Translations under genes and position numbers: made by a program
Part shown: positions 1 through 64,000 of the stretch, piece after piece
Layout: each line of letters begins with the position of its first letter
How positions within the stretch are numbered: the first letter of the stretch is position 1
Source of the DNA: an uncultured Gammaproteobacteria bacterium
GTDB lineage: Bacteria > Patescibacteriota > Microgenomatia > Daviesbacterales > UBA10151
Length of the DNA: 64,000 nt
Assembly (NCBI GenBank): GCA_964392925.1
Contig: CAYMRP010000003.1
Coordinates: 50,786 to 114,785 of the forward strand
Reading direction: 5' to 3'
Notes under the pieces: model-generated
What the model was told of the DNA's origin: nothing
The model's database searches: none
What the model saw: the letters and a program-made list of their open reading frames with translations, nothing else

Positions 1-2
1 GA

Positions 3-110
3 CGTGAGTTCGGGGTTACTCGTGAGAGAATTCGTCAAATTGAGGCAAAAGCGGTTAGAAAATTAAAACATCCTACTAGAGCAAAGAAGTTAAGAGATTA
101 TTTAGAATAA
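3..110 (+). CDS. RNA polymerase sigma-70 family factor, C-terminal fragment (region 4.2); the gene starts upstream of the window
   Basis: Frame 3 translates to [35 protein letters not shown], the classic sigma-70 region 4.2 HTH ([18 protein letters not shown]). Stop TAA at 108-110. Confidence 0.75.
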
Positions 111-641
111 TTAAATTTTACAGCTCCAAGCGCTAAGTCCCTGTTTTCTTTTTATTTCTACTGCGACAACTGAGTTTCTATAAGGATTTAATGAATCTAA
201 TTCATAATTCCAATTTCGTAGTTCGAATTCCGGTGTGTGTTCAGGCATAATTTGCCACCATCCCCGGGCTCCGGTAACAGGATTGACAGCTTTTGGGTTG
301 AATTCACTTTCACACATTATTAATTTGCGGACAGCTTTTTCAGAAATTCCCATCTCAGTTGCGGTCCAAGTAATTATGAGATCATGGTCTTTTGGTTCGC
401 TATAGTTTGTTTCAGGCATTGGGCGAAAAGCCGGATTAAGAGGGAGTGGCTTTTGAGTCCGGGTTAATTCGCGGTGGGTATTAATTGAGTCCGGTACGGT
501 AAAAAGAGGTGAGGGCGTTGGGGTGGAGGGCTGTTCCACTGAGGGTATGGATTGTGCGTTGGCTTCCGGACTATAAAATTGGGCAGCTCCGAGGACGAGG
601 CCTATTAATATGACGGATCTGTATTTTTTGAATCTTTCCAT
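111..641 (-). CDS. Secreted lytic transglycosylase (SLT domain) with signal peptide and Pro/Thr-rich linker
   Basis: N-terminal signal peptide (MERFKKYRSVILIGLVLGAAQFYSPEANA). C-terminal motif ESEFNPKAVNPVTGARGWWQIMP matches the SLT catalytic-Glu block (E-S-x-F-x-P...AxGLMQ). Confidence 0.65.
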   Translation of the reverse strand: MERFKKYRSVILIGLVLGAAQFYSPEANAQSIPSVEQPSTPTPSPLFTVPDSINTHRELTRTQKPLPLNPAFRPMPETNYSEPKDHDLIITWTATEMGISEKAVRKLIMCESEFNPKAVNPVTGARGWWQIMPEHTPEFELRNWNYELDSLNPYRNSVVAVEIKRKQGLSAWSCKI

Positions 642-703
642 AAAAAAGCACGAAGGGTAATTTTAAACTAATTGATGAGCTTAGCCAAGTCTGGAAATAA
701 ACG

Positions 704-1018
704 CTAAAAGAGGTTTTTTTCGATATAAACCCGGCACATTTTACAGCCGTTGTCTGAGTGAAATACAGCGTGATGGAGGAGGTGGATTCCAGTAGTGTGA
801 ACACTGAATTCCATGGAACGTTTTAACTGCTTATGAGTGATAAAAAAACTTCTGATGCGGCTCCATTTAAAAGGTTTTTTCTTTTTGGCGGGTTTTTGAG
901 AGAAGAGGATTGAGCCTTGGGTATTATTGTTTTTGACCTGGTTTACTTGTTGATCAATGCGGGTCTCGTTGTGGCCGCTGTATTCAAAAGGTGTAGTTTC
1001 AAGATGTTCTTTATCCAT
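704..1018 (-). CDS. Hypothetical protein (His/Cys-rich C-terminus HLLHHAVFHSDNGCKMCRVY, possible metal site)
   Basis: 104-aa ORF between the SLT gene and tRNA-Asn. No recognisable domain. Coding status uncertain. Confidence 0.25.
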   Translation of the reverse strand: MDKEHLETTPFEYSGHNETRIDQQVNQVKNNNTQGSILFSQKPAKKKKPFKWSRIRSFFITHKQLKRSMEFSVHTTGIHLLHHAVFHSDNGCKMCRVYIEKNLF

Positions 1019-1136
1019 AAAGTATTTGCAGGTTTAGGAGACCTCAGCCTTAACAGTTTTTTAAAAAAAGGACTTTTCTTACAATAGAACAAAGGTGAGC
1101 ATCTAGTCAAGCGCCCAGGCTCGAGGCAATTAAGAC

Positions 1137-1165
1137 TTTACCCAAAAGTCCGGAGATGCTAAAAT
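1137..1165 (+). promoter_or_regulatory. Putative sigma-70 promoter for tRNA-Asn (TTTACC-17 bp-TGcTAAAAT, extended -10)
   Basis: -35-like TTTACC at 1137-1142, 17-bp spacer, TG at 1157-1158, -10 TAAAAT at 1160-1165. Predicted TSS is about 12 nt upstream of the tRNA 5' end. Confidence 0.4.
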
Positions 1166-1184
1166 CTCGCGTACAACTAAATAT

Positions 1185-1256
1185 TCCCCTGTAGCTCAAT
1201 GGTAGAGCAGTTCGCTGTTAACGAAAAGGTTCCTAGTTCGAATCTAGGCGGGGGAG
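1185..1256 (+). tRNA. tRNA-Asn (anticodon GTT); CCA not encoded
   Basis: Manual fold: acceptor TCCCCTG/CGGGGGA, U8, D-arm GCTC-AATGGTA-GAGC, anticodon loop CTGTTAA (GTT), variable AGGTT, T-arm CCTAG-TTCGAAT-CTAGG, discriminator G. One A-G mismatch at the base of the anticodon stem. Confidence 0.85.
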
Positions 1257-1268
1257 CTTACAAAAAGT

Positions 1269-1292
1269 CCGGTCCTTGTGACCGGCTTTTTT
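1269..1292 (+). terminator. Rho-independent terminator after tRNA-Asn
   Basis: Perfect hairpin CCGGTC-cttgt-GACCGG followed by CTTTTTT. Confidence 0.7.
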
Positions 1293-1387
1293 GTGAGTTT
1301 GCGTCGAATGATTCAAACAATAAAGAATCGTCGATGTTTAAATTCGGAAGCAAGTTTGCCTTTTTGCTTAAGCAAAAAGAGTGTGTT

Positions 1388-1403
1388 ATCTAGGCGGGGG
1401 AGC
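1388..1403 (+). repeat. 16-nt direct repeat of the tRNA-Asn 3' end (ATCTAGGCGGGGGAGC, identical to 1242-1257); att-site-like remnant
   Basis: Exact 16-mer identical to the T-arm 3' half plus acceptor 3' strand of the upstream tRNA, 131 bp downstream of the tRNA. Confidence 0.6.
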
Positions 1404-1452
1404 CAAATAAAAGCTCTTTATCAAATTACTTTAATTTGATATCATTTTACGC

Positions 1453-1881
1453 ATGGCAACATTAAGTACTTGGATTAACTTCAACGGTAATGCAGAAGAA
1501 GCATTTACTTTTTATAAATCAGTATTCGGTGGAGAGTTTACGAAAGTGGTGCGTTTTAAAGATATTGCCAGTGATGAATTCCCGGTGCCAGAAAAAGAAG
1601 AAGATAAAATAATGTATATTGCCTTACCTATTGGTGAAGGTGCTCTATTGATAGCCAATGATGTTCCTGAGGTTTTAGGGAAAGTGAATGAGCGTGAGAA
1701 TAGAAGCAAGATTTTGGTAAACACGGAAAGTAAAGAAGAGGCGGATAGATTGTTCGCGGGCCTTTCGGCGGGCGGAGAAGTAGAAGGACCGATGGGAGAC
1801 AGTCCTTGGGGCTCATATGCGGGTATGTTTCGAGATAAATACGGCATTGAATGGTTAATAGAATTTTCTTCTGCCAAATAA
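1453..1881 (+). CDS. VOC/glyoxalase-fold protein, PhnB-like (3-demethylubiquinone-9 3-methyltransferase-type domain)
   Basis: 142 aa. Fold-level similarity to PhnB/YjdN small VOC proteins (…IALPIGEGALLIANDVPE…WGSYAGMFRDKYGIEWLIEF). Confidence 0.5.
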   Translation: MATLSTWINFNGNAEEAFTFYKSVFGGEFTKVVRFKDIASDEFPVPEKEEDKIMYIALPIGEGALLIANDVPEVLGKVNERENRSKILVNTESKEEADRLFAGLSAGGEVEGPMGDSPWGSYAGMFRDKYGIEWLIEFSSAK

Positions 1882-1882
1882 A

Positions 1883-2383
1883 ATGAGTAAACTAATTACA
1901 TGCATCTGGTTTGTTAATAACAACGGAGAAGAGGCTGCAAATTACTATATCAACACTTTTACTTCTGCTCCTGGTGAGCACACTGCAAAAATGGGAGACA
2001 TCACAAAAGCACCTAAGGGAGTAGAAGAAGTTGGAGGGATATCCGAAGGATCTGTTCTAACTGCTGAATGCGAACTTGATGGAATAAGCTTTATGTTTCT
2101 GAACGGTGGCCCTAATGAACAATTTAAACTCAATGGTGCAACATCTTTTATTATTGAATGTGAAACACAAGAAGAAATTGATTTCTTCTGGGGGAAACTT
2201 TCAGCGGTTCCTGAGGCAGAACAATGCGGATGGTGCACAGATAAATTTGGTATAACATGGCAGGTAGCTCCAAGAATTTTGGATGAAATGATGAGAGATC
2301 CTGAAAAAGCAGAGGCTGTAACGGCTGCTTTTATGCCAATGAAAAAACTTGATCTTGAAGCAATCCGAAAAGCTGGCGAATAA
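1883..2383 (+). CDS. PhnB-like VOC-fold protein (second tandem paralog)
   Basis: 166 aa. C-terminal CGWCTDKFGITWQV block is typical of the PhnB / '3-demethylubiquinone-9 3-methyltransferase' domain family. In tandem with the previous gene. Confidence 0.55.
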   Translation: MSKLITCIWFVNNNGEEAANYYINTFTSAPGEHTAKMGDITKAPKGVEEVGGISEGSVLTAECELDGISFMFLNGGPNEQFKLNGATSFIIECETQEEIDFFWGKLSAVPEAEQCGWCTDKFGITWQVAPRILDEMMRDPEKAEAVTAAFMPMKKLDLEAIRKAGE

Positions 2384-2491
2384 AACTCCCAAGCATAAGC
2401 AGTAATTATAAAGCTGCGTCCAAATAAATTTCTTCTTTAGCAGAGTGAGCTATATCACATAAAATTTCTCAAGACTAGGTATAGTAAAGCT

Positions 2492-2695
2492 ATGCAAACT
2501 AATATATTAGGACAGAGCAAGAGAGTAAATTTTCTTTCTAAGGTGAACAGGGAGTGGCATGTTGAGAATAAAATGCCTAAGAATCCGACTCTTGATCAAA
2601 GAGTGGAGTGGCACTTGGCGCATGCAAAAAATTGTAAATGTCGACCACTGGGCGGGAAAATTCTAGAGGAAATACAGAAAAGAAAATTAATATGA
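2492..2695 (+). CDS. Small hypothetical protein with His/Cys motif (WH…H.AKNCKCR)
   Basis: 67-aa ORF. Possible zinc-binding small protein with no confident family assignment. Confidence 0.3.
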   Translation: MQTNILGQSKRVNFLSKVNREWHVENKMPKNPTLDQRVEWHLAHAKNCKCRPLGGKILEEIQKRKLI

Positions 2696-3054
2696 GCAAA
2701 AAGTTTTTGAAAGATGGATTTGGTTGGGGATTTATCCTTTGGTTTATTGGTTACATGCTGGGAATATTACTGTTTGCTGTGGTGCCTGTTGGGCTGTTGG
2801 GGTGGGTGATTATGCCTTTTGGAATATTAATAACTCTTTGGGTATTACTCAAAAAAGTGAAGGGGGATTCATTTCGGTACTATATTTTGATTGCAACTGT
2901 CTGGACTGTTATTGCCATAGTCTGTGATTATCTTTTCCTTGTCAAAGTATTTAAACCAGCCGATGGATATTATAAACCTGATGTGTACCTATATTACGCC
3001 TTAATGTTTGCACTACCTATTCTTATAGGCTGGAAAAAAGATACTCTCAAGTGA
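2692..3054 (+). CDS. Small integral membrane protein (hypothetical)
   Basis: Start placed at the internal ATG (MSKKFLKDG…) to avoid overlap with the upstream ORF. Three or four hydrophobic helices. Confidence 0.45.
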   Translation: MSKKFLKDGFGWGFILWFIGYMLGILLFAVVPVGLLGWVIMPFGILITLWVLLKKVKGDSFRYYILIATVWTVIAIVCDYLFLVKVFKPADGYYKPDVYLYYALMFALPILIGWKKDTLK

Positions 3055-3059
3055 TTAAA

Positions 3060-3539
3060 CTACTTCTTTCGGGGGAGATTGACTTTATTTTCTGGTACCG
3101 AGTTTAGTGAAAAAGTTATCTCTAGTTTTAATGCTTGAAGTGATATTACGATATCCCAAAAGAATAGCAAATTGGCCCCCATGATAAAAATGCAGCTTAA
3201 GAAAAGTAGACCCATTAAAATGGAGTCTGATTTAAACTGGAGCATCGCAGCCAGGATAGCAATTAGTACAATTAAGCTGCTAAACACTGTGCTGGCAATT
3301 ACCATGGCGATGCTTAGTCTGAGGATTCCACATCGTTTAAGGAGAATTTTTACCTGGCTTTTTAAATTAGCTCGCCGTTTTGGGTCATTAGTATGCGCGA
3401 GTTCATTTATGACGAAGCGTGTTCTGGTCATTGAACTGCTGTATCGAGTATTCAGACTCAAAAGTATTAATCCGACACCGCTGATAAGGACAATTGGGGC
3501 AACTGCATGCTGTAATACTTGATCAAAGTTAATATTCAT
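3060..3539 (-). CDS. DUF2721-family membrane protein
   Basis: Start at MNINFDQVLQHAVAPIVLISG. Has the N-R-x-S…R-R-x-L-x-x-Q pattern and two TM segments typical of DUF2721. The track ORF extends 16 codons further upstream. Confidence 0.45.
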   Translation of the reverse strand: MNINFDQVLQHAVAPIVLISGVGLILLSLNTRYSSSMTRTRFVINELAHTNDPKRRANLKSQVKILLKRCGILRLSIAMVIASTVFSSLIVLIAILAAMLQFKSDSILMGLLFLSCIFIMGANLLFFWDIVISLQALKLEITFSLNSVPENKVNLPRKK

Positions 3540-3661
3540 CTCGAGAATTGTAGCAAAGAATTTTAGAATCAGAGTGATTGGTGTCACATCTTTTTTGCTT
3601 TTAACGCTCTACTTTGCAAATAATAATTAATAAATAACCAACAAAGGAGTAAACTATATTA

Positions 3662-3970
3662 ATGGATTATGTAACTATGTTGCGGGAATATCGAATTGGG
3701 CCATTTACGATTTTTGATACAGTTCTGGCATATCTGGGAATTTTAATTATTTCGCCTTTGCTGATAAAACTTTTTTCACTCGTCCGTTTAAAGATTACGT
3801 TAGCTTCGTGGCTTTGGCTGACAATGCCTTTATCAGTAATTTTTCATTTAGTTTTTAGTCAGGATACTCCTTTAATCAAAGTGCTATTGAATTCAAATAA
3901 TTCCTATATAGCATTGGCGGTGCTTTTATTTATGACTTTTATGGGTTTAAAAGATATTAGAAGAATTTGA
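3662..3970 (+). CDS. Hypothetical small membrane protein
   Basis: 102 aa with 3 predicted TM helices and no recognisable domain. Confidence 0.35.
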   Translation: MDYVTMLREYRIGPFTIFDTVLAYLGILIISPLLIKLFSLVRLKITLASWLWLTMPLSVIFHLVFSQDTPLIKVLLNSNNSYIALAVLLFMTFMGLKDIRRI

Positions 3971-3980
3971 GGGAATTATT

Positions 3981-4304
3981 ATGAAAGTATTGCCGGTTAG
4001 TGCTGATGAAGTTAAAAAAGTTATAGAGGCTGGGGATGATATTTTACTAATAGATGTGCGGACTCCGGAAGAATATTCGAGAGGGAAAATTGAGAAGAGT
4101 ATTAATATTCCACTGGATGAGATAGTCGATACTGCTTTGGATAAATTGCCCGATAAATCAAAGAATGTTTATGTTTATTGTTTAAGCGGGTCAAGAAGTA
4201 TGATGGCTGCAGAAGAGTTAGTTAATCTAGGGTATGAGCATGTTTATAATATAGAGAGCGGTCTTCTAGCATGGAGAGCAATTGGGGGTTTGATGGTGGA
4301 ATGA
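3981..4304 (+). CDS. Rhodanese-domain sulfurtransferase (single domain)
   Basis: Rhodanese fold with active-site loop CLSGSRS (catalytic Cys). 107 aa. Confidence 0.75.
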   Translation: MKVLPVSADEVKKVIEAGDDILLIDVRTPEEYSRGKIEKSINIPLDEIVDTALDKLPDKSKNVYVYCLSGSRSMMAAEELVNLGYEHVYNIESGLLAWRAIGGLMVE

Positions 4305-4666
4305 GTACTTTAAAAGATGTAGATAGTTATATTGAGGGAGCTCCTGAGGAAATACAAAGTAAACTTCGGGAGATTAGAGAAACGATAAAAAAGTCTGTGC
4401 CTAAGGCCGAGGAGAAGATAAGTTATGCGATGCCTTATTATGGATACAAAGGTCGGCTTATATATTTTGCTTACTGGAAAAAACATATTGCGATTTATGC
4501 GATGAGTTCTGAGGTTATTAAAAGATATGAAAAAGAACTTAAACCTTTCTTGGCTGAGAAGGGGACAATAAAAATTCCGCTGGACGAAGTGGTGCCGGCT
4601 TCTTTAATAGAGAAAATAGTGAAAGCACAGGCGCAAATGAATGAGAGTTCAGCTAAAAAGAACTAG
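4301..4666 (+). CDS. DUF1801 (YdhG-like) domain protein
   Basis: ATGA overlap with the rhodanese stop. Sequence MSTLKDVDSYIEGAPEEIQSKLREIRETIKK… matches the DUF1801 N-terminal pattern. A paralog lies at 7769-8128. Confidence 0.55.
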   Translation: MSTLKDVDSYIEGAPEEIQSKLREIRETIKKSVPKAEEKISYAMPYYGYKGRLIYFAYWKKHIAIYAMSSEVIKRYEKELKPFLAEKGTIKIPLDEVVPASLIEKIVKAQAQMNESSAKKN

Positions 4667-4687
4667 TATTAAGGAGTAAGCAGAGAA

Positions 4688-5218
4688 TTATTCTTCAGAT
4701 TCAGCAGGAACAGATTTTGGTTTTCTAGGAGCTCGTGGTTTTTTTTCAGCTTTTGGAGCTGATTCTTCAGAGGGCATAGATGATACTGGGGCGTTGTTGT
4801 GTTCAGGTTTAGGAGTTAATAACGTAATAATGCGATCGAGTTTGGCGTTTAGGGAAGCGAATTGATCATTATTTTGCTGAGGGCGTTCTGATTGTCGCTC
4901 TTCATATCGGGGATGATCGTTGTATTGAGGGCGATCATTGTATTGTGGACGTTCAAAATTGCGGTTTGAATCAAAATTTGGTCTTCTTTGGGCATAATCG
5001 CGGTCATTGGATCTTCTTTGTTCGCCGCCGTTTTTTTCAAAGCAATCACTACAAAAAACTGGTTTTGCACCTGTTGGTTTAAAAGGGACTTCACATTCTT
5101 TACCACAGTTACTGCAGGTTGTTCTGTGCATTTCGCGGTCTCTGGTGCTTCTATCAAAGCGGCCTGAGCCTCCGTTTGGTCGGCTATCTCTATTAAAGCT
5201 GCGGTTGAAATTCCCCAT
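4688..5218 (-). CDS. Zinc-ribbon protein (FmdB-like CxxC…CxxC) with long low-complexity R/N/D/Q-rich tails
   Basis: Core TCSNCGKECEVPFKPTGAKPVFCSDCF. Flanking RG/RD/NDR repeats suggest a disordered nucleic-acid-binding region. Confidence 0.45.
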   Translation of the reverse strand: MGNFNRSFNRDSRPNGGSGRFDRSTRDREMHRTTCSNCGKECEVPFKPTGAKPVFCSDCFEKNGGEQRRSNDRDYAQRRPNFDSNRNFERPQYNDRPQYNDHPRYEERQSERPQQNNDQFASLNAKLDRIITLLTPKPEHNNAPVSSMPSEESAPKAEKKPRAPRKPKSVPAESEE

Positions 5219-5253
5219 AGTGTAGGATTATAGCACAGGGTGAGAAAGATTGC

Positions 5254-6768
5254 ATGGCAGAAGTAAATCCGGAAGCAAAGCTTCGAACCTTCGGTTATAA
5301 TACCCGAATGCTTTCTGTTCGTAATTTATATTTCTCTCATAACACCCATATCATTTTTGAGGATGCAGAGTTTTCTGTGTCTGATGGACAAAAGGTGGGA
5401 CTTATCGGACCAAATGGTGCCGGGAAAAGTACGCTGTTTAAAATTATCAGCGGTGAGGAAAAAGGATATAAAGGAAAAATTGAAACAACCGGCAGCATTG
5501 GGGTGGTGCCTCAGGAAGTTAAGCATGATCCGGTTATGGAGGCTGCAGTATCAATACGGGATTATCTAAATCCGGAGAATGATAAACAAGAATATCAGCT
5601 ATTAAAAATGATGGCAGGGGTCGAACTGGCAGAGCTTGATTTGGAAGCATCACCAAGAGCCTTAAGCGGAGGGCAGAAAACCCGTTTGGCATTAGTGAGG
5701 GCGCTTTTAGCAGAACCGGATATTTTGCTTCTTGATGAACCGACAAACTTTTTGGATATTGCCGGAAAAAAATGGGTGATGGGATTTCTAAGTAATTATC
5801 CGAAGACTTTAATTTTAATTTCGCATGATCTGGAGCTTTTGGACAAGCATATAGATAAGATACTTATGGTTAACGGGCATCTAAAAAAAGTTGAGGAGTT
5901 TAAAGGGAATTATACTCAGGCTTTAGCGCTAAGAGAAGAGCAGCATAATTTGCTGAAGAAACAAGTTCATGTTGAAAAGCAAACTATTAACAGGCTGGAG
6001 AAAAGTATAAATGTGGTTGGTGTTAGACAACGAATTCAGCTGCAAAAAAGAGTAGCCCGAATGAAAGAAGGCCTACCGGACTTACCAGCTGAAGTTAGAG
6101 CCATTAAATTTAAATTACCAGATCCAGCGGTGGTGGGGGCATTACCGATAAAAGCTGCCAATATTTCGAAATCGTATGGGGATAAAAAAGTTTTAGAAAA
6201 TATTAATCTGGTTATTGAGCGAGGCGAGAAAGTGGCTTTGATCGGGCAAAACGGAGTTGGCAAAAGCACATTAATAAAAATCCTCCTAGGGTTTTTGGAG
6301 GCAGATAGCGGAGAAGTTATACGCGATCCAGAACTCAAAGTGGGCTATTATTCTCAAGAATTTGAGAATCTGGATTTTAAGAAAACATTACTTGAAACGG
6401 CGCGGGGAGAGTTAAATTTAGCTGATAATATTGTCAGACCAATATTGGCCAGATTTCTATTTCCAGGAAGTAAAATTAATCAGGAAGTGGGAACATTATC
6501 TGGGGGTGAAAAGACTAGGTTATCAATTGCACTGCTTTTGCTGCAAAATTATAATTTACTTGTTTTAGACGAGCCGACAACATATTTGGATGTGTTATCA
6601 CAAAGAATTATTCTGCAGGTTTTAAAAGATTATCAGGGAGCAATATTAATTGTTTCGCACACAGAAGAATTTATTAAAGAGTTGGAGCCAAGAAGAGCTT
6701 TAGTTTTACCTGAGAATCATTTTGATTATTGGTCGGAGGATTTTTTGGAGCGGGTGTCTGAAGTGTAA
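5254..6768 (+). CDS. ABC-F family ATPase (two tandem ABC domains, no TMD)
   Basis: Walker A GPNGAGKST and GQNGVGKST. Signatures LSGGQKTRL and LSGGEKTRL. Walker B LLLDEPTN and LVLDEPTT. No TMD. Confidence 0.8.
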   Translation: MAEVNPEAKLRTFGYNTRMLSVRNLYFSHNTHIIFEDAEFSVSDGQKVGLIGPNGAGKSTLFKIISGEEKGYKGKIETTGSIGVVPQEVKHDPVMEAAVSIRDYLNPENDKQEYQLLKMMAGVELAELDLEASPRALSGGQKTRLALVRALLAEPDILLLDEPTNFLDIAGKKWVMGFLSNYPKTLILISHDLELLDKHIDKILMVNGHLKKVEEFKGNYTQALALREEQHNLLKKQVHVEKQTINRLEKSINVVGVRQRIQLQKRVARMKEGLPDLPAEVRAIKFKLPDPAVVGALPIKAANISKSYGDKKVLENINLVIERGEKVALIGQNGVGKSTLIKILLGFLEADSGEVIRDPELKVGYYSQEFENLDFKKTLLETARGELNLADNIVRPILARFLFPGSKINQEVGTLSGGEKTRLSIALLLLQNYNLLVLDEPTTYLDVLSQRIILQVLKDYQGAILIVSHTEEFIKELEPRRALVLPENHFDYWSEDFLERVSEV

Positions 6769-6810
6769 TTAAGTGTTGACTTAATTAAGTGACTGATTTA
6801 TATTAGGGTT

Positions 6811-7119
6811 GTGGATATATTTCAAGCATTAGGTGATAAAAGCAGGCGGGGGATTATTGAACTTTTAGCAAAAAAAGGGCAATTAAGTTCAAGCGATATT
6901 TCAAATAACTTTCAAATTAGTGCTCCGGCAATTTCTCAACATCTAAAAGTACTGCGTGAAGCTAGACTGGTTAGTATGGAGAAGAAGGCTCAGCAAAGAA
7001 TATATAAGATTAATCCTGATGCCGTGGATGAGATACAAAAGTGGCTAAAAAAGTTGACGGAAGTTTGGGAGGTTCGATTTTCAGCACTAGACGAGATACT
7101 AAAAGAACAGAAGAAATGA
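6811..7119 (+). CDS. ArsR/SmtB-family transcriptional regulator
   Basis: wHTH core SSSDISNNFQISAPAISQHLKVLREARLV. GTG start. Confidence 0.7.
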   Translation: MDIFQALGDKSRRGIIELLAKKGQLSSSDISNNFQISAPAISQHLKVLREARLVSMEKKAQQRIYKINPDAVDEIQKWLKKLTEVWEVRFSALDEILKEQKK

Positions 7120-7214
7120 TAACTTGTTAGAATTTTTCATTGGAGAGTTAATGCAAGCGATCTCTCCGCAAGGATCGTAAAATACTGAAGCGGGTCGATA
7201 GGAGGTGAATAATA

Positions 7215-7721
7215 ATGGATGATAATGCTTTAATAATAGAAAGAGTTTTTGATGCACCTAAACAAATGGTTTGGGATGCATTTACTAAGCCTGAGATAAT
7301 GCAAAAATGGTGGGGTCCAGGAGGATGGAGTTCTCCGGATTTTTACATGGATTTTCGGGAAGGCGGTAAGTATCACGCGTCTATGGAAGGTCCGATGCCT
7401 GATGGAAATGTGATAAAAGTTTGGAGCGGAGGAGAATATATAAAAATAATTCCTCTTGAGAAAATTGTAGTAACTGATTTTTTCTCAAATGAGGATGGAG
7501 ATAAAATCAGACCTGATAAAGCAGGGATGGATCCTAATTTTCCTGATGAGATGGAAGTAACTTTCACTTTTGAGGAGATAGAGAGTGGTAAGACGAAACT
7601 GATAATCAGATATCCAAAACCTGAATCAAAGGCGGCTGTGGAAGCAATGATTGCAAGCAGAATGGATGAAGGATGGAGTTCATCTTTGGACAAGTTGGCC
7701 AAAATGGTCGAGAAAGAGTAA
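7215..7721 (+). CDS. SRPBCC-superfamily protein (AHSA1/activator-of-Hsp90-ATPase-like domain)
   Basis: N-terminal RVFDAPKQMVWDAFTKPE…WWGP is typical of AHSA1-type SRPBCC proteins. These are commonly paired with ArsR regulators. Confidence 0.6.
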   Translation: MDDNALIIERVFDAPKQMVWDAFTKPEIMQKWWGPGGWSSPDFYMDFREGGKYHASMEGPMPDGNVIKVWSGGEYIKIIPLEKIVVTDFFSNEDGDKIRPDKAGMDPNFPDEMEVTFTFEEIESGKTKLIIRYPKPESKAAVEAMIASRMDEGWSSSLDKLAKMVEKE

Positions 7722-7768
7722 TTAAAAGCCGGAATTTAAAACTCCGGCTCTTAATTAAGAGAAATAAT

Positions 7769-8128
7769 ATGAAACTAGAGAAACATGAAGTAGAAAAATA
7801 TTTTGATGATGCGCCGGAGTCTCATAAGAAGGCACTGAGACTGATGAGACAAATAATCAAGAAAGCAATTCCTGAGGCTGAAGAATACATTAGTTATCAG
7901 GTTCCGGTATATTCTTTAAGAGGAAAACGGATTATTAGTTTAGGGTACGGGAAAGATTATTTGAGTTTATACTTAATGAGTTTTAAATTAGCTAAAGATT
8001 TTGCGGAAAAATTAGGTATTAAAGAAAATGGGACGACATTGCATTTTGAAATTAGTAAGGATTTACCGGAAGAGGTTATAATTGAAATTGTTAGAACAAG
8101 GATAAAAGAGGTCGGGAATAGGAATTAA
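7769..8128 (+). CDS. DUF1801 (YdhG-like) domain protein, second paralog
   Basis: MKLEKHEVEKYFDDAPESHKKALRLMRQIIKKAIPEAEEYISYQVPVY is parallel to the 4301-4666 protein. Confidence 0.5.
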   Translation: MKLEKHEVEKYFDDAPESHKKALRLMRQIIKKAIPEAEEYISYQVPVYSLRGKRIISLGYGKDYLSLYLMSFKLAKDFAEKLGIKENGTTLHFEISKDLPEEVIIEIVRTRIKEVGNRN

Positions 8129-8169
8129 TTTATTCTTCTGTAAAGAATTTTCAATTAGTCGGGAGAGTT

Positions 8170-9606
8170 ATGACAAAGACAATCAATACAAATAAACAGA
8201 TTATTCTATGGCTTTTGGCGTTAACCATGTTTTTGGTGGTTTTAGACAGCGCAATTATTAATGTAGCTTTGCCTAAAATTAAAGAAGCTTTAGGGTTTGA
8301 TGATGCTTCGCTTCAATGGGTATTAACTTCATATATTTTAACTTTTGGGGGATTTTTAATGCTGGGCGGGAGAACTGCAGATTTGTATGGAAGACGAAAA
8401 GTTTTAGTTTTTGGGATTGCTGGTTTTACTCTGTCGTCACTTTTAATAGGCCTCTCTGGGTCGGCGGAGATGCTGATTGGTTTAAGAGCATTTCAAGGAC
8501 TCGCGGCAGCATTTATGGCTCCAACTGCTTTATCTATTTTATTGACTACATTTGAAGAAGGAGACAGTAGAAACAAAGCACTAAGTATTTGGAGTTTAGT
8601 AGCATCAGGCGGAGCTGCAGCTGGGGTTTTTTTGGGAGGTTTATTAACTCAGTATCTGGGATGGCAGTGGTGTTTTTTCGTCAATGTGCCGGTAGGGATC
8701 TTAGCAATAATTGGAATCCAAAAATATGTTCCAGCGCATGCGTCAGAGGAGAAAGATAAACAATTAGATTTGCCGGGAGCTGTTTTAATAACAGGAGGAC
8801 TAATGGCGCTGGTTTATGCTTTAACTTTGGCTTCTGAATCGGGGTGGACTAATACTGTGACTTTGGGGTCCTTAACAGTTAGTTTTTTGATGATCGCGGC
8901 TTTTATTTTTAATGAAAGTAAAGTTAGTCATCCGCTGGTGCCATTATCGATTTTTAAAATCAGAAATGTAACGGGTGGTAATTTAATGATGATGCCGATT
9001 GTGGCAGGAGCGTTAGGAATGTTTTTCTTTTGTTCTTTGTATGTGCAGAATATTCTAAAATTTTCTCCAGTTCAAAGCGGATTAAGCTTTTTACCGGTCC
9101 CGATAATTATAGGAAACATTGCTTTCCAAGCGCCAAAACTTTTGAGGAGGTTCGGGTTTAAGATTTTAGTTATGACTGGTGTTTCACTGGCATCAATTGG
9201 GATTTTTTTGATGAGTCTTTTAAACGTTGATTCTTCTTATTTATTCCATATGCTGCCGGCATTTATTGTGCTGGCTTGCGGATTTGGATTATCTTTTGTA
9301 GCGATTACTGTGGCTGCAACTTCTGGGGTACCTAAGCATGAAGCTGGATTGGCTGCGGGGCTTATAAATACTTCTCAGCAAATTGGAGGAGCATTAGGAC
9401 TGGCTATTCTAGCGGTAGTTGCGCATTCTGCGACTGTAGCTGCTTTATCTTCAGGGGTTGTAGGGGATATGGCAATTATGGCCGGTTATAAAAGAGCATT
9501 TTTGACGGCTTCCGGGTTGATGATACTGGCTTTATTTATTGCGGTGTTTGTAATAAAAACTCCTAGAACTAGGGGTGAAAGCGGTGCTCCACTCGTAAAT
9601 CATTAG
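8170..9606 (+). CDS. MFS transporter, DHA2 (14-TMS drug:H+ antiporter, EmrB/QacA-like)
   Basis: 478 aa with 14 hydrophobic segments. Motif A-like GRTADLYGRRKVL and motif C-like region. Confidence 0.75.
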   Translation: MTKTINTNKQIILWLLALTMFLVVLDSAIINVALPKIKEALGFDDASLQWVLTSYILTFGGFLMLGGRTADLYGRRKVLVFGIAGFTLSSLLIGLSGSAEMLIGLRAFQGLAAAFMAPTALSILLTTFEEGDSRNKALSIWSLVASGGAAAGVFLGGLLTQYLGWQWCFFVNVPVGILAIIGIQKYVPAHASEEKDKQLDLPGAVLITGGLMALVYALTLASESGWTNTVTLGSLTVSFLMIAAFIFNESKVSHPLVPLSIFKIRNVTGGNLMMMPIVAGALGMFFFCSLYVQNILKFSPVQSGLSFLPVPIIIGNIAFQAPKLLRRFGFKILVMTGVSLASIGIFLMSLLNVDSSYLFHMLPAFIVLACGFGLSFVAITVAATSGVPKHEAGLAAGLINTSQQIGGALGLAILAVVAHSATVAALSSGVVGDMAIMAGYKRAFLTASGLMILALFIAVFVIKTPRTRGESGAPLVNH

Positions 9607-9668
9607 TATTGGAGAAGTGGTATATTGCAGAGTTTGGTAAGAGTTACTATGATTATTGAAGTCTGCAA

Positions 9669-11885
9669 ATGGTAAGAAAAGCCTTCGTAACTGCCGCTTT
9701 AATAGTTTCTGTATTAACACTTCTTTTTCAGATTACTTCAAGTGGGGATTTGCAAGCCGCAGAAAATTCAACCGGAGATAAGAACCGAGCTCCTGAATTT
9801 GTTAGCAATCAGATATTGATTAGATTATCTGAAGATACTGCTAGTGTAATAAGAACTAATATCCAAAAAGATCAAGCAGGCAGACTAGACTTTAAAAAAG
9901 CTGATGTAGTGAGCGGAGTGGAGGGACTTGATCAGTTTGTCCGTGCTAATGGGGCTGTGGAGATGAGACCTTCCTTCTCAAAAGGAGCAGACAGAGCAAA
10001 AAGCGAAGCTGGGGAGAAATCTAAAGCGAAGTTGAAACGGTGGTATGTTCTAACCCTAAATAAAGAAGAGAAAAAAGTTAATTCTGCTTCTGAGGAATTT
10101 AAGACACTCAAAGCTCAGGCGGACATTATAAGGAAAATTAAAGGGGTCGAAGCTGTTGAGCTGAACGGCATTTTAGAAACAGCTTATACTCCAAATGATA
10201 CTTACTATTCCAATCAGTATGCTCCTGCAAAAATCAAGGCTGATTTAGCTTGGGATTTAACGGAGGGGACATCAAGTGCTGTAGTGGCAGTTTTGGATAC
10301 TGGTATTTTGGCTGCTCATGAAGATTTAAGCGGCAAAGTAATTGCGGCTGAGAATTTTACCTCCTCAGTAAATGGAACTAATGATGTCAATGGACATGGA
10401 ACACATGTGGCTGGGATTGTAGCTGCTAATAGTAATAATTCTTTGGGTGTCGCTGGTATAAGTTCGAAAGTATCTCTTCTGAATGCAAAAGTTTTACGTG
10501 ATGATGGAGCTGGAGAGATGGATGACGTTTCGAATGGGATAGAATGGTCGGCAGATAATGGGGCAAATGTTATTAATATGAGCTTTGCTGGTAACTATGA
10601 TGAGTGTAATAGCCTAATAGAGGACTCTCTAGATTATGCGTGGAGCGAAGGAGTTCTGCTTGTGGCGGCAGGTGGGAATGGGGCTGCGAATGACATATAT
10701 ATGCCAGCGCTGTGCGATCATGTGATTTCGGTGGTAAATACTAATAGTAGTGATGCTAAATCATCAACTTCGAATTATCACGCGAGCATGACACTAGCTG
10801 CGCCAGGAGATAATTTGTATTCAACATATAATAATACTGGAGGGTTTGGTTACTATAAATATAGTTCAGGTACCTCTATGGCTTCGCCGGTAGTAGCTGG
10901 AGTTGCCGCGCTTGTTAAGTCTGCGAACTCATACTTAAATAATCAGGAAATGTATGACATATTAACCTCAACTGCTGATCCGATTAGTGGAACGGGGACT
11001 AATTGGCAATATGGAAGAGTTGATGCGCAAAAAGCATTAGCACCATCGACCAGGAACCACTATACGACAACTTATTGTTTGAGCGGTCCTGATCCTAGAA
11101 TTCATTTAAGGTGGACTAGTGTTCCAAATGCTGTCGGATACAGTGTTTATCGAACTCCAGCAGGAGGCTCTGAATCCTATTTTGGAGCGACTTCTGGGAT
11201 TGCTATAAACGATGATACTGTCTATTCAGGTCAGCAGTATTCTTATCGGGTTGTTGCTCAGTTTGCAGACAGCAGTACTTTATCCGGAGTTGGTCATTCG
11301 ATAACCTCGGTGACTTGCGGTTACCCTAATCTCAACAGCAGCACCTCAGCTTATTGTGTTGGCGGAGGTACAACTTCCAGAATTCATCTACAATGGGATG
11401 CTGTAGCTGATGCATCATATTACAATATATACAGAACTCCAGCAGGAGGCTCTGAATCCTATTTTGGAGCGACTTCTGGGATTGCTGTAAATGATGAAAC
11501 AGTCTATCCAGGTCAGCAATATAATTATCGAATAGTTGCGGTGTTTCCAGATAGTACAACTCTTGCCGGGGTGCCTGAGACTCTAACAGCAGATGTTTGT
11601 GTTGAGCCGAATTTTAACAGCAGCACCTCAGCTTATTGTGTTGGCGGAGGTGCAACCTCTAGAATTCATCTACAATGGGACGCTGTTCCTCATACATCTA
11701 TGTATAAGCTTTACAGAACTGTATCCGGATCTGAATCTTTGTTTGGTGTAACATCCGGTGTGGCTGTTAATGATGACACAGTAACGGGAGCTCAGAATTA
11801 TTCATACCGGGTAGAAGCCTGGTTCCCAGACAACAGCATACTCAATGGTGATCCGGGTTCGTACACTGCAGTAAGCTGCCCTTAA
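9669..11885 (+). CDS. Secreted subtilisin-like serine protease (peptidase S8) with N-terminal propeptide and three C-terminal Fn3-like tandem repeats
   Basis: Signal peptide. Catalytic triad blocks VAVLDTGI (Asp), HGTHVAGIV (His), SGTSMASP (Ser). Three repeats of about 94 aa each (…RIHLQWDAV…YRTPAGGSESYFGATSGIAVND…). Confidence 0.8.
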   Translation: MVRKAFVTAALIVSVLTLLFQITSSGDLQAAENSTGDKNRAPEFVSNQILIRLSEDTASVIRTNIQKDQAGRLDFKKADVVSGVEGLDQFVRANGAVEMRPSFSKGADRAKSEAGEKSKAKLKRWYVLTLNKEEKKVNSASEEFKTLKAQADIIRKIKGVEAVELNGILETAYTPNDTYYSNQYAPAKIKADLAWDLTEGTSSAVVAVLDTGILAAHEDLSGKVIAAENFTSSVNGTNDVNGHGTHVAGIVAANSNNSLGVAGISSKVSLLNAKVLRDDGAGEMDDVSNGIEWSADNGANVINMSFAGNYDECNSLIEDSLDYAWSEGVLLVAAGGNGAANDIYMPALCDHVISVVNTNSSDAKSSTSNYHASMTLAAPGDNLYSTYNNTGGFGYYKYSSGTSMASPVVAGVAALVKSANSYLNNQEMYDILTSTADPISGTGTNWQYGRVDAQKALAPSTRNHYTTTYCLSGPDPRIHLRWTSVPNAVGYSVYRTPAGGSESYFGATSGIAINDDTVYSGQQYSYRVVAQFADSSTLSGVGHSITSVTCGYPNLNSSTSAYCVGGGTTSRIHLQWDAVADASYYNIYRTPAGGSESYFGATSGIAVNDETVYPGQQYNYRIVAVFPDSTTLAGVPETLTADVCVEPNFNSSTSAYCVGGGATSRIHLQWDAVPHTSMYKLYRTVSGSESLFGVTSGVAVNDDTVTGAQNYSYRVEAWFPDNSILNGDPGSYTAVSCP
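11060..11880 (+). repeat. Three tandem ~282-bp near-identical repeats within the S8 protease gene
   Basis: Exact 50-bp identity (actccagcaggaggctctgaatcctattttggagcgacttctgggattgct) at 11154 and 11436. aacagcagcacctcagcttattgtgttggcggagg at 11334 and 11614. Confidence 0.8.
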
Positions 11886-11917
11886 TTCTCCCTTTATTTT
11901 TCGGCTATAATTAATCT

Positions 11918-12130
11918 GTGAAGCTTTTTGAGAAATACGAGAGATCAGTAACTAAAACAGTAACCTACAGAATCTTAATTGTTATTTCAACATTTATTGT
12001 GACCTATTTTTTAACCGGAGAAGTCAGATTAAGTATTGAGATTACAGCTGTGGCGAATATTATTAATACTTTCTTATACTTTTTGCATGAAAGAATATGG
12101 AATAGAATCGGCTGGGGGAGAACTAAATAA
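11918..12130 (+). CDS. DUF2061-family small membrane protein
   Basis: YRILIVISTFIVTYFLTG…FLHERIWNRIGWG matches the DUF2061 signature (two TM segments, H-E-R-x-W). Confidence 0.5.
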   Translation: MKLFEKYERSVTKTVTYRILIVISTFIVTYFLTGEVRLSIEITAVANIINTFLYFLHERIWNRIGWGRTK

Positions 12131-12132
12131 TT

Positions 12133-12690
12133 ATGCAGAGCGTATTTTTTCAGACTGCAGAGGAATTTCGGAAATGGTTAGAAGAGAATTATGATAAGAA
12201 GTCCGAAATTTGGGTAAAGTTTAATAAAAAGGCTTCCGGAAAAGGCGGAATGGATCGCAAAGAAGCGCTTGATGAAGTGCTATGTTTTGGTTGGATTGAC
12301 GGAATTGTTAAGAGCTTAGACGAAGAGTCTTTTATTCAAAGATATACTCCTCGGACCAAGAAAAGTATGTGGTCGAAGATTAATACAGCTAATATTGAGA
12401 GACTAATTAAAGAAGGGAAAATGAAAGAATCGGGATTGAGGGAGGTTGAGCTTGCACAGGCGGATGGAAGATGGGAGGCGGCTTATGATTCACCAACAAA
12501 TTCAAAAGTTCCCGAGGACTTTATGGAACAATTAAAGAAGAATAAAAAAGCAGAAGTATTTTTTGGAAGTTTAAATAAAACAAGTTTATTCATGATTGCT
12601 TATAGACTGCAAACTGCTAAAACTAGAGAGACCCGAGAGAAACGGACTAAGGATATTATTGATAAACTTGAGGTCGGCATAAAACTTTAA
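12133..12690 (+). CDS. YdeI/OmpD-associated family protein (bacteriocin-protection-like)
   Basis: 185 aa. FQTAEEFRKWLEENYDKKSEIWVKF…GWIDGI…RYTPRTKKSMWSKIN pattern is characteristic of the YdeI family. Confidence 0.5.
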   Translation: MQSVFFQTAEEFRKWLEENYDKKSEIWVKFNKKASGKGGMDRKEALDEVLCFGWIDGIVKSLDEESFIQRYTPRTKKSMWSKINTANIERLIKEGKMKESGLREVELAQADGRWEAAYDSPTNSKVPEDFMEQLKKNKKAEVFFGSLNKTSLFMIAYRLQTAKTRETREKRTKDIIDKLEVGIKL

Positions 12691-12747
12691 GACTACAAAC
12701 TATCCTATAGAGTTGATTTTTTATGATATTTGTGATATTATTCTTCT

Positions 12748-13038
12748 ATGAGTGGAGAAGTACAAAATGGTGGGCATGCAGTATATAGAATAGGACGTGT
12801 TGAAACAGCGATTGGTGCTGCAAGATTTGTTTGTGCTTTAACAGGTGCTGTGGCAAGAGGAACTGCTGGACGGACTTTAGAGGGAGTTTTGGCTGGGACT
12901 GAAGTAATAGTCCCGAGGGTGGGTCATGTAGTAGAGGATGTTGCATTGGAGTTGAGAAGAGCTGGAAAGAACGGACAGATTGTATTTAAAGCTATTGCCG
13001 CAGGAGTTCAAAGAGGATTAAGAGGGGCTGCTCACTAA
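12748..13038 (+). CDS. Hypothetical Gly/Ala/Val/Arg-rich small protein (coding status uncertain; region open on both strands)
   Basis: 96-aa ORF in a purine-rich, locally GC-elevated segment with no upstream RBS. The opposite strand is also open, so this could instead be a structured RNA. Confidence 0.25.
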   Translation: MSGEVQNGGHAVYRIGRVETAIGAARFVCALTGAVARGTAGRTLEGVLAGTEVIVPRVGHVVEDVALELRRAGKNGQIVFKAIAAGVQRGLRGAAH

Positions 13039-13046
13039 AAAGGTAG

Positions 13047-13074
13047 TTGACATTGATACTAGAAATAATACAAT
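13047..13074 (+). promoter_or_regulatory. Strong sigma-70-like promoter TTGACA-16 bp-TACAAT
   Basis: Perfect -35 TTGACA (13047-13052), 16-bp spacer, -10 TACAAT (13069-13074). Confidence 0.55.
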
Positions 13075-13084
13075 TAAAGAAGTT

Positions 13085-13162
13085 ATGAATATGAAATCTA
13101 ATGTTTGTTTTAAATGGCATCACAACCGCACCCTTATTGGGGAGGCGGAGCTGATGCTGTAA
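13085..13162 (+). CDS. Putative 25-aa leader peptide MNMKSNVCFKWHHNRTLIGEAELML
   Basis: ATG 10 nt downstream of the predicted TSS. Followed directly by a terminator hairpin that abuts the start of the next gene. This is an attenuator-like layout. Confidence 0.3.
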   Translation: MNMKSNVCFKWHHNRTLIGEAELML

Positions 13163-13199
13163 GTCCAGCAGAAAAAGGACTTGCAAAGCAAAAAGCTTT

Positions 13200-13231
13200 A
13201 ACCGCCAATCTAAAAAAGAGGCGGTTTTTTT
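13200..13231 (+). terminator. Intrinsic terminator/attenuator hairpin (AACCGCC…GGCGGTT + T7) abutting the start codon of the 13232 gene
   Basis: 7-bp GC-rich stem, 13-nt loop, then TTTTTTT ending 1 nt before GTG at 13232. Confidence 0.5.
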
Positions 13232-14029
13232 GTGGAGAAAACTATGATTTCAGAAAGAGATGCAAATTTAGGAATACAGGGTAGAGTTCCTCTGAGGGAG
13301 GGTTCAATTCTTGTTACCAAAACTCCAGGGAAAACTCCAGAAATGGTGTTTGTTGAGAGAGTGTTAGAAGGAAGAGGAGCAGAGATGATTAACTTACGTG
13401 ATGGCAGACCTTTTAGTACAAGTTTAAGTTCGTTAGAAAGAGGTCGGGTTGGTAGATCAGAAGTCGTTGGAGAATTTAGTAGAGGTAAAGGGGTTGAAAA
13501 CACTTCAGATTCTAAACTAGATAGTGATATGGTTGTCGTGAAACCTAAAGGATCAGATGAAGAAATCTTTACGATTGTTACAGGGATAGAATCAGGTCAT
13601 GCAATCCTTTCAACGCCTGAGAGACCTAATAGCCAAATGTTTAGAATTCCGACACAGGATTTAAAAGAAGGAAGAAGCGAAGCTTTCGATTTTGAACCCG
13701 TGCCGAGTAAGTTTTCATTATTAAAAGATGCCCATACGCTTAATGCACCAAATGTTTCACCTCCGATAGAGGAGAGGGCGATTGCTGTATGTTCTTATGG
13801 AGTGCCCTCAAGAGATGTGGATACAGGAGCTATTATTGGAGACTGTCTGCCTGAGAGGTCAATTGAGGACATAGCAAAAGATCCGAATGCGGTATTTTTA
13901 GAGGGAATGAAAATGGCAGCAGTCTGGATGGCTGAGGAGGGGAATGGACGAGGACTAGTGGCTTTAGCTGCTTTAAGTGTAGGAACCTTAGCAGGATTAC
14001 CTATTTTAAATAGAGGAATTGATAGTTAA
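13232..14029 (+). CDS. Hypothetical protein (265 aa, no recognisable domain; G/E/R/S-rich)
   Basis: Long ORF with a GTG start, or ATG 12 nt downstream. Composition differs from neighbouring housekeeping genes. No motif recognised. Confidence 0.45.
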   Translation: MEKTMISERDANLGIQGRVPLREGSILVTKTPGKTPEMVFVERVLEGRGAEMINLRDGRPFSTSLSSLERGRVGRSEVVGEFSRGKGVENTSDSKLDSDMVVVKPKGSDEEIFTIVTGIESGHAILSTPERPNSQMFRIPTQDLKEGRSEAFDFEPVPSKFSLLKDAHTLNAPNVSPPIEERAIAVCSYGVPSRDVDTGAIIGDCLPERSIEDIAKDPNAVFLEGMKMAAVWMAEEGNGRGLVALAALSVGTLAGLPILNRGIDS

Positions 14030-14039
14030 GAGTATTTTA

Positions 14040-14258
14040 ACTATAATTATGTACTGACTGTGAAGGAATCGGTTGGGATTCTGGAGTCAATTAGGCTATC
14101 TTTTAAGAATGTCTAATACAGAGACGAAACTGAAAAGACTGTAGCGGATGTTGGAAATCAAAGTCCGTCAAGAATAAGTATTAATATCAAGGTGGCACCG
14201 CCAATTTGTTGGCCCTTGTTTGTTCATCAGATTTTGGTGAATGAGCAAGGGCTTTTTG
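14040..14258 (+). promoter_or_regulatory. Candidate T-box riboswitch leader (Trp-specific) with terminator, upstream of trpE
   Basis: AAGGTGGCACCGCC (14189-14202) matches the T-box core GGUGGNACCGC, with the UGGC bulge expected for tRNA-Trp discriminator G. Terminator GCCCTTG…CAAGGGC + TTTTTG (14212-14258) sits directly before trpE ATG 14271. A possible UGG specifier lies at about 14082. Confidence 0.45.
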
Positions 14259-14270
14259 TTTGGAGAAAAT

Positions 14271-15650
14271 ATGAAATTGCCGAAGATTATTTTGAGTAAA
14301 AAACCGACTTACCTAAAGATTGCTGAGGGGTTGGATTTGTTTGAGGTTTTTTCGAAAATAGAGAATAAGTCTGAGGATTGTTTTATTCTGGAATCACTGG
14401 GTGAACAAAATAGTTTATCCAGATATTCGATTGTGGGGTTTGACCCGAAGCATATAATTTCGGCGCGAGGTAATAGTTTATTCTTTGATGATGAAGAGTT
14501 TAGCTTTGATGACCCTACTTCGCCAGGGCTTCGCGGGGCGAGAAATCCGTATTTTGCTTTGAGGGAGATTGTGCCGCAAGACTTATTCTCCAAGTTTTAT
14601 GCCGGAGGTTTGGTCGGCTTTTTGAGTTATGAAGCAGCAAATTATTTTGAGCCATCTTTAAAGCTAAAGGAACATAAAGATTTTGAGGCATTTAAATTTG
14701 GAGTTTATTTGGACGGACTGGTTTTGGATAAAATAACCGGTGAGCTATTTTATTTTTATTACGACGAGAATCGTATTGAGACGGTACGAGCAATAATTAA
14801 GGCAAAAGTAGAAAAAGGGAATGTAGAAGTGAAGTTTTTAGGAGATACGTTGGACGGAAGAGGACATCAGCGGAATGTTGAATATGTACTTGATCAAATA
14901 AAACGAGGAAATACTTTTCAATGCGAAGTGGGTTTTAAATCAGAATTTAAAATTGAGGGCAACAGTCTTTTGATATACGAGGATTTGAGAAAAGTTAATC
15001 CATCTCCATTTATGTACTATTTAAAATTTAGTGAGCAAAAAATTGTTGGTGCCAGTCCAGAACTTTTGTTTAGATTAAAGAGTGGGGATATGGAGACATT
15101 TCCACTAGCTGGAACGATTAAGCGGGGCAAAACAGAGGAAGAAGATATCAAACTGGCAAGGGAATTATTAAATGATCCAAAAGAAATTGCTGAACATAAT
15201 ATGTTGGTTGATTTGCATAGAAATGATTTAGGAAGAGTAGCGAAATTCGGAACGGTTAAGGTGAGAAGTTTAATGGATATAAAAAAGTTTTCGCACGTTC
15301 AACATATCTCATCTGAAATTTCAGGGGTAATTAAAGAAGATTGTGATATGTTTTGCAGTTTGTCGGCATCATTTCCGGCAGGAACTCTTACAGGGGCTCC
15401 GAAAATAGAATCGATGAAGATAATTAATAAACTAGAGAATAGTCCGCGCGGTCCGTATGGAGGTGCTGTAGGGCATTTTGGATTTGATGGGAATTGTACA
15501 TTTGCAATTTCGATTAGATCGCTGTTTATTTCTGGGGAATATGGGTATGCGCAAACTTCAGGGGGAGTTGTAGCGGATTCGGAGGCGGATAAAGAGTATG
15601 AGGAAATTGTTAGAAAGCTTGCAGCAATGAAGAAAGTTTTAGAAGTATGA
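14271..15650 (+). CDS. trpE: Anthranilate synthase component I
   Basis: Chorismate-binding domain (…LAGTIKRGKTEEEDIKLARELLNDPKEIAEHNMLVDL…GAVGHFGFDGN…). Start at MKLPKIIL, downstream of the terminator. Confidence 0.9.
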   Translation: MKLPKIILSKKPTYLKIAEGLDLFEVFSKIENKSEDCFILESLGEQNSLSRYSIVGFDPKHIISARGNSLFFDDEEFSFDDPTSPGLRGARNPYFALREIVPQDLFSKFYAGGLVGFLSYEAANYFEPSLKLKEHKDFEAFKFGVYLDGLVLDKITGELFYFYYDENRIETVRAIIKAKVEKGNVEVKFLGDTLDGRGHQRNVEYVLDQIKRGNTFQCEVGFKSEFKIEGNSLLIYEDLRKVNPSPFMYYLKFSEQKIVGASPELLFRLKSGDMETFPLAGTIKRGKTEEEDIKLARELLNDPKEIAEHNMLVDLHRNDLGRVAKFGTVKVRSLMDIKKFSHVQHISSEISGVIKEDCDMFCSLSASFPAGTLTGAPKIESMKIINKLENSPRGPYGGAVGHFGFDGNCTFAISIRSLFISGEYGYAQTSGGVVADSEADKEYEEIVRKLAAMKKVLEV

Positions 15651-16240
15651 AAGTACTAATAGTTGATAATTACGATTCATTTACATATAACCTTTATCAG
15701 TTGGTAGGGGAGATTTTGGAGAAAGAAAATAAAAATTTTAGACTTGATGTTTTTCGTAATAATGAAATTACAACTTCGGAAATCGAAAAAGCTGGTTATG
15801 AAAAAATTATTATTTCCCCGGGTCCAGGGGATCCGTCTGATAAAAATTATTTTGGGATTTGTGGTGATGTTTTAATATCTTTAGGAAAAACAATTCCGGT
15901 TTTAGGAATTTGTTTAGGAATGCAGGGACTCGGATATTATTACGGAGCGAAAGTATCTGCGGCCTCTAAAGTAATGCATGGTAAAACATCGATAATAAAT
16001 CATTCTGGCAAAGGGTTGTTTCAAAACTTGCCTCAAGATTTGGAGGTAATGAGATACCACTCACTGATTGTAGAAAGAAGAGATTTGCCTAATGATTTGG
16101 AAATTCTAGCGACAAGTGAAGATGGGGAAATAATGGGCTTGCAGCACAAAAAATATCCAGTATCCGGTGTGCAGTTTCATCCTGAATCTTTTGCAACAGA
16201 AGGGGGGAAGCAGATTATTAAAAACTTCCTGTTTAACTAA
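15647..16240 (+). CDS. trpG: Anthranilate synthase component II (glutamine amidotransferase)
   Basis: Class I GATase with catalytic GICLGMQ Cys and HPES His. ATGA overlap with trpE. Confidence 0.9.
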   Translation: MKVLIVDNYDSFTYNLYQLVGEILEKENKNFRLDVFRNNEITTSEIEKAGYEKIIISPGPGDPSDKNYFGICGDVLISLGKTIPVLGICLGMQGLGYYYGAKVSAASKVMHGKTSIINHSGKGLFQNLPQDLEVMRYHSLIVERRDLPNDLEILATSEDGEIMGLQHKKYPVSGVQFHPESFATEGGKQIIKNFLFN

Positions 16241-16241
16241 G

Positions 16242-17255
16242 ATGACTATTAAAGATTTCGCTAAATTACTAAAGAGTAAAAAAGATTTGAGTGAGAATCA
16301 GGCTAAAGATTTGCTGGGTTTATTGATGGACAATGATACGAATGACGAGCAAATTGCGGAGATTCTAATTTTACTTTCTGAGAAAGGTGAGTCTATTTCT
16401 GAGATAACAGGTTTTATAAAAGGAATGAGAGAGTTAATGGTGGAGATTGAAAGTTCACCAGAGACGATTGATATTGTGGGAACTGGAGGAGATGGTTCGA
16501 ATTCATTCAATATTTCGACTGTTTCAGCAATTGTGGCTGCGAGCTGCGGAGCTGTGGTTGCTAAGCATGGAAATAGAGCGGCATCTTCTCTTTGCGGGAG
16601 TGCGGATGTTTTAGAAGAGTTGGGGGTGAATATAAATTTAAATTCTAAGACGGCGGAGGAGGTTTTGAGAAAATACGGAATGGTATTTTTGTTTGCAAGG
16701 GTTTTTCATCCGGCGATGAAAAAAGTAGGCCCTGTTCGAAAGGAATTAAAGAGACGAACAATTTTTAATTACTTAGGTCCTTTTTTGAATCCCGCAAAAG
16801 TTAGGAGAATGCTTTTAGGGGCGGCTAATATGATACTGGCGCGAAAACTATTAGAGATTGCTAAGCAGTTGGAATATGAGCATGTGCTTATTGTGACAAG
16901 TGATGATGGATTGGACGAAATAAGTATTGCCAGTAAGACAACAGTTTTGGAATTAAAGAATGGGGTTAGTAAAGAATTTATTATTGATCCGCAGAAGTTA
17001 GGTTTTGGGGTATTTAAGAAAAGCGATTTGATTGGCGGGGATCCTGCTAGAAACGGACAAATTGTTAGGGATATTTTGGACGGAAAAGAGCAAGGGGCGA
17101 AAAGGGAATCAGTAGTTCTAAATAGCGCCTACGCTTTACTTGTTTCGGGTCGAGTATCAAATGTTTCAGATGGAATTAAAATGTCGAGGGAAGCAATTGA
17201 TTCAAGAAAATCATTTGAACTATTAAAAAAATTAAGGAGGGTGACTAATGAATGA
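16242..17255 (+). CDS. trpD: Anthranilate phosphoribosyltransferase
   Basis: GTGGDGSNSFNIST glycine-rich loop and KHGNRAASS motif. Start taken at MTIKDF, immediately after the trpG stop. Confidence 0.9.
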   Translation: MTIKDFAKLLKSKKDLSENQAKDLLGLLMDNDTNDEQIAEILILLSEKGESISEITGFIKGMRELMVEIESSPETIDIVGTGGDGSNSFNISTVSAIVAASCGAVVAKHGNRAASSLCGSADVLEELGVNINLNSKTAEEVLRKYGMVFLFARVFHPAMKKVGPVRKELKRRTIFNYLGPFLNPAKVRRMLLGAANMILARKLLEIAKQLEYEHVLIVTSDDGLDEISIASKTTVLELKNGVSKEFIIDPQKLGFGVFKKSDLIGGDPARNGQIVRDILDGKEQGAKRESVVLNSAYALLVSGRVSNVSDGIKMSREAIDSRKSFELLKKLRRVTNE

Positions 17256-18048
17256 AATGTTGAAGAAAATAGTTGAAGCGAATAGAGAAGATTTGAACTT
17301 ACGAAAAAAAGAGATTTCGCAAAAAGAGTTGGAAGAGAAATTATTTGGAATTACTAAATGTTTAGATTTTAGAAAAGTTTTTGAAACTGAGTTTGGAATT
17401 ATCGCAGAGATAAAACTAGCTTCACCATCAACTGGCGATTTAATAATGCCCGGGCAAATTTTACAAATTGTTGAAGATTACAAAAAAGGCGGGGCTAAGG
17501 CTATATCGGTCGTTACAGAGAAGCATTTTTTTAAAGGCGATATAAAACTTATAAAAGAAGTAAAACAGAAAACGGGGCTTCTTATTTTGCAAAAGGATTT
17601 TGTTGTTGATAGATATCAAATTCTTGAAGCCCGGATTGCGGGAGCAGATGCATTACTATTAATTGCAAAGATTTTAGATCCAGAGCAAATTAAGGAATTT
17701 GTGGAATTATGTTTTGAGTTGGGGATTGAACCGGTGGTAGAGATATATGATGAAGAAGATTTGATTAAAGCTCAGAATACTAAGACCCGGATTATCGCTG
17801 TTAATGCAAGGGACCTGAATACTTTTGAAATTAATATTGACAGAGCTTGTGAACTGATAAATAAGATTCCAGAAGATTTTTTGAGGTTGGGGTTTTCAGG
17901 GGTTAATACGAAAGAGGAGATTTTAAAGTATAAAAAGGCAGGAGCTAGAGGAGTTCTGATAGGGAGTAGTTTGATTAAGGCTTTGGATAGAGTAAAATTT
18001 TTGGAGGAATTAAGTGATTTTGCATCCACTGGAGATAAGAATGATTAA
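17248..18048 (+). CDS. trpC: Indole-3-glycerol phosphate synthase
   Basis: IAEIKLASPSTGDL…AISVVTEKHFFKGD…LILQKDFVVD…IAVNARDL is the typical IGPS TIM-barrel. 8-nt overlap with trpD. Confidence 0.9.
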   Translation: MNEMLKKIVEANREDLNLRKKEISQKELEEKLFGITKCLDFRKVFETEFGIIAEIKLASPSTGDLIMPGQILQIVEDYKKGGAKAISVVTEKHFFKGDIKLIKEVKQKTGLLILQKDFVVDRYQILEARIAGADALLLIAKILDPEQIKEFVELCFELGIEPVVEIYDEEDLIKAQNTKTRIIAVNARDLNTFEINIDRACELINKIPEDFLRLGFSGVNTKEEILKYKKAGARGVLIGSSLIKALDRVKFLEELSDFASTGDKND

Positions 18049-18649
18049 TGTCAAAATTTGCGGTATAAGATCGGATATGGCGGCCAAGACCGCGGTTTAT
18101 TCAGGAGCAAAATTTTTAGGATTTAATTTTGCGTCCGGATCAAAGCGGAGAATAACGCCAGTGTTTGCCAAGCAGATAATTGATCAAATTAAAAATCAAG
18201 TTAATGTGGTTGGGGTATTTCAAAACCAGAAAGCAGAAGAAGTTAATAAAATTGCGGAGATGCTTGATTTAGATTATGTCCAACTTCATGGTGATGAGGA
18301 TGAGGAATATGTCAAAGAGATAGAAAGGCCTGTTATAAAAGTTTTGCAACTTGATCCGGATTTTAATATAACTACGGTTTTAAAAGAAATGAATAAATAT
18401 CAAGCCGAATATTTTTTATTGGATCGCAAAAAGCAAGGAAAAGGTAAAATGCTGGATACGAAAAGCCTAAGTGTTGTTTGTAAGGAGAAAAAAATATTTG
18501 TGGCCGGAGGATTAACTTGTGAGAATGTGGCTAATGTTATTAGCTCTGTAAATCCATTTGGGGTTGATGTGGCATCGGGAATTGAGACGAATCGAATAGA
18601 AGACACAGAGAAAATAAAATTATTTATGGAAAGGGCAAAAGGAGCATAG
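18041..18649 (+). CDS. trpF: Phosphoribosylanthranilate isomerase
   Basis: MINVKICGI N-terminus and …VQLHGDE…FVAGGL… Overlaps trpC by 8 nt. Confidence 0.85.
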   Translation: MINVKICGIRSDMAAKTAVYSGAKFLGFNFASGSKRRITPVFAKQIIDQIKNQVNVVGVFQNQKAEEVNKIAEMLDLDYVQLHGDEDEEYVKEIERPVIKVLQLDPDFNITTVLKEMNKYQAEYFLLDRKKQGKGKMLDTKSLSVVCKEKKIFVAGGLTCENVANVISSVNPFGVDVASGIETNRIEDTEKIKLFMERAKGA

Positions 18650-18685
18650 GAGAGTAGGTATTTTCTCGCTGCACTCGAAAAATAT

Positions 18686-19912
18686 ATGATGAAAAGGGGA
18701 AAGTTTGGACAATATGGTGGGCGGTATGTACCGGAGATGTTGATTCCGGCGCTTGAAGAATTGGAAACGGCTTATGATGAGGCGAAAAAAGATCCGGAAT
18801 TTAAGAATGAATTTCTGGACTTATTAAAGAACTTTTGTGGACGGCCAACACCGCTCACATATGCTGCAAATTTAACTAAGCTGTTAGGGGGAGCAAAAAT
18901 TTATTTAAAGAATGAAGGACTCAATCATACAGGAGCTCATAAAATAACTCATTGTGTTGGTCAGGGACTACTAGCTAAAAGAATGGGTAAGACAAGGATA
19001 ATTGCGGAAACTGGGGCTGGGCAGCATGGTTTGGCATCGGCGACTGTGGCGGCCAAACTGGGAATGAAATGTACTGTTTTTATGGGTGAAGTGGATTATA
19101 ACAGGCAGAGGCCAAATGCTTTTTGGATGGAACAACTAGGAGCTGAAGTAGTACCTGTTAAATTTGGATCAAGAACTTTGAAAGATGCTGTTAATGCAGC
19201 GATTAAAGACTGGATTGAAAATGTTGATGATTCTTATTATCTTTTGGGATCGGTTGTTGGGCCGCATCCTTATCCGACAATGACTCGGGATTTTCAAGCT
19301 ATTGTTTCAAAAGAAGTTAAAGAGCAAATACAAAAATTTGAGGATAGGTTACCAGATGTGGTGATAGCTTGTGTTGGCGGAGGCAGTAACGCAATGGGGA
19401 TTTTTTCAGGATTTCTAAGTGATAAAAATATAAGATTGATTGGAGTTGAAGCAGGTGGAAAAGGGAAAGGAATAGGCAATAACGCTGTCAGATTTGAGGG
19501 AGGAACTGTGGGGATTGTTGAAGGATATAAATCCTATTTTCTTCAGGACTCAGATGGACAGTTAAATAGAACTCATTCAATTTCGGCAGGGCTTGATTAC
19601 GCAGGTATAGGGCCGGAGTTAGCTGATTTGCATGATAAAAAACGGGTTGAGTTTGTTTCTGTGACAGATAAAGAAGTGATAGAAGCTTTTCAAACATTGG
19701 CACATTCGGAAGGGATCATTCCGGCTTTAGAATCAGCACATGCTGTGGCTCAGGCTATAAAAATTGCTCCAACTTTAAAAAAATCACAAGTGATTGTGGT
19801 GAACTTATCAGGTCGAGGAGATAAGGATTTATTTATAGTGGCTAAAGCAATGAAGGATAAGAAATTTAAGAAGTTTTTAGAGGAGTATTTGGGAGGTTAC
19901 GATCAGGATTAG
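18686..19912 (+). CDS. trpB: Tryptophan synthase beta chain
   Basis: PLP Lys motif LNHTGAHKITH, and GGGSNAMG. Confidence 0.95.
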   Translation: MMKRGKFGQYGGRYVPEMLIPALEELETAYDEAKKDPEFKNEFLDLLKNFCGRPTPLTYAANLTKLLGGAKIYLKNEGLNHTGAHKITHCVGQGLLAKRMGKTRIIAETGAGQHGLASATVAAKLGMKCTVFMGEVDYNRQRPNAFWMEQLGAEVVPVKFGSRTLKDAVNAAIKDWIENVDDSYYLLGSVVGPHPYPTMTRDFQAIVSKEVKEQIQKFEDRLPDVVIACVGGGSNAMGIFSGFLSDKNIRLIGVEAGGKGKGIGNNAVRFEGGTVGIVEGYKSYFLQDSDGQLNRTHSISAGLDYAGIGPELADLHDKKRVEFVSVTDKEVIEAFQTLAHSEGIIPALESAHAVAQAIKIAPTLKKSQVIVVNLSGRGDKDLFIVAKAMKDKKFKKFLEEYLGGYDQD

Positions 19913-19945
19913 GCGGTATTTTCTCGGCTTGCTCGAAAAGTATTT

Positions 19946-20680
19946 ATGAAATTGATGACACATGTAGTGGTGGGATACCCATCACTTAAAGAGACAGAGG
20001 ATTTAATTTTGCTAATGGATGAGGTTGGAGTAGATTATATAGAACTACAAATTCCATTCTCAGATCCGTTGGCCGATGGGCCGACAATTATGAAGGCCTG
20101 TGAAGAGTCTCTAAGAAATGGGACCAAAGTTGCTGATGCGTTTTTACTGGCATCAAAATTGAAGACTAAAACTAAAACCCCACTTTTATTTATGGCTTAT
20201 TTTAATACCGTCTTTCACTACGGCATTCAGAAGTTTTGTAAAGATGCAAAACGCGCCGGAATTGCCGGACTAATTGTGCCGGATTTTCCCCTTGAAGAGG
20301 AAGAAACAGAGCACTTTAATCAAATTCTAAAGCAGAATGGGCTATTAAATATAAAAGTATTGTCTCCTGCTTCAACAGAGGAGCGGATAAAAATGAATGC
20401 GGAAGTGGGGACCGGATTTGTATATTGCACAGCAAGGCAAGGAATCACCGGAGCCGAGAAAGGATTTGATCCGAAAGTGATTAAGTATCTAAAAACTGTT
20501 AAAAAACATTTTAAAATTCCGGTAGCATTAGGGTTTGGGATTTCAACTAAAGGACATATATCACAGATGGAAGGATTGGCTGATGTGGCAGTTGTTGGGA
20601 GCGCGATATTGGATATCATTAATTCGAATAGAAAAGAATATTTAAATAAAGTAAGAGACTTTTTGAAGGATCTGAGATAA
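19946..20680 (+). CDS. trpA: Tryptophan synthase alpha chain
   Basis: YIELQIPFSDPLADGPTI catalytic region and GFGIS. Confidence 0.9.
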   Translation: MKLMTHVVVGYPSLKETEDLILLMDEVGVDYIELQIPFSDPLADGPTIMKACEESLRNGTKVADAFLLASKLKTKTKTPLLFMAYFNTVFHYGIQKFCKDAKRAGIAGLIVPDFPLEEEETEHFNQILKQNGLLNIKVLSPASTEERIKMNAEVGTGFVYCTARQGITGAEKGFDPKVIKYLKTVKKHFKIPVALGFGISTKGHISQMEGLADVAVVGSAILDIINSNRKEYLNKVRDFLKDLR

Positions 20681-20695
20681 AATGAGGAAGATTAT

Positions 20696-21691
20696 ATGAA
20701 GAAAACAGTTTTGTCAGGAATAAGAGCTACAGGAAGATTGCATTTAGGTAACTATTTAGGGGCAGTTAAGGGAATGCTGGAGTTACAAGATAATCCAGAA
20801 TATGAAACATTCTATATGGTGGCGGATGTGCACACTATAACTACGCCATATAATATTGAGGAACTAAAGGTTAATAGACGGGAAGTTATTTTAGATTATC
20901 TGGCGGCAGGTCTTGATCCGGAAAGATCAGTTATATTCCAACAGGCAGAAGTTCCTGAGCATCTAGAGTTAGCATTTTATTTTTCATCGGCGGTAACTAT
21001 TGCGCGTATGCAACATTTACCGACATTTAAAGAAAAAGTTAAACAATATCCAGATAACGCGACGATGGCGCTTTTGAACTATCCAATATTAATGGCAGCT
21101 GATATTTTGATTTATAAAGCAGGACTGGTGCCTGTTGGAATCGATCAGGAGCCGCATTTGGAAGTTGCAAGGGTAATTGCAAATAATATGAATAATCTTT
21201 ATGGAACTGATTTTCCAGAACCGGTTAGGTTTGCCACAAAAGGAGAGTATGTGCCTTCTTTGACTGGTGAAGGGAAGATGAGTAAAACTGTAGAGGGAAG
21301 CTTTATAAATATTACGGATGATCTTGAGGTGATTAGAACAAAAGTTGCTAAATTACCAACAGATGCAGGGTCTGGGGTTTTAGGTGAGAATGGACCGGAA
21401 AAAGGAAGTCCTTTGCAGACAGTTTTGGCGTTTGTGGAATTGTTTCAGGGCAAGGAGAAGGCAGAGTTTTATAAAAAAATGTATATTAATGAAGGGATTA
21501 GATACGGTGACTTAAAAAGGGAGTTATCTGAGGCTATTTTTGACGAATTAAGACCACTACAGGAAAAAAGAAAAGAGCTTGAGAATAATCCTGAGTTTGT
21601 TGATAAGGTGATAAAAGAAGGGGCTGAAAAAGCGAGGGTTGTGGCGAGTAAGACATTAAGAGAAGTTAAGGAAAGAATGGGACTCACATAG
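20696..21691 (+). CDS. trpS: Tryptophanyl-tRNA synthetase
   Basis: Class I HIGH-region TGRLHLGNYLG, KMSKT, AADIL. 331 aa, typical bacterial TrpRS length. Confidence 0.9.
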   Translation: MKKTVLSGIRATGRLHLGNYLGAVKGMLELQDNPEYETFYMVADVHTITTPYNIEELKVNRREVILDYLAAGLDPERSVIFQQAEVPEHLELAFYFSSAVTIARMQHLPTFKEKVKQYPDNATMALLNYPILMAADILIYKAGLVPVGIDQEPHLEVARVIANNMNNLYGTDFPEPVRFATKGEYVPSLTGEGKMSKTVEGSFINITDDLEVIRTKVAKLPTDAGSGVLGENGPEKGSPLQTVLAFVELFQGKEKAEFYKKMYINEGIRYGDLKRELSEAIFDELRPLQEKRKELENNPEFVDKVIKEGAEKARVVASKTLREVKERMGLT

Positions 21692-21693
21692 AT

Positions 21694-22014
21694 ATGGCGA
21701 CGATTGATGATTTTGCAAAATTAGAAATAAAAGTGGGGACTGTTTTGGAGGCTGCGGAGATTGAAGGTTCGGAGAGACTTTTAAAGCTGATCGTCGATTT
21801 AGGAGAAGAAAGTCCAAGACAAATTCTTTCGGGAATTAAACAATGGTATGCACCGGAAGACTTAGTAGACAGACAGTTTGTTTTTATTGCTAATTTGGAG
21901 CCTAGAATGATGATGGGTTTGGAGTCACAGGGGATGATATTGGCTGCGGACGGTGAAAAACCAATTCCTCTAATACCATCAGAGAAAGTTCCTTCAGGTT
22001 CACGAATCCGCTAA
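21694..22014 (+). CDS. tRNA-binding domain protein (CsaA/Trbp111/Myf-domain)
   Basis: LEIKVGTVLEA…RLLKLIVDLGEE.PRQILSGIK…FVFIANLEPRMMMGLESQGMILAA is the OB-fold tRNA-binding (EMAP-II-like) domain. Immediately downstream of trpS. Confidence 0.7.
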   Translation: MATIDDFAKLEIKVGTVLEAAEIEGSERLLKLIVDLGEESPRQILSGIKQWYAPEDLVDRQFVFIANLEPRMMMGLESQGMILAADGEKPIPLIPSEKVPSGSRIR

Positions 22015-22024
22015 AATAGATTTA

Positions 22025-23410
22025 ATGTCCAAGATAATATGGCCAGTGATACTGATTGCACTTCTTAGTTTTTTAACTTTTGGTCCAATTGATACTCAAT
22101 TTAAAAGAGCTGCTTCGCGATATACGGGACTGGCGACTTTGAGTATTCCAATTTCTGGAACTGGATCGATGTTTCCGACTTTTCCTAAAGGTGTCGGTAA
22201 AACTCCTAAAGAATTATCAGATGAGTTAGTGGCAAGAGTCGATATGTATGTCTACCCAAATCCAAGATTTAAGCCGGGGCGTGGTGATATTGTGGAGTTT
22301 CAAAATGCTAAAACTAATGAGATTGAAACTAAAGAGTATGGGTCGGATGATGTAGCAGGTTTTGTAAAAAGAATAGTCGGTTTACCTGGCGAAACAATTG
22401 AGATTAGAGATGGTCAGGTACTAATAGGAGATAATGTGCTTGATGAGCCATATATTGCTCTAGCCCGGTCGACTTTTGGTGGGGAAGCAATTGCTGATTG
22501 TGCAAGAACTAATATTCCTCAAGGCAAATATTTAGTTTTGGGGGATAATCGAAAAGCGAGTAATGATTCAAGGCATGATGTCGGATTAATTGATGAAAAA
22601 GATATTGGATTTATTTTGCCGGTGCAAAATCAAAAAGGCGTGTGGGATAAGAATTATAGAGACACCTCAAAAGACTCAGATCAGTCCTCGAAGATTCATC
22701 TAGATAAAGATAAATATGTGGAGTTTTTAAATTCGCTGCGTGAAGAAGCTGGTCTTAAGCCGCTTAAGTATGAAAAAAAGCTAGAGAATTCAGCGAGACT
22801 TAGAGGTTCTCAGATGCTTAAATATGATGATTTTTCTTTCGAAGCTTCGAAATCCGGATATACGATGGACAAGGCTTTTTTAGAGGCGAATTATTGGAAT
22901 CCGGTAAAAGGGGAAAGCACGATTCAGGGATATTATTCTTCTGAGGAATTGATTGAAGGGATAATAGCATTTAACAAAACGGGCAGTATTTTGACTGATA
23001 AAGATATCCAAGAGATCGGGATATCAGAAGTTCAAGGTGAGGTGAATGGCTGTCCGACACAGGTAATTGTTCAGCATTTTGCTGGCTATACACCACCTAA
23101 TTATCCGGCTGACCAGGTGGATTCGTTTAGAAATGGACTAATTAATCTTAAAAAAGTTCAGATCTCGTGGGGTGAATTAAGAAATGACCCATCAAATAGC
23201 GAATTTTATAATCAGAATAAACAGGATATAGACAGGTTAAATGAGATTATTAGTATACGGATTTCCCGGTTGGAACCGATTGTGAATAAGGTTGTTTCAA
23301 ACGTTTGGTTAAGTCCTATTGAGAATAATTATATTAAAGAAGATGAGGGGCTGGCCGTGGAGCAAAATAGTTTGGCAGGTAAGATTAATCAAGCAATACA
23401 AAGGTTCTAA
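22025..23410 (+). CDS. lepB: Signal peptidase I (S26) fused to a C-terminal CAP/YkwD-like (SCP/PR-1) domain
   Basis: N-terminal TM. Box B GSMFPTF (Ser), box D GDNRKASNDSR (Lys), box E. The C-terminal ~230 aa (…LREEAGLKPLKYEKKLENSARLRGSQMLKYDDFSF…GYYSSEELIEGII…VNGCPTQVIVQHFA) resembles bacterial CAP/YkwD domains. Confidence 0.7.
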   Translation: MSKIIWPVILIALLSFLTFGPIDTQFKRAASRYTGLATLSIPISGTGSMFPTFPKGVGKTPKELSDELVARVDMYVYPNPRFKPGRGDIVEFQNAKTNEIETKEYGSDDVAGFVKRIVGLPGETIEIRDGQVLIGDNVLDEPYIALARSTFGGEAIADCARTNIPQGKYLVLGDNRKASNDSRHDVGLIDEKDIGFILPVQNQKGVWDKNYRDTSKDSDQSSKIHLDKDKYVEFLNSLREEAGLKPLKYEKKLENSARLRGSQMLKYDDFSFEASKSGYTMDKAFLEANYWNPVKGESTIQGYYSSEELIEGIIAFNKTGSILTDKDIQEIGISEVQGEVNGCPTQVIVQHFAGYTPPNYPADQVDSFRNGLINLKKVQISWGELRNDPSNSEFYNQNKQDIDRLNEIISIRISRLEPIVNKVVSNVWLSPIENNYIKEDEGLAVEQNSLAGKINQAIQRF

Positions 23411-23485
23411 ACATCAAATTCAGGCGCAGTGGCGGAATATAGACATGAGTGATATACTTGGCCTCGATGTGGTGTAAATAACTTT

Positions 23486-25384
23486 ATGAAGCTTCCTAAA
23501 ACAAAACTCCCAGCATTTCCAGCCAAGAAAAACGGTAAAAATAACCGAATGAATTCAGTTTTTAAAACAATAGGTATTTATGTGCTGATTGGTTTAGCAG
23601 TGATGCTTTTTATGAATGGCATTTCGGGATCAGGATCAAATGGTGATGAAGTTGCGTTATCTCAGGTTATAAACGAGATTAAGGAAGAAAAAGTTGAGAA
23701 AGTGAGCCTTGAGGGAGAGAAAGTCTTAATAGATTATAAAGATTCAGATAAAACTGCTGTAAGCCGGAAAGAAGCCGGGGAATCAATATACAGAATTTTT
23801 GAGAGTGCAGGAGTTGATCCAGCCAAGGTGAATATTGAGGTAAAGGATATGTCCTGGCAGCAGAACTGGATCGCAATCTTAGGCACAGTATTACCTATTT
23901 TAATAATGGTTGGATTTTTCTTCTTAATATTTAGGCAGGCTAAAGATGGGGCACAAGGAATTTTTTCGTTTGGACAATCAAGAGCCAGATTATTCACCAA
24001 AGATCAGCCGCAGATTAAATTTACGGATGTGGCTGGAGTTGATGAGGCTAAGAAGGAGCTAGAAGAGGTTGTAGATTTTCTTAAAAATCCAGGTAAATAT
24101 AAAGAGATCGGAGCGAGAACTCCAAAAGGAGTATTGCTAGTGGGACCTCCTGGAACTGGAAAAACATTGCTTTCAAGAGCAATTGCTGGAGAGGCAGGAG
24201 TGCCATTCTTCTCGATTGCCGGATCTGAATTTATGGAGATGTTGGTTGGAGTTGGTGCTGCCCGTGTTCGTGATATGTTTGCTCAAGCTAAAAAGAACGC
24301 CCCAGGAATTATTTTTATTGACGAAATAGAATCTATTGGTCGTGCCCGAGGGAATGGTATGGGGGGCGGTCATGACGAGCGTGAACAAACATTAAATCAG
24401 ATCTTGGTGGAAATGGATGGTTTTGCGCCGAATGAATCAGTAATTGTGGTGGCCGCAACGAATAGGCCTGATCTACTAGATCCAGCATTAGTTCGTCCGG
24501 GTCGGTTTGATAGAAGAGTGGTGATTGGATTTCCGGATCTGCATGAACGTGAAGAGATTATAAAGCTGCATATGAAGGGCAAACCTTTTACAAAAGATGC
24601 TGATATGCATAGACTCGCCAGAAGAACAGTGGGGTTTTCAGGAGCTGATTTGGCTAATATGTTAAATGAGGCGGCAATTTTGGCAGCCCGTGAAGGTAAA
24701 AAAGAAATTGGTCCGATTGAGCTTGAGGAAGCAGCGACAAAAGTTAAAATGGGTCCCCAAAGAAAAAGAATGCAGTCAGAAAGAGATAGAAATTTGGCTG
24801 CGTATCACGAAGCTGGGCATGCAATGGTGGGACATATGTTGCCAATGGTTGATCCAGTTCACAGGATTACCATTGTTTCGCGTGGTATGAGTGGAGGGCA
24901 TACGATGTTTCCACCAACAGAGGACAGATCTAATGAAACAAAGTCCAGACTTCTTCAGCAAATCGCAACTGCTTTAGGCGGAAGAGCAGCAGAAGAGCTA
25001 ATCTTTAAAGATGTATCAACAGGCGCTTCGAATGATATGGAAGTAGCGACAAATATCGCTCGGGAAATGGTTACATCTTACGGAATGAGTGGATTAGGGC
25101 CGATTAATATCGCACCAAGAGGTGGAAACTTTGGAATGTACCGGGAAGAAGGGGCGAATGTTTCGGAGGCTTTGCAAAGCAAAATTGATACTGAGATTTC
25201 AAAGATTATTGATGAAGCTTATAAAGAAGCGAAATTAATACTTAGCAAGAATAAGGGGAAGCTTGATAAGACAGCTAAGGCATTACTGGAGAAAGAAACT
25301 TTAGACACTGATGAATTTGAAAGAATTGTGGGAAAAAAGAAAACATTAGAGGCTAAATCTACGACTTCTCCAGTGCTGGCATAA
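23486..25384 (+). CDS. ftsH: ATP-dependent zinc metalloprotease FtsH
   Basis: TM N-terminus. AAA Walker A GPPGTGKT, Walker [18 protein letters not shown] zinc motif. Confidence 0.95.
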
Positions 25385-25400
25385 CTTAAGAGATAAGTAT

Positions 25401-27155
25401 TTATTCGACTATGAAACCCTTAACTTGGTGATCCCAGATTTTCTTGAAAAGTCCTTTTGGTTTTTTTAGAAGTTCTTCAGGGGTTCCATCTTCTGCTATT
25501 TTTCCTTGATCTATAAAAATAATTCTGTCCATCTTTTTTAAAGTTGAAAGGCGGTGAGCAATTGCTATAACGGTTTTATTTTTCATTAGTTGGTTGAGTG
25601 ATATTTGGATTGCGTGCTCACTAGCGCTATCTAAGCTGCTGGTTGCTTCATCTAAAATTAGAATAGGAGAATTCTTTAGAAAGGCCCTGGCGATAGCTAC
25701 TCTTTGTCTTTGGCCCCCGGAAAGTTTGACACCTCTTTCTCCAACGAGAGTCTCGTATCCGCTAGGTAAATTCATAATGAAATCATGGGCCTCGGCGAGT
25801 TTAGCTGCATTTTTTATATCAATAATAGTGGCTTCTGGATTACTGTAACCAATGTTTTCGCTAATAGTTCTATGGAATAAACTTGTATCTTGAGGAACAA
25901 AGGCAACTCCACGTCTTAGGCTATCAAGGCTAATTTTGGAAATACTTTCACCATCAATTTTTATATCGCCGTTTACAACTTCGAAATGACGAAGTAAAAG
26001 CGAGACAAAGGTCGTTTTACCTGCGCCGCTTTTTCCAACCAATCCAACTTTTTGGCCTGCTGGAATTGTGAGTGAGAAGTTTTTAAAAACAGTTGAGTTG
26101 TCATAATCAAAATCTACTGATTCAATTGAAATCTCCCCTTTAAGAATATTGAAATTAATGACACCTGGAGCATCGGTGATTGTATGCTCACTGAGTATCT
26201 CTTCTAAGCCTTCTTTGGTCTCTCCGTAGTCACGGGCTGCCTGTTTAATTTGTTGGCCAATGGCAAAAAGTCCCTGACTTAAATCAACAACCATAGCAAT
26301 CACCATGACTATAACGCCGATACTGACGAGCCCATTCTGGAATAGATATACAGAAGAGGCGATCATCAAGAGCATGAATAGAGAAATCATGAACCCGTTG
26401 ATTACTAGAACCCATTCACTAAACCGCCACTGTGAGAGAGAGGCTTCTGTCTGCTTGTCAACATATTTTTTAATATACTGTCTTTCTCCGCCGACGAAGG
26501 CATTTTCATGAACAAGTGAGATGTTAGATAGGGAGTCTACAATTTTACCCCGCAACACAGACATGGATTTGGCAAATCTTACAGAATAAGATTTCATTTT
26601 TAATGCCAGGTAAAAATTGAGTGATAAAAAAATTAGAGACCAGATTAAAAGAATACCTCCAAGTAAAATGTTTTCCATAAATGAAATTACTGCATAACTA
26701 AAAAGACCAATTGCTATCGGTATAAATTCCCATAAGAGTCTTTCAAATAAACTTCTTGAGCCTTCGACGGCATTGGAGACTTTGCTTGAGAGGGCACCTG
26801 CGAAGCGGTTGTTGAAGTAATCCTTACTGTGAAGGGTTAAATAGTTGTACAAAGACTGATAAGCGTAAGAGCGAAAACTAGTAAACCATCGCATACCAGC
26901 AAATCCGCTGCTGCGCCACAGACTTCTGCCTATAAAATGAACAGCGGGGAATAATAGTGCCCAAAACCAAATGGCACTAAAATCAGCTGGGTTATTAGTC
27001 AAGCTATTTGTTAAATTGCGCAAAATTACTACATGGAATCTATCCAGCCCTGTGGCTAGAAGTGCAAAAAATAAAGCAGGGAGTGCCCACTTAAGGTATG
27101 GTCTTGAAGCAAATAATCCAAATTTAAATGGATTCCGGGGAATTCTATCGGGCAT
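25401..27155 (-). CDS. ABC exporter, fused permease-ATPase (MsbA-like)
   Basis: Six-TM N-terminal domain. Walker A GKSGAGKTT, signature LSGGQRQR, Walker B ILILDEATS. Confidence 0.85.
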   Translation of the reverse strand: MPDRIPRNPFKFGLFASRPYLKWALPALFFALLATGLDRFHVVILRNLTNSLTNNPADFSAIWFWALLFPAVHFIGRSLWRSSGFAGMRWFTSFRSYAYQSLYNYLTLHSKDYFNNRFAGALSSKVSNAVEGSRSLFERLLWEFIPIAIGLFSYAVISFMENILLGGILLIWSLIFLSLNFYLALKMKSYSVRFAKSMSVLRGKIVDSLSNISLVHENAFVGGERQYIKKYVDKQTEASLSQWRFSEWVLVINGFMISLFMLLMIASSVYLFQNGLVSIGVIVMVIAMVVDLSQGLFAIGQQIKQAARDYGETKEGLEEILSEHTITDAPGVINFNILKGEISIESVDFDYDNSTVFKNFSLTIPAGQKVGLVGKSGAGKTTFVSLLLRHFEVVNGDIKIDGESISKISLDSLRRGVAFVPQDTSLFHRTISENIGYSNPEATIIDIKNAAKLAEAHDFIMNLPSGYETLVGERGVKLSGGQRQRVAIARAFLKNSPILILDEATSSLDSASEHAIQISLNQLMKNKTVIAIAHRLSTLKKMDRIIFIDQGKIAEDGTPEELLKKPKGLFKKIWDHQVKGFIVE

Positions 27156-27223
27156 TAAGGAATTATATCAGCTTCTGTTGTCTGGTTATCGAAAGCATCC
27201 GAGGAAATGGTAGAATATAGCTT

Positions 27224-27982
27224 ATGGGGAAACGGTTAATTGATTTGGCAATCGTGATTCCAACACTTAACGAAGAAAAATATATTGGCGGATTACTAAA
27301 TTCAATTGCCCGACAAACAATTCAGCCTAAAGAAGTAGTGGTAGTAGATGCTTTTTCGAAGGATAAAACTGAAGAAGAGGTTAAAAGTTGGTTTAAAAAA
27401 ATTCCCCAATTAAAATTTTATCAAACTCCAAAGCACACAATCTCGAGGCAAAGAAATTTAGGGGTAAAGAAAACTAAAGCTTCACGAATATTATTTTTAG
27501 ATGCGGATACGGCTTTAATTGATGACGATACGTTGGAGAAATACCTAGAAGAGGTGGAAGAGAAATCAGCTGAACTAGCTGTGGCCTGTAACTATCCATT
27601 ATCAGAGCACTGGAAGGATAAGGCTTATTTTCAGGCTGCTAATTTAACTACTAAAGTGGGTAAACATGTTTGGCCGATGGCAGTTGGGATAAATCTATTT
27701 TGTTTAAGAAAGGTTTTTGAAAGGCTGCACGGATTTGATGAAAAGATTAAAGTAGGTGAGGATATTGAAATGGTGCAGCGTTTTGCAAAAGCTGGAGTTA
27801 GGTATGAAGTATTGGAAGAACCAAAAATTCACACCTCGGTTAGGAGATTGCGTAAAGAAGGGAGAATAAGGTTTGTGTTGATGATGATTAATTCTTTTTT
27901 TGCAGCCCATATCTATGGCTATAGTAAGAATCCAGTTGCTAAAGGATATGAATTTGGGAAGCATCCTCACTTTGATAATTAA
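27224..27982 (+). CDS. Glycosyltransferase family 2
   Basis: LAIVIPTLNEEKYIGGLLNSIARQT, DAFSKD and LFLDADT (DxD) motifs. Confidence 0.75.
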   Translation: MGKRLIDLAIVIPTLNEEKYIGGLLNSIARQTIQPKEVVVVDAFSKDKTEEEVKSWFKKIPQLKFYQTPKHTISRQRNLGVKKTKASRILFLDADTALIDDDTLEKYLEEVEEKSAELAVACNYPLSEHWKDKAYFQAANLTTKVGKHVWPMAVGINLFCLRKVFERLHGFDEKIKVGEDIEMVQRFAKAGVRYEVLEEPKIHTSVRRLRKEGRIRFVLMMINSFFAAHIYGYSKNPVAKGYEFGKHPHFDN

Positions 27983-28566
27983 TGGATAAGACTAGCTGGG
28001 GTCTTTTAGTTCTGGTCTCTATTTTATTTGTTTTATATTTACCGCTTGATTCTCCAAAGAGCTCAGTTTATGATTTTAAATCAGCTATTGATGATTACAT
28101 TCCGCTTTGGACAGGATTTGTAATAATTTACATTTCTTATGCAGTCTACTTAGGTTTTACTTTTTGGTATTTTTATAAAAAAAATAAACCTAGGGATTTA
28201 AATATAATTCTGTCTTCGATTGCGTTGTCCTGCAGCCTGGCTTATTTAGTGTATATCTTTTATCAGAACTCGATTGAAAGGCCGCAAATAATTGAAAGAA
28301 ATATATTCGACTCTGTTTACACACAGATTAATTTATATGTACCGCCATATAATGCTTTTCCTAGTCTGCATGTAGCTATCTCCGCTGTTTGCGCTTTAGG
28401 TTATTTGAGTATTAAATCAAAGTTATTTAAATGGATGGCAACATGGACAATACTAATAATTGCTTCGACAGTTTTGACCAAGCAGCATTATTTTTTGGAT
28501 ATAGTCGGTGGAATTTTTTTAGCAGCTGGCTCATTTTATATAGCTAAAATGTTATTTAGAAAGTGA
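27982..28566 (+). CDS. PAP2-superfamily membrane phosphatase-like protein
   Basis: Multi-TM. PSLH (PSGH-like) and TKQHYFLDIVGG (SRxxxxxHxxxD-like) blocks. 1-nt overlap with the GT2 gene. Confidence 0.45.
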   Translation: MDKTSWGLLVLVSILFVLYLPLDSPKSSVYDFKSAIDDYIPLWTGFVIIYISYAVYLGFTFWYFYKKNKPRDLNIILSSIALSCSLAYLVYIFYQNSIERPQIIERNIFDSVYTQINLYVPPYNAFPSLHVAISAVCALGYLSIKSKLFKWMATWTILIIASTVLTKQHYFLDIVGGIFLAAGSFYIAKMLFRK

Positions 28567-28672
28567 GAGAGGAAGTTAAATCTGATACAATCTGCAGATA
28601 AGAATTTGTGTTTTGTAGTACCTGACTTTTTCAAATCTGTGTTGTTTGAAAAAGAGAAAGAAAATTTAAAGA

Positions 28673-30814
28673 ATGAAACGTTTTGTTTTGGTTGATGGGA
28701 ATGCTTTGCTTCACCGGGCTTATCACGCAACACCTCCTTTGACTACTTCTAAAGGAGAATTGGTGAATGCAGTTTATGGTTTTACAAATATGGTTTTGAA
28801 AGCTTGGGATGACTTAAAGCCTGACTATATTGCAATTGCCTGGGATAGGCGAGCACCGACGTTTCGACATCAAATGTACACTCAATATAAGGCGACCAGA
28901 GGCCCGATGGATGAATCTTTAGGTAACCAATACACAAGAGTGCATGAAGTGATAAAAGCATTAGGGATTCCAGAGTTTGGAGTTGACGGCTATGAGGCAG
29001 ATGATTTAATTGGGACTTTGGCCCGGCAAGTTAAAGAGCAGAACTTAGAGATAGAAACAATAGTTATAACCGGGGACCGGGATATTATGCAAATTATCGA
29101 TAAAACTACAAAAATATTGATGCCAAAGAAAACTTTATCGGACGTAGGACTTTATGGGGAAGAAGAGTTTGAAGCAAAGTATGAATTTAAACCGGTGCAA
29201 ATGATTGATTTTAAAGGATTGGCTGGAGACGCATCTGATAATATTCCGGGAGTTGCAGGTATTGGGGCCGTGACAGCGACAAAATTAATCAAACAGTTTG
29301 GGTCAGTTGAGAAGATTTATTTACCGGAAAACCTCAGTACCTTACCTGAGCGAACTCAAAAACTTTTGGCTGAGGGAGCTGAGTCGGCGATTTTGTCGAA
29401 AACATTGGCAACAATTGACTTAAATTCACCAATTAAACTGGATTTGGAGGGGTGCTTGGTGTCTGATTATAAAAAAGAAAATGTGGTGGAGCTGTTTAAA
29501 GAATTGGAATTTAAATCATTGGTTAATAAATTAACTGGCTCGGCGAAAGACCCTCTTTTGGGTGATGATCAGCTAAATATTCAAGTGCCTAAACCAGAGC
29601 AAAGTCAGCAAACAACAGATCTTGATGCAGAAGTTGATATGGTATTAAAGAAGATGAGTGAGAAAGGAGTTTTGCTTGATATAAAATTTTTGGAGAAAAT
29701 GGGAACTGAACTTAAAACCAGATTGAAGCAGATAGAAGAAGAAATATTCAAAACTGTCGGACATGAGTTTAATTTAAATTCCCCGAAACAGTTATCTGAG
29801 GTTTTATTTGATGATCTAAATCTTCCAGTAATTAAAAAGACTAAAACCGGCAGGAGTACAGATGAGGAAACTTTAAATGAACTTGCTCCGGCTCATCCGA
29901 TGATCCCGCTGCTTTTAGAATACCGTCAGTTATTTAAACTAGTTTCAACATACATAGATGCGCTGCCTAAATCTGTAGCTGAGGATGGCAGGGTTCATTC
30001 AACTTTTAATGTGGAGGGTGCAGCGACTGGTCGATTATCTTCGGCAAATCCAAATTTACAGAATATTCCAATAAGAGGCCAGATGGGCGGGGAGATTAGA
30101 AAAGCATTTATCGCATCTCCTGGAAAAGTTTTGCTGGGGGCAGATTATTCACAGGTGGAACTCAGGATACTAGCTGATGTATCTGAGGATGAGAATCTTA
30201 TCCAAGCTTTTAGAGACGGACTGGATATTCATACAGCAACAGCGGCAAAAATATTTAATGTTTCGGTTGAGGAAGTTAATAAAGAACAGCGGGTAGTTGG
30301 TAAGACGATGAATTTTGCGACTTTATATGGACAAGGTCCGAGAGCATTATCAAAACAGTTAAAGATAGATACTCAAACTGCAAAAAATTATATTGATGAT
30401 TATTTTTTGCAGTTCTCTAAAGTTAGAAATTGGATGAGTCAAACTTTGGAACTTGGGAAAAAGAATGGTTATGTTGAAACTATTTGGGGGAGACGAAGAT
30501 ATATTCCGGAACTGAATATGCAAAACAAAATGCTGCAATCGTTTGGAGAAAGAGCAGCGATTAACCACCCGATTCAGGGAACGAGTGCAGATATGATTAA
30601 GAAGGCAATGATTGATATTGATAAAACGGGGAACTTAAATTGTTCACTTATTCTGCAGGTGCACGATGAACTTTTATTTGAATGTGACCCAGATAAAATT
30701 AGTGAATGTGCCGCGATGATAAAAGAAAAAATGGAGGGGGCTATTAAATTAAAAGTTCCAGTTAAGGTTGATTTAAAAACAGGATTAAATTGGGGAGAGA
30801 TGAGCGTTTTGTAA
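28673..30814 (+). CDS. polA: DNA polymerase I (5'-3' exonuclease + polymerase; short form without a clear 3'-5' exo domain)
   Basis: N-terminal FEN-like domain (LVDGNALLHRAYHA…GDASDNIPGV). Pol motif A DYSQVELRILA, motif B RVVGKTMNFATLYG, motif C LQVHDELLFE. 713 aa. Confidence 0.9.
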   Translation: MKRFVLVDGNALLHRAYHATPPLTTSKGELVNAVYGFTNMVLKAWDDLKPDYIAIAWDRRAPTFRHQMYTQYKATRGPMDESLGNQYTRVHEVIKALGIPEFGVDGYEADDLIGTLARQVKEQNLEIETIVITGDRDIMQIIDKTTKILMPKKTLSDVGLYGEEEFEAKYEFKPVQMIDFKGLAGDASDNIPGVAGIGAVTATKLIKQFGSVEKIYLPENLSTLPERTQKLLAEGAESAILSKTLATIDLNSPIKLDLEGCLVSDYKKENVVELFKELEFKSLVNKLTGSAKDPLLGDDQLNIQVPKPEQSQQTTDLDAEVDMVLKKMSEKGVLLDIKFLEKMGTELKTRLKQIEEEIFKTVGHEFNLNSPKQLSEVLFDDLNLPVIKKTKTGRSTDEETLNELAPAHPMIPLLLEYRQLFKLVSTYIDALPKSVAEDGRVHSTFNVEGAATGRLSSANPNLQNIPIRGQMGGEIRKAFIASPGKVLLGADYSQVELRILADVSEDENLIQAFRDGLDIHTATAAKIFNVSVEEVNKEQRVVGKTMNFATLYGQGPRALSKQLKIDTQTAKNYIDDYFLQFSKVRNWMSQTLELGKKNGYVETIWGRRRYIPELNMQNKMLQSFGERAAINHPIQGTSADMIKKAMIDIDKTGNLNCSLILQVHDELLFECDPDKISECAAMIKEKMEGAIKLKVPVKVDLKTGLNWGEMSVL

Positions 30815-31858
30815 TTCTCTCCAAGCATCAATCCATTCGTTGTGGCCCTGGTTTGCATGCCATATCCAATGCTCACTTCCCCAAAGAAGCTGTCGATTGT
30901 AACCTCTTTGAGTAAGCTCTCCGACTAAACTAATCATTCTTTCCGGGTTGGAACTTGGGTAGGTGCGGTTTTTTATATGGACTGCATTATTTGATTCGAA
31001 AGGTTCGGCCTGAACTTCGGTTGCCCAAACTTCTTTGGCCTCATGTTCGGCTGTAACTCTCCAGTCTTCGGCTCTTTTATAATCTGTCTCCCCAGCTGTT
31101 AAATAACCTAAGAAGCGATGAGGAACCTTAGAATAAAAATGAATTCCGACTGAATCAACTAATTCCATATGCTCTGTTAGAATACGTTTTGGATTATCCG
31201 GCATGAACGGCATCTGGCCCAAAGGGAAAGCAAAAGTGGTTAGGGTTTTTTGGCCGGGTTTTTTTTGAACAGCTATTATCTCTAATTCTTTTTTAAGGAG
31301 CTGGGGGCTTTCGGTTACTTTGCCTGCGACTTCGACTTGATTGGCTGATTCATTCCCAGCCTGTAGGTGAGTGATGTTGGGATAGATGTTAAATTCCTCG
31401 AGATTTTGCTGTAATTGGGAGGTTACTTTTTCATAAACTAATTTGTCTTCACCTATGACACTAGGAGCTGTAGTATTTAAATAGGTTTGCAATTCTTGAT
31501 CCGAAAAGAACTCGGGCCAACGGGGATATTTTATGCCGCCCACTGCCAATATAACTTTGATATTTCTGTCTTTTGCTTCTTGGAGTAACCGATGAGTTTC
31601 CTCGACAGGACGAGTAGGGTATGTTGCGAGTCGCAAAGCATCGGGGTTAAGATCAAGAATATTTCGATAAGCGTCGAAGACATTCCCTAATCCTAAGTAA
31701 TCACATTGAACAGGGCTAAAGTTGAGGCCAAGTATTTTTGGACGAATCATTTCATCCCCAGTATACAATCCATGGGTGGTTTCTGTAAAAAGACACGAGC
31801 CAATAACAGCAGTTAACCCCGACTTAATAATTCTCCGCCGCAAATATCGCTCATTCAT
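30785..31858 (-). CDS. Putative glycoside hydrolase (TIM-barrel, GH-A-clan-like)
   Basis: IKVILAVGG strand. HLQAGNES is a candidate acid/base NE. WATEVQAEPF is a candidate nucleophile Glu. Family not assigned. 30-bp convergent overlap with polA. Confidence 0.35.
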   Translation of the reverse strand: MNERYLRRRIIKSGLTAVIGSCLFTETTHGLYTGDEMIRPKILGLNFSPVQCDYLGLGNVFDAYRNILDLNPDALRLATYPTRPVEETHRLLQEAKDRNIKVILAVGGIKYPRWPEFFSDQELQTYLNTTAPSVIGEDKLVYEKVTSQLQQNLEEFNIYPNITHLQAGNESANQVEVAGKVTESPQLLKKELEIIAVQKKPGQKTLTTFAFPLGQMPFMPDNPKRILTEHMELVDSVGIHFYSKVPHRFLGYLTAGETDYKRAEDWRVTAEHEAKEVWATEVQAEPFESNNAVHIKNRTYPSSNPERMISLVGELTQRGYNRQLLWGSEHWIWHANQGHNEWIDAWRELQNAHLSPI

Positions 31859-31931
31859 AGCCCTTAGGAAAAATAGAGTCTAGCAGGAAATGGTATGAAT
31901 CGTTTGACTTTATAACAACGGAATTTTCACC

Positions 31932-32903
31932 CTAAGTTATGATTTTTTTTACAACTCTGGTTTCGCTGGTAAACTTCAAGAATCCGGACTTTTCAAAAAT
32001 GGAGAATATTAAGGAAATAAGCGGGCTGAGAAGAAGAGAAATAAGCCATAAAGTAAAGCTTGTTAAACTGTAGAACATTAAAGCCAGAACAGCAGGTATA
32101 GCGAAGAGATATGGTTTTAATAAATCATCAAGTGAGTTACTGATCTGGGCCTTGATAATGTCTTTTAAATTCGCGCCAGGGACTGAGGGAGTGATAGAAA
32201 CTGCGTTTTTGTTAGGGGAACTGGGAGTAGAGGTTGAGCTGGGAGTGAATTGTTCTAGATCATCAGCTGTCATACCATACTGCTCTAAAATCTGAGGGTT
32301 TTGCTTGAGTAGGTTGAGCTGCTCCTCTGTTAAGGTGGGAAGTTGGGCAAGATATTTTTTGCCCAGAACTGCAGGATTTTGGCCTTTTAAGGATAAATCG
32401 ACTGCCCACTCAATTAATTGATCAGGAACTCTGAAACCTTGGGTTTGGATTACGGAATTGGTGTGTAAAAAGTAGCCAAATGCTAAGGTGAGAAGAATAA
32501 AAGTATTAAGCAGTTTTATGGGTGGGGTTAATAGGGGAGCGGCAGCGAAATTAACATAAGTTTTAAGGTTGGTTTGGAGATTAAAGTACGCCAGGATAAA
32601 GCTGATAAAAAAACCAACAGCTATGACGAGAGCTAAACTTGATTCGAGAAAAGCAAAAGGAGCTAGGGAGGTAATAAATCCTGCCACGAGTGCGAATTTA
32701 AAATCTTGAGTGAGTGTAAGGTAAATGATGAATGTCAATCCGGATAAAAGGATTGTTAAAGCGATTGTGCCCAGCTCTATCAGGCCGCCATAAGGCTTAA
32801 AAAAGATTTCTAAGTAGTTATTAAGAACTGATGTATATAGAAAACAAAGCGTTGAGATTAATAATAGGAGCAGGGGAACAAAGATAATTTTCCTTAGAAG
32901 CAT
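31932..32903 (-). CDS. Hypothetical polytopic membrane protein with Ser/Thr/Pro-rich linker
   Basis: Multiple hydrophobic helices. TPSSTSTPSSPNKNAVSITPSVP linker. No known domain. Confidence 0.4.
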   Translation of the reverse strand: MLLRKIIFVPLLLLLISTLCFLYTSVLNNYLEIFFKPYGGLIELGTIALTILLSGLTFIIYLTLTQDFKFALVAGFITSLAPFAFLESSLALVIAVGFFISFILAYFNLQTNLKTYVNFAAAPLLTPPIKLLNTFILLTLAFGYFLHTNSVIQTQGFRVPDQLIEWAVDLSLKGQNPAVLGKKYLAQLPTLTEEQLNLLKQNPQILEQYGMTADDLEQFTPSSTSTPSSPNKNAVSITPSVPGANLKDIIKAQISNSLDDLLKPYLFAIPAVLALMFYSLTSFTLWLISLLLSPLISLIFSIFEKSGFLKFTSETRVVKKIIT

Positions 32904-32921
32904 AAATTTATATTAGCATTT

Positions 32922-33749
32922 ATGCTATCATTTGACCTAATGAAGACACTAGTTACACATATAAACCCACATCTCGATGACATATCGGCGATATGGATTT
33001 ATAAGAAATTCCATAATGATTTTAAAGATGCTGAAATTGAATTTATTACAGCATCAAGAGATGCTGCTTTAAAAGAAGAAACAGAGGACAAGATATTCCT
33101 GGGAACTGGAGGGGGCATATATGATGAGCATAAGGGAGACTTAGAAGATTGTGCGGCCTCTCTAGTTTGGAAGGATATAAAAGCAAAAGGTTTAGCGCCG
33201 GAGAATGAAGCAGAGCTTAAAGCGCTTGATGAATTAATTGAGTGGAATAGGTTAATTGATTTAGGCAAAGGGACTAATTATGATTTCGGACCGTATTCCG
33301 TTCAGGCATTTATACGTTCAAAAGAATCCACACAAGAGGCCTCGCTTAAATCTTTGGAATTAGGAGAGGAAATTTTAGACAGGATTTTAGAACTACTGAT
33401 TAAAGATAAGCAGTCTGAGAAGGATTGGGAGAATCGGATAGAGTTTGAATCTAAGTTTGGAAAATCTGCAGCAATTGATTCTAAAACTGTCGATAGGTCG
33501 TTTGTGAGAGATAAAGGTTTCGAGATGGTTTTAATGTATGACAGCGAATTTAAATCGGCTCAATTTTTTACACCTTCATTTAGTATCGATCTTGAGCCAA
33601 TTTATAAAAGATTAATTGAAAAAGAGCCAGAATCTGGATGGTTTTTACATCAATCACACCATATGGTTATATGTGGATCATCCTCTGCACCAGAACATAA
33701 TACCAAGCTAACTTTTGAAGAACTTATTGAAATTGCGAAGAGCGTATAA
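32922..33749 (+). CDS. MYG1/UPF0160-family metal-dependent hydrolase-like protein
   Basis: THINPHLDDISAI…FKDAEIEFITASRD…LGTGGGIYDEH parallels MYG1 THNGTFHCDEALA…YRDAEIVRTRD…VDVGGEYDP. Confidence 0.45.
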   Translation: MLSFDLMKTLVTHINPHLDDISAIWIYKKFHNDFKDAEIEFITASRDAALKEETEDKIFLGTGGGIYDEHKGDLEDCAASLVWKDIKAKGLAPENEAELKALDELIEWNRLIDLGKGTNYDFGPYSVQAFIRSKESTQEASLKSLELGEEILDRILELLIKDKQSEKDWENRIEFESKFGKSAAIDSKTVDRSFVRDKGFEMVLMYDSEFKSAQFFTPSFSIDLEPIYKRLIEKEPESGWFLHQSHHMVICGSSSAPEHNTKLTFEELIEIAKSV

Positions 33750-33802
33750 TTGTTGAATTGTTGAATTGTTGAATTGTTGAATTGTTGAATTGTTGAATTG
33801 TT
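33747..33802. repeat. Octanucleotide microsatellite (AATTGTTG)x6 + AATTGTTA in the promoter region of the MBL-fold gene
   Basis: Seven tandem 8-bp units directly read in the sequence, starting at the stop codon of the upstream gene. A related AATTGTTA AATTGTTA run is at 63982-64000. Confidence 0.9.
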
Positions 33803-33822
33803 AGTTGTTTTATGATCAGGTT

Positions 33823-34455
33823 ATGAAAGTCCAAAAATTTCCCCAATCACATTTAGTGATATCTAAGAAAGGCAAAACTTTAATAATTGATCCAGGTTAT
33901 ATAACTTTTGAAAAAGGATTCAAAGTTGAAGATTTTCAAGGAGCTGATGCTTATTTAATTTCTCACCAACATGCTGATCACTTAGGTCCAGAGACTATTA
34001 AGGAAGTCGTAGGCGACAAGCCAGTTTTTGGTAACTATGATGTGGTTGAGAAATTGATAGAGGCGGGAGTTTTGCAGGCAAAAGAAATAAAAGATAAAGA
34101 AGAAATAGAAGCTGCTGGTTTTATAGTAAAAGCGGTAAATCTTCCACATTTTGAAAAACCGGGATTTGAAATGCCACCTAATACGGGGTTTTTAATTGAT
34201 GAAGTATTTTTTCATCCCGGAGACGGAAATATAGCGCCAGGACATTTACATGCAGAGAATGCAGCTGTACCAATCGGAGGATGGACAGTAAGTTTGGATA
34301 GCGCATTAAAATTTTCAAAAGACATTGGAGCAAAAGTCGTAGTGCCGATTCACTATGATTGGTATGAAGCTGACCCGGAAAGATTTAAAGAAATGGCAAA
34401 AACAGAGGGAGTAGAAGTTAGAATATTGAATCATGGGGAGGAGACGGAAATCTGA
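33823..34455 (+). CDS. Metallo-beta-lactamase-fold hydrolase
   Basis: SHQHADHLG (HxHxDH) motif. Start at ATG MKVQKF…; the track offers an alternative TTG at 33805. Confidence 0.7.
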   Translation: MKVQKFPQSHLVISKKGKTLIIDPGYITFEKGFKVEDFQGADAYLISHQHADHLGPETIKEVVGDKPVFGNYDVVEKLIEAGVLQAKEIKDKEEIEAAGFIVKAVNLPHFEKPGFEMPPNTGFLIDEVFFHPGDGNIAPGHLHAENAAVPIGGWTVSLDSALKFSKDIGAKVVVPIHYDWYEADPERFKEMAKTEGVEVRILNHGEETEI

Positions 34456-34480
34456 AGCCTGTTTTTGTTACAATTAACTG

Positions 34481-35611
34481 ATGCGGGTGGCGTTAGTACA
34501 TGATTATCTTCGAGAGTATGGTGGAGCAGAAAGAGTTCTAGAGGCTTTACATGAAATATGGCCGGAAGCGCCAGTTTATACGGCTTATTATAATCCAGCT
34601 AATTTGGGGATTCATGCTAAAAAATTTAAGGGTTGGGATATAAAAACTTCTTTAATTCAGAAGCTGCCGTTTGCTAATAAGCTAATTTCTCCTCTTAGGA
34701 TCATGGCTCCAAAAGTTTTTGAGAGTTTTGATTTATCTGAGTATGATTTAGTAATTTCTTCATGTAATTTATATTTTTCAAAAGCAGTTATAACTCGACC
34801 AGAAACAAGAAACTTGAGTTATATTCATACTCCGCCGAGATATTTATATGGATATACAACGTCATTTAATTATAAAAAACATTGGTGGACGAGAATGATT
34901 GCTGAGACTATGAATCATTTTCTTAGAACTATAGATTTTGAGACTTCGCAAAGACCGGATACATTAATTGCAAATTCAGAAAATGTGGCGAAGAGAATTA
35001 AGAAATTTTATAGAAGAGAGTCTGAGGTGATTTATCCACCAGTTGAGACTGCGGAATTGTTAAAGGTCAAAAAACTTAAAGGCAAATATTTTCTTACTTT
35101 AAACAGATTATCAAGAGGAAAAGGGACGGAGATAGCAATTGCAGCCTGCAGTAAATTGGAACTGCCTTTAAAAGTGGCAAGTACAGGAGGGGAGTTAAGT
35201 AACTTGAAGAAGATTGCTGGAAAATCAATTGAGTTTTTAGGGGAGATATCTGAGGAGGAAAAAGGGAAATTATTTTCTGAAGCGATTGCTCTTATTGCCT
35301 GTAGTGAAGATGAGGATTTTGGAATTACTGTGGTTGAAGCTCAAGCAGCCGGGGTACCGGTTATTGCTGCAAAAGCCGGAGGACATCTGGAAACTGTAAT
35401 TCCAGGTAAGACGGGTGAGTTTTATATGCCGGGATTCTTAGGAGATTTTAATACTTATGTCGACCCAATATCGGTTGACAATTTAATAGATGTTTTGCAA
35501 AAGTTTAGAGCTAGTGATTATAAAGAAGAGGATTTAAGAAAAAATGCGGAGAAGTTTTCAAAGGAGAGTTTTAAGAAGAGTATCCTCAGATTAACAGCAA
35601 ATAGAGACTAA
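34481..35611 (+). CDS. Glycosyltransferase family 4 (GT-B)
   Basis: C-terminal EDFGITVVEAQAAGVPVIA (E-x7-E) and GGHLETV motif. Confidence 0.75.
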   Translation: MRVALVHDYLREYGGAERVLEALHEIWPEAPVYTAYYNPANLGIHAKKFKGWDIKTSLIQKLPFANKLISPLRIMAPKVFESFDLSEYDLVISSCNLYFSKAVITRPETRNLSYIHTPPRYLYGYTTSFNYKKHWWTRMIAETMNHFLRTIDFETSQRPDTLIANSENVAKRIKKFYRRESEVIYPPVETAELLKVKKLKGKYFLTLNRLSRGKGTEIAIAACSKLELPLKVASTGGELSNLKKIAGKSIEFLGEISEEEKGKLFSEAIALIACSEDEDFGITVVEAQAAGVPVIAAKAGGHLETVIPGKTGEFYMPGFLGDFNTYVDPISVDNLIDVLQKFRASDYKEEDLRKNAEKFSKESFKKSILRLTANRD

Positions 35612-35649
35612 TTCTTTAGAGTCAAAGTTTATGCTATGACTAACGATAA

Positions 35650-35985
35650 ATAAGTATTAAAATGGTCTTATGTCTCATGATATTTGGCAGCCAGTAAGCC
35701 ATGACGATCCAAGGCAAACATTTGCAGATTTAACAGATACTTTGAATAAAGAAGCTGCCAGGGAGGTGGCCGTAAGTAAGCTAGTGAGTCCAGTTCGAGC
35801 TGTTGTTGAGTTAATTCCAAAGGTCTTAAGAACAGGAGCAGAAGACCAGCTTTCTCCCAGGGGTAATAAGCGATTATCAGAAATGCATCCTGTAGCTGGA
35901 CCCGAAGGTTCATTCGCCAGGGTAGTAAGTAGGGTTGCGCGCATTTTGCTGGTGCGGAGTACCTCTTCATAGTTTAGAATATCCT
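35650..35985 (+). other. Unassigned ~340-bp GC-elevated intergenic segment; candidate structured ncRNA (identity not determined)
   Basis: 100-codon ORFs are open on both strands (35668-35972). Neither looks proteinaceous. Local GC is clearly above flanking genes. Internal hairpin GGTCTT…AAGACC. I could not find RNase P, tmRNA or SRP conserved blocks by eye. Confidence 0.3.
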
Positions 35986-35987
35986 AC

Positions 35988-36857
35988 ATGCCGGAGTTAC
36001 CTGAAGTTGAGACGATAAAATTGTTTTTGGAGAAAAATATAATAGGTCTGAGAGTGGTGTCTGTTGAAATTTTAAATGTCAAATCATTTCTAGGGAATAC
36101 GAAACTAATCGAGTATAAGGAGATAACTTCGGTTGAGAGAAGGGCAAAGATTTTAAGAATTGGTTTTGACGGTTTGGAATTATTAATACATTTGAAGATG
36201 TCGGGGCAAATAATATTGCGTAAAGGTGCGGCGGCCGTGGGTCAAGAGAAGTTTATTGGTGGCCATCCGACTTTGGATATGTTTGGGGAACTACCAAACA
36301 GGTCTACAAGAGTCATTTTTAATTTGTCTGATGGAGCTATTTTATATTTTAATGATCAGAGGAAGTTTGGGTGGATTAAGTCGGTAACAACTGACCAGTT
36401 AGCAGGGGAAAAGTTTTTTTCAAGTTTGGGGCCGGAGCCTTTAGAGGAGGATTTTAGTTGGGAAATATTAAAACAGAATTTATCGAGACGCAAGAAAACA
36501 GCGGTAAAGGTTGCACTGCTAGATCAGGAGATTGTGGCCGGGATTGGAAATATATACGCTTGTGAGGCTTGTTTTTTGGCGAAGATTGATCCGAGGAAAC
36601 GGATTACAGAGCTGGCGGATGAGGATTATAGAAAACTGCATAAAGCAATTAAAGAATCTTTAGAAAATGGGATTAAATATGGAGGTTCCTCGAAAACACA
36701 TTTTGCAAATCCGGAGGGAAAGAAGGGAGTATTTCTAGATTATGCGTTTGTTTATGGAAGAGATAAACTGCCGTGTAAAAAATGTGGAATCTTGATTAGT
36801 AAAATAAAGCTGGGAGGCCGGGGGACTTTCTTTTGCTCCCAATGTCAGGTTGATTAA
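35988..36857 (+). CDS. mutM: Formamidopyrimidine-DNA glycosylase
   Basis: N-terminal MPELPEVETI (catalytic Pro2/Glu3), H2TH, C-terminal C4 zinc finger CKKCG…CSQCQ. Confidence 0.9.
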   Translation: MPELPEVETIKLFLEKNIIGLRVVSVEILNVKSFLGNTKLIEYKEITSVERRAKILRIGFDGLELLIHLKMSGQIILRKGAAAVGQEKFIGGHPTLDMFGELPNRSTRVIFNLSDGAILYFNDQRKFGWIKSVTTDQLAGEKFFSSLGPEPLEEDFSWEILKQNLSRRKKTAVKVALLDQEIVAGIGNIYACEACFLAKIDPRKRITELADEDYRKLHKAIKESLENGIKYGGSSKTHFANPEGKKGVFLDYAFVYGRDKLPCKKCGILISKIKLGGRGTFFCSQCQVD

Positions 36858-36891
36858 ACTATGCGGCGGGCGTAAAATTCTTTAATTACCT

Positions 36892-38283
36892 ATGGATGCC
36901 GATTCTCCTCAATCAATCATAAAGAATAAAGGCTTTCTAAATCTTTGGATTAATCAAATTTTGGTGCAATTGTCTTATAACTGTCTTAATTTTGGACTTT
37001 TGGTTTGGGTTTACCACTTAACACAATCTTCGCTGGCTGTTTCTTTAATGCTATTTTCAGTTTATTTACCATCAGTTATTTTCGGACTATTTGCAGGGGT
37101 GTTGGTCGATATCACGGATCGCAAAAAAATAATAATGATTATTAACTTACTGCTGGCTGTTTGCTTTATTGCTCTGATCCCATTTAAGGCAAGTTTTATG
37201 GCGATATTGGTTATTGTATTTTTGGTTAATTCGTTAGTTCAGTTTTATGTTCCAGCGGAGTCTTCGGCGATTCCTTTAATATGTAAGAGAGATCAATTAC
37301 TAGCAGCGAACTCACTTTTTTCAATTACTTTATTTGGATCTTTTTTGGCGGGGTTTGGAATAGCCGGTCCGCTTATCAATATGTTTGATATTAATTTTGT
37401 TTTTGGATTTGGAGCTGTGTTACTAATGATTGCTTTCTTTCTTTCTTTTCTTTTTCCGCCGATAAAAAGTGATCTTGATCCTTTAGGAAGAAAACTGGTA
37501 ACAGCATTTGAGGAAAAGAATATTGCCCAGATTACTGAGGTTGGAATTAAAGAAATGAAGAACACCTTTTACTTGATAAAAGGCCGGATTCCAGTAACAG
37601 CGTCACTGTTTATTCTGGCATCAGTACAAGTGGCAATAGCAGTTCTAGGAGCTTTAATCCCATCATTTTTTGAGAGAACGCTTAAGATAAATGCAACTGA
37701 TGCCTCGTTTATCTTAGTGCTGCCGTTGGGAATTGGAATGGTTTTAGGAGGGGTTTTACTTAGTCGTTGGGGACATATACTTCCGAAGAGGACGATTGTA
37801 TCCACAGGTATTGCAACAGCGGGGTTATTGTTTTTTATCCTGGGTGTAGCTCCTCTACTCGCCCCATTAATTGAGTATTTACCAATGGAGAAAACGCTTT
37901 CGTTTGTTGAAAGATTACCTCTTTCGACAATCCTGATTTCCGGATCATTTATGCTTGGGTTATCAATGGTGTCGATTGTTGTTCCGTCACAAACTGCACT
38001 TCAGGAATATAGTCCGGAGCGTGATAGAGGAAAAGTTTATGCGGCGCTGTCGGTTCTTATGTCAGCGTTAACACTTGTTCCCGTAATTTTAGCTGGTATT
38101 TCGGCAGATTATTTTGGGGTGGGGCCAATATTTATTGCAATGGGGGGAACAGTTGCATTGCTAGGACTTATGGCCCTTAAACCAGATTTCTATTTTTCAA
38201 AAAAGCAGTTATCACCAAAGATTAGAAGATTCTTAGGGGTGGGGCATTGGAGAAAACTGCGAGAGAGAATGAAACGCAACTAA
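36892..38283 (+). CDS. MFS transporter (12 TMS)
   Basis: 12 hydrophobic segments with motif-A-like DITDRKKIIMI. Confidence 0.7.
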   Translation: MDADSPQSIIKNKGFLNLWINQILVQLSYNCLNFGLLVWVYHLTQSSLAVSLMLFSVYLPSVIFGLFAGVLVDITDRKKIIMIINLLLAVCFIALIPFKASFMAILVIVFLVNSLVQFYVPAESSAIPLICKRDQLLAANSLFSITLFGSFLAGFGIAGPLINMFDINFVFGFGAVLLMIAFFLSFLFPPIKSDLDPLGRKLVTAFEEKNIAQITEVGIKEMKNTFYLIKGRIPVTASLFILASVQVAIAVLGALIPSFFERTLKINATDASFILVLPLGIGMVLGGVLLSRWGHILPKRTIVSTGIATAGLLFFILGVAPLLAPLIEYLPMEKTLSFVERLPLSTILISGSFMLGLSMVSIVVPSQTALQEYSPERDRGKVYAALSVLMSALTLVPVILAGISADYFGVGPIFIAMGGTVALLGLMALKPDFYFSKKQLSPKIRRFLGVGHWRKLRERMKRN

Positions 38284-38310
38284 GATTGTTTTGTATTGTA
38301 TACTTGCCGA

Positions 38311-39363
38311 ATGCGTTTGAAATCACTAAATCTTCAAAATTTCCGGAACCTAATTGATACAGAAATTCAATTTGATAAAGAAGTAACTGTTCTAATTGGG
38401 GACAATGCTCAAGGGAAAACTAATTTTTTAGAAAGTGTTTATTTTTTATCAACAGGAAAGCCGATTAAGACCGAAACTGAGGAAGAAGTGATAAAGTTTG
38501 GAGAGGGTTCGGTGAATGTTGAAGGAATTGTAAAAAGTAATAATGAGGAAACCGGTATCTCGACAATTATACAAAGCATTAATTCTAGTCTGAGGAAAAG
38601 GTTTTTGGTTAATGGAATTCCCCGGCGACTTTTAGATTACTCAGGAAATCTGGTGGCGGTTTTTTTTAGGCCGGAGGATATTGATTTAATTACAGGGTCT
38701 CCAAGTATTAGGCGAGAATATATTGATCAAACAATTGGTCAAATAGATAGAGATTATCGAAAGACTCTAAGCGCATACCAGAAAGTTATTACCCAGAGAA
38801 ATAAGTTATTAAAGTCGATAAGAGAAGGGGTGTCGAAGACTGATGAACTGGATTTTTGGAATGATCAGCAGCTTAAATTAGGGACTGCGTTGCAAGAGAA
38901 AAGACAAAGCTTTTTTGAAGTGATAAATTCTTTCGGCCGGAAGTTTGGCGATTTTGAATATAGATATATTCCTAATTTGATTTCGGGGAACAGGCTTAAA
39001 GAAATAAATCCCCGTGAGATTCAGGCAGCTGTTTCTTTAATTGGTCCGCATAGAGATGATTTTATTTTTTTCTTAGGGGAAAAAGATTTAGCAAAGTACG
39101 GATCAAGAGGTGAGCAAAGAACTGCAGTACTTGATTTAAAAATAACAGAGCTTTCATTTTTTGAAAATATTTTAGGAGAGCGGCCGGTTCTTTTGTTGGA
39201 TGATATTTTCTCAGAGCTAGATGATTCTCATCGTCAACATGTTTTAGATTTGGCTAAACTTCAGCAAACTATAATTGCAACTGTTGAATATGACGACTAT
39301 TTAAAACAGGCTTTGGAGACGAGTCAGGTTTTTAGAGTGAAATCCGGAGTGATATCAGAATAG
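38311..39363 (+). CDS. recF: DNA replication and repair protein RecF
   Basis: MRLKSLNLQNFRN…GDNAQGKTNFLE (Walker A) and C-terminal LLLDDIFSELD (Walker B). Start at the second Met. Confidence 0.85.
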   Translation: MRLKSLNLQNFRNLIDTEIQFDKEVTVLIGDNAQGKTNFLESVYFLSTGKPIKTETEEEVIKFGEGSVNVEGIVKSNNEETGISTIIQSINSSLRKRFLVNGIPRRLLDYSGNLVAVFFRPEDIDLITGSPSIRREYIDQTIGQIDRDYRKTLSAYQKVITQRNKLLKSIREGVSKTDELDFWNDQQLKLGTALQEKRQSFFEVINSFGRKFGDFEYRYIPNLISGNRLKEINPREIQAAVSLIGPHRDDFIFFLGEKDLAKYGSRGEQRTAVLDLKITELSFFENILGERPVLLLDDIFSELDDSHRQHVLDLAKLQQTIIATVEYDDYLKQALETSQVFRVKSGVISE

Positions 39364-39663
39364 TTAGTTTCTATTCTCTAACTTTGATCTGATTTGAGAA
39401 AGCTGATAGGTGATAATTACAGCTAGCAGAGTAACAATGATTGCATAAAAGAATTTGTAGTAGATGGCGGTGTCTGGGAAGTAGGGCTGAATGAATTGAT
39501 CAACAAATGTTTTAATGGCTTCGTTCCAAGCGAGGGCCGCAACCAGACCAAATGCTGCGGTAGATAGAGTTAGCATTTGTTCGAGCAGCTCTTTCTTAAA
39601 ACTTTTCTTTTCAGCAGCTGTTGGCTCATCTGATTTTCTTGCCTGTTTTCTTTTCTTCGCCAT
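39364..39663 (-). CDS. Small membrane protein with basic N-terminus (hypothetical)
   Basis: MAKKRKQARK… then two TM helices. No family assigned. Confidence 0.4.
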   Translation of the reverse strand: MAKKRKQARKSDEPTAAEKKSFKKELLEQMLTLSTAAFGLVAALAWNEAIKTFVDQFIQPYFPDTAIYYKFFYAIIVTLLAVIITYQLSQIRSKLENRN

Positions 39664-39781
39664 AAGAGTATTATCTCATAGCTTAGTAATAGCTTCAACT
39701 TTTAGTAATTGACAGGAAAGACTAAAGCTATTAAGATTCCTATAATTTTGCAGTGAAAAAATGTAAGTTAGGGTTTAATTT

Positions 39782-39820
39782 ATGAACTTAGGGGCAGGTG
39801 CTAATAATTTAAATAGGTAG
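39782..39820 (+). CDS. Putative 12-aa leader peptide MNLGAGANNLNR upstream of carA
   Basis: ORF ends 4 nt before the terminator hairpin that abuts the carA start. Confidence 0.25.
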   Translation: MNLGAGANNLNR

Positions 39821-39824
39821 ATAA

Positions 39825-39848
39825 TCCACCAGCGGGTGGATTTTTTTT
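39825..39848 (+). terminator. Intrinsic terminator/attenuator directly upstream of carA (TCCACC-agcg-GGTGGA + T8)
   Basis: Perfect 6-bp stem with 4-nt loop and an 8-T run ending 6 nt before the carA ATG (39855). Confidence 0.55.
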
Positions 39849-39854
39849 AAAAAT

Positions 39855-40904
39855 ATGACAAAACTGATATTGACCGATGGGAGTACATACGAAGGTGAAT
39901 CTTTTGGGGCGGATGTTGATTCGTCGGGGGAAGTTGTTTTTAATACGGGAATGGCCGGCTATCCTGAGTCTTTGACTGATCCTTCATATTTTGGGCAAAT
40001 TTTAGTACTAACATATCCGATTGTAGGAAATTATGGAGTTCCGCCGAGGGAATATTTTGAATCGCATAAAATTTGGATAAAGGGATTAATTGTTCAAAAT
40101 TATATTGATAAGCCATCACATTTTGAGAGTCTAAAAACTTTAGGAGAATGGATGAAAGAAGAAGGGATTCCCGGGGTCTCGGGAGTTGATACAAGAGCTT
40201 TAACTTTAAAACTTCGACATCATGGGGTGATGCTAGGGAAAATTGTATCAAGTATCAAGGGTCAGGTATCAGGGAAAAAACAGTATGATCCGAATTTGCA
40301 GAATGTTTTACCGGAAGTTTCCAGAAAAACGGTGGAGGTTTATGGTGATGGTAAAAAATCAATTGTTTTAATTGACTGTGGTGATAAAGAAAATATTATC
40401 AGGTCGTTTGTTAAAAGAAATGTTAAAGTGCAGGTTGTTCCCTGGGACTTTAATCCAATTAAAGAGGGGTTAAAGTTTGACGGGGTGATGATTTCGAATG
40501 GGCCCGGAGATCCGAAATTGGCCAAAGCCACAATTGGAAATATTAAAGAATTGTTAAAGAGGGGAATTCCAACATTTGGAATTTGTTTGGGATCTCAACT
40601 TTTGGCTTTAGCATCTGGTGCTGATACTTACAAATTAAAATTTGGACATAGAGGTCAAAATCAGCCGGTATTTGATGTGATAAATAAAAAAGCTTTAATC
40701 ACCTCACAGAATCATGGATTTGCAGTTGATACTAAAACATTAAAGCCCGGTTGGGTTGAATGGTTTAAGAATTTAAATGACGGGACTAATGAAGGAATCA
40801 GACATACGACGAAACCTTTTATGTCGATACAATTTCATCCAGAAGCTTCTCCAGGACCAATTGATGCAGACTATTTATTTGATGAATTTTTAACATACCT
40901 ATGA
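39855..40904 (+). CDS. carA: Carbamoyl-phosphate synthase small subunit
   Basis: N-terminal CPSase small-chain domain plus class I GATase (GICLGSQLL Cys; HPEA). Confidence 0.9.
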   Translation: MTKLILTDGSTYEGESFGADVDSSGEVVFNTGMAGYPESLTDPSYFGQILVLTYPIVGNYGVPPREYFESHKIWIKGLIVQNYIDKPSHFESLKTLGEWMKEEGIPGVSGVDTRALTLKLRHHGVMLGKIVSSIKGQVSGKKQYDPNLQNVLPEVSRKTVEVYGDGKKSIVLIDCGDKENIIRSFVKRNVKVQVVPWDFNPIKEGLKFDGVMISNGPGDPKLAKATIGNIKELLKRGIPTFGICLGSQLLALASGADTYKLKFGHRGQNQPVFDVINKKALITSQNHGFAVDTKTLKPGWVEWFKNLNDGTNEGIRHTTKPFMSIQFHPEASPGPIDADYLFDEFLTYL

Positions 40905-43900
40905 TAAATAAGAATCAAGAATCGGGAATCAAGAGTCAAGATAATAAAGTAAGTAAAGTTTTATTACTCGGATCTGGTGCACTAAAAATAGGACAGGCTG
41001 GTGAGTTTGATTACTCGGGATCTCAGGCTTTAAAAGCCCTAAAAGAAGAGGGAGTTTATACAATTTTAGTTAATCCAAATATAGCGACAATTCAGACCTC
41101 AAAAGATTTAGCTGATAAAATTTATTTTCTTCCGGTTGATCCATACTTTATTACAGAAATTATTAAGAAGGAAAAACCAGATGGGATAATGTTGTCATTT
41201 GGTGGTCAGACTGCTTTAAACTGCGGATTAGAGCTTGATAAGAATGGGATTTTGAAAAAGTATAAAGTAAAAGTTTTAGGAACTCCAGTTAAGAGCATTG
41301 AAGTGACAGAAGACAGGGAATTGTTTGCACAGCAGCTTGACTCGATAGGGATAAAAACTCCAAGCGGAGGGTTTGCGAGAAACGCAAAGCAGGCGATGGT
41401 GTTAGCGAAAAAACTAGGATTTCCTTTGATGATTAGGTCCGGTTTTTCCTTAGGAGGACTGGGATCTATGGTGGTTGAAGATATGCCTCAATTTGAGAAA
41501 GCGATAGAGGTGGCGTTTGCGAATGCTCCGCAAATTTCAGTAGAAGAATATTTAAGGCATTGGAAAGAAATTGAGTACGAAATTGTTAGAGATAAAAATG
41601 GATTTAAAATTACAGTTTGCAATATGGAGAACTTTGATCCGTTGGGAGTCCATACCGGGGAGAGTATTGTGGTTGCACCATCGCAAACTTTAAATAACTA
41701 TCAATATCATTTCTTAAGAAAAATTTCGTTAAAGGTTATAGAGCATTTAAAGATTGTTGGAGAATGTAATATTCAGTTTGCACTCGATCCGGTTTCTAAT
41801 GATTATAGAGTGATTGAGGTTAATGCAAGATTATCAAGATCATCGGCTTTGGCTTCTAAAGCGACTGGGTATCCTTTGGCTTATGTTGCCGCAAAACTGG
41901 CTATGGGAGCTGATTTAACTGAACTCCGAAATGCAGTTACTAAAAAAACTTCGGCTTTTTTTGAGCCGGCTCTTGATTACATTGTTTTAAAAATGCCGAG
42001 ATGGGATTTGCAAAAATTTGAAGGCAGTTTGAATCAAATTGGTTCGGAGATGAAATCAGTGGGAGAGGTTATGAGTATTGGCCGGTCTTTCCCTGAGGTT
42101 TTACAGAAAGCCGTCAGGATGCTGGAAACAGGGCAGGATGGATTGTTGGGAGGGTCAAGTATCAAGAGTCAGGTATCAAGGGTTCTAACCCCTCACACCA
42201 AAAGACTATTTGATTTGGCCAATAGTTTTGTCGGAGGTTTTTCTGTAGATGAAATTTACAGCAAGACAGGGATTGATAAATGGTTTTTATATCAAGTTGA
42301 AGAGATTGCCAAATTTGAGGATTCATTAAGAAGTAAAAAGATTAGCAGGACAAAAGAGATACTTTTGAAGGCAAAGAAGTTAGGATTTTCAGATCAGTTA
42401 GTAGGTTTGGGATTTGGAATTAATGAAAATGAAGTGAGGATTTTAAGAAAGAAATGGGGAGTTATGCCAGTTGTTAAACAAATTGATACTTTAGCTGGAG
42501 AGTTTCCGGCAGAGACCAATTATTTGTATTTGACATATCACGGGAGTGAATCTGAAGCTGGTGATGTAAAGGGGTCTAAGAATAAGGCAATTGTTTTAGG
42601 GTCAGGACCGTATAGGATTGGATCATCGGTTGAATTTGATTGGGGAGCAGTGACGGCGGCAAATACTTTGAGGGATAAAAAATACCAAACAATTATTATT
42701 AATTGTAATCCGGAAACTGTTTCGACTGATTTTGATAACGCAGATAAATTATATTTTGAGGAACTATCTTTTGAGAGGGTGGCAGATATTTATGAAATCG
42801 AGGAAACTGCAAAACTAGTTTTGGCTTTTGGGGGACAGGTGCCAAATAATTTGGCGCTGAAAGCATTCAAATACGGAATGAATATTTTTGGCACAAGTCC
42901 TGAGGATATTGATAAGGCAGAAAACAGGAAGAAATTTTCTGGGCTGCTTGATGATTTAGAAATAAGTCAGCCAGAATGGGGAAGTTTTGATGATACTGAG
43001 AAAGCATTAAAGTTTGCTAAAAAGACAGGCTATCCGGTTTTGGTCAGGCCATCGTATGTTTTATCGGGTGCAGCGATGAATGTTGCTAATTCAGCAACAG
43101 AATTAAAACATTTCTTGGGGAATGCAGCTGAAGTATCAGGAGATTATCCGGTGGTTGTTTCAAAATTTATCATTAATGCTAAGGAGATTGAGATTGATGG
43201 GGTCGGACAAAGAGGTGAATTAAAATTATATGCGATTTCTGAGCATATCGAGAATGCAGGAGTTCACTCAGGAGACGCAACGCTTGTTTTGCCGCCGCAA
43301 AGGCTCTATTTGGAAACAATCAGACAAATTAAGAATGCGACCAAAAAAATTATTAGAAAACTAAATATAACCGGACCTTTTAATATTCAGTTTATGGCCA
43401 AGGATAATAATGTATTAGTGATTGAGCTTAATTTGCGGTCTTCAAGATCTCTACCATTTGTATCAAAAGTGACAAACATAAATTTTGCAGAGAAAGCGAT
43501 GCTGGCAATGCTGGGGGAGGATATCTCGGCTGATTATGAAACTTTAGAATTGGATTATGTGGGAGTGAAAGTTCCGCAGTTTTCATTCAATAGAATAAAA
43601 GGTGCCGACCCAAAGTTAAGAGTTGAAATGTCTTCGACTGGTGAGGTTGGGGTATTTGGAGAAAATCTGGAGGAAGCATATTTAAAGGCAATGTTGGCTA
43701 CTGGATGGAATTGGCCGAAGAAAAATGTATTTGTTTCAATTGGAGGGGATGAAAATAAGATTGAGTTTTTGGAGTCAGTCAGAAAACTAAGTAAGCTGGG
43801 GCTTAATATATATGCAACAGATAAGACTTCTAAGTTCTTAAGTGAGAGCGGCGTTAAGAATAGTCGGGTTAGTAAGATCTCGGAGAACGCTAATTCATCT

Positions 43901-44149
43901 GTTTTGGATTTAATTAGAGAGGGCAAAATTGAGCTGGCTATTAACATCTCTGACACCAGTGAGAGTACACAAGGCTTATCGGCTGGTAAAGATTCTCAAG
44001 ATGGATTTTTAATTAGACGGAACTGTATTGATTACTCGGTGCCGTTGGTGACTAATTTGCAAACGGCGATTGTTTTAGCTTCAGCACTTGCTACTAATAA
44101 GTTAGAAGATCTTAAAATTAAAGCCTGGGATGAATATAAAGAGTCATAA
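40901..44149 (+). CDS. carB: Carbamoyl-phosphate synthase large subunit
   Basis: 1082 aa with two ATP-grasp halves, an oligomerisation domain and a C-terminal MGS-like domain. ATGA overlap with carA. Confidence 0.95.
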   Translation: MINKNQESGIKSQDNKVSKVLLLGSGALKIGQAGEFDYSGSQALKALKEEGVYTILVNPNIATIQTSKDLADKIYFLPVDPYFITEIIKKEKPDGIMLSFGGQTALNCGLELDKNGILKKYKVKVLGTPVKSIEVTEDRELFAQQLDSIGIKTPSGGFARNAKQAMVLAKKLGFPLMIRSGFSLGGLGSMVVEDMPQFEKAIEVAFANAPQISVEEYLRHWKEIEYEIVRDKNGFKITVCNMENFDPLGVHTGESIVVAPSQTLNNYQYHFLRKISLKVIEHLKIVGECNIQFALDPVSNDYRVIEVNARLSRSSALASKATGYPLAYVAAKLAMGADLTELRNAVTKKTSAFFEPALDYIVLKMPRWDLQKFEGSLNQIGSEMKSVGEVMSIGRSFPEVLQKAVRMLETGQDGLLGGSSIKSQVSRVLTPHTKRLFDLANSFVGGFSVDEIYSKTGIDKWFLYQVEEIAKFEDSLRSKKISRTKEILLKAKKLGFSDQLVGLGFGINENEVRILRKKWGVMPVVKQIDTLAGEFPAETNYLYLTYHGSESEAGDVKGSKNKAIVLGSGPYRIGSSVEFDWGAVTAANTLRDKKYQTIIINCNPETVSTDFDNADKLYFEELSFERVADIYEIEETAKLVLAFGGQVPNNLALKAFKYGMNIFGTSPEDIDKAENRKKFSGLLDDLEISQPEWGSFDDTEKALKFAKKTGYPVLVRPSYVLSGAAMNVANSATELKHFLGNAAEVSGDYPVVVSKFIINAKEIEIDGVGQRGELKLYAISEHIENAGVHSGDATLVLPPQRLYLETIRQIKNATKKIIRKLNITGPFNIQFMAKDNNVLVIELNLRSSRSLPFVSKVTNINFAEKAMLAMLGEDISADYETLELDYVGVKVPQFSFNRIKGADPKLRVEMSSTGEVGVFGENLEEAYLKAMLATGWNWPKKNVFVSIGGDENKIEFLESVRKLSKLGLNIYATDKTSKFLSESGVKNSRVSKISENANSSVLDLIREGKIELAINISDTSESTQGLSAGKDSQDGFLIRRNCIDYSVPLVTNLQTAIVLASALATNKLEDLKIKAWDEYKES

Positions 44150-44233
44150 TCTATACAATCTGCGTTAAATCTGCGACAATTATGCGGTAATTAATTTATG
44201 GAGGTATTTTCTGTTAATTGATTCTAGAAGAAG

Positions 44234-45313
44234 ATGTTTGTTCCTAAATATACAATCACTAATTCAATATTAAAGAATGTCGGGATAATTGATGCTTCGA
44301 GAGAGGTTATTATGAATGCTCCTCTGATACCCGCCTGGGAGGCTAAATTTAAGAAAGAGGCGATTGAGAGGACTGTACATCACGGGACGCATCTTGAGGG
44401 GAATAGATTAACGGATGAAGAGGTTAAAGATGTGCTTGACGGTAAAGAGGTTTTAGCGAGGGAACGGGACATTCAGGAAATTATTAATTACCGCAATGTA
44501 TTGAAATTTATTGATTCAATTGCTGAGCAAATGAAAAATTCAAAGAACTACTTTCTAACAATGGAAGGACTGCTGGAAATACATAGAATAACAACGGATA
44601 GGATTTTACCGCAGGAATCGTGCGGTAAATTTAGAAAAAGCCAGGTAGTTATTAAAAATGCCCAAACTGGTCAAATTTCTTATACTCCGCCGCCTGCTGC
44701 AGAAGTGTCTTATTTAGTTGAGGACTTAATAAATTGGATTAATGATTCAGAAGTTAAAGATATGCATCCGGCAATAAAGGCAGGAATAATTCATTATGAG
44801 GTTTCCAGAATTCATCCTTTTTTAGATGGCAATGGAAGAACAGGGAGGGCGGCTGCAACTTTGATTATGTTTTTGGATGGTTATGATATAAGAAAGTTTT
44901 TTTCTTTGGAGGAGTATTTTGACGAGAATCCGATGGATTATTATTTAACCCTTCAGAAGGTGTCGAATCAGTTAGTGCTGGATACACATGAGAGAGATTT
45001 AACGCCTTGGTTGGAGTATTTTATAAAAGGTGTGGCGATAGAACTTAACAGGGTGAAAGACCGGGTGAGAAGAGTTTCAACAGATGCGAGAATTAAGAAT
45101 CAGCTGGGAGCGCAAATAGAGTTGAATGAGAGACAAATGTTGATAATGGAATATTTACATAGACACGGCAGTATGCAAAATAAAGATTTTAGAAAGATTT
45201 TTCCGGACTTTTCAGACGATACAGTTTTAAGAGAGATGCGGTTTCTTAAGAAAAAAGGGCTTATCAAAAAAGTGGGTGGAACTAAAAAAGCAAAGTATTT
45301 ATTAGATAAATAG
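44234..45313 (+). CDS. Fic-family protein (AMPylation-type FIC domain) with N-terminal inhibitory-helix region and C-terminal wHTH
   Basis: Fic motif HPFLDGNGRTGR. N-terminal TVHHGTHLEGNRLT resembles the class II inhibitory helix (S/T)xxxE(G/N), but Gly replaces Ser/Thr. Confidence 0.8.
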   Translation: MFVPKYTITNSILKNVGIIDASREVIMNAPLIPAWEAKFKKEAIERTVHHGTHLEGNRLTDEEVKDVLDGKEVLARERDIQEIINYRNVLKFIDSIAEQMKNSKNYFLTMEGLLEIHRITTDRILPQESCGKFRKSQVVIKNAQTGQISYTPPPAAEVSYLVEDLINWINDSEVKDMHPAIKAGIIHYEVSRIHPFLDGNGRTGRAAATLIMFLDGYDIRKFFSLEEYFDENPMDYYLTLQKVSNQLVLDTHERDLTPWLEYFIKGVAIELNRVKDRVRRVSTDARIKNQLGAQIELNERQMLIMEYLHRHGSMQNKDFRKIFPDFSDDTVLREMRFLKKKGLIKKVGGTKKAKYLLDK

Positions 45314-45349
45314 GTACCATATGTATCAAAAGTATCAAAGGGAGAGCGC

Positions 45350-46027
45350 ATGATTTATCTGCTTACTATATTTTTAGAGCTTACTGTATTACTTCTTTTT
45401 TCGATGATTATTCCGAGTTTGTTAACTCAAATTTTTTACTATTTCACCAAATCACATAAAGTTTCTGTTTGGATATTATCGTTAATTGTTTTACCAGGAA
45501 CTTTTGTTCATGAGATGGCGCATCTTTTGAGTGCCGGAGCAATGCTTGTTAGAGTTGGAGATATAAGTTTGATGCCGGAAATTAGAGAACATGGGGTAAA
45601 GCTGGGACACGTTGAAATCGAGAAAACGGATTTTTTTAGGCGAGCAATAATCGGCTTTGCACCGGTTTTCTTTGGAATGGCAATACTTGTCGGCGGAGTT
45701 TGGCTGGCTGATGATAGATTTTTTAGTCAAGGTAATTATCCAATTTGGCTCGTAATAACTTTATTTTATCTGGTGGTGGTTATTGGAAATACGATGTTTT
45801 CGAGTAAGAAGGATTTAGAAGGGACTTTAGGGTTTGTGGTGCTAATGGTCTCTGTTGTTGGCGCTATGTACTTTTTGGGGTTAAATCAGATATTTAGTTA
45901 TATTCAGAGTATGATTGAAAACCGGATTAGCTTTTTTCAGAATTTTGCTTACTTTTTAGCGATTCCTGTAGTCGGTAATATTTTGGTGTATATTACTGCG
46001 AAATTGTTAGTTCGAAAAATGTATTAA
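45350..46027 (+). CDS. Membrane protein with HExxH motif (putative zincin-like membrane peptidase, DUF3267-like)
   Basis: HEMAHLLSAG lies inside a predicted TM helix. Five or six TM segments. 225 aa. Confidence 0.4.
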   Translation: MIYLLTIFLELTVLLLFSMIIPSLLTQIFYYFTKSHKVSVWILSLIVLPGTFVHEMAHLLSAGAMLVRVGDISLMPEIREHGVKLGHVEIEKTDFFRRAIIGFAPVFFGMAILVGGVWLADDRFFSQGNYPIWLVITLFYLVVVIGNTMFSSKKDLEGTLGFVVLMVSVVGAMYFLGLNQIFSYIQSMIENRISFFQNFAYFLAIPVVGNILVYITAKLLVRKMY

Positions 46028-46049
46028 TGGGGTATTGAGAAACACTAAG

Positions 46050-46121
46050 TAGCAGGGGTGGGGCTCGAACCCACAGCCGCAGCGTTATGAGTGCTGTGCT
46101 CCACCATTGAGCTACCCTGCC
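46050..46121 (-). tRNA. tRNA with CAT anticodon (elongator Met or Ile2-lysidine type; not initiator-like)
   Basis: Reverse complement folds as GGCAGGG-TA-GCTC-AATGGTG-GAGC-A-CAGCA-CTCATAA-CGCTG-CGGCT-GTGGG-TTCGAGC-CCCAC-CCCTGCT-A. No 29-31 GGG run, so not fMet-like. Confidence 0.8.
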
Positions 46122-46188
46122 GGATTGAGGCTAATTGTAACAAATCTGAACCTTTCTCACAAACACGTATACTGATAGAATATTCAAA

Positions 46189-46737
46189 ATGCAAAAAGTA
46201 AATCCTTGGAAAAAGTTATCTTCAAGAGCTGTTTATAAGAATGATTGGTTTTCTGTTCGCGAAGATGAAGTAGAAAAGCCGGGGAATAGGACTGGGGTTT
46301 ATGGAGTGGTTGAGACAGATCCGTCTGTTTTTATTGTGGCTATTAACGATCAAGAAGAAGTTTATTTAGTCGGGCTTTTTAGATATCCGGTTTCCCAGTA
46401 TAGTTTAGAAATTCCGGCTGGGAGTTCTGATGGAGAAGATCTACTTGAAGCCGCAAAGAGAGAATTGCTTGAGGAAGCCGGACTTAAAGCACTAAGGTGG
46501 GAGAAAATTGGGAGTTTCATACCGCTTAACGGAATAGCCAATGAAATAAGTAATATTTTTATGGCTAGGGATTTGGAGGAAACAGGCAGCGAACTCGATC
46601 CTAATGAAGGAATTATGGAAGTCAGAAAAGTGCCTTTTGAAAGAGTGTTTGATTTGGTAAGATCTGGGGAGATATCAGATGGGCAAACAATTTCAGCATT
46701 AACGTTGGCTAAGATCCATTTAGGAAAGTGGTCATGA
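46189..46737 (+). CDS. NUDIX hydrolase (ADP-ribose pyrophosphatase-like)
   Basis: Nudix box GSSDGEDLLEAAKRELLEEAGL. Confidence 0.75.
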   Translation: MQKVNPWKKLSSRAVYKNDWFSVREDEVEKPGNRTGVYGVVETDPSVFIVAINDQEEVYLVGLFRYPVSQYSLEIPAGSSDGEDLLEAAKRELLEEAGLKALRWEKIGSFIPLNGIANEISNIFMARDLEETGSELDPNEGIMEVRKVPFERVFDLVRSGEISDGQTISALTLAKIHLGKWS

Positions 46738-46776
46738 ATTGTTAAATTGCTTCATTGCTAGAAGCTCAAATATATT

Positions 46777-47973
46777 ATGATTCTATATGAATTTGAAGGA
46801 AAAAAGTTATTAATAGATGCCGGAATTGCAGTTCCCTCCTCGCAACTTATTAGCTCACTAGATGAGGAAGTTTCTTTACAATATCCGCTTGTTTTGAAGG
46901 CGCAAGTTTTATCAGGAAAAAGGGCGGATGCCGGTGGAATATTATTTGCTGAAAATGAAGAAGAGTATAGAAATGGGATTAAGAGGCTCTTGGACTCAGT
47001 TATAAATAAAGAAAAAGTAGAACAGGTTTTAGTTGAGGAGAAGGCAGAAATTGAGAAAGAGTATTATGTTTCAATTTCTTATAACACAGAAACCCGCGGA
47101 GCTGTTTTAACTTTATCTGAATCTGGGGGAACCGGTATCGAGGACAGAGAAGCAAATACGTATAAAGTATCAAGTGTTAAGTATCAAGCCGGCGAGGAAG
47201 CAGTTAAGTTTGATGAACTGGGCAAATTAGAGGGAGTAGATGGAGAGGTTATTAATGATTTAATTAAAATGTTTTTTGATCAGGATTGTTCGCTTTTGGA
47301 AGTTAATCCATTAGTTAAAACCAGATCAGGGGAGTGGATGGCTTTGGACGCAAAAGTAAAATTAGATGACTTTGCAAAACCGAGACACAAGGATGAGTGG
47401 GATTATTCTCCGAGATCAGCTCCAGGTCATACGCCTACCAGAGGCGAAATTGAAGCTAAAAAAATAGATGAAGGTGATTATAGAGGGACTGCTGGTTCTT
47501 CATATTTTGATATTGAGGGTGGTGATATCGCGGTTTTGTCATCCGGAGGGGGTGTTTCTTTGACAGCTTTGGATTCTCTAATTAATTACGGAGGAAAGCC
47601 AGCTAATTTTACTGAATATTCTGGGAATCCACCAAAAGAGAAGGTAGCAAAGCTAACTAAAGTTGTCCTAGATAAGCCTAATATTCATGGCCTTTGGGTT
47701 ATTGGGACTGTTGTTGCGAACTTTACTGATATTTACGAGACGCTATCGGGATTTATTGAAGGATTAAAAGAAACGGAAAAGTTACTGGGCAGGAAATTTG
47801 ATTTTCCAATTGTTATCCGCAGAGGAGGTCCTAGAGTAGAGGAGGCTTATGAGATGTTGAAGAACGTAAAAGAGTTTGATTTTCATTTGCAGGCTGGGGA
47901 GACTTCTATAGCGCAATCGGCGAAGACTATGGCAGAGCTTGCTAAGGAGTATGAATTAAGAATTAAGGGCTAA
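46777..47973 (+). CDS. ATP-grasp subunit, succinyl-CoA synthetase beta / ATP-citrate lyase small-subunit (AclB/CcsA)-like
   Basis: MILYEFEGKKLLIDAGIAVP N-terminus (SucC-like). 398 aa. Followed by an alpha-like subunit and a citrate-synthase-like gene. Confidence 0.7.
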   Translation: MILYEFEGKKLLIDAGIAVPSSQLISSLDEEVSLQYPLVLKAQVLSGKRADAGGILFAENEEEYRNGIKRLLDSVINKEKVEQVLVEEKAEIEKEYYVSISYNTETRGAVLTLSESGGTGIEDREANTYKVSSVKYQAGEEAVKFDELGKLEGVDGEVINDLIKMFFDQDCSLLEVNPLVKTRSGEWMALDAKVKLDDFAKPRHKDEWDYSPRSAPGHTPTRGEIEAKKIDEGDYRGTAGSSYFDIEGGDIAVLSSGGGVSLTALDSLINYGGKPANFTEYSGNPPKEKVAKLTKVVLDKPNIHGLWVIGTVVANFTDIYETLSGFIEGLKETEKLLGRKFDFPIVIRRGGPRVEEAYEMLKNVKEFDFHLQAGETSIAQSAKTMAELAKEYELRIKG

Positions 47974-47978
47974 GTATT

Positions 47979-48881
47979 ATGGGAAATAGATTATTAAAAA
48001 AGGATGCTAAATTAATAGGACAAGGGTTAACGGGGACTGAGGGGGCGAGGGCTTTGCCTAGGATGACTTCTTACGGCACAAAAATCGTGGCCGGAGTGAC
48101 ACCTGGCAAAGGTGGGCAGGAAGTGGAAGGGGTGCCGATATTTAACTCAGTTAAAGAGGCTGTTGAAGCAGTTGGGCCAGTCGATGGTACGGTTCAATTT
48201 GTCCCTCCGTTATTTGTTAAAGGAGCTGTTAAAGAAGCGATTGAGGCCGGATTAAAATTTATTTTAATCAGTGCGGAGAAAGTCCCAACTTCTGATGAGG
48301 CGTATATGTATGAACTAGCTGAGAATAATGGGGCGAGTATTATTGGTCCAAATTCGGTGGGACTTTTAAGTACTCATAATAGAATTAGATTAGGGTTAAT
48401 CGGGGGTTCTGATCCAGAGAAAGTATTTATGCCGGGGGAAATTGCGATTGTCTCTAAATCCGGATCAATGACGGCAGAGATTGGGCTTCATTTAAAAAAT
48501 AATGGTTTAGGAACATCATGGGCTGTTGGGATAGGCGGGGATATTGTGGAAGGAACTGATTTTGCGGATTTTTTACTTGAACTTGAGGATGATGCAAATA
48601 CGAAAGCCTCGGTCATTTTTGGAGAATTAGGGGGAACATATGAAGAGAAAGTGGGGGATTTAGTTAAAGCAGGCAAAATTACAAAACCTGTTGTGGCTTT
48701 GATCGCTGGAGACTTCACTATGAAATTACCTAATGAGGTTCAGTTTGGTCATGCAGGTGCTATTATTGAAGGAGAGAGAGGACTTCCTGACTATAAGCGG
48801 AAATTCTTACGAGAAGCGGGAGTGAAAGTGGCAAACTCGATTGATGAAATTGCGGAGCTTTTGAAGCAGTCTTTAAAATAA
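47979..48881 (+). CDS. CoA-binding subunit, succinyl-CoA synthetase alpha / AclA N-terminal (CcsB)-like, with phospho-His motif
   Basis: CoA-binding Rossmann (GLTGTEG…) and the conserved catalytic-His loop VQFGHAGAIIEG. Confidence 0.75.
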   Translation: MGNRLLKKDAKLIGQGLTGTEGARALPRMTSYGTKIVAGVTPGKGGQEVEGVPIFNSVKEAVEAVGPVDGTVQFVPPLFVKGAVKEAIEAGLKFILISAEKVPTSDEAYMYELAENNGASIIGPNSVGLLSTHNRIRLGLIGGSDPEKVFMPGEIAIVSKSGSMTAEIGLHLKNNGLGTSWAVGIGGDIVEGTDFADFLLELEDDANTKASVIFGELGGTYEEKVGDLVKAGKITKPVVALIAGDFTMKLPNEVQFGHAGAIIEGERGLPDYKRKFLREAGVKVANSIDEIAELLKQSLK

Positions 48882-48883
48882 AA

Positions 48884-49561
48884 ATGGCTATTACAATTAC
48901 ACATGTTGATGATGATGAAACTAAGCCGGCGCTTTTTGAGGAGCAAGATCTTTTGGAGTTAGCCCAGAAGATTTCATTTGCCGAATTGATTTTTGAGATG
49001 TTGACTGAGAGAAAGCCTTCTGAGGCAGAAGCTAAGCTGCTTAATTTAATTTTGAATTTATCAGCCGATCATGGACCTAATGCCCCGTCAGCAGTGGCGA
49101 CAATTGCAGCTACTAAAGAAGGCAAAACAATGGGTGAATCGGTTGGGGAAGGTATGGCGCAGATTGGTGATCGGCATGGCGGAGCAGGAGGGCCTTTGAT
49201 GGAATTGATGTACAGGATCAAGAACCAAGGGACAAGTATTAAGGGAGAAGTTGAAGATGTCTTAAAAGAGGGAAAAAGGATTCCGGGGATGGGTCATCGA
49301 GTCTATAAAGATATTGATCCGAGGGCGCAGTTGATTATGAAAACGGCAGTTGATAATGGAGTGGGTGAGGAATTTGTGAAGCTGGTGAATGAAATAAGAG
49401 ATGAGATTGAGAGACAGTCTGGTAAGAGCTTGCCGGTTAATATAGATGGAGCAATTGCTGCTGTTTTTTGCGGATTTGGCTTAAAGCCGGAATTTGGGAT
49501 TGCAGTATTCATAGTGGCGAGAGCTCCTGGGCTATGTGCTCATTTTATTAATAATTCCTAA
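48884..49561 (+). CDS. Citrate-synthase-like domain protein (citryl-CoA lyase / ACL C-terminal-like), apparently C-terminally short
   Basis: LNLSADHGPNAPSA…GPLMEL…GHRVYKDIDPRA…ARAPGLCAH are hallmark citrate synthase blocks. The protein ends 6 residues after the AH block. Confidence 0.65.
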   Translation: MAITITHVDDDETKPALFEEQDLLELAQKISFAELIFEMLTERKPSEAEAKLLNLILNLSADHGPNAPSAVATIAATKEGKTMGESVGEGMAQIGDRHGGAGGPLMELMYRIKNQGTSIKGEVEDVLKEGKRIPGMGHRVYKDIDPRAQLIMKTAVDNGVGEEFVKLVNEIRDEIERQSGKSLPVNIDGAIAAVFCGFGLKPEFGIAVFIVARAPGLCAHFINNS

Positions 49562-49662
49562 AAAAGTGTTTGGATTTTATTGCGGGGCGAGCTTGAAAAT
49601 TTTCACGGATTCTGCCTATAATAATCATCTACTTAGGAAGACGGACCTGGGTTACTTTCTGT

Positions 49663-50307
49663 ATGATAAAAGGTCTGTCTCTTTTAATTCTCGGCGGTGG
49701 AGTATTTGTATTAATGCAGGTTGTGATGCCGTTTGTGTCTTTCAAAATGTGGGAGATTTTTGCTTTTGAAAATGAGACGGCGTTAGTTGATCCAGCACCT
49801 GTAAGCACTAATGGGGATTTGGCTCCAGAATTTCAAATTGAAACTGTCAATAATTTTCCGATTTTTGTAGCGAAACCGAGAGCAAATGCGCCATCGTACT
49901 ACGAATTTAAAGTGTCTGTTCCGAAGATAAAACTTGAATCTGTAACAGCGAAAGTTGAGAGTTTGAAGTTCGATGAATTTTTAGGACATCTGCCTGGATC
50001 TGCTTTGCCAGGAGAGAAAGGGAATGTTTTTCTTTCCGGGCATTCTATGTTGCCTAATTTAGCTTCAAAAGATACAAAGGCTTTTTTTGCAAAACTTCCC
50101 GATGTTAAAAAAGGAGATGAGATTATTGTTGATGCTTTGGGTCAAAGATATGTTTATAAAGTGACAGAGCTAAAGATTGTGGATCCTAAAGATATAAGTG
50201 TAGTTTATCCGCCGGATTCGAATGGGCGTTATATTTCCCTGATGACTTGTGTGCCGCCAGGGTTTAATGCGAAGAGGCTAGTTGTTATAGGAAAACTTAG
50301 CATTTAG
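49663..50307 (+). CDS. Sortase-family transpeptidase
   Basis: N-terminal TM. VFLSGHSM (catalytic His), LMTCVPPG (TLxTC Cys), NAKRLVV (Arg). Confidence 0.6.
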   Translation: MIKGLSLLILGGGVFVLMQVVMPFVSFKMWEIFAFENETALVDPAPVSTNGDLAPEFQIETVNNFPIFVAKPRANAPSYYEFKVSVPKIKLESVTAKVESLKFDEFLGHLPGSALPGEKGNVFLSGHSMLPNLASKDTKAFFAKLPDVKKGDEIIVDALGQRYVYKVTELKIVDPKDISVVYPPDSNGRYISLMTCVPPGFNAKRLVVIGKLSI

Positions 50308-50336
50308 AATACCCTAACTAGTGAAAGACTTAAATA

Positions 50337-50975
50337 ATGGAATCGGTTGGATCCCCGGAATTTAAAACTCAAAACGAAATACTATCAGATGAACTTAAGT
50401 CTTTATTTGAAAGAATGCTTCCTATGGATCTAAGAGAAGCGGAGGCAGTTGATGTGGTAAGTGTTGCCAGCGGCCAGTTTGTACAAGAGTTAGCGGGAGT
50501 GTACTCATTAATCCCAGGAGTAAGAGAATTTAGGGCTGTGGATAGAGGAATTCAAGAAGGACTATTAAAAATCCTTAATGATCAAAAAAGTAGTTTTAAA
50601 GGGTTTAGACTTGAGAATGGAGATGTTAGCAATGGAGATGTATTAGGTCAGTCCCGATATGATCTAGCAATTCTGAGAAATCCTCAAGTAGGCTCACTTA
50701 CAACACCGGGTGAGGTAAATCCTGAGTGGAAGCTGATAATTCAAAATACACTTGATTGTGTGAAGCCTGGAGGGTATTTATTGATCAGTGGGCATTTTCC
50801 TGATGAATTCGAAAGGACTATGGATTTTATAAAGAGGACAGGGGTGGGATGTGAGATTTTAACACAGGAAGATCCAATAACGCCATCTCTCAAATCCGGA
50901 ATACCCATGAAAGAGAGCAGTATTGCATTATTGAGAAAGCCGGTTGCACCTATGGCTATCCCTACTTCACGTTAA
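50337..50975 (+). CDS. Hypothetical protein, possible class I SAM-methyltransferase fold
   Basis: VDVVSVASGQF (motif I-like) and DCVKPGGYLLISG (motif post-II-like). Weak. Confidence 0.3.
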   Translation: MESVGSPEFKTQNEILSDELKSLFERMLPMDLREAEAVDVVSVASGQFVQELAGVYSLIPGVREFRAVDRGIQEGLLKILNDQKSSFKGFRLENGDVSNGDVLGQSRYDLAILRNPQVGSLTTPGEVNPEWKLIIQNTLDCVKPGGYLLISGHFPDEFERTMDFIKRTGVGCEILTQEDPITPSLKSGIPMKESSIALLRKPVAPMAIPTSR

Positions 50976-50994
50976 TAGCTTGTGATTTTACAGC

Positions 50995-52758
50995 ATGTTA
51001 GAAATCCTTTACAATCCAGTCATGACATTTAAAAAACTGGCGGAGTATTTTGAGAAATTAGAAGAGACTTCTTCGCGATTATCCTTAATTGATATATTAT
51101 CGGAACTTTTTTCTGAGGTTTCTCCTGATGAGGTGCCGATGGTTTCTTATTTAATACAAGGAAGAGTAGCCCCTTTTTATGAGCCTGTTGAAATTGGAAT
51201 GGCGGAAAAGAATGTGGCGGCATCGATTGCTAGAGCATATGGTGTTGATAGAGAAGAGGTTTTAACACTATATGGAAAAGTTGGAGATTTAGGAAAGGCT
51301 GCTTTGGAACTGAGCCAGAAGAAAAATCACAAAAGCCAGAGCCTAACAATTAAAGAAGTCTTTGAGACGCTAAAGGAAATTGCAGGATTTTCAGGAGACG
51401 GGACTGTTGAAAAGAAAATCTCAACTTTGGTGGGATTGCTGGAAAAAGCTAGCGGAATAGAAGCCAAGCACTTAGTTAGGATTCCAATCGGAACATCACG
51501 CCTGGGGATTGGTGATCCGACTGTTTTAGATGCCTTTGCTAAGGCTAAATTGGGCGATCGATCAAAGAGGAAGCTCTTAGAGGGGGCATACAACAAAGTG
51601 TCTGATTTAGGACTTATTGGAAAGACTTTGTGGGAGGGCGGGCTTCCAGCAGTTCAAAAGCTGGATGTAGAGTTTGGAAGACCTATTAGAAGTCAGCTTT
51701 GCGAAAGATTGCCTGACCCGAAATCAATTTTGGAAAAATATGGAGGAGATGCTCATGTGCAATATAAATACGACGGTTTTAGGATTCAGATACATAAAAA
51801 GGGAAAACAAGTAAGATTATTTTCGCGTAATTTAGAGGAAACAACGCCAATGTTTCCAGATATTATCGAAGGTGTTTTAAAACAAATTAAAGCTGATTCG
51901 ATAATATTGGATTCAGAAGGATTGGCGTATAACCCGGAGTCAGAGGAATTTTTGCCGTTTCAGGAAACTACGAAAAGAAGAAGAAGACACGGAATTGAGG
52001 ATGCGGCAAAAACTTTACCACTCAAAGCATTTGTTTTTGACATCATGTATATCAACGGAAAATCTTTAGTTGACACCCCGTTATCTGAGAGATTGCAAAT
52101 TATGGCAAAAGCGATCGATGGAGATGAGGTTTTAATTGAACAGCCAGGAATATTTATGAATGATGCTGCTAAGATGGATGCAATGCTGCAGGATGCACTG
52201 ACTAAAGGGTTAGAGGGGTTAATTGTTAAAAGGCCTGATTCTTTGTATGAGGCTGGGGCGCGTAATTTTAACTGGATTAAATTAAAGCGTCATTCCTCGG
52301 GCGAACTTAAAGACACGATTGATTGTGTAATTTTGGGATATATTTTTGGTAGAGGGAAACGGGCTGATTTTGGGGCAGGGGCATTATTAGTTGGGGTTTA
52401 TGATAAGGAAAAAGATGAATTTGTGACTGTTTCTAAAATAGGGACTGGGTTAACAGATGAAGAGTGGAGGGAGATTCATAGACGGGCAGATAAGATTAAG
52501 GTTGATCATAAACCGGCAAGAGTGAATGCAGTCATGGAACCTTCAGTTTGGATTAAGCCGGAAATTGTGATTGAAGTTTTAGCAGATGAGATTACAAAAT
52601 CTCCAACTCATACGGCAGGTAAAACGGATACGGAGCCTGGATATGCTTTACGATTTCCAAGACTGGTTAAGTTTAGAGATGCGGATAAAAGAGCTGAGGA
52701 TAGTACGACTGTTTCAGAGCTGGTAAAAATGTATAGCGCTCAGTATTCGAAAAAGTAG
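50995..52758 (+). CDS. ATP-dependent DNA ligase (Lig1/archaeal-type: DNA-binding + adenylation + OB domains)
   Basis: Motif I KYDGFR (Lys adenylation), motif III, motif IV EGLIVK, motif V, OB domain. N-terminal DBD (…FEKLEETSSRLSLIDILSELF). An alternative ATG at 51022 sits 7 nt after a TACAAT box, suggesting a leaderless start. Confidence 0.85.
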   Translation: MLEILYNPVMTFKKLAEYFEKLEETSSRLSLIDILSELFSEVSPDEVPMVSYLIQGRVAPFYEPVEIGMAEKNVAASIARAYGVDREEVLTLYGKVGDLGKAALELSQKKNHKSQSLTIKEVFETLKEIAGFSGDGTVEKKISTLVGLLEKASGIEAKHLVRIPIGTSRLGIGDPTVLDAFAKAKLGDRSKRKLLEGAYNKVSDLGLIGKTLWEGGLPAVQKLDVEFGRPIRSQLCERLPDPKSILEKYGGDAHVQYKYDGFRIQIHKKGKQVRLFSRNLEETTPMFPDIIEGVLKQIKADSIILDSEGLAYNPESEEFLPFQETTKRRRRHGIEDAAKTLPLKAFVFDIMYINGKSLVDTPLSERLQIMAKAIDGDEVLIEQPGIFMNDAAKMDAMLQDALTKGLEGLIVKRPDSLYEAGARNFNWIKLKRHSSGELKDTIDCVILGYIFGRGKRADFGAGALLVGVYDKEKDEFVTVSKIGTGLTDEEWREIHRRADKIKVDHKPARVNAVMEPSVWIKPEIVIEVLADEITKSPTHTAGKTDTEPGYALRFPRLVKFRDADKRAEDSTTVSELVKMYSAQYSKK

Positions 52759-52793
52759 ACTTTGTTAAAATCTTCGCGTCATGCAAATATGGG

Positions 52794-53240
52794 TTAGAGA
52801 TATCTAAATTTCGTGGCTAAACAAGTATTTATCTGTTGAGGTGCTCCTGTAATTCGAATAACTCTTTCGGGTTGTCCACTAAGCCCTGAAAATGGCTCAC
52901 TCATGCCAATCTTGAGCTCTGGTAAATCAAATAATCTTCTTATTGGATCGCCGGAGCCATTCCTGAAGTCACTATCAAGAACAAAAACATCCGTTGCGCC
53001 GGGATTATTTAGTTCTGGTGTTGCCAAAACTCCTAGTACCGGTATTCGTTTAGGACTCACTTCTAAAATAATTCTAGGTTTTCCGACAAGGTCCTTGGGT
53101 TTTGCATTTAGTAGAGCCCAGAGGCCTTTTCTAAGAGAGAGGATCTCTTCTTTATTAGGATTCCTATCAATAGCTGTGGGGTCGATGGCGGAAGCTCCTT
53201 GTGCTAACCTCATGACACCTTCCCTTAAAGTTTCTGGCAT
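52794..53240 (-). CDS. R3H-domain nucleic-acid-binding protein (Jag C-terminal-like)
   Basis: C-terminal MSEPFSGLSGQPERVIRIT parallels the R3H block of Jag (M..ERR.IH…SEGEEPNRRVVI). Confidence 0.4.
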   Translation of the reverse strand: MPETLREGVMRLAQGASAIDPTAIDRNPNKEEILSLRKGLWALLNAKPKDLVGKPRIILEVSPKRIPVLGVLATPELNNPGATDVFVLDSDFRNGSGDPIRRLFDLPELKIGMSEPFSGLSGQPERVIRITGAPQQINTCLATKFRYL

Positions 53241-53245
53241 ATAGC

Positions 53246-54064
53246 CTATAATTTAAACAGAATGTGTCCATTTGTACTTGACAAATTTCTGACATTTTCT
53301 ATGGGTTCATTTTTTAGATTGGCGATGAAATTGGCAATTATTTCTAGATTTGCCGGTTGATTTAAGGAGGTGCCTGCTGATTTTAAGGGTTCAGGAATAA
53401 AGTAAGGGGAGTCCGTTTCCAGAACTAGTAGGTCGAGAGGGAGTCTTTTAAGGAAATCTTGTTTTTCGGAATCGTATGTTATGTCACCGTCAATGCCAAT
53501 GAAAACTTGATGTTTTAAGGCAAAATCCAGAATTTTTTGATCAGGTTCACAGCAATGAAAGACTGATCTTTGCTCTAAGAAAGGATCCCAATTGGCTTCT
53601 AAAATTTCTAATAGTTCAGGGACTGTTTCGCGGTTGTGGATGATTAGGGGTTTTTGGTGTTTTATAGCCAGCTTTATTTGCTCTTTAAAGAAAAGTTTTT
53701 GAAGATCAATAAACTCTTTAGATATTATGTAATTCTGGTAATGAGTCTTTTCGTAGATATGGCGGTCGAGGCCGGTTTCACCGATGGCGATTACTTTTGG
53801 GTTGTTGATGAGGGATTCCAATTCGGAAATTGCTTCTAAAGCGTTATCAGTCCCTACAAAAGGAAAAACATGATGGGGGTGGATGCCGATGGCGGCATAT
53901 AATTCATCATATTTTTCTGCGAGATCGATGGCTTTTTTGGAGGTTTCGAGGTTTGTTCCGACAACAATCATTTTCTCTATACCCACGTTTTTAGCTGACT
54001 GAATGATTTCAGCAACTTTCCCCTCAAAAGCCTTGAATTGTAGATGTGTGTGGCTATCGATCAT
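53246..54064 (-). CDS. TatD-family metal-dependent deoxyribonuclease/hydrolase
   Basis: MIDSHTHLQF N-terminus, HxH, later His/Glu/Asp ligands typical of TatD. Confidence 0.85.
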   Translation of the reverse strand: MIDSHTHLQFKAFEGKVAEIIQSAKNVGIEKMIVVGTNLETSKKAIDLAEKYDELYAAIGIHPHHVFPFVGTDNALEAISELESLINNPKVIAIGETGLDRHIYEKTHYQNYIISKEFIDLQKLFFKEQIKLAIKHQKPLIIHNRETVPELLEILEANWDPFLEQRSVFHCCEPDQKILDFALKHQVFIGIDGDITYDSEKQDFLKRLPLDLLVLETDSPYFIPEPLKSAGTSLNQPANLEIIANFIANLKNEPIENVRNLSSTNGHILFKL

Positions 54065-54124
54065 ATTGTTGGAACTACATTTTAGTTGATTTTTTGGACT
54101 ATTAGCTATAACCTACTTTAACTT

Positions 54125-55387
54125 ATGGGGTTTGTGGCGGATTTACATATTCATTCAAGATTTTCTCAAGCTTGTTCGAAATATCTAACGATTCCAAATT
54201 TAGCACTGTGGGCCAAGTATAAAGGAATTGATTTAATGGGAACCGGAGATTGTTTGCATCCTTTATGGCATGCGGAATTGAGGCGGGATTTAAAAGAGAC
54301 GAAAGATGGTTATGAATATAACGGTATTAAATTTTTGCCGACAGTTGAAGTGTCGTGCATTTATAAACAAGGCGGAAGCGTAAGAAGAATTCATACTTTG
54401 ATTTTTTTACCGACTTTAGAATCAGCAGAAATGTTATCTAAAGTCTTAGCCAAAATGGGAAAAAATTTAGTGTCGGATGGAAGGCCGATACTCGGAATGT
54501 CATCTAAGGAGTTGTGTGAAGTAGTGTTTGGGGTAGAGAAAAAAGCCTTGATAATTCCGGCCCATATTTGGACTCCGTGGTTTTCTTTGTTTGGTTCAGA
54601 GTCAGGGTATGATTTTTTGGAAGAATGTTTTGGCGGGTATTCTGATCAAATTTATGCTGTTGAAACTGGTTTATCGAGCGAACCTTTAATGAATTGGCGG
54701 GTTTCACAGCTTGATAATAAGGCAATCGTATCGTTTTCAGATGCACATTCATTACCCCGACTAGGAAGGGAAGTGACGATATTTAAAGGCGAGCCGACTT
54801 TTGAACAACTAAGAAATAATTTGATTAAGAGGCAGATTGTGGAGACGGTTGAATTTTTTCCTGAAGAGGGGAAGTATCATTATTCAGGGCATCGCAAATG
54901 CGGAGTTGTTTATGACACAGCAGAACTTAAAGCGAGAGGAGAGATCTGTCCTGTTTGTGGGAGGAAATTGACATTGGGGGTATTGAATAGGACTGAGGAG
55001 TTAGCTGATCGGGGGACGCAGGAAATAAGAGTGATAAATCAAGGAGGAGTAATAAGTTCTGGGGTATTTCCCGATAGAGCGGGGTTTAGGATGCTGGTGC
55101 AGCTTGAGGAAATTATTGCAGCAAGTATGGGGTTTTCGGTTGCTTCGCAGAAAGTTCAAAAAGAATATTTAAGACTTGTAACAACACTGGCTCCAGAATT
55201 ATTAATACTCACTAAACTTTCAATCGAGGATATTGAAAAAAATGCTGGTGCTAGAATTGCTGAGGGAGTCAAGAGAGTTCGGGAAGGCATGGTTGCAATT
55301 AGGCCAGGGTTTGATAATACTTATGGCAAAGTTAGGATTTGGAGTGATGAAGAGAAAGCTCAGAATAAACAAATTGAATTGTTTTAA
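54125..55387 (+). CDS. PHP-domain protein with Zn-finger, endonuclease Q-like
   Basis: N-terminal ADLHIHSRFSQA PHP motif. CPVCGRKL zinc-finger-like element. About 420 aa, as for EndoQ. Not confirmed. Confidence 0.4.
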   Translation: MGFVADLHIHSRFSQACSKYLTIPNLALWAKYKGIDLMGTGDCLHPLWHAELRRDLKETKDGYEYNGIKFLPTVEVSCIYKQGGSVRRIHTLIFLPTLESAEMLSKVLAKMGKNLVSDGRPILGMSSKELCEVVFGVEKKALIIPAHIWTPWFSLFGSESGYDFLEECFGGYSDQIYAVETGLSSEPLMNWRVSQLDNKAIVSFSDAHSLPRLGREVTIFKGEPTFEQLRNNLIKRQIVETVEFFPEEGKYHYSGHRKCGVVYDTAELKARGEICPVCGRKLTLGVLNRTEELADRGTQEIRVINQGGVISSGVFPDRAGFRMLVQLEEIIAASMGFSVASQKVQKEYLRLVTTLAPELLILTKLSIEDIEKNAGARIAEGVKRVREGMVAIRPGFDNTYGKVRIWSDEEKAQNKQIELF

Positions 55388-55611
55388 TGATTAAACTTGG
55401 AAGATACAAGCATTATAAAGGCGGATTATATAAAGTTTTAGGTATAGTTAAGCATAGCGAAACACTTGAAGAGTTGGTTTTGTATGAATGTTTATATGAG
55501 AATAAAACTGCTAAAGCTTGGGTTAGGCCGCTTAAGATGTTTAATGAAAAAATAAAATTAAATGGTAAAATGGTTGCGAGGTTTGAATATTTAGGAGAAG
55601 TAGATGACTGA
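55387..55611 (+). CDS. DUF1653-family small protein
   Basis: YKHYKGGLYKVLG…HSETLEELVLYE.LY pattern. Confidence 0.5.
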   Translation: MIKLGRYKHYKGGLYKVLGIVKHSETLEELVLYECLYENKTAKAWVRPLKMFNEKIKLNGKMVARFEYLGEVDD

Positions 55612-56377
55612 ATCAAAATTATTAAAAGTAGCGAAAGAGGCAGCAATAGAAGCGGGTAAAATTGTAAAAAAATATTATCAGTCTGAACTTGCCCTGCAAG
55701 GAAAAGGACATTTTACAAATTTTGCAACTCAAGGGGATATAGAATCTGAAGCCAAAGTAATTGAGATTGTTACCAGAAATTTTCCAGATCACAATATTAT
55801 TGGCGAGGAGTCAGGCAGAGTTGATAATGGTTCGGAGTATTCTTGGGCAATTGATCCAATCGATGGGACGATACCATTTGTTGACGGGATTCCGTTTTTT
55901 GGGGTATCAGTTGGACTTTTGAAAAATAATAAACCATATATAGGAGTTATTAATATGGTTGGTGCAGGTGATATTTACTGGGCTGAAGAAGGGCAAGGCG
56001 CTTTTAAGAACGGGGAGAAAATTCAGGTTAGAAAAAAAGAAGGACTTGAGAATAGTACGATCGCACTTGAATTTGGGCATACAGGGCGAGATAAAAAGAT
56101 TGAGAATCATTTCAGCCCAATTGTTAGCAAGGTTAGATATGTTTATGTGTTTGGTTCAGCGGTTAAATCATTAACATTAATAGCGCAAGGAAATTTGGAC
56201 GGGGCATTTATCAGTGCTTATGTGTGGGATTTTGCAGCGGGGGCAATTTTGGTTCAAGAATCAGGAGGAAAGATAACAACTCCTGAGGGAGGAGAGCCTG
56301 ACTATACAAGAAATCATTTTGAATTGATTTTTAGTAATAATTATATTCATCAAGATTTAGTCAGCATATATAAATAA
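55604..56377 (+). CDS. Inositol monophosphatase-family protein (SuhB/IMPase-like)
   Basis: IGEESG…, WAIDPIDGT, and GGKITT motifs. Confidence 0.75.
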   Translation: MTESKLLKVAKEAAIEAGKIVKKYYQSELALQGKGHFTNFATQGDIESEAKVIEIVTRNFPDHNIIGEESGRVDNGSEYSWAIDPIDGTIPFVDGIPFFGVSVGLLKNNKPYIGVINMVGAGDIYWAEEGQGAFKNGEKIQVRKKEGLENSTIALEFGHTGRDKKIENHFSPIVSKVRYVYVFGSAVKSLTLIAQGNLDGAFISAYVWDFAAGAILVQESGGKITTPEGGEPDYTRNHFELIFSNNYIHQDLVSIYK

Positions 56378-56380
56378 GCT

Positions 56381-56968
56381 ATGTATTTAATAGTCGGTTT
56401 AGGTAATACAGGTGAGAAGTTTAAAAACACCCGACATAATTTGGGGTTTGAAGTTGTTGATGAACTCAGGAAGAAATTGGATTTACCTAATTTTACAAAA
56501 GAAGATAAGTTCAAAGCTGAAGTCACAAAAGGGGAGGATCTCATTTTGGCTAAGCCAGTAACTTTTATGAACTTATCAGGACTGGCTGTGGCACCTCTTG
56601 CTCAATATTTTAAGATTCCTGTTGAAAATATCATTATTGTTCATGATGAACTAGATTTACCGGTTGGTCATATTAAAGTTAGAATTGGCGGCTCAGATGC
56701 AGGACATCATGGAGTTGAATCAGTGATTCAAATGCTTGGAGATGAGAAATTTATTAGAGTTAGATTAGGAATTAGTATTTGGCAAGCAATATCAGGCGAG
56801 CATAAACAAGCGGCTTTTAAAGCTGAAAAGTTTGTAACAGAAGGATTTGAAACGAGTGAAAAATCAAAGGTTAAAGCTATGATTAAAAGAGGAGTGAAGG
56901 CGGTGGAGGCGATTTTGGAGTTAGGTTTAGATAAAGCCCAAAATCAGTATAATGACAAAGGGGTTTAG
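56381..56968 (+). CDS. pth: Peptidyl-tRNA hydrolase
   Basis: MYLIVGLGNTGEKFKNTRHNLGF bacterial Pth signature. Catalytic His in TRHN. Confidence 0.9.
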   Translation: MYLIVGLGNTGEKFKNTRHNLGFEVVDELRKKLDLPNFTKEDKFKAEVTKGEDLILAKPVTFMNLSGLAVAPLAQYFKIPVENIIIVHDELDLPVGHIKVRIGGSDAGHHGVESVIQMLGDEKFIRVRLGISIWQAISGEHKQAAFKAEKFVTEGFETSEKSKVKAMIKRGVKAVEAILELGLDKAQNQYNDKGV

Positions 56969-56989
56969 TACTGATAACCTAATTGGTAG

Positions 56990-58171
56990 ATGTTCTTCTA
57001 TCATTCATTACTTCATAACAAACAATTCCGTTATCTAGGTGCATTCTATACTCATTCAATAGTAAGGCTATTTGCAACTGCGATTTTTCAGATATTCAGC
57101 GGAATTTATATTTATCAAACGTTAATGGGGTTTGGGCTAGATTTTCAAAAAGCCATAGCCACTACAGCCTTGATATTTGGATTAATATTTTTGATTCAGG
57201 CTTTGGCAGTTGCGCCCTCTTTATGGCTAATTGAGAAGAAAGGCTTGAAGTTTGCGGTTTTTTGGGGGAATGCCGCACAGATTTTATGTTATGTATTTTT
57301 GGCATTGGCAGTGTTTGATCCGATATTCTTTTTACTGGCTGCGATTTGTGATGGAATTCAACTATCGCTTTATTGGACTGCTTATCATATTTATTTTGCT
57401 AATCTAACTGATGATGGTAATCAGGGGAAGGAGATGTCATTTAATGCTTCTCTAGCCGCGATAGCAGCAATCGGGGCACCAGCGTTTGGGGGATTGGTGA
57501 TTGCCTTTTTAGGATACGGGGCGGTTTTTGTGGTGATTTCTATTTTGATGGTTGCGGCAATGGTTCCACTGCGGCATTTGCCAAAGCAAGATGATAAGGT
57601 GCCAATGGATATTTTAAAAACACTTCTGGCAATATCGCCAAAGAAAGAGATTAAAAGTTTGGCGGCATACGCAGGGATAGGAGTAGGGCAAATTACAACA
57701 ACTGTATTTTGGCCAATTTTCGCGTTACCGATTGTGGCCGGAGTGGCAGGAATTGGGTTTTTAGGATCTTTGATAGGATTATTTGGTTCGATATCAGCTT
57801 TAATTGTAGGGCTGAGTATAGATAAATTTGGTGTTAGAAGAATTCTAAATATTGTATCACCGCTTGATTCAATTGCTGGACTTATGAGGATGTTTGCGAT
57901 GAGTCCGCTTCAGGTGTTTGGAATATCTACTATTGCTTCAGCTTTTACAGAGAGTCAGTTTATATCGATTGATTCTTTGGCTTATGCGCGCGGCCGTCAT
58001 AGCAACATAGTTGCAATTATAGTGCAAAGAGAGGTAGGATTGGCGGTAGGGAGATTTCTATTTCTACTTGCTATGGGAATTCTCTTTTGGTTTGGGTTAC
58101 CGTTACCGATGATATTTTTAGTGACGGCATTGGTGGTTTTAGCATCAAGACTATATCCTGGAGATAAATAA
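56990..58171 (+). CDS. MFS-type membrane transporter (putative)
   Basis: Ten to twelve hydrophobic helices with a central hydrophilic loop. Start uncertain. Confidence 0.5.
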   Translation: MFFYHSLLHNKQFRYLGAFYTHSIVRLFATAIFQIFSGIYIYQTLMGFGLDFQKAIATTALIFGLIFLIQALAVAPSLWLIEKKGLKFAVFWGNAAQILCYVFLALAVFDPIFFLLAAICDGIQLSLYWTAYHIYFANLTDDGNQGKEMSFNASLAAIAAIGAPAFGGLVIAFLGYGAVFVVISILMVAAMVPLRHLPKQDDKVPMDILKTLLAISPKKEIKSLAAYAGIGVGQITTTVFWPIFALPIVAGVAGIGFLGSLIGLFGSISALIVGLSIDKFGVRRILNIVSPLDSIAGLMRMFAMSPLQVFGISTIASAFTESQFISIDSLAYARGRHSNIVAIIVQREVGLAVGRFLFLLAMGILFWFGLPLPMIFLVTALVVLASRLYPGDK

Positions 58172-58173
58172 AT

Positions 58174-58965
58174 ATGGAGTTACTAATATATATTTTAGTT
58201 TTTACATTTTTAGGCAGTATTGCTTCATTGGTAGGAGGGATTTTTTTGCTGTCAAAAAAAGAACTGGTTGGTAAGATTTCGCATTATTTGTTTTCATTTG
58301 CGGCTGGAGTTTTATTGGGTACGGCTTTTTTTGATCTGCTTCCCGAGGCATTTGCTGAGATTGAACATTTAGCTGAAGAAGGAATTATTGTAGAGACAAA
58401 TATATTTCTTTGGACATTTTTAGGAATTATTGGCTTCTTCTTTTTAGTTAGATTTTTGCACTGGTTTCATCATCATGACGATCATTTTAAAGATGAGCCA
58501 AAACAGACAGTGTCGCTTATTGTAGTCGGAGATACTGTACATAATTTTATAGATGGAATGATAATTGCGGCTTCATTTTTTGTAAGTATTCCGCTGGGTA
58601 TTCTTACAGCTATTGCGGTGGCAATTCATGAGATACCACAAGAGATAGGAGATTTTGCAATTTTAATTAAGAGAGGTCTGCCTAGGAAAAAAATCATTCA
58701 GATTAATTTGATAAGTGCGGCGGCAGCAATGGTAGGAGCGATGCTGGTGTTTATTTTAGGAGAATCAGTCAAGGCTATGCTGCCGATGTTTTTGGCACTG
58801 ACTGCAGGATTCTTTATCTACATAGCGACGGCCGATTTAATCCCTGAGATTCATAAAGAAGATAACCAAAAGGTGGCTTTCATGGAAGCTTTACTACTCG
58901 TAATTGGAGCGCTTACTGTTTATGGTTTGGCAATAATTTTAGAAAGCGCGAATCTTCATGGATAG
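58174..58965 (+). CDS. ZIP-family divalent metal transporter (ZupT-like)
   Basis: HNFIDGMIIAASF and HEIPQEIGDFAIL metal-binding TM motifs. Confidence 0.75.
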   Translation: MELLIYILVFTFLGSIASLVGGIFLLSKKELVGKISHYLFSFAAGVLLGTAFFDLLPEAFAEIEHLAEEGIIVETNIFLWTFLGIIGFFFLVRFLHWFHHHDDHFKDEPKQTVSLIVVGDTVHNFIDGMIIAASFFVSIPLGILTAIAVAIHEIPQEIGDFAILIKRGLPRKKIIQINLISAAAAMVGAMLVFILGESVKAMLPMFLALTAGFFIYIATADLIPEIHKEDNQKVAFMEALLLVIGALTVYGLAIILESANLHG

Positions 58966-59512
58966 TAAAAAAAATTTAAATTCTGATAATCAGATAATAT
59001 CGGCGGTTGATAGTGCAGGTAACTTTATTCGTTATATTTCGAAGGAAGATGGACATACAGGTGAAGGCATTCATCATTTAGCAATTACAGTTTTTATTTT
59101 TAATTCAAAAGGGGAGCTACTTTTACAAAAAAGGAAACATAAGGTATTTGATAATTTTTGGGATAACACAGCGTCAACTCATCAGCTGCATTTGGAAAAT
59201 GGCCATGACGAGAGTGACAAGGAGGCAACTTTACGAACACTGAAAAGAGAGTATGGGATAGAGAATGTTGAACTTGAGAATTTGGGAGGATTTAATTATT
59301 TCGAGAAAATTGGTGGGCTTTGTGAGAATGAGTTTTGCAAATTGTTGATTGGAATTTATGATGGTGAAGTAAATTTAAATCCTGAGGTTGGATATTCGTA
59401 TAAGTGGATTTCAAAAAAAGATTTTATGAGAGAGCTTGAGGAGATACCTGGGGAATATACACCATGGTGTAAAGCAGCAGTAAAGATTCTTCATGATAAA
59501 GGTATTTTGTAA
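58958..59512 (+). CDS. Isopentenyl-diphosphate isomerase type 1-like NUDIX protein, Cys67-to-Ser variant (paralog A)
   Basis: Aligns to E. coli Idi: His ligands kept (IHHLAIT, STH). ENE (Glu114/116), Tyr and Trp161 equivalents present. WTNSVCGHP is WDNTASTHQ here. Confidence 0.55.
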   Translation: MDSKKNLNSDNQIISAVDSAGNFIRYISKEDGHTGEGIHHLAITVFIFNSKGELLLQKRKHKVFDNFWDNTASTHQLHLENGHDESDKEATLRTLKREYGIENVELENLGGFNYFEKIGGLCENEFCKLLIGIYDGEVNLNPEVGYSYKWISKKDFMRELEEIPGEYTPWCKAAVKILHDKGIL

Positions 59513-60051
59513 TGGATCTTGAAGAGGAGTTGGTTGATATTGTTGATGAGCGAAATATTGTTATCGGGCAATCTTCCAGAAGAGAAGCGCATGCTAGAGG
59601 GCATATTCACCGGGCGCTATCCGTATTAGTTTTAAATTCTAAAGGCGAGATATTACTTCAAAAGAGATCTGCTAATAAATCGGTCCATCCCATGTCTTGG
59701 GATTTATCAACCTCAGAGCATGTGTTGAGTGGAGAGAGTTATGAAGATGCGGGATTTAGATCTGTAAAAGAAGAACTCGGTGTTGAGGCAGTTGTAACAA
59801 AAGCTACGGAAATAACTTTGCAGAAAAGGAAATATCAGGTTAAGGGGGAGACGGTTTTTGAGAATGAAATTGTTCTGATGTTAAGGGCGATTCATGACGG
59901 TCCTTTTGAAATAGATCCAGAAGAGGTTAATGAAGTTAAATTTTTTAAAGTGGAAGAAATTGAGCAGATGGTAAAAGGCGGTGAAGACTTCACTACTTGG
60001 TTTTTGGACGAATGGCTGAATGTAAAAAAAGTAGTTAGTTCAATCACATAG
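59512..60051 (+). CDS. IDI-1-like NUDIX protein, also Cys-to-Ser (paralog B)
   Basis: HRALSVLVLNSKGEILLQKR…WDLSTSEHV…ENEIV. Same substitution pattern as paralog A. 1-nt overlap (TAATG). Confidence 0.5.
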   Translation: MDLEEELVDIVDERNIVIGQSSRREAHARGHIHRALSVLVLNSKGEILLQKRSANKSVHPMSWDLSTSEHVLSGESYEDAGFRSVKEELGVEAVVTKATEITLQKRKYQVKGETVFENEIVLMLRAIHDGPFEIDPEEVNEVKFFKVEEIEQMVKGGEDFTTWFLDEWLNVKKVVSSIT

Positions 60052-60300
60052 CTCAATCCGGCTGACGGGAAACGTTAACTCCGGATAAGTGGCTGATTTG
60101 GCGATGCTAGTTGGTATCGATCGAGTAACCTCCAGGTTCCGTTCCGGTAGTTGATCGGGGCGAAGTAAAAATGAGGCTAATTTTGGTACTTCGAATCCTC
60201 TAATTGTAACTTCTCCTGAATCTGAGACGGTAAAGCGGCGGTGTCTCTTTACTATTCTTGATTGAGAAGGAGAGGTGTCGATTTCAGGACTTATTGCCAT
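60040..60300 (-). CDS. Possible small ORF (86 aa) translationally coupled to the MVD-like gene; coding status uncertain
   Basis: Its ATG overlaps the MVD-like TGA (ATGA). No domain. The region is locally GC-elevated and may instead be a structured 3' UTR. Confidence 0.2.
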   Translation of the reverse strand: MAISPEIDTSPSQSRIVKRHRRFTVSDSGEVTIRGFEVPKLASFLLRPDQLPERNLEVTRSIPTSIAKSATYPELTFPVSRIELCD

Positions 60301-61277
60301 CAGAAAAGATGTGTCTTGGACAATCTTACTCCGTCTCCTGGATAATTTACAATAATGTTTTTGACTTCCGAGAGCTCCTTTAAGTTTGCTTTTAAACTTT
60401 CAACATGGTTCTTTTCAACAATTAAATGGACATCCTGGCCGGTGTTGACTGTGAAATAAACAGGAATTCCCTCTTCGCGCCATTTTTTGCAGAGCTTCAT
60501 TAATAAAAGTGAATTGGGCATAAGGTAGATTAAGGCTGGTTTTTGGGTAATATAAATCGAGTGGAGTTCGAGAGCTTCTGATTCAATTAGTTCGCCGAAT
60601 TCTTTAAAGTTTTTTTCTGTTATTAATTTCTTAAGTAGTTCGTTTTTAGCTTTCATTCCTTCTACTCTAATGTTCATGAAAGGGGAGGTGTTGGCTCCTT
60701 CATGGGCATCTGAAGTTGAGATTTCTTTTCTGCCTTCTGAAACAACTGCTACGACATCTGCGATCTCCCAATGGTCTTTTTCAAATATAGTTTTAGCATA
60801 GGAGGTTTCAGAAGTGTCGCCATCTAACCATTCTACAATTCCTGCAGGAATTGAGCGGCAGGCTGATCCGGAGCCTTGTCTGGCAAGTATTGATAATTCT
60901 GATTCAGATAATTCAAGACCAGCAGCATTTGATCCGGCTACTGTTAGGGCTGCAAATCCTGAAGCGGAAGAAGAGAGGCCGGTTCCGGTGGGGAAAGAAT
61001 TTTTTGAAACTACTTTAGCGAAAGTATTTATACCGGCAATTTTTCTAATTCTGTCTAAATGTTTTATAACTTTTGCGGCTTCTTTTTCTCTTTTTTCGTC
61101 ATTTATAGTTATATCATCGGCGGTTAAGTTTTCGTCAAATTCTACAGTGGTGGTAGTTAAAAGATTTGATAAGGACATGGAGATGCTGCCGTTCATCGGC
61201 AGTCTTAAGGTTTCGTCTTTGCGGCCCCAATATTTGGTGAAGGCAATATTGGATGGAGCTATAGCTGTTGATTTCAT
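60300..61277 (-). CDS. Diphosphomevalonate decarboxylase-family protein (MVD/PMD/M3K-like) with non-canonical catalytic-Asp region
   Basis: N-terminal APSNIAFTKYWGRKD, and GSGSACRS. Where MVDs have (Y)FT(M)DAGPN, this protein has VYFTVNTGQDV (Asp->Asn in my alignment). Confidence 0.65.
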   Translation of the reverse strand: MKSTAIAPSNIAFTKYWGRKDETLRLPMNGSISMSLSNLLTTTTVEFDENLTADDITINDEKREKEAAKVIKHLDRIRKIAGINTFAKVVSKNSFPTGTGLSSSASGFAALTVAGSNAAGLELSESELSILARQGSGSACRSIPAGIVEWLDGDTSETSYAKTIFEKDHWEIADVVAVVSEGRKEISTSDAHEGANTSPFMNIRVEGMKAKNELLKKLITEKNFKEFGELIESEALELHSIYITQKPALIYLMPNSLLLMKLCKKWREEGIPVYFTVNTGQDVHLIVEKNHVESLKANLKELSEVKNIIVNYPGDGVRLSKTHLF

Positions 61278-61771
61278 ATTAGGAATCCGTATTCTTTAAG
61301 AGTTATTTTAGATGATTCTGAGAGATCTTCAAAGACTTCTTTTAATTCTTCCCGAGTAAAGAATCTTAGTTCGTCAGTTTCTTCGGGATTAAATTTAAAA
61401 GGGCCATTTGACTGAAGAGTGTAAAGCTTAGTCATTGTTTTGTGAGCAGGATCATCTATTATCATTCTTTTGAGAAAGGCAGGTTTGGCGCTGAGTCTTA
61501 ACTCTTCAAGGATTTCTCTTTCTGCGGCTTCGTCATAGGTTTCTTCTTCACCGACATGTCCGCCTACTGCATTCGACCATTTTCCTGGGTTACTATCTTT
61601 TTTGACACTTCTTTTTTGAAGCATCACTTGTCCTTTCTCGTTAAATACTAAAACTGAAATAGTCCTATGAAGCAGTTTCTTGGTATGGGCTTCCTTTCTG
61701 GGCATGTAATTCATGACGTAATCGTTTTCGTCAACAACAATTACTAATTCTTCGGGATCTGTGTAATTCAT
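61274..61771 (-). CDS. NUDIX hydrolase, IDI-like (paralog C; Cys position is Gly)
   Basis: HRTISVLVFNEKGQVMLQKR…WSNAVGGHVGEEETYDEAAEREILEE is a NUDIX box embedded in an IDI-like N-terminal layout. ATGA overlap with the MVD-like gene. Confidence 0.5.
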   Translation of the reverse strand: MNYTDPEELVIVVDENDYVMNYMPRKEAHTKKLLHRTISVLVFNEKGQVMLQKRSVKKDSNPGKWSNAVGGHVGEEETYDEAAEREILEELRLSAKPAFLKRMIIDDPAHKTMTKLYTLQSNGPFKFNPEETDELRFFTREELKEVFEDLSESSKITLKEYGFLI

Positions 61772-62754
61772 TGCTCAAGTCTAACTCCATCTGTATTTAC
61801 TTCAACTTTTAAAACTTGGCCGCCGGCGTTTTGAATTGCTTGCTGAACTGCCTTGATTCTATTTTCGGGAGCAAGAGCAATCATACAATCGCCGCCGCCG
61901 GCACCCGATAATTTGGCACCAAAAGCTCCGGCATTTCGAACTGCATTGATAATTGAGGAGAGTTTATTGGTGGAAACTCCCAATTGTTCAAGCAGTGTTT
62001 GATTCGAATTCATTAATTCGCCGAGTTTTTTCAGATCATTATGAGCAAAAGCCGCTTTTGCTTCTTCAACAATTTCTTCCATGTTGTTATAAATTTCGTT
62101 TAACTCTGCTTGTTTATTCTCGAAGCGGGCTTTGACTTCTTTGACTATTGTGGCGGTATCGGCTTTGACTCCGGTGTAGCCAACAATGAGTGGTAGATGG
62201 CTAATAGCTAATGGTTGAATGGTTTTGCCGCCGGCTACAAAGTATAAAGTTTCGCCGTATATTGCGGCTGCTAAATCAAAGCCAGATCCTAATCCCTGGA
62301 CATCCAATACCGTTTGATAAGCAAGGTCAAAAATTTCTTTCTGAGTTAGTTCTGGTTTAAATATTTCTGCCAATGCTTTGACCGTACAAACTGCGGATGC
62401 AGAAGAGGAGCCAAAGCCAAAAGTAGACTTAAATTGGGCAACAGTTTCTAATTGAATTCCAGCATGTGGGGGGATAGCAGCGGCGTATTTTTCAAAGAAA
62501 TTTTTAGTTGCGAATTCGACAAATTTTGCACCTTTTGGAATTTCGTCTTCTCCGAGATGAGACATCAGTTTATTGTAATTTTTAATATCAACGTCGGGGG
62601 CATTTAATTTAAAAACTGGTTCATCGTTATAGGAAGCGGTTAGAGAGAGCCTTTGATTTACGGAAGTTACAATACATGGCTTACCGTAAACAACGGCATG
62701 TTCACCAAAAAGCATTAATTTTCCGGGAGCTGAAACTGTAATCTTTTTGTCCAT
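61768..62754 (-). CDS. GHMP kinase, mevalonate-kinase-like paralog (candidate phosphomevalonate kinase or variant)
   Basis: SAPGKLMLFGEHAVVYGKP (MVK motif 1), GFGSSSA (motif 2), GSGFDLAAA (catalytic Asp), KLSGAGGGDC (motif 3). Not ERG8-type. Confidence 0.6.
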   Translation of the reverse strand: MDKKITVSAPGKLMLFGEHAVVYGKPCIVTSVNQRLSLTASYNDEPVFKLNAPDVDIKNYNKLMSHLGEDEIPKGAKFVEFATKNFFEKYAAAIPPHAGIQLETVAQFKSTFGFGSSSASAVCTVKALAEIFKPELTQKEIFDLAYQTVLDVQGLGSGFDLAAAIYGETLYFVAGGKTIQPLAISHLPLIVGYTGVKADTATIVKEVKARFENKQAELNEIYNNMEEIVEEAKAAFAHNDLKKLGELMNSNQTLLEQLGVSTNKLSSIINAVRNAGAFGAKLSGAGGGDCMIALAPENRIKAVQQAIQNAGGQVLKVEVNTDGVRLEQ

Positions 62755-62755
62755 A

Positions 62756-63700
62756 TTAAATAATTCCTGTTTCTGAAATCTGAACTGAATAGTACTTTAA
62801 ATTATTTTCCTTGGCAAATTCTATAAGTATATTTATGTTTTTATGAAAGGCTAAAATCATTCCTGATCCTTTTTTAATTCCTCCAGCTCCAGTTATTTTA
62901 GCGGCTCCTTTTAAGTTCTCGATTTTTGTAATGATATCACGGGTTGTTTCACTAACGACTCCCAAACTTTCTAAATTAGATTCCGATTGTTTAATAATTT
63001 TAAATAATTGAGACTCAGTATTGTTTAATAATGCGTCTTTTAATTGATGTGCTAGAGCTTCCTGACTGTTGATAATTTTATTAAATAAATGTTTGTTTTG
63101 TTTAGCAAAATTTGAAACATGTTCCACCATGTCAGATGTTTTTTCAAGAGGCTTGCCTGAATCGATCAATAGAAATTTTAAAGCAGATTTAGTAGAGATT
63201 CTAGAATAGTCCTCACCTTTTCTAAACCAAATAAGTCCACCATAGACAATTATAGTGTTATCTCCGCCAGAGGGATTTCCTTGAAATATTTTTTCACCCT
63301 CATAAACTAATTGATTTAGTGTTTCGAGGTCACAATTAACATTCAAAAATTTTAGCAGAGCTGAGGTGAAGACTGCGCAAAAAGCGGCGGAGGATCCAAG
63401 GCCTGAACCGATTGGAAGATCATTGTTAAATTTGATTGTGTAGTTTGGAATTGAGGAAAGAGCGAATTTTTTGGTGATTAATTTTTCTAGATTGATTTGG
63501 AATTTTTCGATTGCATCATCATGCTGAATTATGCCAAGGATTTGTTTTTTTTCTGATGAATAGATTCTACCTGTAAATCTTAAATTTATTGCAGCGAGGA
63601 TAGCAGGTTTGCCATAAACGACGCTGTGTTCGCCGATCAGGTGAATTTTTCCGGGGGCTGAAACTTTAATAATATTAGAGGGGTTTGAATTTGATTCCAT
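62756..63700 (-). CDS. Mevalonate kinase-like GHMP kinase
   Basis: KVSAPGKIHLIGEHSVVYGKP, GSGLGSSAA, SGGDNTI (catalytic Asp), KITGAGG. Start taken at MESNSNPSNII. The track ORF extends to 63745 and would overlap the next gene by 71 nt. Confidence 0.7.
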   Translation of the reverse strand: MESNSNPSNIIKVSAPGKIHLIGEHSVVYGKPAILAAINLRFTGRIYSSEKKQILGIIQHDDAIEKFQINLEKLITKKFALSSIPNYTIKFNNDLPIGSGLGSSAAFCAVFTSALLKFLNVNCDLETLNQLVYEGEKIFQGNPSGGDNTIIVYGGLIWFRKGEDYSRISTKSALKFLLIDSGKPLEKTSDMVEHVSNFAKQNKHLFNKIINSQEALAHQLKDALLNNTESQLFKIIKQSESNLESLGVVSETTRDIITKIENLKGAAKITGAGGIKKGSGMILAFHKNINILIEFAKENNLKYYSVQISETGII

Positions 63701-63974
63701 ATTCAATGATGTCGGCGGCCTGAGGTTTGCGGGATCTTCTGACAACTGAAATAACTTTAAGTCCGATTTTTAAATCTGATTCTTCGCAGTCAATTATTTG
63801 AGAGGGTACTTTAGTGCCGTTTTCAAGTTCAATTATACCGGCAAAATATGGTGCTTGATACTCAAAACCAGAGGGAGCGGTGAAGATTTTTGTCCATACT
63901 AAAAGCTTACCTTTTTGAGAAAGGTTTTGATTTAATTTCTTAGTATCCCGCCAATGTTTTACTGGACTGCTCAT
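63675..63974 (-). CDS. DUF35 OB-fold protein (thiolase/HMG-CoA-synthase scaffold family), lacking the N-terminal Zn-ribbon
   Basis: GKLLVWTKIFTAPSGFEYQAPYFAGIIELENGTKVPSQIIDCEESDLKIGLKVISVV aligns closely to archaeal DUF35 OB folds (…VYSFTVVHRAPPGFEPPYIVALVELEEGPRVMTNIVDCDPEEVKIGMEVEVVF). Confidence 0.65.
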   Translation of the reverse strand: MSSPVKHWRDTKKLNQNLSQKGKLLVWTKIFTAPSGFEYQAPYFAGIIELENGTKVPSQIIDCEESDLKIGLKVISVVRRSRKPQAADIIEYGIKFKPL

Positions 63975-63981
63975 ATAATTT

Positions 63982-64000
63982 AAATTGTTAAATTGTTAAA
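63982..64000. repeat. AATTGTTA octamer tandem repeat at the window edge (related to the 33747 microsatellite)
   Basis: aattgttaaattgttaaa is read directly and continues off the window. Confidence 0.7.

Follow-up and report, generated by a model that had tools for sequence, protein, structure and literature searches.

A putative leader-peptide transcription attenuator in front of a variable orphan-gene slot beside a T-box-controlled trp operon

The DNA analysed here, a 64,000-nt stretch referred to as the window, contains at positions 13047-13231 a unit of promoter, small open reading frame (ORF) and terminator that is probably a ribosome-dependent (leader-peptide) transcription attenuator, laid out like trpL, belonging to a previously undescribed sequence family and gating a slot for polymorphic cargo genes. 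The surrounding island runs from a 96-aa ORF through the promoter, the small ORF and the terminator to the cargo gene, and is followed by the promoter of a T-box-controlled trp operon (Table 1). An initial annotation had described the island as an orphan, acquired module. This description does not fit the regulatory unit, whose promoter, leader ORF and terminator are conserved across lineages and occupy one fixed place in front of the T-box and trp operon.

Table 1. Features of the island and of the adjoining trp leader, in window positions.
Feature	Position	Strand	Basis or remark
Promoter-like site TTGATT-17-TATTAT with TG, for the 96-aa ORF	12713..12741	+	9/12 match, weak
96-aa basic orphan ORF, pI 10.7, hypervariable centre	12748..13038	+	Only 2 clusters in 5.8 billion proteins
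Sigma-70 promoter of the leader transcript, TTGACA-16-TACAAT	13047..13074	+	11/12 consensus match; position and hexamers conserved in 11/12 loci
Leader ORF M(NM)KSNVCFKWHHNRTLIGEAELML	13085..13162	+	25 codons, or 23 from ATG 13091; in frame in 12/12 copies
Hairpin 1:2, proposed anti-antiterminator; outer stem GGCAUCA/UGAUGCU	13116..13158	+	Inner stems invariant, loops variable; L045 lengthens both arms
Segment 1, CCGC.CCCU	13126-13134	+	Part of hairpin 1:2
Segment 2, GGGG.GGCGG	13139-13148	+	Part of hairpin 1:2
Proposed antiterminator 2:3, enclosing hairpin 3	13144..13211	+	MFE fold in 12/12 copies under masking
Hairpin 3, starting at leader stop codon UAA 13160-13162	13159..13184	+	Fold and compensatory changes
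Intrinsic terminator 3:4: AACCGCC, 13-nt loop, GGCGGUU, U-tract	13200..13231	+	3' hairpin of MFE fold; stem invariant in 12 copies
Cargo gene, 261 aa, Trp-poor orphan family	13244..14029	+	Homologue N-termini; SD GGAG 13234-13237
T-box/trp operon promoter TTGATA-17-TATAAT; overlaps cargo stop codon, right border of slot	14019..14047	+	At this place in 10/12 loci
Atypical Trp T-box leader and terminator, then trpE; context, outside the unit	14051..14253	+	Rfam 27.9 bits against a gathering score of 93

At least 12 copies of the unit were found in related metagenomic loci, four by DNA pattern scans and the others via contigs encoding homologues of the cargo, and these 12 copies stand for only about eight lineages. 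The covariance model R1 placed exactly one copy in each locus (109-137 bits), and neither this search nor the others revealed a second copy within the window. Between lineages the unit is 77-90% identical, compared with 72-78% for trpE, trpG and the DUF2061 gene and 56-70% for the cargo, and it constitutes the best conserved DNA of the neighbourhood. The metagenome search for conserved synteny that had been suggested with the initial annotation placed the unit upstream of a T-box motif and/or trpE in every locus with visible downstream sequence, including L024 and L033, which carry alternative cargos; the unit persists through replacement of both neighbouring genes.

Searching the whole window with Rfam at the gathering score gave nothing on the leader or on the GC-rich stretch upstream of it. 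At E <= 10 the region 12600-14350 returned only the T-box, matched at 14051-14220, with Trp_leader (RF00513) and other leaders absent; at the same threshold 12600-13243, which spans the interval of the Rfam run proposed at the outset, was empty, and in eight related loci no match fell on the leader at E <= 0.01. Among the pattern matches listed for genome_contigs, 18 of 19 were chance occurrences in GC-rich genomes. A viral origin was rejected, as the sole match in viral_contigs was a chance match in GC-rich DNA.

Relative to L004 and L033, the 151-nt transcribed leader differs at 0 and 1 positions, linkers and loops included, against a background identity of 88-89%, and this exceeds what an attenuator by itself should require. 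It could be that the terminated transcript of ~ 150 nt is itself the product, a dual-function small RNA and/or a 23-aa protein acting in trans, with read-through being incidental or secondary. The strength of both promoter and terminator, and the survival of the unit when both flanking genes are exchanged, are in keeping with such a role, and there is a published precedent of a trp attenuator whose RNA and leader peptide have functions in trans (PMC6614838, PMC7298713). Note, however, that the loops and linkers of the leader vary between lineages, that the peptide of L045 has an entirely different C-terminal half, which speaks against a functional peptide beyond an F-x-W-H motif, and that the cargo has no other promoter, so that read-through must matter for it. 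As the main explanation, a product acting in trans is unlikely; it is compatible with attenuation and could add to it.

The near-consensus promoter and the 25-codon ORF of the initial annotation were both recovered. A promoter scan overall gave six sites against 5.7 expected and was not above chance; 11 of the 12 related loci carry, at the equivalent place, a TTGACA -35 hexamer, a spacer of 16-18 nt and a TAnAAT-type -10 hexamer. The 5' UTR of the leader is very short, with 10-16 nt from the -10 hexamer to the ATG, and comparison with relatives suggests that the second ATG (13091) may be the real start of the leader ORF, giving 23 codons. Across the copies the ORF has 22-33 codons and an invariant F-x-W-H motif, within which a synonymous CAU/CAC change was observed. 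The Trp codon (13115-13117) is invariant in all copies and is followed by a His codon and then by His, Cys or Gln; it is single, with no tandem run. At the nucleotide level UUUA-NN-UGGCAY is conserved, its variable codon always beginning with A. The conservation of UGGCAU possibly stems from the outer stem of hairpin 1:2 instead of from the codons.

Codon-sized (3-nt) indels in the leader ORFs of L039, L043 and L044 preserve the frame, and in 11 of the 12 copies the UGG frame is open from the ATG to a stop codon 8-11 nt past the GGCGG of segment 2; the other two reading frames are not conserved. In L045 the arms of hairpin 1:2 are extended, the peptide frame is shifted and GGGAGGCGGAG is retained. 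This copy reads the 3' half of the conserved sequence in another frame, and that part is thus conserved as RNA and not as peptide. A Shine-Dalgarno (SD) sequence, GAAGGAG, precedes the leader ORF in L044; most copies have none, so that translation would there rest on short-leader or leaderless initiation. Public assemblies annotate a spurious 56-aa 'gene' across the leader, and none of them calls the 23-codon ORF.

The leader RNA (13080-13240) folds with a z score of -4.84, none of 200 shuffles being as good. Stems 1:2, 2:3 and 3:4 are the same in all 12 copies, which leaves almost no co-variation, and hairpin 3 contains a compensatory pair (C:G, A:U or U:A), with more compensatory variants in L041 and L047. 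In the proposed antiterminator, GGCGG-AGCU (13144-13152) pairs with AGCU (13194-13197) and CCGCC (13202-13206), with GGG/UCU in addition. With segment 1 left out and the terminator lacking its 3' arm, all 12 copies have this pairing as their MFE fold, and closure of the pairing gains about -10 kcal/mol, compared with -10 to -14 for the terminator. Whether the 2:3 flanks co-evolve was examined with a chimera test, which gave no significant result (p = 0.16). When masking by a ribosome was simulated at equilibrium on the full leader, the terminator was kept (probability about 0.8-1.0) at nearly all positions in most variants, so that a switch, if there is one, must be kinetic, as it is in E. coli trp.

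The arms of the terminator lie at 13200-13206 and 13220-13226, with T7 at 13225-13231, and across the copies the 7-bp GC-rich stem is invariant and the U-tract comprises 6-7 T. A simple terminator scan missed this structure because its loop is longer than 8 nt. The terminator that the initial annotation had placed before the cargo is present, while the T-tract does not touch the cargo start codon as had been thought, the GTG at 13232 being a mechanical ORF start. A motif, ACCGCCAAU, is common to the leader terminator and the T-box of the window; its interpretation as a sign of relatedness or of pairing in trans was dropped, as it is not conserved in L033.

Another interpretation is that the leader is not translated at all, and is a riboswitch or a protein- or tRNA-binding RNA in which hairpin 1:2 is the sensor and the small ORF a by-product of RNA conservation. 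The preservation of segment 2 as RNA rather than as peptide in L045, the nucleotide-level conservation of UUUA-NN-UGGCAY with the initial A of its variable codon, and the missing SD in most copies would all suit such a leader, and a ligand that stabilized 1:2 would operate the three-helix switch equally well. However, the reading frame survives three independent codon-sized indels as well as changes in N-terminal length, the stop codon is found at a fixed distance past segment 2, and the SD of L044 is canonical. Moreover, terminal and internal loops vary and the stems do not, which argues against a ligand pocket; an A/AG internal loop closes into a pair in L007 and L008, and no Rfam family, the T-box included, matches the leader. 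An untranslated sensor accordingly appears distinctly unlikely, and a translated leader is preferred.

In the mechanism proposed for that translated leader, the strong promoter would give rise to a short-leadered transcript, the first ~ 23 codons of which would be translated. A ribosome reaching the stop codon would cover segment 2, or its release would let hairpin 1:2 reform; segments 3 and 4 would then form the terminator, and an RNA of ~ 150 nt would be released. A ribosome stalled with the Trp or His codons (13115-13123) in the A site would mask segment 1, segment 2 (GGCGG-AGCU) would pair with segment 3 (AGCU...CCGCC) once this had been made, no terminator would form, and RNA polymerase would read through into the cargo gene. 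The cargo would most likely be switched on only upon ribosome stalling, for example during tryptophan shortage. Since the unit always lies in front of a T-box-controlled trp operon, a shortage of charged tRNA-Trp is the most likely candidate for the signal. Classical trp leaders have two or three Trp codons in tandem.

All homologues of the cargo begin with MIS(D/E)RD, which places its start at ATG 13244; the 265 aa assigned at first were not upheld, the homologue N-termini giving 261 aa. The main cargo family spans 261-331 aa, with 10 representatives among 1.84 billion proteins. In every locus the cargo begins 12-25 nt after the U-tract (12 nt here), which leaves no room for a promoter, and transcription would come from read-through only. 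The conditional expression suggested by the initial annotation is consistent with this arrangement, in which a cargo without room for its own promoter stands behind a conserved terminator and a conserved, translatable leader ORF. Tryptophan is scarce in the main cargo family (8 W in 3624 residues, 0.22%, against a background of 0.84%). The trp enzymes here are similarly Trp-poor (2 W in 2164 residues), and the alternative cargos of L033, L024 and L029, counted by eye, are not.

The cargo had been described as lacking a recognizable motif, and searches of Pfam, NCBIfam, PADLOC, PHROGs and PDB sequences indeed gave no matches for the 96-aa ORF, the 261-aa protein or any of the alternative cargos; no clear homology of the protein to a housekeeping family emerged. 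AlphaFold2 modelling of the cargo reached a pLDDT of 39 with five sequences and of 64.7 with 13, and in the latter model a helical C terminus follows two small beta-barrels, which span residues 20-78 and 95-155 approximately. Foldseek comparison of this model with the PDB returned nothing at E <= 0.001, the best being weak tandem-Tudor-like proteins with a TM of about 0.2, and the one match in BFVD (E 2e-4, TM 0.2) was not meaningful.

Four unrelated cargos were found behind the same leader peptide in different genomes, cargo alleles that are 41% identical occur on two contigs whose flanks are 99% identical, and three different cargos are present within one set of related samples. By sequence comparison, the slot between the leader and the T-box promoter is strain-variable, with unrelated or highly diverged orphans being exchanged there. 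An invertible segment was rejected, as L007 gave no match to the reverse complement of L008.

The strain variability of the cargo is shared with many conflict genes, and the signal for stalling could be general stress on translation or an antibiotic directed at the ribosome, acting via nascent F-x-W-H, as in erm, cat and ABC-F leaders, with the cargo serving as a stress, defence or resistance factor. A single W codon without a tandem run would be in line with such a signal, as would the invariance of the F-x-W-H peptide despite the synonymous CAU/CAC change. Weak context in the same sense comes from two genes 4-8 kb upstream, one ABC-F ribosomal-protection-like and the other for efflux. Nevertheless, every locus has the unit at its fixed address beside the trp operon, Trp is scarce in the main cargo family, and none of the cargos is similar to a known protein of resistance or defence. 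A signal of this type is considered unlikely, and tryptophan shortage remains the favoured one.

Upstream of the unit, the GC content rises from 0.31-0.40 in the flanks to 0.48 at 12775-12999, where the GC skew is +0.44 to +0.50. Of the original description of 12746-13038 as GC-elevated and open on both strands, the elevation and the plus-strand frame (96 aa) hold, while the minus strand is open in part only (66, 44 and 64 aa). The -10 hexamer of the promoter-like site ends 6 nt before ATG 12748, and the mRNA of the 96-aa ORF is therefore predicted to be probably leaderless. In comparison with L004 and L033, the 96-aa ORF has a diverged centre and an in-frame 12-nt indel, and its substitutions by codon position number 19-23, 20 and 30-32. 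Other lineages have unrelated basic ORFs of ~ 75-105 aa in the same slot, all with a pI of 9.5-10.8, and no homology was found across lineages among these upstream basic ORFs. The possibility that the GC-rich stretch is a structured RNA was rejected (fold z = -0.56 and -0.41, with no conservation across lineages).

The initial annotation had suggested that the island could be an acquired RiPP-like or toxin-like unit. On such a view, the small ORF would encode a precursor peptide or a toxin, with the 265-aa protein as its partner. Lantibiotic and type III toxin-antitoxin operons have a comparable order of small ORF, leaky terminator and larger gene, all island proteins are orphans and the locus is variable. 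However, the peptide is kept while the downstream 'enzyme' is exchanged, four unrelated cargos sharing it, and its C-terminal half is not conserved in L045, where the 3' half is conserved as RNA only. No modification-enzyme (RiPP enzymes included), transporter, immunity or toxin domain was found with Pfam, NCBIfam, PADLOC or PHROGs, and no island product matches a family in any library. For a ToxIN-like type III system in particular, the 150-nt leader has no tandem repeats and no ToxN/AbiQ-type match was obtained with PADLOC or Pfam. The unit is lineage-conserved at one address rather than mobile, with a single copy per locus and no viral copy. An acquired module of either type is highly improbable.

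A broader and rather doubtful proposal, going beyond the attenuator itself, is that the leader and the T-box promoter are the fixed arms of a cassette slot exchanged by recombination, which would hold very old or unrelated orphan alleles and adjoin the hypervariable basic-protein gene. All of these would be induced by one sensor of Trp starvation or translation stalling, with the RNA or the peptide acting in trans, and the whole would amount to a hitherto undescribed kind of starvation-gated polymorphic conflict locus, serving phage defence or competition.

The downstream operon, trpEGDCFBA, has a promoter separate from that of the unit. Its Trp T-box has a short Stem I and a terminator at 14211-14253, and the gene that follows was identified as TrpE by domain search. 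With a T-box and a separate promoter already in place for the trp operon, the unit need not serve trp. If the attenuation mechanism is true, the unit would represent a new and easily recognized family of leader-peptide attenuators (covariance model R1) from uncultured low-GC bacteria, one that depends on short-leader or leaderless translation and controls an exchangeable orphan-gene slot rather than a biosynthetic enzyme. A Trp-codon leader peptide and an atypical short-Stem-I Trp T-box would then be combined in a single trp locus, and the inducing condition and the promoter would offer a handle on genes without any annotation.

Among known systems, TnaC is characterized by the W12-D16-P24 hallmarks, works through Rho and stalls at its stop codon. 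The leader peptide resembles it in its length of about 24 aa, in a Trp about 13-14 residues from the C terminus and in K/T-W-x-N, which recalls the K-W-F-N of TnaC. In contrast to TnaC, the hallmark residues are absent, with no Asp or Pro at the matching positions, the spacing from W to the C terminus varies (13 or 14), and a ribosome stalled at the stop codon would, in the unit, promote termination.

The E. coli trpL leader (Rfam Trp_leader, RF00513) shares with the unit a short ORF whose Trp codon or codons start segment 1, four segments with the pairings 1:2, 2:3 and 3:4 (as proposed in the case of the unit), a stop codon positioned for the terminating ribosome to cover segment 2, an intrinsic terminator that immediately precedes the gene under control, and a location upstream of trp genes. 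The two have no similarity in sequence or by covariance model, and E. coli trpL has two Trp codons whereas the unit has one. The unit differs further in its almost leaderless ORF, in an extra conserved hairpin between segments 2 and 3, and in gating a variable orphan, trpE having its own promoter and T-box.

A locus that combines a T-box with a Trp-codon leader peptide is found in Bacillus subtilis, where the rtpLP leader peptide has three Trp codons and acts on translation, not on termination. The rtpA (anti-TRAP) operon has a T-box as well (PMC10327191). As is proposed for the locus described here, a T-box and a Trp-codon leader peptide sense tRNA-Trp charging and an accessory, non-enzymatic protein is controlled; the order of the sensors is reversed, however, and the cargo is unrelated to anti-TRAP. 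In Deinococcus deserti, leaderless leader peptides are described for attenuation, one of them for trpEGD (PMC4007540). The 5' end of the transcript at, or a few nt from, the leader start codon and the predicted attenuation are like those of the unit, whereas the D. deserti peptides are rich in the cognate residue and no variable cargo is involved. Finally, for trpL of Sinorhizobium meliloti, the released attenuator RNA (rnTrpL) and the leader peptide (peTrpL) are reported to be functional themselves (PMC6614838, PMC7298713, PMC7968998). The S. meliloti peptide, with 14 aa and three Trp, is different from that of the unit and comes from a different phylum; its gene is likewise placed upstream of trpE, and a comparable function in trans could explain why the unit is conserved beyond the needs of regulation in cis.

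The elements that the initial annotation had placed in a 1.3-kb island at 12691-14030 were all found there in the sequence (table below). The near-consensus promoter, the 25-codon ORF and the terminator were each confirmed, the last having been overlooked by a simple scan because its loop is long. The RNA of 13080-13240 folds far better than shuffled sequences (z = -4.84), and the island observation is real and far beyond chance, since it is conserved. Two descriptions required amendment. The G-rich stretch said to be open on both strands (GC 0.48 versus 0.31-0.40 in its surroundings) carries a 96-aa ORF on the plus strand but is merely partly open on the minus strand, and its folding was not better than that of shuffles. 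The ORF of the 265-aa protein is real, but its start at GTG 13232 was merely mechanical: all homologues begin MIS(D/E)RD, and the gene, here called the cargo, therefore starts at ATG 13244.

Features of the island and its immediate surroundings (window positions)
Feature	Position	Detail
Promoter-like site of 96-aa ORF	12713-12748	
96-aa ORF	12748-13038	plus strand
Leader promoter	13047-13074	TTGACA-16-TACAAT; 11 of 12 consensus positions
Leader ORF	13085-13162	
56-aa called ORF	13114-13284	other frame
Hairpin 1:2	13116-13158	inner stems CCGC/GCGG and CCCU/GGGG
Hairpin 3	13159-13184	begins at leader stop codon
AAGCUU box	13193-13198	
Terminator	13200-13231	AACCGCC, 13-nt loop, GGCGGUU, then seven T
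Cargo gene	13244-14029	261 aa; SD GGAG 13234-13237
T-box/trp promoter	14019-14047	TTGATA-17-TATAAT; 10 of 12 loci
trp T-box	14051-14253	
Seven trp enzymes	14241-20680	

The promoter, small ORF and terminator, together termed the leader, probably represent a new family of ribosome-dependent attenuator. By the proposed mechanism it would gate a polymorphic cargo slot that precedes a trp operon under T-box control. At least 12 distinct copies of this intergenic unit were obtained from contigs encoding cargo homologues and by two DNA pattern scans, and the sample analyzed comprised 12 copies from about eight lineages. The unit is the best conserved DNA of its neighbourhood, with 77-90% identity between lineages versus 72-78% for the trpE, trpG and DUF2061 genes; the flanking proteins are strongly diverged, cargo DNA is 56-70% identical between lineages, and no similarity was detectable across lineages for the upstream ORFs of ~95 aa. 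In comparison with L004 and L033, the closest relatives, the transcribed leader showed 0 and 1 differences in 151 nt at a background identity of 88-89%, where ~17 would be expected. The covariance model derived from these 12 copies matched exactly once per locus and detected no second copy elsewhere in the 64-kb window. The earlier view of a conditionally expressed module was right in spirit, the leader rather than the proteins being the conserved, explanatory part.

A TTGACA -35 hexamer, a 16-18 nt spacer and a TAnAAT-type -10 hexamer were present in 11 of the 12 copies. The -10 hexamer lies just 10-21 nt from the leader ATG, so the leader ORF is predicted to be translated from a very short 5' UTR; the exception is locus L044, with a GAAGGAG SD sequence. 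The same frame is open in all 12 copies, over 22-33 codons, with an N-terminal part that varies in length while keeping frame, and the remaining two frames showed no conservation among the copies. The peptide contains an invariant F-x-W-H followed by [H/C/Q]-[N/T/A/-]-R-[T/S/I]-[L/I], and codon losses, of 3 nt each, affect one codon in L039 and the Asn codon in L043 and L044. L045 has a first hairpin with both arms lengthened, and from there on the conserved GGGAGGCGGAG is read in another frame (peptide ...ILILEGGGGLALSPK), indicating that this part is conserved at the RNA level. Public assemblies (L002-L004) list as a gene the 56-aa ORF that runs across leader and terminator. This ORF lacks conservation in the other lineages, and the call is almost certainly spurious. 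The true 23-codon leader ORF was never called as a gene.

The leader RNA can be divided into four segments, in which 1:2 forms a hairpin, 2:3 a putative antiterminator and 3:4 the terminator. CCGC is common to segments 1 and 3, and GGCGG to segments 2 and 4. The 1:2 and 3:4 stems are invariant while their loops and internal loops vary, and hairpin 3 displayed compensatory changes (AAGUCC/GGACUU, AAGUCA/UGACUU, AAGUCU/AGACUU, AAGUUU/AAACUU and AAAUC/GAUUU). When segment 1 was excluded from folding, as under a ribosome, and the 3' terminator arm was omitted, as yet untranscribed, 2:3 pairing was the minimum-free-energy fold in 12 of 12 copies. The 2:3 helix consists of GGCGG:CCGCC, AGCU:AGCU or an equivalent, and GG(G)A:UCU, enclosing hairpin 3, and its closure gains about 10 kcal/mol, comparable to the terminator (-10 to -14). 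The leader stop codon lies 8-11 nt past GGCGG in 11 of the 12 copies, a distance at which a terminating ribosome would cover segment 2. By general ribosome footprint geometry, segment 1 would be covered and segment 2 left free when the codon in the A site is UGG, CAU or CAC. In a full-length equilibrium simulation the terminator stayed formed at almost every ribosome position, which means that any switching would need to be kinetic. Co-evolution of the 2:3 flanks, examined with a chimera test, was not significant (p = 0.16; 12 copies, about eight lineages).

The distance from the U-tract to the next start codon is 12-25 nt in all loci, so the cargo would have no promoter of its own and be made solely by read-through. 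The cargo was described as domain-less, and neither it nor any alternative cargo or upstream ORF gave a family, defence, phage or PDB match. The family of the 261-aa protein is very small, with five clusters in 5.8 billion proteins and 10 representatives among 1.84 billion in an exhaustive HMMER search. An AlphaFold model from 13 sequences (pLDDT 64.7) predicted two small beta-barrels and a helical C-terminus; Foldseek returned no PDB match at E <= 0.001, and tandem-Tudor-like matches were weak.

The leader forms the left border of the slot, and its right border is a second conserved promoter, which overlaps the cargo stop codon. In most loci it holds the 261-331 aa family. Exactly this slot is filled in L033, whose sequence is 88-89% identical to that of the window, by a pair of unrelated ORFs (101 and 108 aa); it contains ORFs of 210 and 121 aa in L024 and one of at least 339 aa in L029. 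Since the cargo differs between genomes, the slot is strain-variable. Contigs L036, L006 and L029 come from related samples. L036 and L006 have leaders 99.4% identical and T-box plus trpE 99.2% identical over 1173 nt, versus cargo proteins of 41% identity (L036:856-1762 and L006:168-982) whose genes showed no similarity by blastn. L029 matches L036 at 96.9% identity as far as mid-leader, the breakpoint lying inside the leader, and then carries a third, unrelated cargo (L029:12593-13628). Such a pattern suggests either cassette exchange or a balanced polymorphism of long standing. Among the cargo homologues with context, the most distant is P0012 (331 aa), which follows succinyl-CoA ligase and citrate synthase genes. 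Its leader (L046:2260-2475) is different, with TTGACA-17-TACAAT, an ORF of 12 codons lacking Trp and a weak hairpin (CCGC...GCGG-U5), and may be an analogous but unrelated attenuator.

Past the cargo, a T-box motif and then trpE came next in every locus with downstream sequence, including those with alternative cargos. The leader Trp codon is invariant, and the main cargo family has eight Trp in 3624 residues (0.22%, versus 0.84% in 48 window proteins). As these sequences are not independent of each other by descent, the binomial P of 1e-6 overstates the depletion. The seven trp enzymes of the window are likewise Trp-poor (two in 2164 residues); the alternative cargos are not. If the unit is an attenuator, the T-box/trpE neighbour, the Trp codon and the Trp-poor cargo family favour charged tRNA-Trp as its signal, at roughly an even chance; the main alternative is a nascent-peptide or drug-dependent stall. 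The near-consensus T-box/trp promoter overlaps or abuts the stop codon of whichever cargo is there, with equivalent sites in L004, L006, L007, L008, L033, L036, L039, L041 and L045. Between this site and the cargo no terminator was found, and transcripts that read through would therefore run on into the T-box leader as well. The T-box is atypical: owing to a Stem I of 10 nt, versus 76 in the model, it reaches just 27.9 bits (gathering score 93). It includes a small hairpin, GGAAUC-GGUUGG-GAUUCU, with UGG in the loop, and recalls 'ultrashort Stem I' T-boxes. L041 gave the same weak T-box match (32.6 bits).

The 96-aa ORF is an orphan, for which the entire database contains two clusters. It and all positional counterparts are basic (pI 9.5-10.8, 75-105 aa), and in nine of 10 loci examined the upstream ORF ends 8-35 nt before the leader -35 hexamer; in L036 its stop codon overlaps that hexamer. 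Among close relatives the ends are conserved, strong divergence and an in-frame 12-nt indel mark the centre, and substitutions by codon position (19-23, 20 and 30-32) show a modest third-position excess, which together suggest that the gene is real but evolves fast. L007 and L008 have flanks 85% identical and leaders 98-100% identical, and their upstream ORFs are unrelated in DNA in either orientation. The promoter-like site ends 6 nt before the ATG of the 96-aa ORF and, as the leader 5' UTR is very short too, leaderless or short-leader mRNAs may be in wide use in this lineage. Upstream of the island, at a distance of a few kb, lie a ribosomal-protection-like ABC-F gene (NF000355, 382 bits; cutoff 380) and a DHA2-family efflux MFS transporter (5254-6768 and 8170-9606); both also occur in L033, and the ABC-F gene in L029. 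An ATP-dependent DNA ligase of dnl1 type (587 aa) is encoded at 50995-52758 in this bacterial low-GC chromosome.

The suggestion of a RiPP-like or toxin-like unit found no support, as the locus qualified neither as a RiPP nor as a type III toxin-antitoxin system, and the peptide lacks the hallmarks of TnaC. No Rfam family and none of the curated leader families matched the leader. The proposed switch has the same logic as the trp attenuator of E. coli, and the leader would work like trpL in classical leader-peptide attenuation. The B. subtilis rtpA locus, which joins a T-box with a Trp-codon leader peptide, is a close precedent. Others are the trp attenuator of S. meliloti, whose dual function involves rnTrpL and peTrpL (PMC6614838, PMC7298713), and the leaderless leader peptides of Deinococcus deserti, one of them for trpEGD (PMC4007540). 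The kind of mechanism would be one already known; the sequence family is new and the genomic arrangement unusual.

Follow-up and report, generated by a model that had tools for sequence, protein, structure and literature searches.

The described system closest to the locus reported here is the citryl-CoA synthetase (CCS) and citryl-CoA lyase (CCL) pair of Hydrogenobacter thermophilus, an rTCA autotroph in which CcsA, CcsB and Ccl (6hxq, 6hxp) are three separate polypeptides. ATP-citrate lyase (ACL), represented by AclB/AclA of Chlorobium limicola (6hxj), ACLY-A/B of Methanothrix soehngenii/Methanosaeta concilii (6hxi) and the fused eukaryotic ACLY, has the same overall chemistry and domain complement, but there a single polypeptide carries both the alpha-like part and the CCL module. 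Two further enzymes share parts of this architecture. The succinyl-CoA synthetase (SCS) subunits SucC and SucD have homologous ATP-grasp, CoA-binding and phospho-histidine components, and citrate synthase (CS) and 2-methylcitrate synthase have the catalytic core fold and His/His/Asp/Arg residues of the lyase.

According to earlier descriptions, CPR bacteria have no TCA cycle and a very limited central metabolism, and a 2022 preprint pointed out that CPR and DPANN CCS/CCL proteins are misnamed as SCS and CS. Here we describe a three-gene locus of this type within a 64-kb stretch of DNA (the window) from a small-genome CPR (Patescibacteria) bacterium of the Microgenomates type. The module is not new; such systems, and their occurrence in CPR, were already on record, so that no new mechanism has been discovered here.

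Gene organization

Three tightly packed open reading frames (ORFs) lie on the plus strand at positions 46777–49561 of the window (Table 1), with gaps of 5 nt between genes 1 and 2 and 2 nt between genes 2 and 3. The preliminary description had proposed three adjacent genes resembling a citrate-cleavage module, and the ORF check returned exactly the same coordinates. The Pfam domains fit that proposal (E values from 1e-11 to 1e-37, assignments far beyond chance), and the motifs that it quoted are all present in the translations: GHAGA at residues 257–261 of protein 2, and ADHG and GHRVYK at residues 61–64 and 137–142 of protein 3. A fused ATP-citrate lyase was ruled out, given the stop codon of protein 2 at 48879–48881, the ATG of protein 3 at 48884 in a different frame, and the separate alpha-type and lyase ORFs in 43 of 43 related loci. 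A terminator scan of the locus gave no convincing terminator. The promoter scan returned two sites, each only a weak match to the consensus: a promoter-like site at 46154–46181, upstream of a NUDIX gene, and an 11/12 promoter site at 49593–49622, before a sortase gene.

Table 1. Position and domain content of the three genes in the window.
Feature	Position	Strand	Description
Protein 1, ccsA-like gene	46777..47973	+	398 aa; predicted large (beta-type) synthetase subunit with an N-terminal ATP-grasp domain and a C-terminal ACL-type citrate-binding domain
Protein 2, ccsB-like gene	47979..48881	+	300 aa; predicted small (alpha-type) synthetase subunit with a CoA-binding domain; its phospho-histidine loop, QFGHAGA, carries His258
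Protein 3, ccl-like gene	48884..49561	+	225 aa; predicted citryl-CoA lyase, a core of the citrate synthase fold that lacks the N-terminal region of CS

The synthetase subunits

Protein 1 matched the Pfam families ATP-grasp_2 (residues 3–180, 2.9e-26) and Citrate_bind (PF16114, residues 247–371, 6.3e-21), both above the gathering score, and the same scan gave no match to Ligase_CoA. Its best PDB sequence match was CcsA (6hxq_B, 1.4e-48), followed by AclB (6hxj_A, 4.7e-45) and SCS-beta (2e-32), and a profile of the protein 1 family ranked the same structures in the same order (235, 193 and 168 bits, respectively). The top NCBIfam match was SucC, with a score of 183.6 bits that is about half of the cut-off of 370.

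The putative citrate site of protein 1 is formed by GGGG (257–260), EYSG (S282-G283), ANFT (N315-F316-T317) and RRGGP (R349), which align to G281–283, S308-G309, N346–T348 and R379 of human ACLY. Of these ACLY residues, we take G309, N346, T348 and R379 to be citrate-binding positions. G281–283 and S308 are listed as catalytic-centre residues (PMC11365397). The corresponding residues of protein 1 were invariant or nearly so among 19 CPR homologues, and all eight SCS-beta sequences in the alignment had different residues at every diagnostic site. The ANFT motif is shared with ACL, whereas H. thermophilus CcsA has ANNT.

In neighbor-joining (NJ) trees built with few references (one each of CcsA, CcsB, CCL, AclB and AclA) and bootstrapped with a custom script, the CPR, DPANN, CcsA and AclB sequences were split from the eight SCS-beta sequences with 100% support. 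For the branching of protein 1 with respect to CcsA and AclB, bootstrap support in the full alignment was divided among three alternatives (59, 11 and 30%). Taken separately, the citrate-binding domain scored 81.8 bits against AclB versus 74.0 bits against CcsA, and grouped with AclB at 88% NJ bootstrap. These comparisons support the assignment of protein 1 to the CcsA/AclB side and not to SucC, which itself lacks the citrate-binding domain.

The assignment of protein 2 is ambiguous by score alone. Pfam identified CoA_binding and Succ_CoA_lig/Ligase_CoA domains, and the profile scores were 300 and 289 bits for SCS-alpha and 287.5 bits for CcsB. The protein shares about 45% identity with archaeal SCS-alpha, and its top NCBIfam matches were SucD models, at 271–274 bits against cut-offs of 336–353, or about three-quarters of the required score. 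Among protein 2 homologues H258 is invariant and E216, the catalytic Glu in GE(L/I)GG, is nearly so; however, the CoA-binding domain, this Glu and GHAGA do not discriminate in favor of CcsB, because SCS-alpha shares them.

Insertions and deletions were more informative. Protein 2 has a 4-residue insertion (IGGSDP) in common with CcsB that is absent from all SCS-alpha structures, and its phospho-histidine loop is 3 residues longer than in the SCS-alpha structures, as it is in CcsB, human ACLY and M. concilii ACLY-B. The loop of the M. concilii enzyme, LPASVQFGHAGA, resembles that of the module, LPxEVQFGHAGA. In addition, protein 2 has SKSG, like CcsB, instead of SRSG. In the NJ tree, CPR, DPANN and CcsB sequences were split from four SCS-alpha references at 100% bootstrap. 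We therefore regard protein 2 as probably of the CcsB type, an assignment decided by the indels, the NJ split and synteny, and not by scores. It is shorter than the H. thermophilus protein (300 versus 353 aa), missing a C-terminal extension of ~40 residues.

The lyase

Protein 3 matched only the C-terminal part of the Pfam Citrate_synt family (profile positions 142–346 of 357). The N-terminal ~140 residues of citrate synthase and its C-terminal arm are both missing. The best NCBIfam models were citryl-CoA lyase subfamilies of PRK06224 (1.2e-46), of which the top model, NF004869, gave 159.2 bits where its cut-off requires 212; the remaining CCL models likewise fell under their cut-offs. These results indicate that protein 3 represents a divergent clade of the citryl-CoA lyase family, outside the curated subfamilies. 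Comparisons with known structures agreed, as the best PDB sequence match was CCL (6hxp_A, 6.8e-35), well ahead of citrate synthases (4e-19 or weaker), and the family profile scored 178 bits against CCL, 102 against CS and 95 against AclA. In the NJ tree, protein 3 fell on the CCL/AclA side, split from the CS references at 100% bootstrap. The AF2 model (pLDDT 91.9) had 6hxp as its top Foldseek match (TM 0.86), followed by 38 chains of ACL CCL modules, with CS appearing from rank 40.

The catalytic residues of protein 3 align with the CCL, AclA and CS motifs. H63, H98, H138, R139, R147, D188 and R213 were invariant in two independent sets of homologues (n = 17 and n = 22), and R147, R213, H63 and H138 correspond to the residues that bind oxaloacetate and citrate in citrate synthase. 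His98 is likewise His in CCL and CS, but is replaced by Phe in C. limicola AclA. Other features set protein 3 apart from citrate synthase, which has NVDF in place of NIDG and lacks a one-residue insertion after DHG that is found in protein 3, CCL and ACL.

A length of 222–242 aa is typical of nearly all of the 120 homologues listed, and 52 columns of the alignment are invariant, all of the catalytic residues among them. Protein 3 is under purifying selection rather than decaying, with a length of ~225 aa retained in more than 100 homologues together with these invariant columns. Its C-terminus is ~40 residues shorter than that of H. thermophilus CCL (225 versus 268 aa) and ends 8 residues past the conserved GLCAH motif, so that the extension at ~223–268 of the H. 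thermophilus protein is absent. This short C-terminus is conserved among the CPR homologues, whereas the DPANN homologues retain a basic tail. Short CCL-like proteins form a large and mostly uncharacterised family, with 3,587 cluster representatives at E<=1e-3.

Distribution and genomic context

The gene order protein 1, protein 2, protein 3 was found in all 43 sufficiently long loci that carried the three genes, 40 of them from CPR (mostly Microgenomates) and 3 from DPANN. Homologues of protein 1 number more than 1,700, and a pattern-limited scan located the module in 48 CPR species genomes. The complete CPR genomes CP066686.1 and OY970314.1 carry it as well. The module is rare overall and routine in the CPR lineage, and the view that such modules are rare in bacteria outside rTCA autotrophs holds for bacteria at large but not within CPR, where they are commonplace.

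No neighbor beyond the three genes was conserved across the 43 loci, and within 6 kb neither a transporter nor aconitase, malate dehydrogenase or mevalonate genes occurred as conserved neighbors. The recurrent neighbors, TrpRS, a membrane protein, a NUDIX hydrolase and a sigma factor/primase, were each present in at most 9 of the 43 loci. Genes for rTCA enzymes, such as 2-oxoglutarate:ferredoxin oxidoreductase and fumarate reductase, were absent from the scanned ORFs of the window and from within 6 kb of the module in the 43 loci. No citrate transporter lies next to the module.

A lower mevalonate cluster, comprising diphosphomevalonate decarboxylase, a NUDIX protein and two GHMP kinases, is located on the minus strand at 60300–63745. 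The preliminary description had linked the module to a mevalonate pathway. The lower-pathway genes are indeed in the window; however, they are ~11 kb from the module, upper-pathway genes were not found in the window, and no mevalonate genes occurred within 6 kb of the module in the 43 other loci. At the level of lineages, the mevalonate pathway has been found in most Microgenomates and few Parcubacteria (PMC6107057); in parallel with this, the module too is found mostly in Microgenomates. The preprint of Jaffe et al. on CPR metabolism does not mention citrate, the TCA cycle or mevalonate.

Discussion

Our analysis supports the identification of the three genes as a split, two-step citryl-CoA synthetase and citryl-CoA lyase operon, as the preliminary description had suggested. 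This reading draws on the profile matches, the 100% NJ splits, which place all three proteins on the ACL/CCS/CCL side relative to the SCS and CS references, the ACL-type citrate site, the CcsB indels and the separate lyase ORF. The insertion in the phospho-histidine loop of protein 2 is common to human and M. concilii ACL and CcsB, and we saw neither nesting of the synthetase subunits within SucC and SucD nor loss of citrate- and oxaloacetate-binding residues from the lyase. The term "archaeal/eukaryote-like" is too loose for this arrangement, which follows the bacterial CCS/CCL type without fusion and also occurs in a few DPANN archaea. Both by sequence and by profile, proteins 1 and 3 match H. 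thermophilus CCS/CCL best, and protein 3 is also closest to it in structure. That system has the same domain content and likewise three polypeptides, although identity to the module is only about 30–40% and its host is an autotroph, whereas the host of the module is a non-autotrophic bacterium with a small genome.

[quoted passage not shown] Proteins 1 and 2 would assemble as a citryl-CoA synthetase, in which His258 of protein 2 is phosphorylated by ATP bound in the ATP-grasp domain. The phosphate would then pass to citrate held at the GGGG, EYSG, ANFT and RRGGP motifs, forming citryl phosphate, and attack by CoA would yield (3S)-citryl-CoA. The free-standing lyase, through His98, His138, Asp188, Arg147 and Arg213, is predicted to split this intermediate into acetyl-CoA and oxaloacetate, which could be used, for example, in the mevalonate pathway and for aspartate, respectively. 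Gene structure, family placement, the conservation of catalytic and ligand residues, fold, and three-gene synteny in CPR and a few DPANN are direct observations. Enzyme activity, citrate as the substrate and the physiological direction are what we infer, and a literature search found no assays of any CPR or DPANN member of the CCS/CCL family. CO2 fixation is not the likeliest role of the module, because its host is a CPR bacterium with a small genome and rTCA genes were not seen nearby.

The ACL reaction lies close to equilibrium, and sequence therefore cannot give its direction. The same enzymes might run in reverse in vivo, combining acetyl-CoA and oxaloacetate into citryl-CoA and then releasing citrate, CoA and ATP, and they would then take the place of citrate synthase, while conserving ATP, in a fermenter that relies on substrate-level phosphorylation. 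We regard both this direction and this role as unlikely, even though the chemistry is reversible, the free-energy change that a preprint cites for the synthesis of citryl-CoA is small, the catalytic set of citrate synthase is complete in protein 3 (His98 included), and the window holds no canonical citrate synthase. The characterised homologues cleave (in the rTCA cycle of Aquificae), and enzymes that consume citrate, such as aconitase or isocitrate dehydrogenase, were found neither in the window nor beside the module in the 43 loci. It is less probable still that the proteins form a CCS/CCL-like pair whose substrate is a related acid, such as 2-methylcitrate, citramalate, malate or itaconate, and whose products would be a different acyl-CoA or keto-acid pair. 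The placement of all three proteins under the curated NCBIfam cut-offs is consistent with such a substrate, as are the use of the citrate synthase fold by 2-methylcitrate synthases, the size of the mostly uncharacterised short CCL-like family, and the missing lyase tail, which CCL, the DPANN homologues and citrate synthases possess and whose loss may alter the active site. Against it, the equivalents of the ACLY citrate-site residues G309, N346, T348 and R379 are invariant in CPR and each different in SCS, and the lyase retains all four of its presumed ligand residues.

An ordinary SucCD accompanied by a degenerate citrate synthase fragment would be a very improbable explanation. It agrees with public annotation, since in JGI the exact proteins 1 and 2 are called the beta and alpha subunits of succinyl-CoA synthetase, and the lyase has a 96% relative that goes under the name citrate synthase; it also agrees with the top NCBIfam models and with the slightly higher score of protein 2 against archaeal SCS-alpha than against CcsB. 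However, those model scores fall short of their cut-offs (183.6 versus 370 for SucC, 274 versus 353 for SucD), protein 1 has Citrate_bind in place of Ligase_CoA and is unlike SCS-beta at every diagnostic site, SucC/SucD lack the CCS/ACL insertions of protein 2, the NJ splits set the module apart from SCS references, and protein 3 is conserved in length and in all of its catalytic residues. We have rejected this explanation, which is contradicted by the domains, cut-offs, splits, diagnostic motifs and conservation alike.

Returning to citrate cleavage, a broader proposal is that the CPR/DPANN module constitutes a distinct, minimal, unfused lineage of ACL/CCS-CCL, with an ACL-type citrate site and a truncated lyase, and that it is the main gateway from host citrate to acetyl-CoA in symbionts without a TCA cycle, feeding the mevalonate pathway of Microgenomates, or, in reverse, an ATP-yielding citrate synthase. 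We advance this proposal tentatively and consider it doubtful as a whole. If it is true, the position of the module near the CcsA/AclB split would inform on the pre-fusion ancestor of ATP-citrate lyase.

Some members of the module are already annotated as CCS/CCL, and the names given to the proteins at this locus represent a clear annotation error that can make metabolic reconstructions wrongly report steps of the TCA cycle. The unfused CPR/DPANN clade provides a deep-branching sample for the history of fusion from CCS/CCL to ACL. Dozens of Microgenomates species carry an operon that is predicted to be functional in cleaving citrate, or in forming it with conservation of ATP. Because CPR bacteria are described as having no TCA cycle, a conserved and apparently functional operon of this kind bears on the sources of their acetyl-CoA and oxaloacetate, and on what they may take up from their hosts or environment.

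Gene module and genomic context

The three adjacent open reading frames of the preliminary description are present on the plus strand where it had placed them, separated by gaps of 5 nt (genes for proteins 1 and 2) and 2 nt (genes for proteins 2 and 3), and its motifs were recovered: protein 2 has GHAGA (residues 257-261), protein 3 both ADHG and GHRVYK. Pfam searches identified ATP-grasp_2 and Citrate_bind (PF16114, the citrate-binding domain of ATP-citrate lyase, ACL) in protein 1, with no Ligase_CoA match, and CoA_binding and Succ_CoA_lig/Ligase_CoA in protein 2, while protein 3 covered only positions 142-346 of the 357 in the Citrate_synt profile. Homologues place the host lineage in the Candidate Phyla Radiation (CPR; Patescibacteria, Microgenomates/Daviesbacteria-like).

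The module is flanked upstream by carAB, a Fic protein, a membrane protein, tRNA-Met and a NUDIX hydrolase, and downstream by a sortase, an ORF without a Pfam match, an ATP-dependent DNA ligase and TatD, all unrelated to central carbon metabolism. The NUDIX gene may be co-transcribed with the module; of the loci in our scan, only those of the nearest relatives (six loci; L006-L011, L021) have it in this place. The window is AT-rich (~38% GC), with almost all genes on one strand. GC skew across positions 1-64000 is strongly positive over the first ~60 kb, a stretch whose genes lie nearly all on the plus strand, and falls at 60-64 kb, where genes turn to the minus strand. A class I Trp/Tyr-type tRNA synthetase directly follows the tryptophan operon, and its homologue lies 2-4 genes 3' of the module in 9-11 other CPR loci.

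Features of the window, with positions counted within it
Feature	Position	Strand	Remarks
Tryptophan biosynthesis operon with following tRNA synthetase gene	14241-21691	+	anthranilate synthase, phosphoribosyltransferase, IGPS, TrpB, TrpA
Promoter-like site	46154-46181		before NUDIX hydrolase gene
NUDIX hydrolase gene	46189-46737	+	182 aa; ends 39 nt 5' of module
Protein 1 gene	46777-47973	+	398 aa
Protein 2 gene	47979-48881	+	300 aa
Protein 3 gene	48884-49561	+	225 aa
Promoter-like site (11/12)	49593-49622		before downstream sortase gene
ATP-dependent DNA ligase	50995-52758	+	N, M, C domains; archaeal/eukaryotic type; three genes 3' of module
Two further NUDIX hydrolase genes	within 58958-60051	+	in tandem
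Lower mevalonate cluster	60300-63745	-	four genes, as follows
Diphosphomevalonate decarboxylase	60300-61277	-
NUDIX protein, possibly IDI type 1	61274-61771	-
GHMP kinase	61768-62754	-
GHMP kinase	62756-63745	-

Family assignment of the three proteins

All NCBIfam cut-offs were missed, and the module therefore lies outside every curated subfamily. The top models were SucC for protein 1 (183.6 bits, cut-off 370), SucD for protein 2 (271-274 bits, cut-offs 336-353) and citryl-CoA lyase (CCL) subfamilies for protein 3 (159 bits, cut-off 212), the last far outscoring every citrate synthase (CS) model. Solved structures were compared with the single sequences and with family profiles made from CPR homologues. 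Protein 1 was closer to Hydrogenobacter thermophilus CcsA (1.4e-48) and C. limicola AclB (4.7e-45) than to any beta subunit of succinyl-CoA synthetase (SCS; 2e-32 or weaker), as was its profile (235, 193 and, for the best SCS-beta, 168 bits). Protein 3 likewise matched H. thermophilus CCL at 6.8e-35, against 4e-19 or weaker for citrate synthases, with profile scores of 178 (CCL), 102 (best CS) and 95 bits (AclA). For protein 2 these scores were ambiguous between SCS-alpha (archaeal, 9e-66; profile 300 and 289 bits) and CcsB (2.6e-59; 287.5 bits).

Individual residues and insertions were also compared. In the ACLY crystal structure, citrate is presumably bound by G309, N346, T348 and R379. Alignment of the protein 1 C-terminal domain to human ACLY paired GGGG 257-260 with G281-283, S282-G283 with S308-G309, N315-F316-T317 with N346-F347-T348, and R349 with R379; the ACLY catalytic centre includes G281-283 and S308 (PMC11365397). 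These positions are invariant in 19 CPR homologues except S282, which is kept in at least 90%, whereas eight bona fide SCS-beta sequences differ at every site (NGAGL, D(I/V)GGG, GGI(T/V)R, R(L/V)xGT). The preliminary description had suggested a check for ACL-specific insertions, and protein 2 carries two of the CCS/ACL kind (CCS, citryl-CoA synthetase), neither present in any SCS-alpha structure compared: a 4-residue insertion (IGGSDP) shared with CcsB, and 3 extra residues in the phospho-His loop, shared with CcsB, M. concilii ACLY-B and human ACLY. It also has SKSG and QFGHAGA instead of SRSG and RMGHAGA. Protein 3 retains H63 (DHG), H98 (HGGA), H138-R139 (GHR), R147 (DPR), D188 (NIDG) and R213, all invariant across two independent homologue sets, and, unlike citrate synthases, shares with CCL and AclA the NxDG motif and a one-residue insertion after DHG.

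The AlphaFold2 model of protein 3 (mean pLDDT 91.9) gave H. thermophilus CCL as its best Foldseek match (6hxp, TM 0.86, E = 1e-16), followed by 38 matches to the CCL modules of ACLs, with citrate synthases from rank 40 on. The CPR lyases (protein 3 and its L006-L048 homologues) end 8 residues past the GLCAH helix and lack the C-terminal segment of about 40-46 residues found in H. thermophilus CCL; the DPANN homologues (L049-L051) retain a basic KPxRR tail that the CPR lyases lack. Citrate synthases likewise have a C-terminal arm at this position, from which an Arg reaches into the active site of the partner subunit.

Neighbour-joining trees, a simple method used here with few reference sequences and 300 bootstraps, placed all three proteins on the ACL/CCS/CCL side, with 100% splits of CPR, DPANN, CcsA and AclB from SCS-beta, of CPR, DPANN and CcsB from SCS-alpha, and of CPR, DPANN, CCL and AclA from CS. 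Within the ACL/CCS group, the three possible orders of protein 1 relative to CcsA and AclB took 59, 11 and 30% on the full alignment, although the citrate-binding domain of protein 1 taken alone grouped with AclB (88%). A SucCD identity was rejected on these splits together with the missed SucC/SucD cut-offs and the differing diagnostic residues. ACL was ruled out, since here the alpha-like part is not fused to the CCL module. By its sequences, the module belongs to the CcsAB + Ccl family in the broad sense, and would have a like mode of working. The split proposed in the preliminary description is thus supported by family placement, residue conservation, indels, the fold of protein 3 and synteny.

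Distribution in CPR and DPANN

Our pattern-limited scan, in which each GTDB species was represented by a single genome, yielded 48 loci from CPR and three from DPANN archaea, as well as ordinary Bacteroidota SucC genes, which served as outgroups. The CPR loci include Daviesbacteria, Woesebacteria, Woykebacteria and Microgenomates, and a few Giovannonibacteria, Lloydbacteria and Paceibacterota. Gene order was the same in 43/43 loci with all three genes (40 CPR, 3 DPANN), stop and start codons often overlapping in related loci, and no neighbour family was consistent across the 43 (the commonest, TrpRS, occurred in 9). Protein 1 has >1,700 database homologues, the best 120 all at least 60% identical, and nearly all lyases among the best 120 homologues are 222-242 aa long. 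This conserved order, the lack of a steady neighbour and the many uniform homologues indicate a conserved operon that stands by itself and is maintained by purifying selection. First described as rare in bacteria outside rTCA autotrophs, the module is rare across prokaryotes as a whole, yet commonplace in this lineage.

The DPANN modules, from MAGs titled Woesearchaeota (two) and Methanosarcinales (one), are 37-39% (protein 1), 43-45% (protein 2) and 32-37% (protein 3) identical, and in protein 1 they form the sister group of the CPR clade (98% neighbour-joining bootstrap). This suggests that these two groups of small-celled symbionts either share an old lineage of the module or passed it from one domain to the other. 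Microgenomates-type modules (55-75% identity) also occur in many MAG records titled 'uncultured Gammaproteobacteria bacterium' or 'uncultured Candidatus Saccharibacteria bacterium' (L007-L013, L016, L017 and others; GTDB records CAY.../CAZ...), titles that appear to be placeholders or taxonomic errors. A MAG titled Rhodopseudomonas palustris carries an adjacent SCS-like beta/alpha pair (L053:5974-8024) with deviant motifs (VNPKRAGD, FFSIHGT). In the neighbour-joining tree this pair branches off between the ACL/CCS group and the SCS-beta references, and it could represent another acyl-CoA ligase, for instance a malate thiokinase.

Proposed function and implications

The best-supported mechanism is two-step citrate cleavage as in Hydrogenobacter, with activity, substrate and direction predicted from sequence. 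His258 of protein 2 would be phosphorylated by ATP, the phosphate would pass to citrate held in protein 1, attack by CoA would form citryl-CoA, and protein 3 would split this into acetyl-CoA and oxaloacetate. It is less likely that the module runs in reverse, yielding ATP, and we give still less credence to a substrate acid merely related to citrate. Carbon fixation is an unlikely role, given that no rTCA enzymes were found in the window or adjoining the module in other loci and that CPR bacteria live by fermentation with small genomes.

Citrate cleavage was initially proposed to supply acetyl-CoA to a mevalonate pathway in this genome. The lower cluster is present in the window, but no upper-pathway gene (thiolase, HMG-CoA synthase, HMG-CoA reductase) was found there, and in 43 other loci the DNA up to 6 kb from the module contains no mevalonate genes. 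The pathway is reported from most Microgenomates but few Parcubacteria (PMC6107057), a distribution that parallels that of the module, and such a supply is plausible but circumstantial.

The CPR/DPANN module is partly known already. According to preprint 10.1101/2022.10.25.513756, sequences from CPR and DPANN that bear SCS or CS annotations are monophyletic with CCS or CCL, and CCS/CCL are mentioned in a few DPANN MAGs (PMC8091004); our literature search found no work on the biochemistry or physiology of the CPR clade. Several close homologues are named citryl-CoA synthetase large subunit or citryl-CoA lyase in JGI, and a Daviesbacteria homologue citryl-CoA lyase in NCBI. In JGI the exact proteins 1 and 2 are named succinyl-CoA synthetase beta and alpha subunits, and protein 3 is unnamed, its 96% relative being called citrate synthase. 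With the original observation confirmed and its interpretation supported, the value of the finding lies mainly in correcting this annotation, and in a testable lead on how CPR bacteria may be supplied with acetyl-CoA and oxaloacetate.

Follow-up and report, generated by a model that had tools for sequence, protein, structure and literature searches.

Bacteria use NAD-dependent DNA ligases and those of archaea and eukaryotes depend on ATP, which is treated as a basic divide in the replication machinery and underlies the standing of the NAD-dependent ligase LigA as an antibacterial target. The window analysed here, a stretch of 64,000 nt in its entirety, is from a Candidatus Daviesbacteria bacterium (CPR, Microgenomates) and encodes an ATP-dependent DNA ligase of archaeal type, which raises the question of whether this enzyme works beside LigA or in its place. 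The gene had been described in a sequence-only reading as a 587-aa ORF of Lig1 architecture carrying a KYDGFR motif. This ORF is present on the + strand, and the following features were assigned to it.

50995-52758, + strand: ORF of 587 aa, ATP-dependent DNA ligase; the longest-ORF call, opened by ATG 50995
51022-52758, + strand: ligase CDS of 578 aa with a revised start, based on homologue starts, the SsoLig/PfuLig alignment and a translation check
51028-51540, + strand: N-terminal DNA-binding domain (DBD), PF04675 DNA_ligase_A_N, aa 12-182 of the 587-aa form, 136.7 bits
51694-52287, + strand: adenylation/nucleotidyltransferase (NTase) domain, PF01068 DNA_ligase_A_M, with motifs I-V, aa 234-431 of the 587-aa form, 179.1 bits
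52375-52680, + strand: OB-fold domain, PF04679 DNA_ligase_A_C, with motif VI (RFPR), aa 461-562 of the 587-aa form, 72.7 bits

All three domains exceeded their Pfam gathering cutoffs (24.6, 26.2 and 27.5 bits for A_N, A_M and A_C, respectively), and the protein matched TIGR00574 'dnl1' with 417.8 bits (cutoff, 217.8). The motifs I, III, IIIa, IV, V and VI were all found (K249-YDGFR, LDSEG, FVFDIMY, EGLIVK, WIKLK and LRFPR, respectively), the lysine nucleophile being Lys249 (578-aa numbering; codon 51766-51768), and the three domains and six motifs confirmed the Lig1 architecture. Among solved structures, the Sulfolobus solfataricus ligase was the best match (432 bits), followed by Thermococcales ligases (~300-324 bits), human LIG1 (262), LIG3/4 (~120) and the ligase domain of Mtb LigD (64). 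A LigD/NHEJ identity was rejected by scores of 155.7 against a cutoff of 227.75 for TIGR02779 and 134.7 against 373 for TIGR02776; of the LigD hallmarks, Pol/PE domains were not found in the protein by Pfam, nor was Ku found among the neighbours. The TIGR02779 and Mtb LigD scores thus speak against the common LigD-associated type, the class that the sequence-only reading had itself set against its own assignment. The bacterial LigB equivalogs were likewise rejected (PRK03180, 271 vs 641; PRK09247, 165.6 vs 543; TIGR04120, 147.5 vs 400). Collectively, these results suggest that the gene encodes a predicted catalytically intact Lig1/archaeal-type ATP-dependent DNA ligase composed of DBD, adenylation and OB domains, and we assign this reading, as the best explanation as a whole, a probability of roughly 0.7. 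Going by what is known of the family, Lys249 would be self-adenylated with ATP, the DBD, NTase and OB domains would encircle nicked duplex DNA, and 3'-OH/5'-phosphate nicks would be sealed. Taken alone, the ligase is ordinary: it belongs to a known enzyme family and has already been annotated.

The position of the start codon was then compared among homologues and loci, together with the sequence immediately upstream.

50987-50992, + strand: -35 hexamer TTTACA, 17-nt spacer to the -10 hexamer
50995-51021, + strand: nine extra in-frame codons (MLEILYNPV); ATG 50995 falls inside the promoter spacer
51010-51015, + strand: -10 hexamer TACAAT, followed by the 6-nt discriminator CCAGTC and ATG 51022

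Approximately 110 of the best 120 homologues (of >7,500) start with MTF..., corresponding to ATG 51022, and the alignments of SsoLig and PfuLig begin at residue 1-2 of the 578-aa form. The sequence-only reading's choice of the in-frame ATG 51022 is therefore backed by both the homologues and the archaeal ligases, and the start that should be annotated, on this comparative evidence, is 51022, not 50995. The codons at 50995-51021 are probably not translated; among the homologues listed, the MLEILYNPV extension was shared only with P0002 (95% identical), and in other loci the nearest in-frame stop upstream of the ligase was 6-288 nt away and the extensions were unrelated.

The 46-nt intergenic gap 5' of the ligase is filled by a near-consensus TTTACA-N17-TACAAT, with 6 nt between the -10 hexamer and the ATG, so that the A of ATG 51022 is 7 nt past TACAAT, exactly as had been noticed from the letters alone. 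Transcription is predicted to start at or beside A51022. No GGAG or GAGG occurs within 20 nt upstream of ATG 51022, and no Shine-Dalgarno (SD) motif was found at either ATG. In the 4.7-kb region, 13 promoter-like sites were found versus 11.2 expected, indicating that a single match is not above chance in AT-rich DNA. Among the orthologous loci, TAnAAT was present 5-9 nt before the start in 35 of 68, versus ~1.8 expected (binomial P ~1e-36, ignoring the relatedness of the loci), and 19 of those 35 also carried TTTACA or TTGNCA at 17-nt spacing. The consensus for Daviesbacteria is TACAATCC-N4-ATG. An SD motif was detected in only 6 of the 68, and ATG is the start codon in 65. Because the -10 geometry is conserved and SD motifs are scarce, the leaderless ligase mRNA predicted earlier is well supported for Daviesbacteria at the level of promoter geometry, and the gene would be transcribed there from its own sigma70-type promoter, TTTACA-N17-TACAAT, beginning with the A of AUG. 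A terminator was not found in the stretch separating the ligase from the upstream gene, and a read-through transcript with a leader may therefore be made as well. At Levybacteria-type loci, TATAAT is contained in conserved codons (KYIM) at the C-terminal end of the upstream Fic gene, whose stop is 1 nt from the ATG, and translational coupling may operate there instead of a leaderless start.

The predicted leaderless geometry is a lineage-wide habit and not special to the ligase gene. The distance from the -10 to the ATG peaks sharply at 6-9 nt (238 of 1,308 lineage ORFs, versus a background of ~7 per position), 9 of 70 ORFs within the window share the geometry (P ~2e-6), and the extended -10 signature TGnTAnAAT was found independently at 152 non-ligase sites. 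The sequence-only reading had placed the ligase in a set of archaeal-flavoured genes; the leaderless geometry does not tie it to that flavour, being seen at many ordinary bacterial genes. Leaderless genes are common in Actinobacteria and Deinococcus-Thermus, for example in the leaderless transcriptome of M. tuberculosis. As in those phyla, the -10 ends ~6-7 nt before the AUG, an SD is lacking and a sizeable share of genes is concerned, whereas the leaderless starts of Microgenomates are predictions from sequence. The literature searched contained no description of leaderless initiation in CPR. Such a promoter signal matters for gene calling, as CPR starts are easily mis-set (ATG 50995 being an example), and it bears on translation initiation by the reduced CPR ribosome.

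The genes around the ligase in the window encode Fic, an ACL-like module, sortase, TatD, EndoQ, inositol monophosphatase and Pth, and three of them recur across loci.

44234-45313, + strand: Fic-domain/HTH protein, conserved upstream neighbour (Pfam Fic, 79 bits)
54125-55387, + strand: Endonuclease Q homologue, conserved downstream partner (PfuEndoQ, 5ZB8/7K30, E = 8e-50, residues 5-413)
56381-56968, + strand: peptidyl-tRNA hydrolase (Pth), conserved downstream housekeeping gene (Pfam Pept_tRNA_hydro, 191 bits)

Orthologues of the ligase were located at the loci of at least 79 GTDB species. A same-strand Fic gene lay upstream in 66 of 79 loci, in ~10 of them at a distance of 5-12 nt from the start of the ligase, and it abuts the ligase in the Levybacteria-type arrangement. 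A same-strand EndoQ gene lay downstream in 54 of 79, with 3-40 nt or so tight a spacing to the ligase in ~12, and Pth was present in 52 of 79. The conserved order is thus Fic - ligase - Endonuclease Q - ... - Pth, and the neighbour previously called 'EndoQ-like' is, by its PfuEndoQ match, a true Endonuclease Q homologue. Over the same loci the median identity of the ligase was 68%, compared with 47% in the case of Pth and 46% in that of EndoQ, and the best 120 of the >7,500 homologues were 71-95% identical. In a neighbour-joining tree, the Microgenomates ligases formed a monophyletic clade on a long stem, with 41-47% full-length identity to archaeal (crenarchaeal and DPANN) ligases. The tree was star-like and therefore singled out no donor lineage; the nearest 50%-identity representatives with an organism label (4 of 20) include Micrarchaeia, Patescibacteria and a 'Clostridia' MAG. 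Some orthologues carry homing inteins whose insertion point is precisely motif I, and inteins at such sites are typical of essential replication and repair enzymes. The ligase family has already been catalogued in 675 of 2,321 CPR genomes (PMC6744442 supplement). Rather than the oddity in a bacterial context that had been supposed, the ligase is, on its homologue number, spread over loci, synteny and monophyly, a core gene of Microgenomates that is old, strongly conserved and passed on vertically.

Among characterised enzymes, the closest is the ligase of Saccharolobus solfataricus (SsoLig; PDB 2HIV/7RPO), which is collinear over its full length (431 bits, ~41-45% identity) and has the same DBD-NTase-OB order and six motifs; insertions of the Sso/Lig1 type are common to the two, and the Thermococcales ligases are without them. 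Unlike SsoLig, the Daviesbacteria enzyme lacks the 20-residue N-terminal extension, which we take to hold the PIP box of SsoLig, and the alignment begins at Sso residue 21. The PCNA-binding QKSFF in the DBD of PfuLig aligns to NHKSQ here. The known PCNA-docking elements of archaeal replicative ligases are thus, in these alignments, absent from this ligase, and its host, in contrast to that of an archaeal replicative ligase, is bacterial and has a Pol I of bacterial type. Bacterial Lig B (the M. tuberculosis LigB type) also has a DBD-NT-OB architecture, is similar to the replicative ligases of archaea and is believed to have been transferred from them; its gene clusters with those of an Lhr helicase, a binuclear metallophosphoesterase (MPE) and an exonuclease (Williamson and Leiros 2020, PMC7470946). 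The earlier statement that the enzyme is much larger than a minimal bacterial LigB does not hold, since Lig B shares this architecture (PMC7470946). The present ligase resembles Lig B in being a bacterial ATP-dependent ligase so built, but it is far more conserved and widespread within its own lineage and may not be accessory to LigA. A replacement of the replicative LigA by an ATP-dependent ligase appears to have occurred in high-light Prochlorococcus marinus, in which the AD-Lig P case was made by truncated ligA genes and positional substitution (Hjerde et al. 2020, preprint, 10.1101/2020.05.11.089284). AD-Lig P is of another subtype, with a DBD not recognised by Pfam and a variant OB domain; the loss of LigA considered here, in contrast, is drawn from aggregate counts only and would span a class-level CPR lineage. 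Beyond PMC7470946, 10.1101/2020.05.11.089284 and PMC6744442, the literature searched contained nothing on point about this ligase or LigA in CPR or Microgenomates.

LigA was recorded in 1,318 of 2,321 CPR genomes versus 944 of 1,198 genomes from other bacteria in Supplementary Data 1 of Meheust et al. 2019 (PMC6744442), and its CPR:non-CPR ratio of 1.40 was the lowest among the replication proteins checked (~1.9 for DnaB, RecA, DnaG and GyrB). Adding the 675 genomes of the ATP-ligase family to those with LigA gives 1,993, which is the level at which universal genes are detected in CPR drafts (GyrB 1,985, DnaG 1,976, DnaB 2,019) and thereby suggests that LigA and the ATP-ligase are complementary in CPR; these counts are aggregate and not per genome, and family splitting can lower them, as for DnaE (1,355 of 2,321 CPR genomes). 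By motif regex and tblastn, with an approximate E. coli LigA probe that serves as a family probe only, no LigA match above noise was obtained in the window plus 1.26 Mb of 79 related loci, all of them ligase neighbourhoods. We infer that these bacteria have this enzyme as their principal and probably sole DNA ligase and that it has displaced NAD-dependent LigA, a reading that we consider reasonably likely. Its wider form, judged only a little better than even, is that the whole Microgenomates class (Daviesbacteria, Levybacteria, Woykebacteria and relatives, ~30% of CPR genomes) lacks LigA and replicates through an anciently acquired archaeal-type ligase with a bacterial Pol I and replisome, the ligase being without PCNA docking, coupled to EndoQ and, in Daviesbacteria, leaderless. 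In such a scheme the ligase would act after the bacterial Pol I/5'-3' exonuclease, which is encoded in the same window, to seal Okazaki fragments, and would close the nicks that remain once EndoQ has initiated the repair of deaminated bases.

The main competitor to displacement of LigA is that LigA replicates the genome and the ligase is an accessory repair enzyme, functionally a Lig B, co-transcribed with EndoQ and sealing the nicks of EndoQ-initiated excision repair. A dedicated repair ligase would fit the tight pairing with EndoQ directly downstream, as well as the TatD-family nuclease adjacent to the ligase in the window and in 9 loci, and according to a 2020 review the AD-ligases of bacteria invariably occurred together with LigA (PMC7470946). 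However, the level of conservation and near-universal presence of the ligase are unusual for accessory ligases, and it reaches the cutoff of none of the bacterial LigB equivalogs. Accessory Lig B typically lies in an Lhr/MPE/exonuclease cluster, which is also absent around the ligase in the window, the conserved partners in the 79 loci being Fic, EndoQ and Pth, and the aggregate CPR counts fit complementarity with LigA better than co-occurrence. We therefore regard an accessory role as a serious but unlikely alternative to the ligase being the principal one.

Two further explanations concern the start and the origin of the gene. Translation from ATG 50995, giving 587 aa, or an exclusively leadered polycistronic mRNA, with TACAAT being a chance AT-rich hexamer, would agree with the longest ORF opening at 50995, with promoter-like matches that are no commoner in the region than in shuffled sequence, and with the missing terminator upstream. 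It is rendered very improbable by the absence of the 9-aa extension from ~110 of the 120 best homologues and from the archaeal ligases, by the lack of an SD at both ATGs, and by a promoter motif that keeps a fixed distance to the ATG although the upstream sequence and gene vary between loci. A recent horizontal transfer, or a binning or assembly contaminant of archaeal origin, might be suspected from the archaeal nature of the closest characterised relatives and from inconsistent taxon labels on some source records. Yet the GC of the ligase (0.40) is the same as that of its flanks, the surrounding genes are bacterial (sortase, Pth and TatD, with Pol I in the window), and this neighbourhood is found again in the genomes of 79 species, among them a Daviesbacteria chromosome that is closed at 820 kb (L013, CP066688.1). 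The ligases moreover form their own Microgenomates clade, whose identity to any archaeal sequence is only 41-47%, and synteny and clade structure together effectively refute such an origin.

Displacement of LigA by this ligase across the Microgenomates class, if true, would far exceed in size any other exception to NAD-ligase replication in bacteria, an exception claimed so far only for high-light Prochlorococcus. It would also offer a natural system for studying how an archaeal-type ligase is coupled to a bacterial beta-clamp replisome, and, if Microgenomates depend on this ligase alone, a large share of bacterial diversity would break the NAD/ATP rule.

The ORF at 50995-52758 (+) translates to 587 aa, and this product matched three Pfam domains far above their gathering scores:

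aa 12-182 of the 587-aa ORF: DNA_ligase_A_N
aa 234-431 of the 587-aa ORF: DNA_ligase_A_M
aa 461-562 of the 587-aa ORF: DNA_ligase_A_C

The NCBIfam superfamily model TIGR00574 (dnl1) was matched at 417.8 bits (cutoff 217.8), and the six nucleotidyltransferase motifs were all intact (K249-YDGFR, LDSEG, FVFDIMY, EGLIVK, WIKLK, and LRFPR), so that the domain layout and the KYDGFR motif given by the sequence-only reading were correct. The gene had already been annotated as belonging to a known family, and this membership predicts that the enzyme would seal nicks via ATP-adenylated Lys249. The ORF itself is present, but its start was corrected from 50995 to 51022. About 110 of the 120 best homologues (71-95% identity) start with MTF(K/Q/S)..., corresponding to Met10 of the long ORF at ATG 51022, and the alignments of the Sulfolobus and Pyrococcus ligases likewise begin at the residue encoded by this ATG; these starts indicated that the ligase CDS is 51022-52758, encoding 578 aa. 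The nine codons 5′ of ATG 51022 were common only to one 95%-identical sequence among the homologues listed, and in other loci the closest in-frame stop upstream of the ligase start is 6-288 nt off.

Bit scores of the ligase against solved structures ranked its relatives as follows:

S. solfataricus Lig: 431-433 bits
Thermococcales Lig: 300-324 bits
human LIG1 and A. fulgidus Lig: ~262 bits
LIG3 / LIG4: ~120 bits
Mtb LigD ligase domain: 64 bits

The top score, that of S. solfataricus Lig, bore out the assignment to the Lig1/archaeal type. Scores against LigD/NHEJ models were below cutoff, Pol and PE domains were absent, and Ku was not found among the neighbouring genes, so the enzyme does not belong with the LigD-associated ligases. 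The claim that it far exceeds minimal bacterial LigB/LigC in size was mistaken as regards Lig B, which is defined by the same DBD-NT-OB layout and by likeness to archaeal replicative ligases (PMC7470946). Unlike Lig B in the narrow sense, the window ligase fell under the cutoff in 3/3 LigB equivalog models and lies outside any Lhr helicase / MPE / exonuclease cluster. It also lacks the 20-residue N-terminal extension of the S. solfataricus enzyme, and carries NHKSQ at the position aligned with the PCNA-binding QKSFF of the Pyrococcus ligase PfuLig, as is expected in a cell without PCNA.

The window is plainly bacterial, with genes for sortase, TatD, peptidyl-tRNA hydrolase (Pth), FtsH, signal peptidase, and Pol I with a 5′-3′ exonuclease domain. 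All named homologues among the matches listed are from Candidatus Daviesbacteria or Patescibacteria, and when one genome was scanned for each GTDB species, at least 79 ligase loci came up, belonging to Daviesbacteria, Levybacteria, Woykebacteria, and unclassified Microgenomates/Patescibacteria; among them, L013 lies on a closed Daviesbacteria chromosome of 820 kb. On neighbour joining, the ligases of Microgenomates grouped as a single clade with a long stem, nested in a poorly resolved bush (35-47% identity) that takes in other Patescibacteria and DPANN archaea, the latter including Micrarchaeia and the archaeal locus L063, with Sulfolobus further off. This clade structure and the conserved gene order demonstrated that the gene is an ancient, vertically inherited part of the lineage, and the oddity that had been implied for it in a bacterial host was wrong. 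Recent transfer or a contaminant was ruled out by the shared synteny across loci and the Microgenomates-only clade. A Microgenomates-type ligase is carried by many GTDB records under the title 'uncultured Gammaproteobacteria bacterium' (binchicken / SRP co-assemblies; L001-L007, L009, L014, and others) and by single records titled Lysobacterales, Limnocylindrales, and Saccharimonadales; these ligases show 60-88% identity with Microgenomates synteny, and the titles look mislabelled.

Across the 79 loci listed, a one-strand gene order is kept, with a Fic/HTH protein (66/79), the ligase, a 420-aa protein 3′ of it (54/79), and, further on, Pth (52/79). In the window these neighbours are:

44234-45313 (+), Fic
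54125-55387 (+), 420-aa protein
56381-56968 (+), Pth

The 420-aa protein had no Pfam match at E up to 0.01, and aligned end to end with the Pyrococcus Endonuclease Q (PfuEndoQ, E = 8e-50), so that what had been called "EndoQ-like" is a true, full-length EndoQ homologue. Loci with this downstream gene include L005, L038, L041, and L056. In ~12 loci EndoQ starts 3-40 nt past the ligase stop, a spacing suggestive of an operon of the two genes in CPR bacteria. The window has TatD and a small opposite-strand ORF between the ligase and EndoQ; between Fic and the ligase it has an ATP-citrate-lyase-like module, a sortase, and a 212-aa ORF. Such inserts were found in just 0-9/79 loci listed. The module, at 46777-49561 (+), comprises three genes (ATP-grasp + citrate-binding; CoA-binding/ligase; citrate-synthase C-terminal domain), recurs in only 4-5/79 loci (L008, L010, L019, L022, L077), and appears to be an insertion. 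The ORFs beside the ligase, 50337-50975 (+, 212 aa) and 52794-53240 (-, 148 aa), had no Pfam or NCBIfam match and no tblastn match in the 79 related loci, and may be lineage-specific genes or no genes at all. Elsewhere, the Pol I homologue at 28673-30814 (+, 713 aa) has 5′-3′ exonuclease and polymerase domains, with no 3′-5′ exonuclease domain found by Pfam. Every 2-kb bin of window 1-64000 has positive GC skew (+0.07 to +0.38), and the + strand carries nearly all genes; other Microgenomates have been described as showing an unusual strand disparity in G/C (PMC7143001).

The 46 nt between the upstream stop (50973-50975) and ATG 51022 contain a promoter-like layout, with ATG 50995 inside its spacer:

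50987-50992 (+), -35-like TTTACA, followed by a 17-nt spacer
51010-51015 (+), -10 TACAAT, followed by CCAGTC and ATG 51022

Transcription usually starts 6-7 nt from the -10 hexamer, and this spacing predicts a start at or beside the A of the AUG. Promoter-like sites near the ligase numbered 13 against 11.2 in shuffles, so a single match means little, whereas comparison over the 68 orthologous loci with sufficient upstream sequence decided for the promoter. A strict TAnAAT was found 5-9 nt 5′ of the start in 35/68 loci (~1.8 expected from the positional background), 19 of these 35 with a -35-like hexamer at 16-18 nt spacing, and an SD-like motif in only 6/68, which bore out the leaderless start as a predicted layout. 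In Daviesbacteria the motif reads TTTACA-N17-TACAATCC-N4-ATG, though the further-upstream sequence and the upstream gene vary by locus. In Levybacteria-type loci (L032, L033, L038, L055, L057, L073), direct reading of the sequences showed that the Fic product terminates in ...KGAKYIMA*, that just 1 nt separates the Fic stop from the ligase ATG, and that the TATAAT falls within the conserved K-Y-I-M codons at the Fic C terminus. Coding therefore confounds promoter conservation at these loci, and the ligase could be driven by translational coupling to Fic, as an alternative to a leaderless start, or by an intragenic promoter.

The TAnAAT-to-first-ATG distance was then measured in 1,308 ORFs (≥100 aa) of the window and loci, and 108, 62, 37, and 31 ORFs had distances of 6, 7, 8, and 9 nt, respectively, against a background of ~7 per position. 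Nine of the 70 window ORFs carry TAnAAT at 6-8 nt, with starts at:

(+) 22025, 27224, 34481, 35988, 46189, 51022 (ligase)
(-) 27155, 5218, 3539

At 152 non-ligase sites with 6-7 nt spacing, position -3 was T in 67% and position -2 was G in 59%; this TGnTAnAAT pattern, an extended -10 element seen independently, indicates that these are real promoters. Leaderless-type geometry (TAnAAT at 6-9 nt, often with TGn) marks ~13-18% of ORFs in Daviesbacteria and Levybacteria DNA, and SD motifs only a minority of window genes. As the geometry is lineage-wide, the layout is uninformative on any "archaeal" nature of the ligase, and any link of the layout to archaeal ancestry was wrong. No description of leaderless initiation in CPR was found in the literature searched.

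As for cellular role, the ligase is probably (roughly 60%) the principal or only one, having replaced the NAD-dependent LigA; the competing explanation is that it works with EndoQ as an accessory repair ligase in a genome that encodes LigA at another site. These explanations can overlap, since EndoQ repair would also fall to a sole ligase. The stated field position is that LigA always accompanies bacterial AD-ligases (PMC7470946), and high-light Prochlorococcus was put forward in 2020 as the first exception (10.1101/2020.05.11.089284). Replacement is favoured by the presence of the ligase throughout the lineage, by a gene context not of Lig B type, and by a median identity across the same loci of 68% (Pth, 47%; EndoQ, 46%). 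Homing inteins in several orthologues also argue for it: some Daviesbacteria ligases (918-928 aa; proteins P0010, P0047, P0107, P0119; loci L060, L064, L065, L067) carry a class-1 intein of 341-350 aa (Cys1 ... His-Asn / Cys+1) exactly after motif I, KYDGFR|, past residue 254 of the 578-aa form. The four proteins matched Intein_splicing (PF14890), and P0010 also LAGLIDADG_3 (PF14528). Published family counts also favour replacement.

Genomes carrying each family (Supplementary Data 1 of Meheust et al. 2019, PMC6744442)
LigA (NAD+): 1,318/2,321 CPR; 944/1,198 non-CPR bacteria
Three-domain ATP-ligase family of the window gene: 675/2,321 CPR; 69/1,198 non-CPR bacteria; 61 archaeal genomes
DnaB: 2,019/2,321 CPR; 1,075/1,198 non-CPR bacteria
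RecA: 2,034/2,321 CPR; 1,030/1,198 non-CPR bacteria
DnaG: 1,976/2,321 CPR; 983/1,198 non-CPR bacteria
GyrB: 1,985/2,321 CPR; 1,057/1,198 non-CPR bacteria

LigA had the lowest CPR:non-CPR ratio among the replication proteins compared, and LigA plus the ATP-ligase sum to 1,993 CPR genomes, about the detection level of universal genes in drafts, hinting at an either/or spread across CPR in these aggregate rather than per-genome counts; ligases are unmentioned in the main text of that study (PMC6744442). However, DnaE is also low (1,355 CPR genomes; PMC6744442), so family splitting can mimic an absence of LigA, and the EndoQ pairing fits an accessory repair ligase equally well. LigA was not found in the window or the related loci, where the searches spanned ligase neighbourhoods only. 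Three points deserve follow-up: the possibility that this ligase has replaced LigA across the lineage, its pairing with EndoQ, and the predicted leaderless promoters that pervade Microgenomates.
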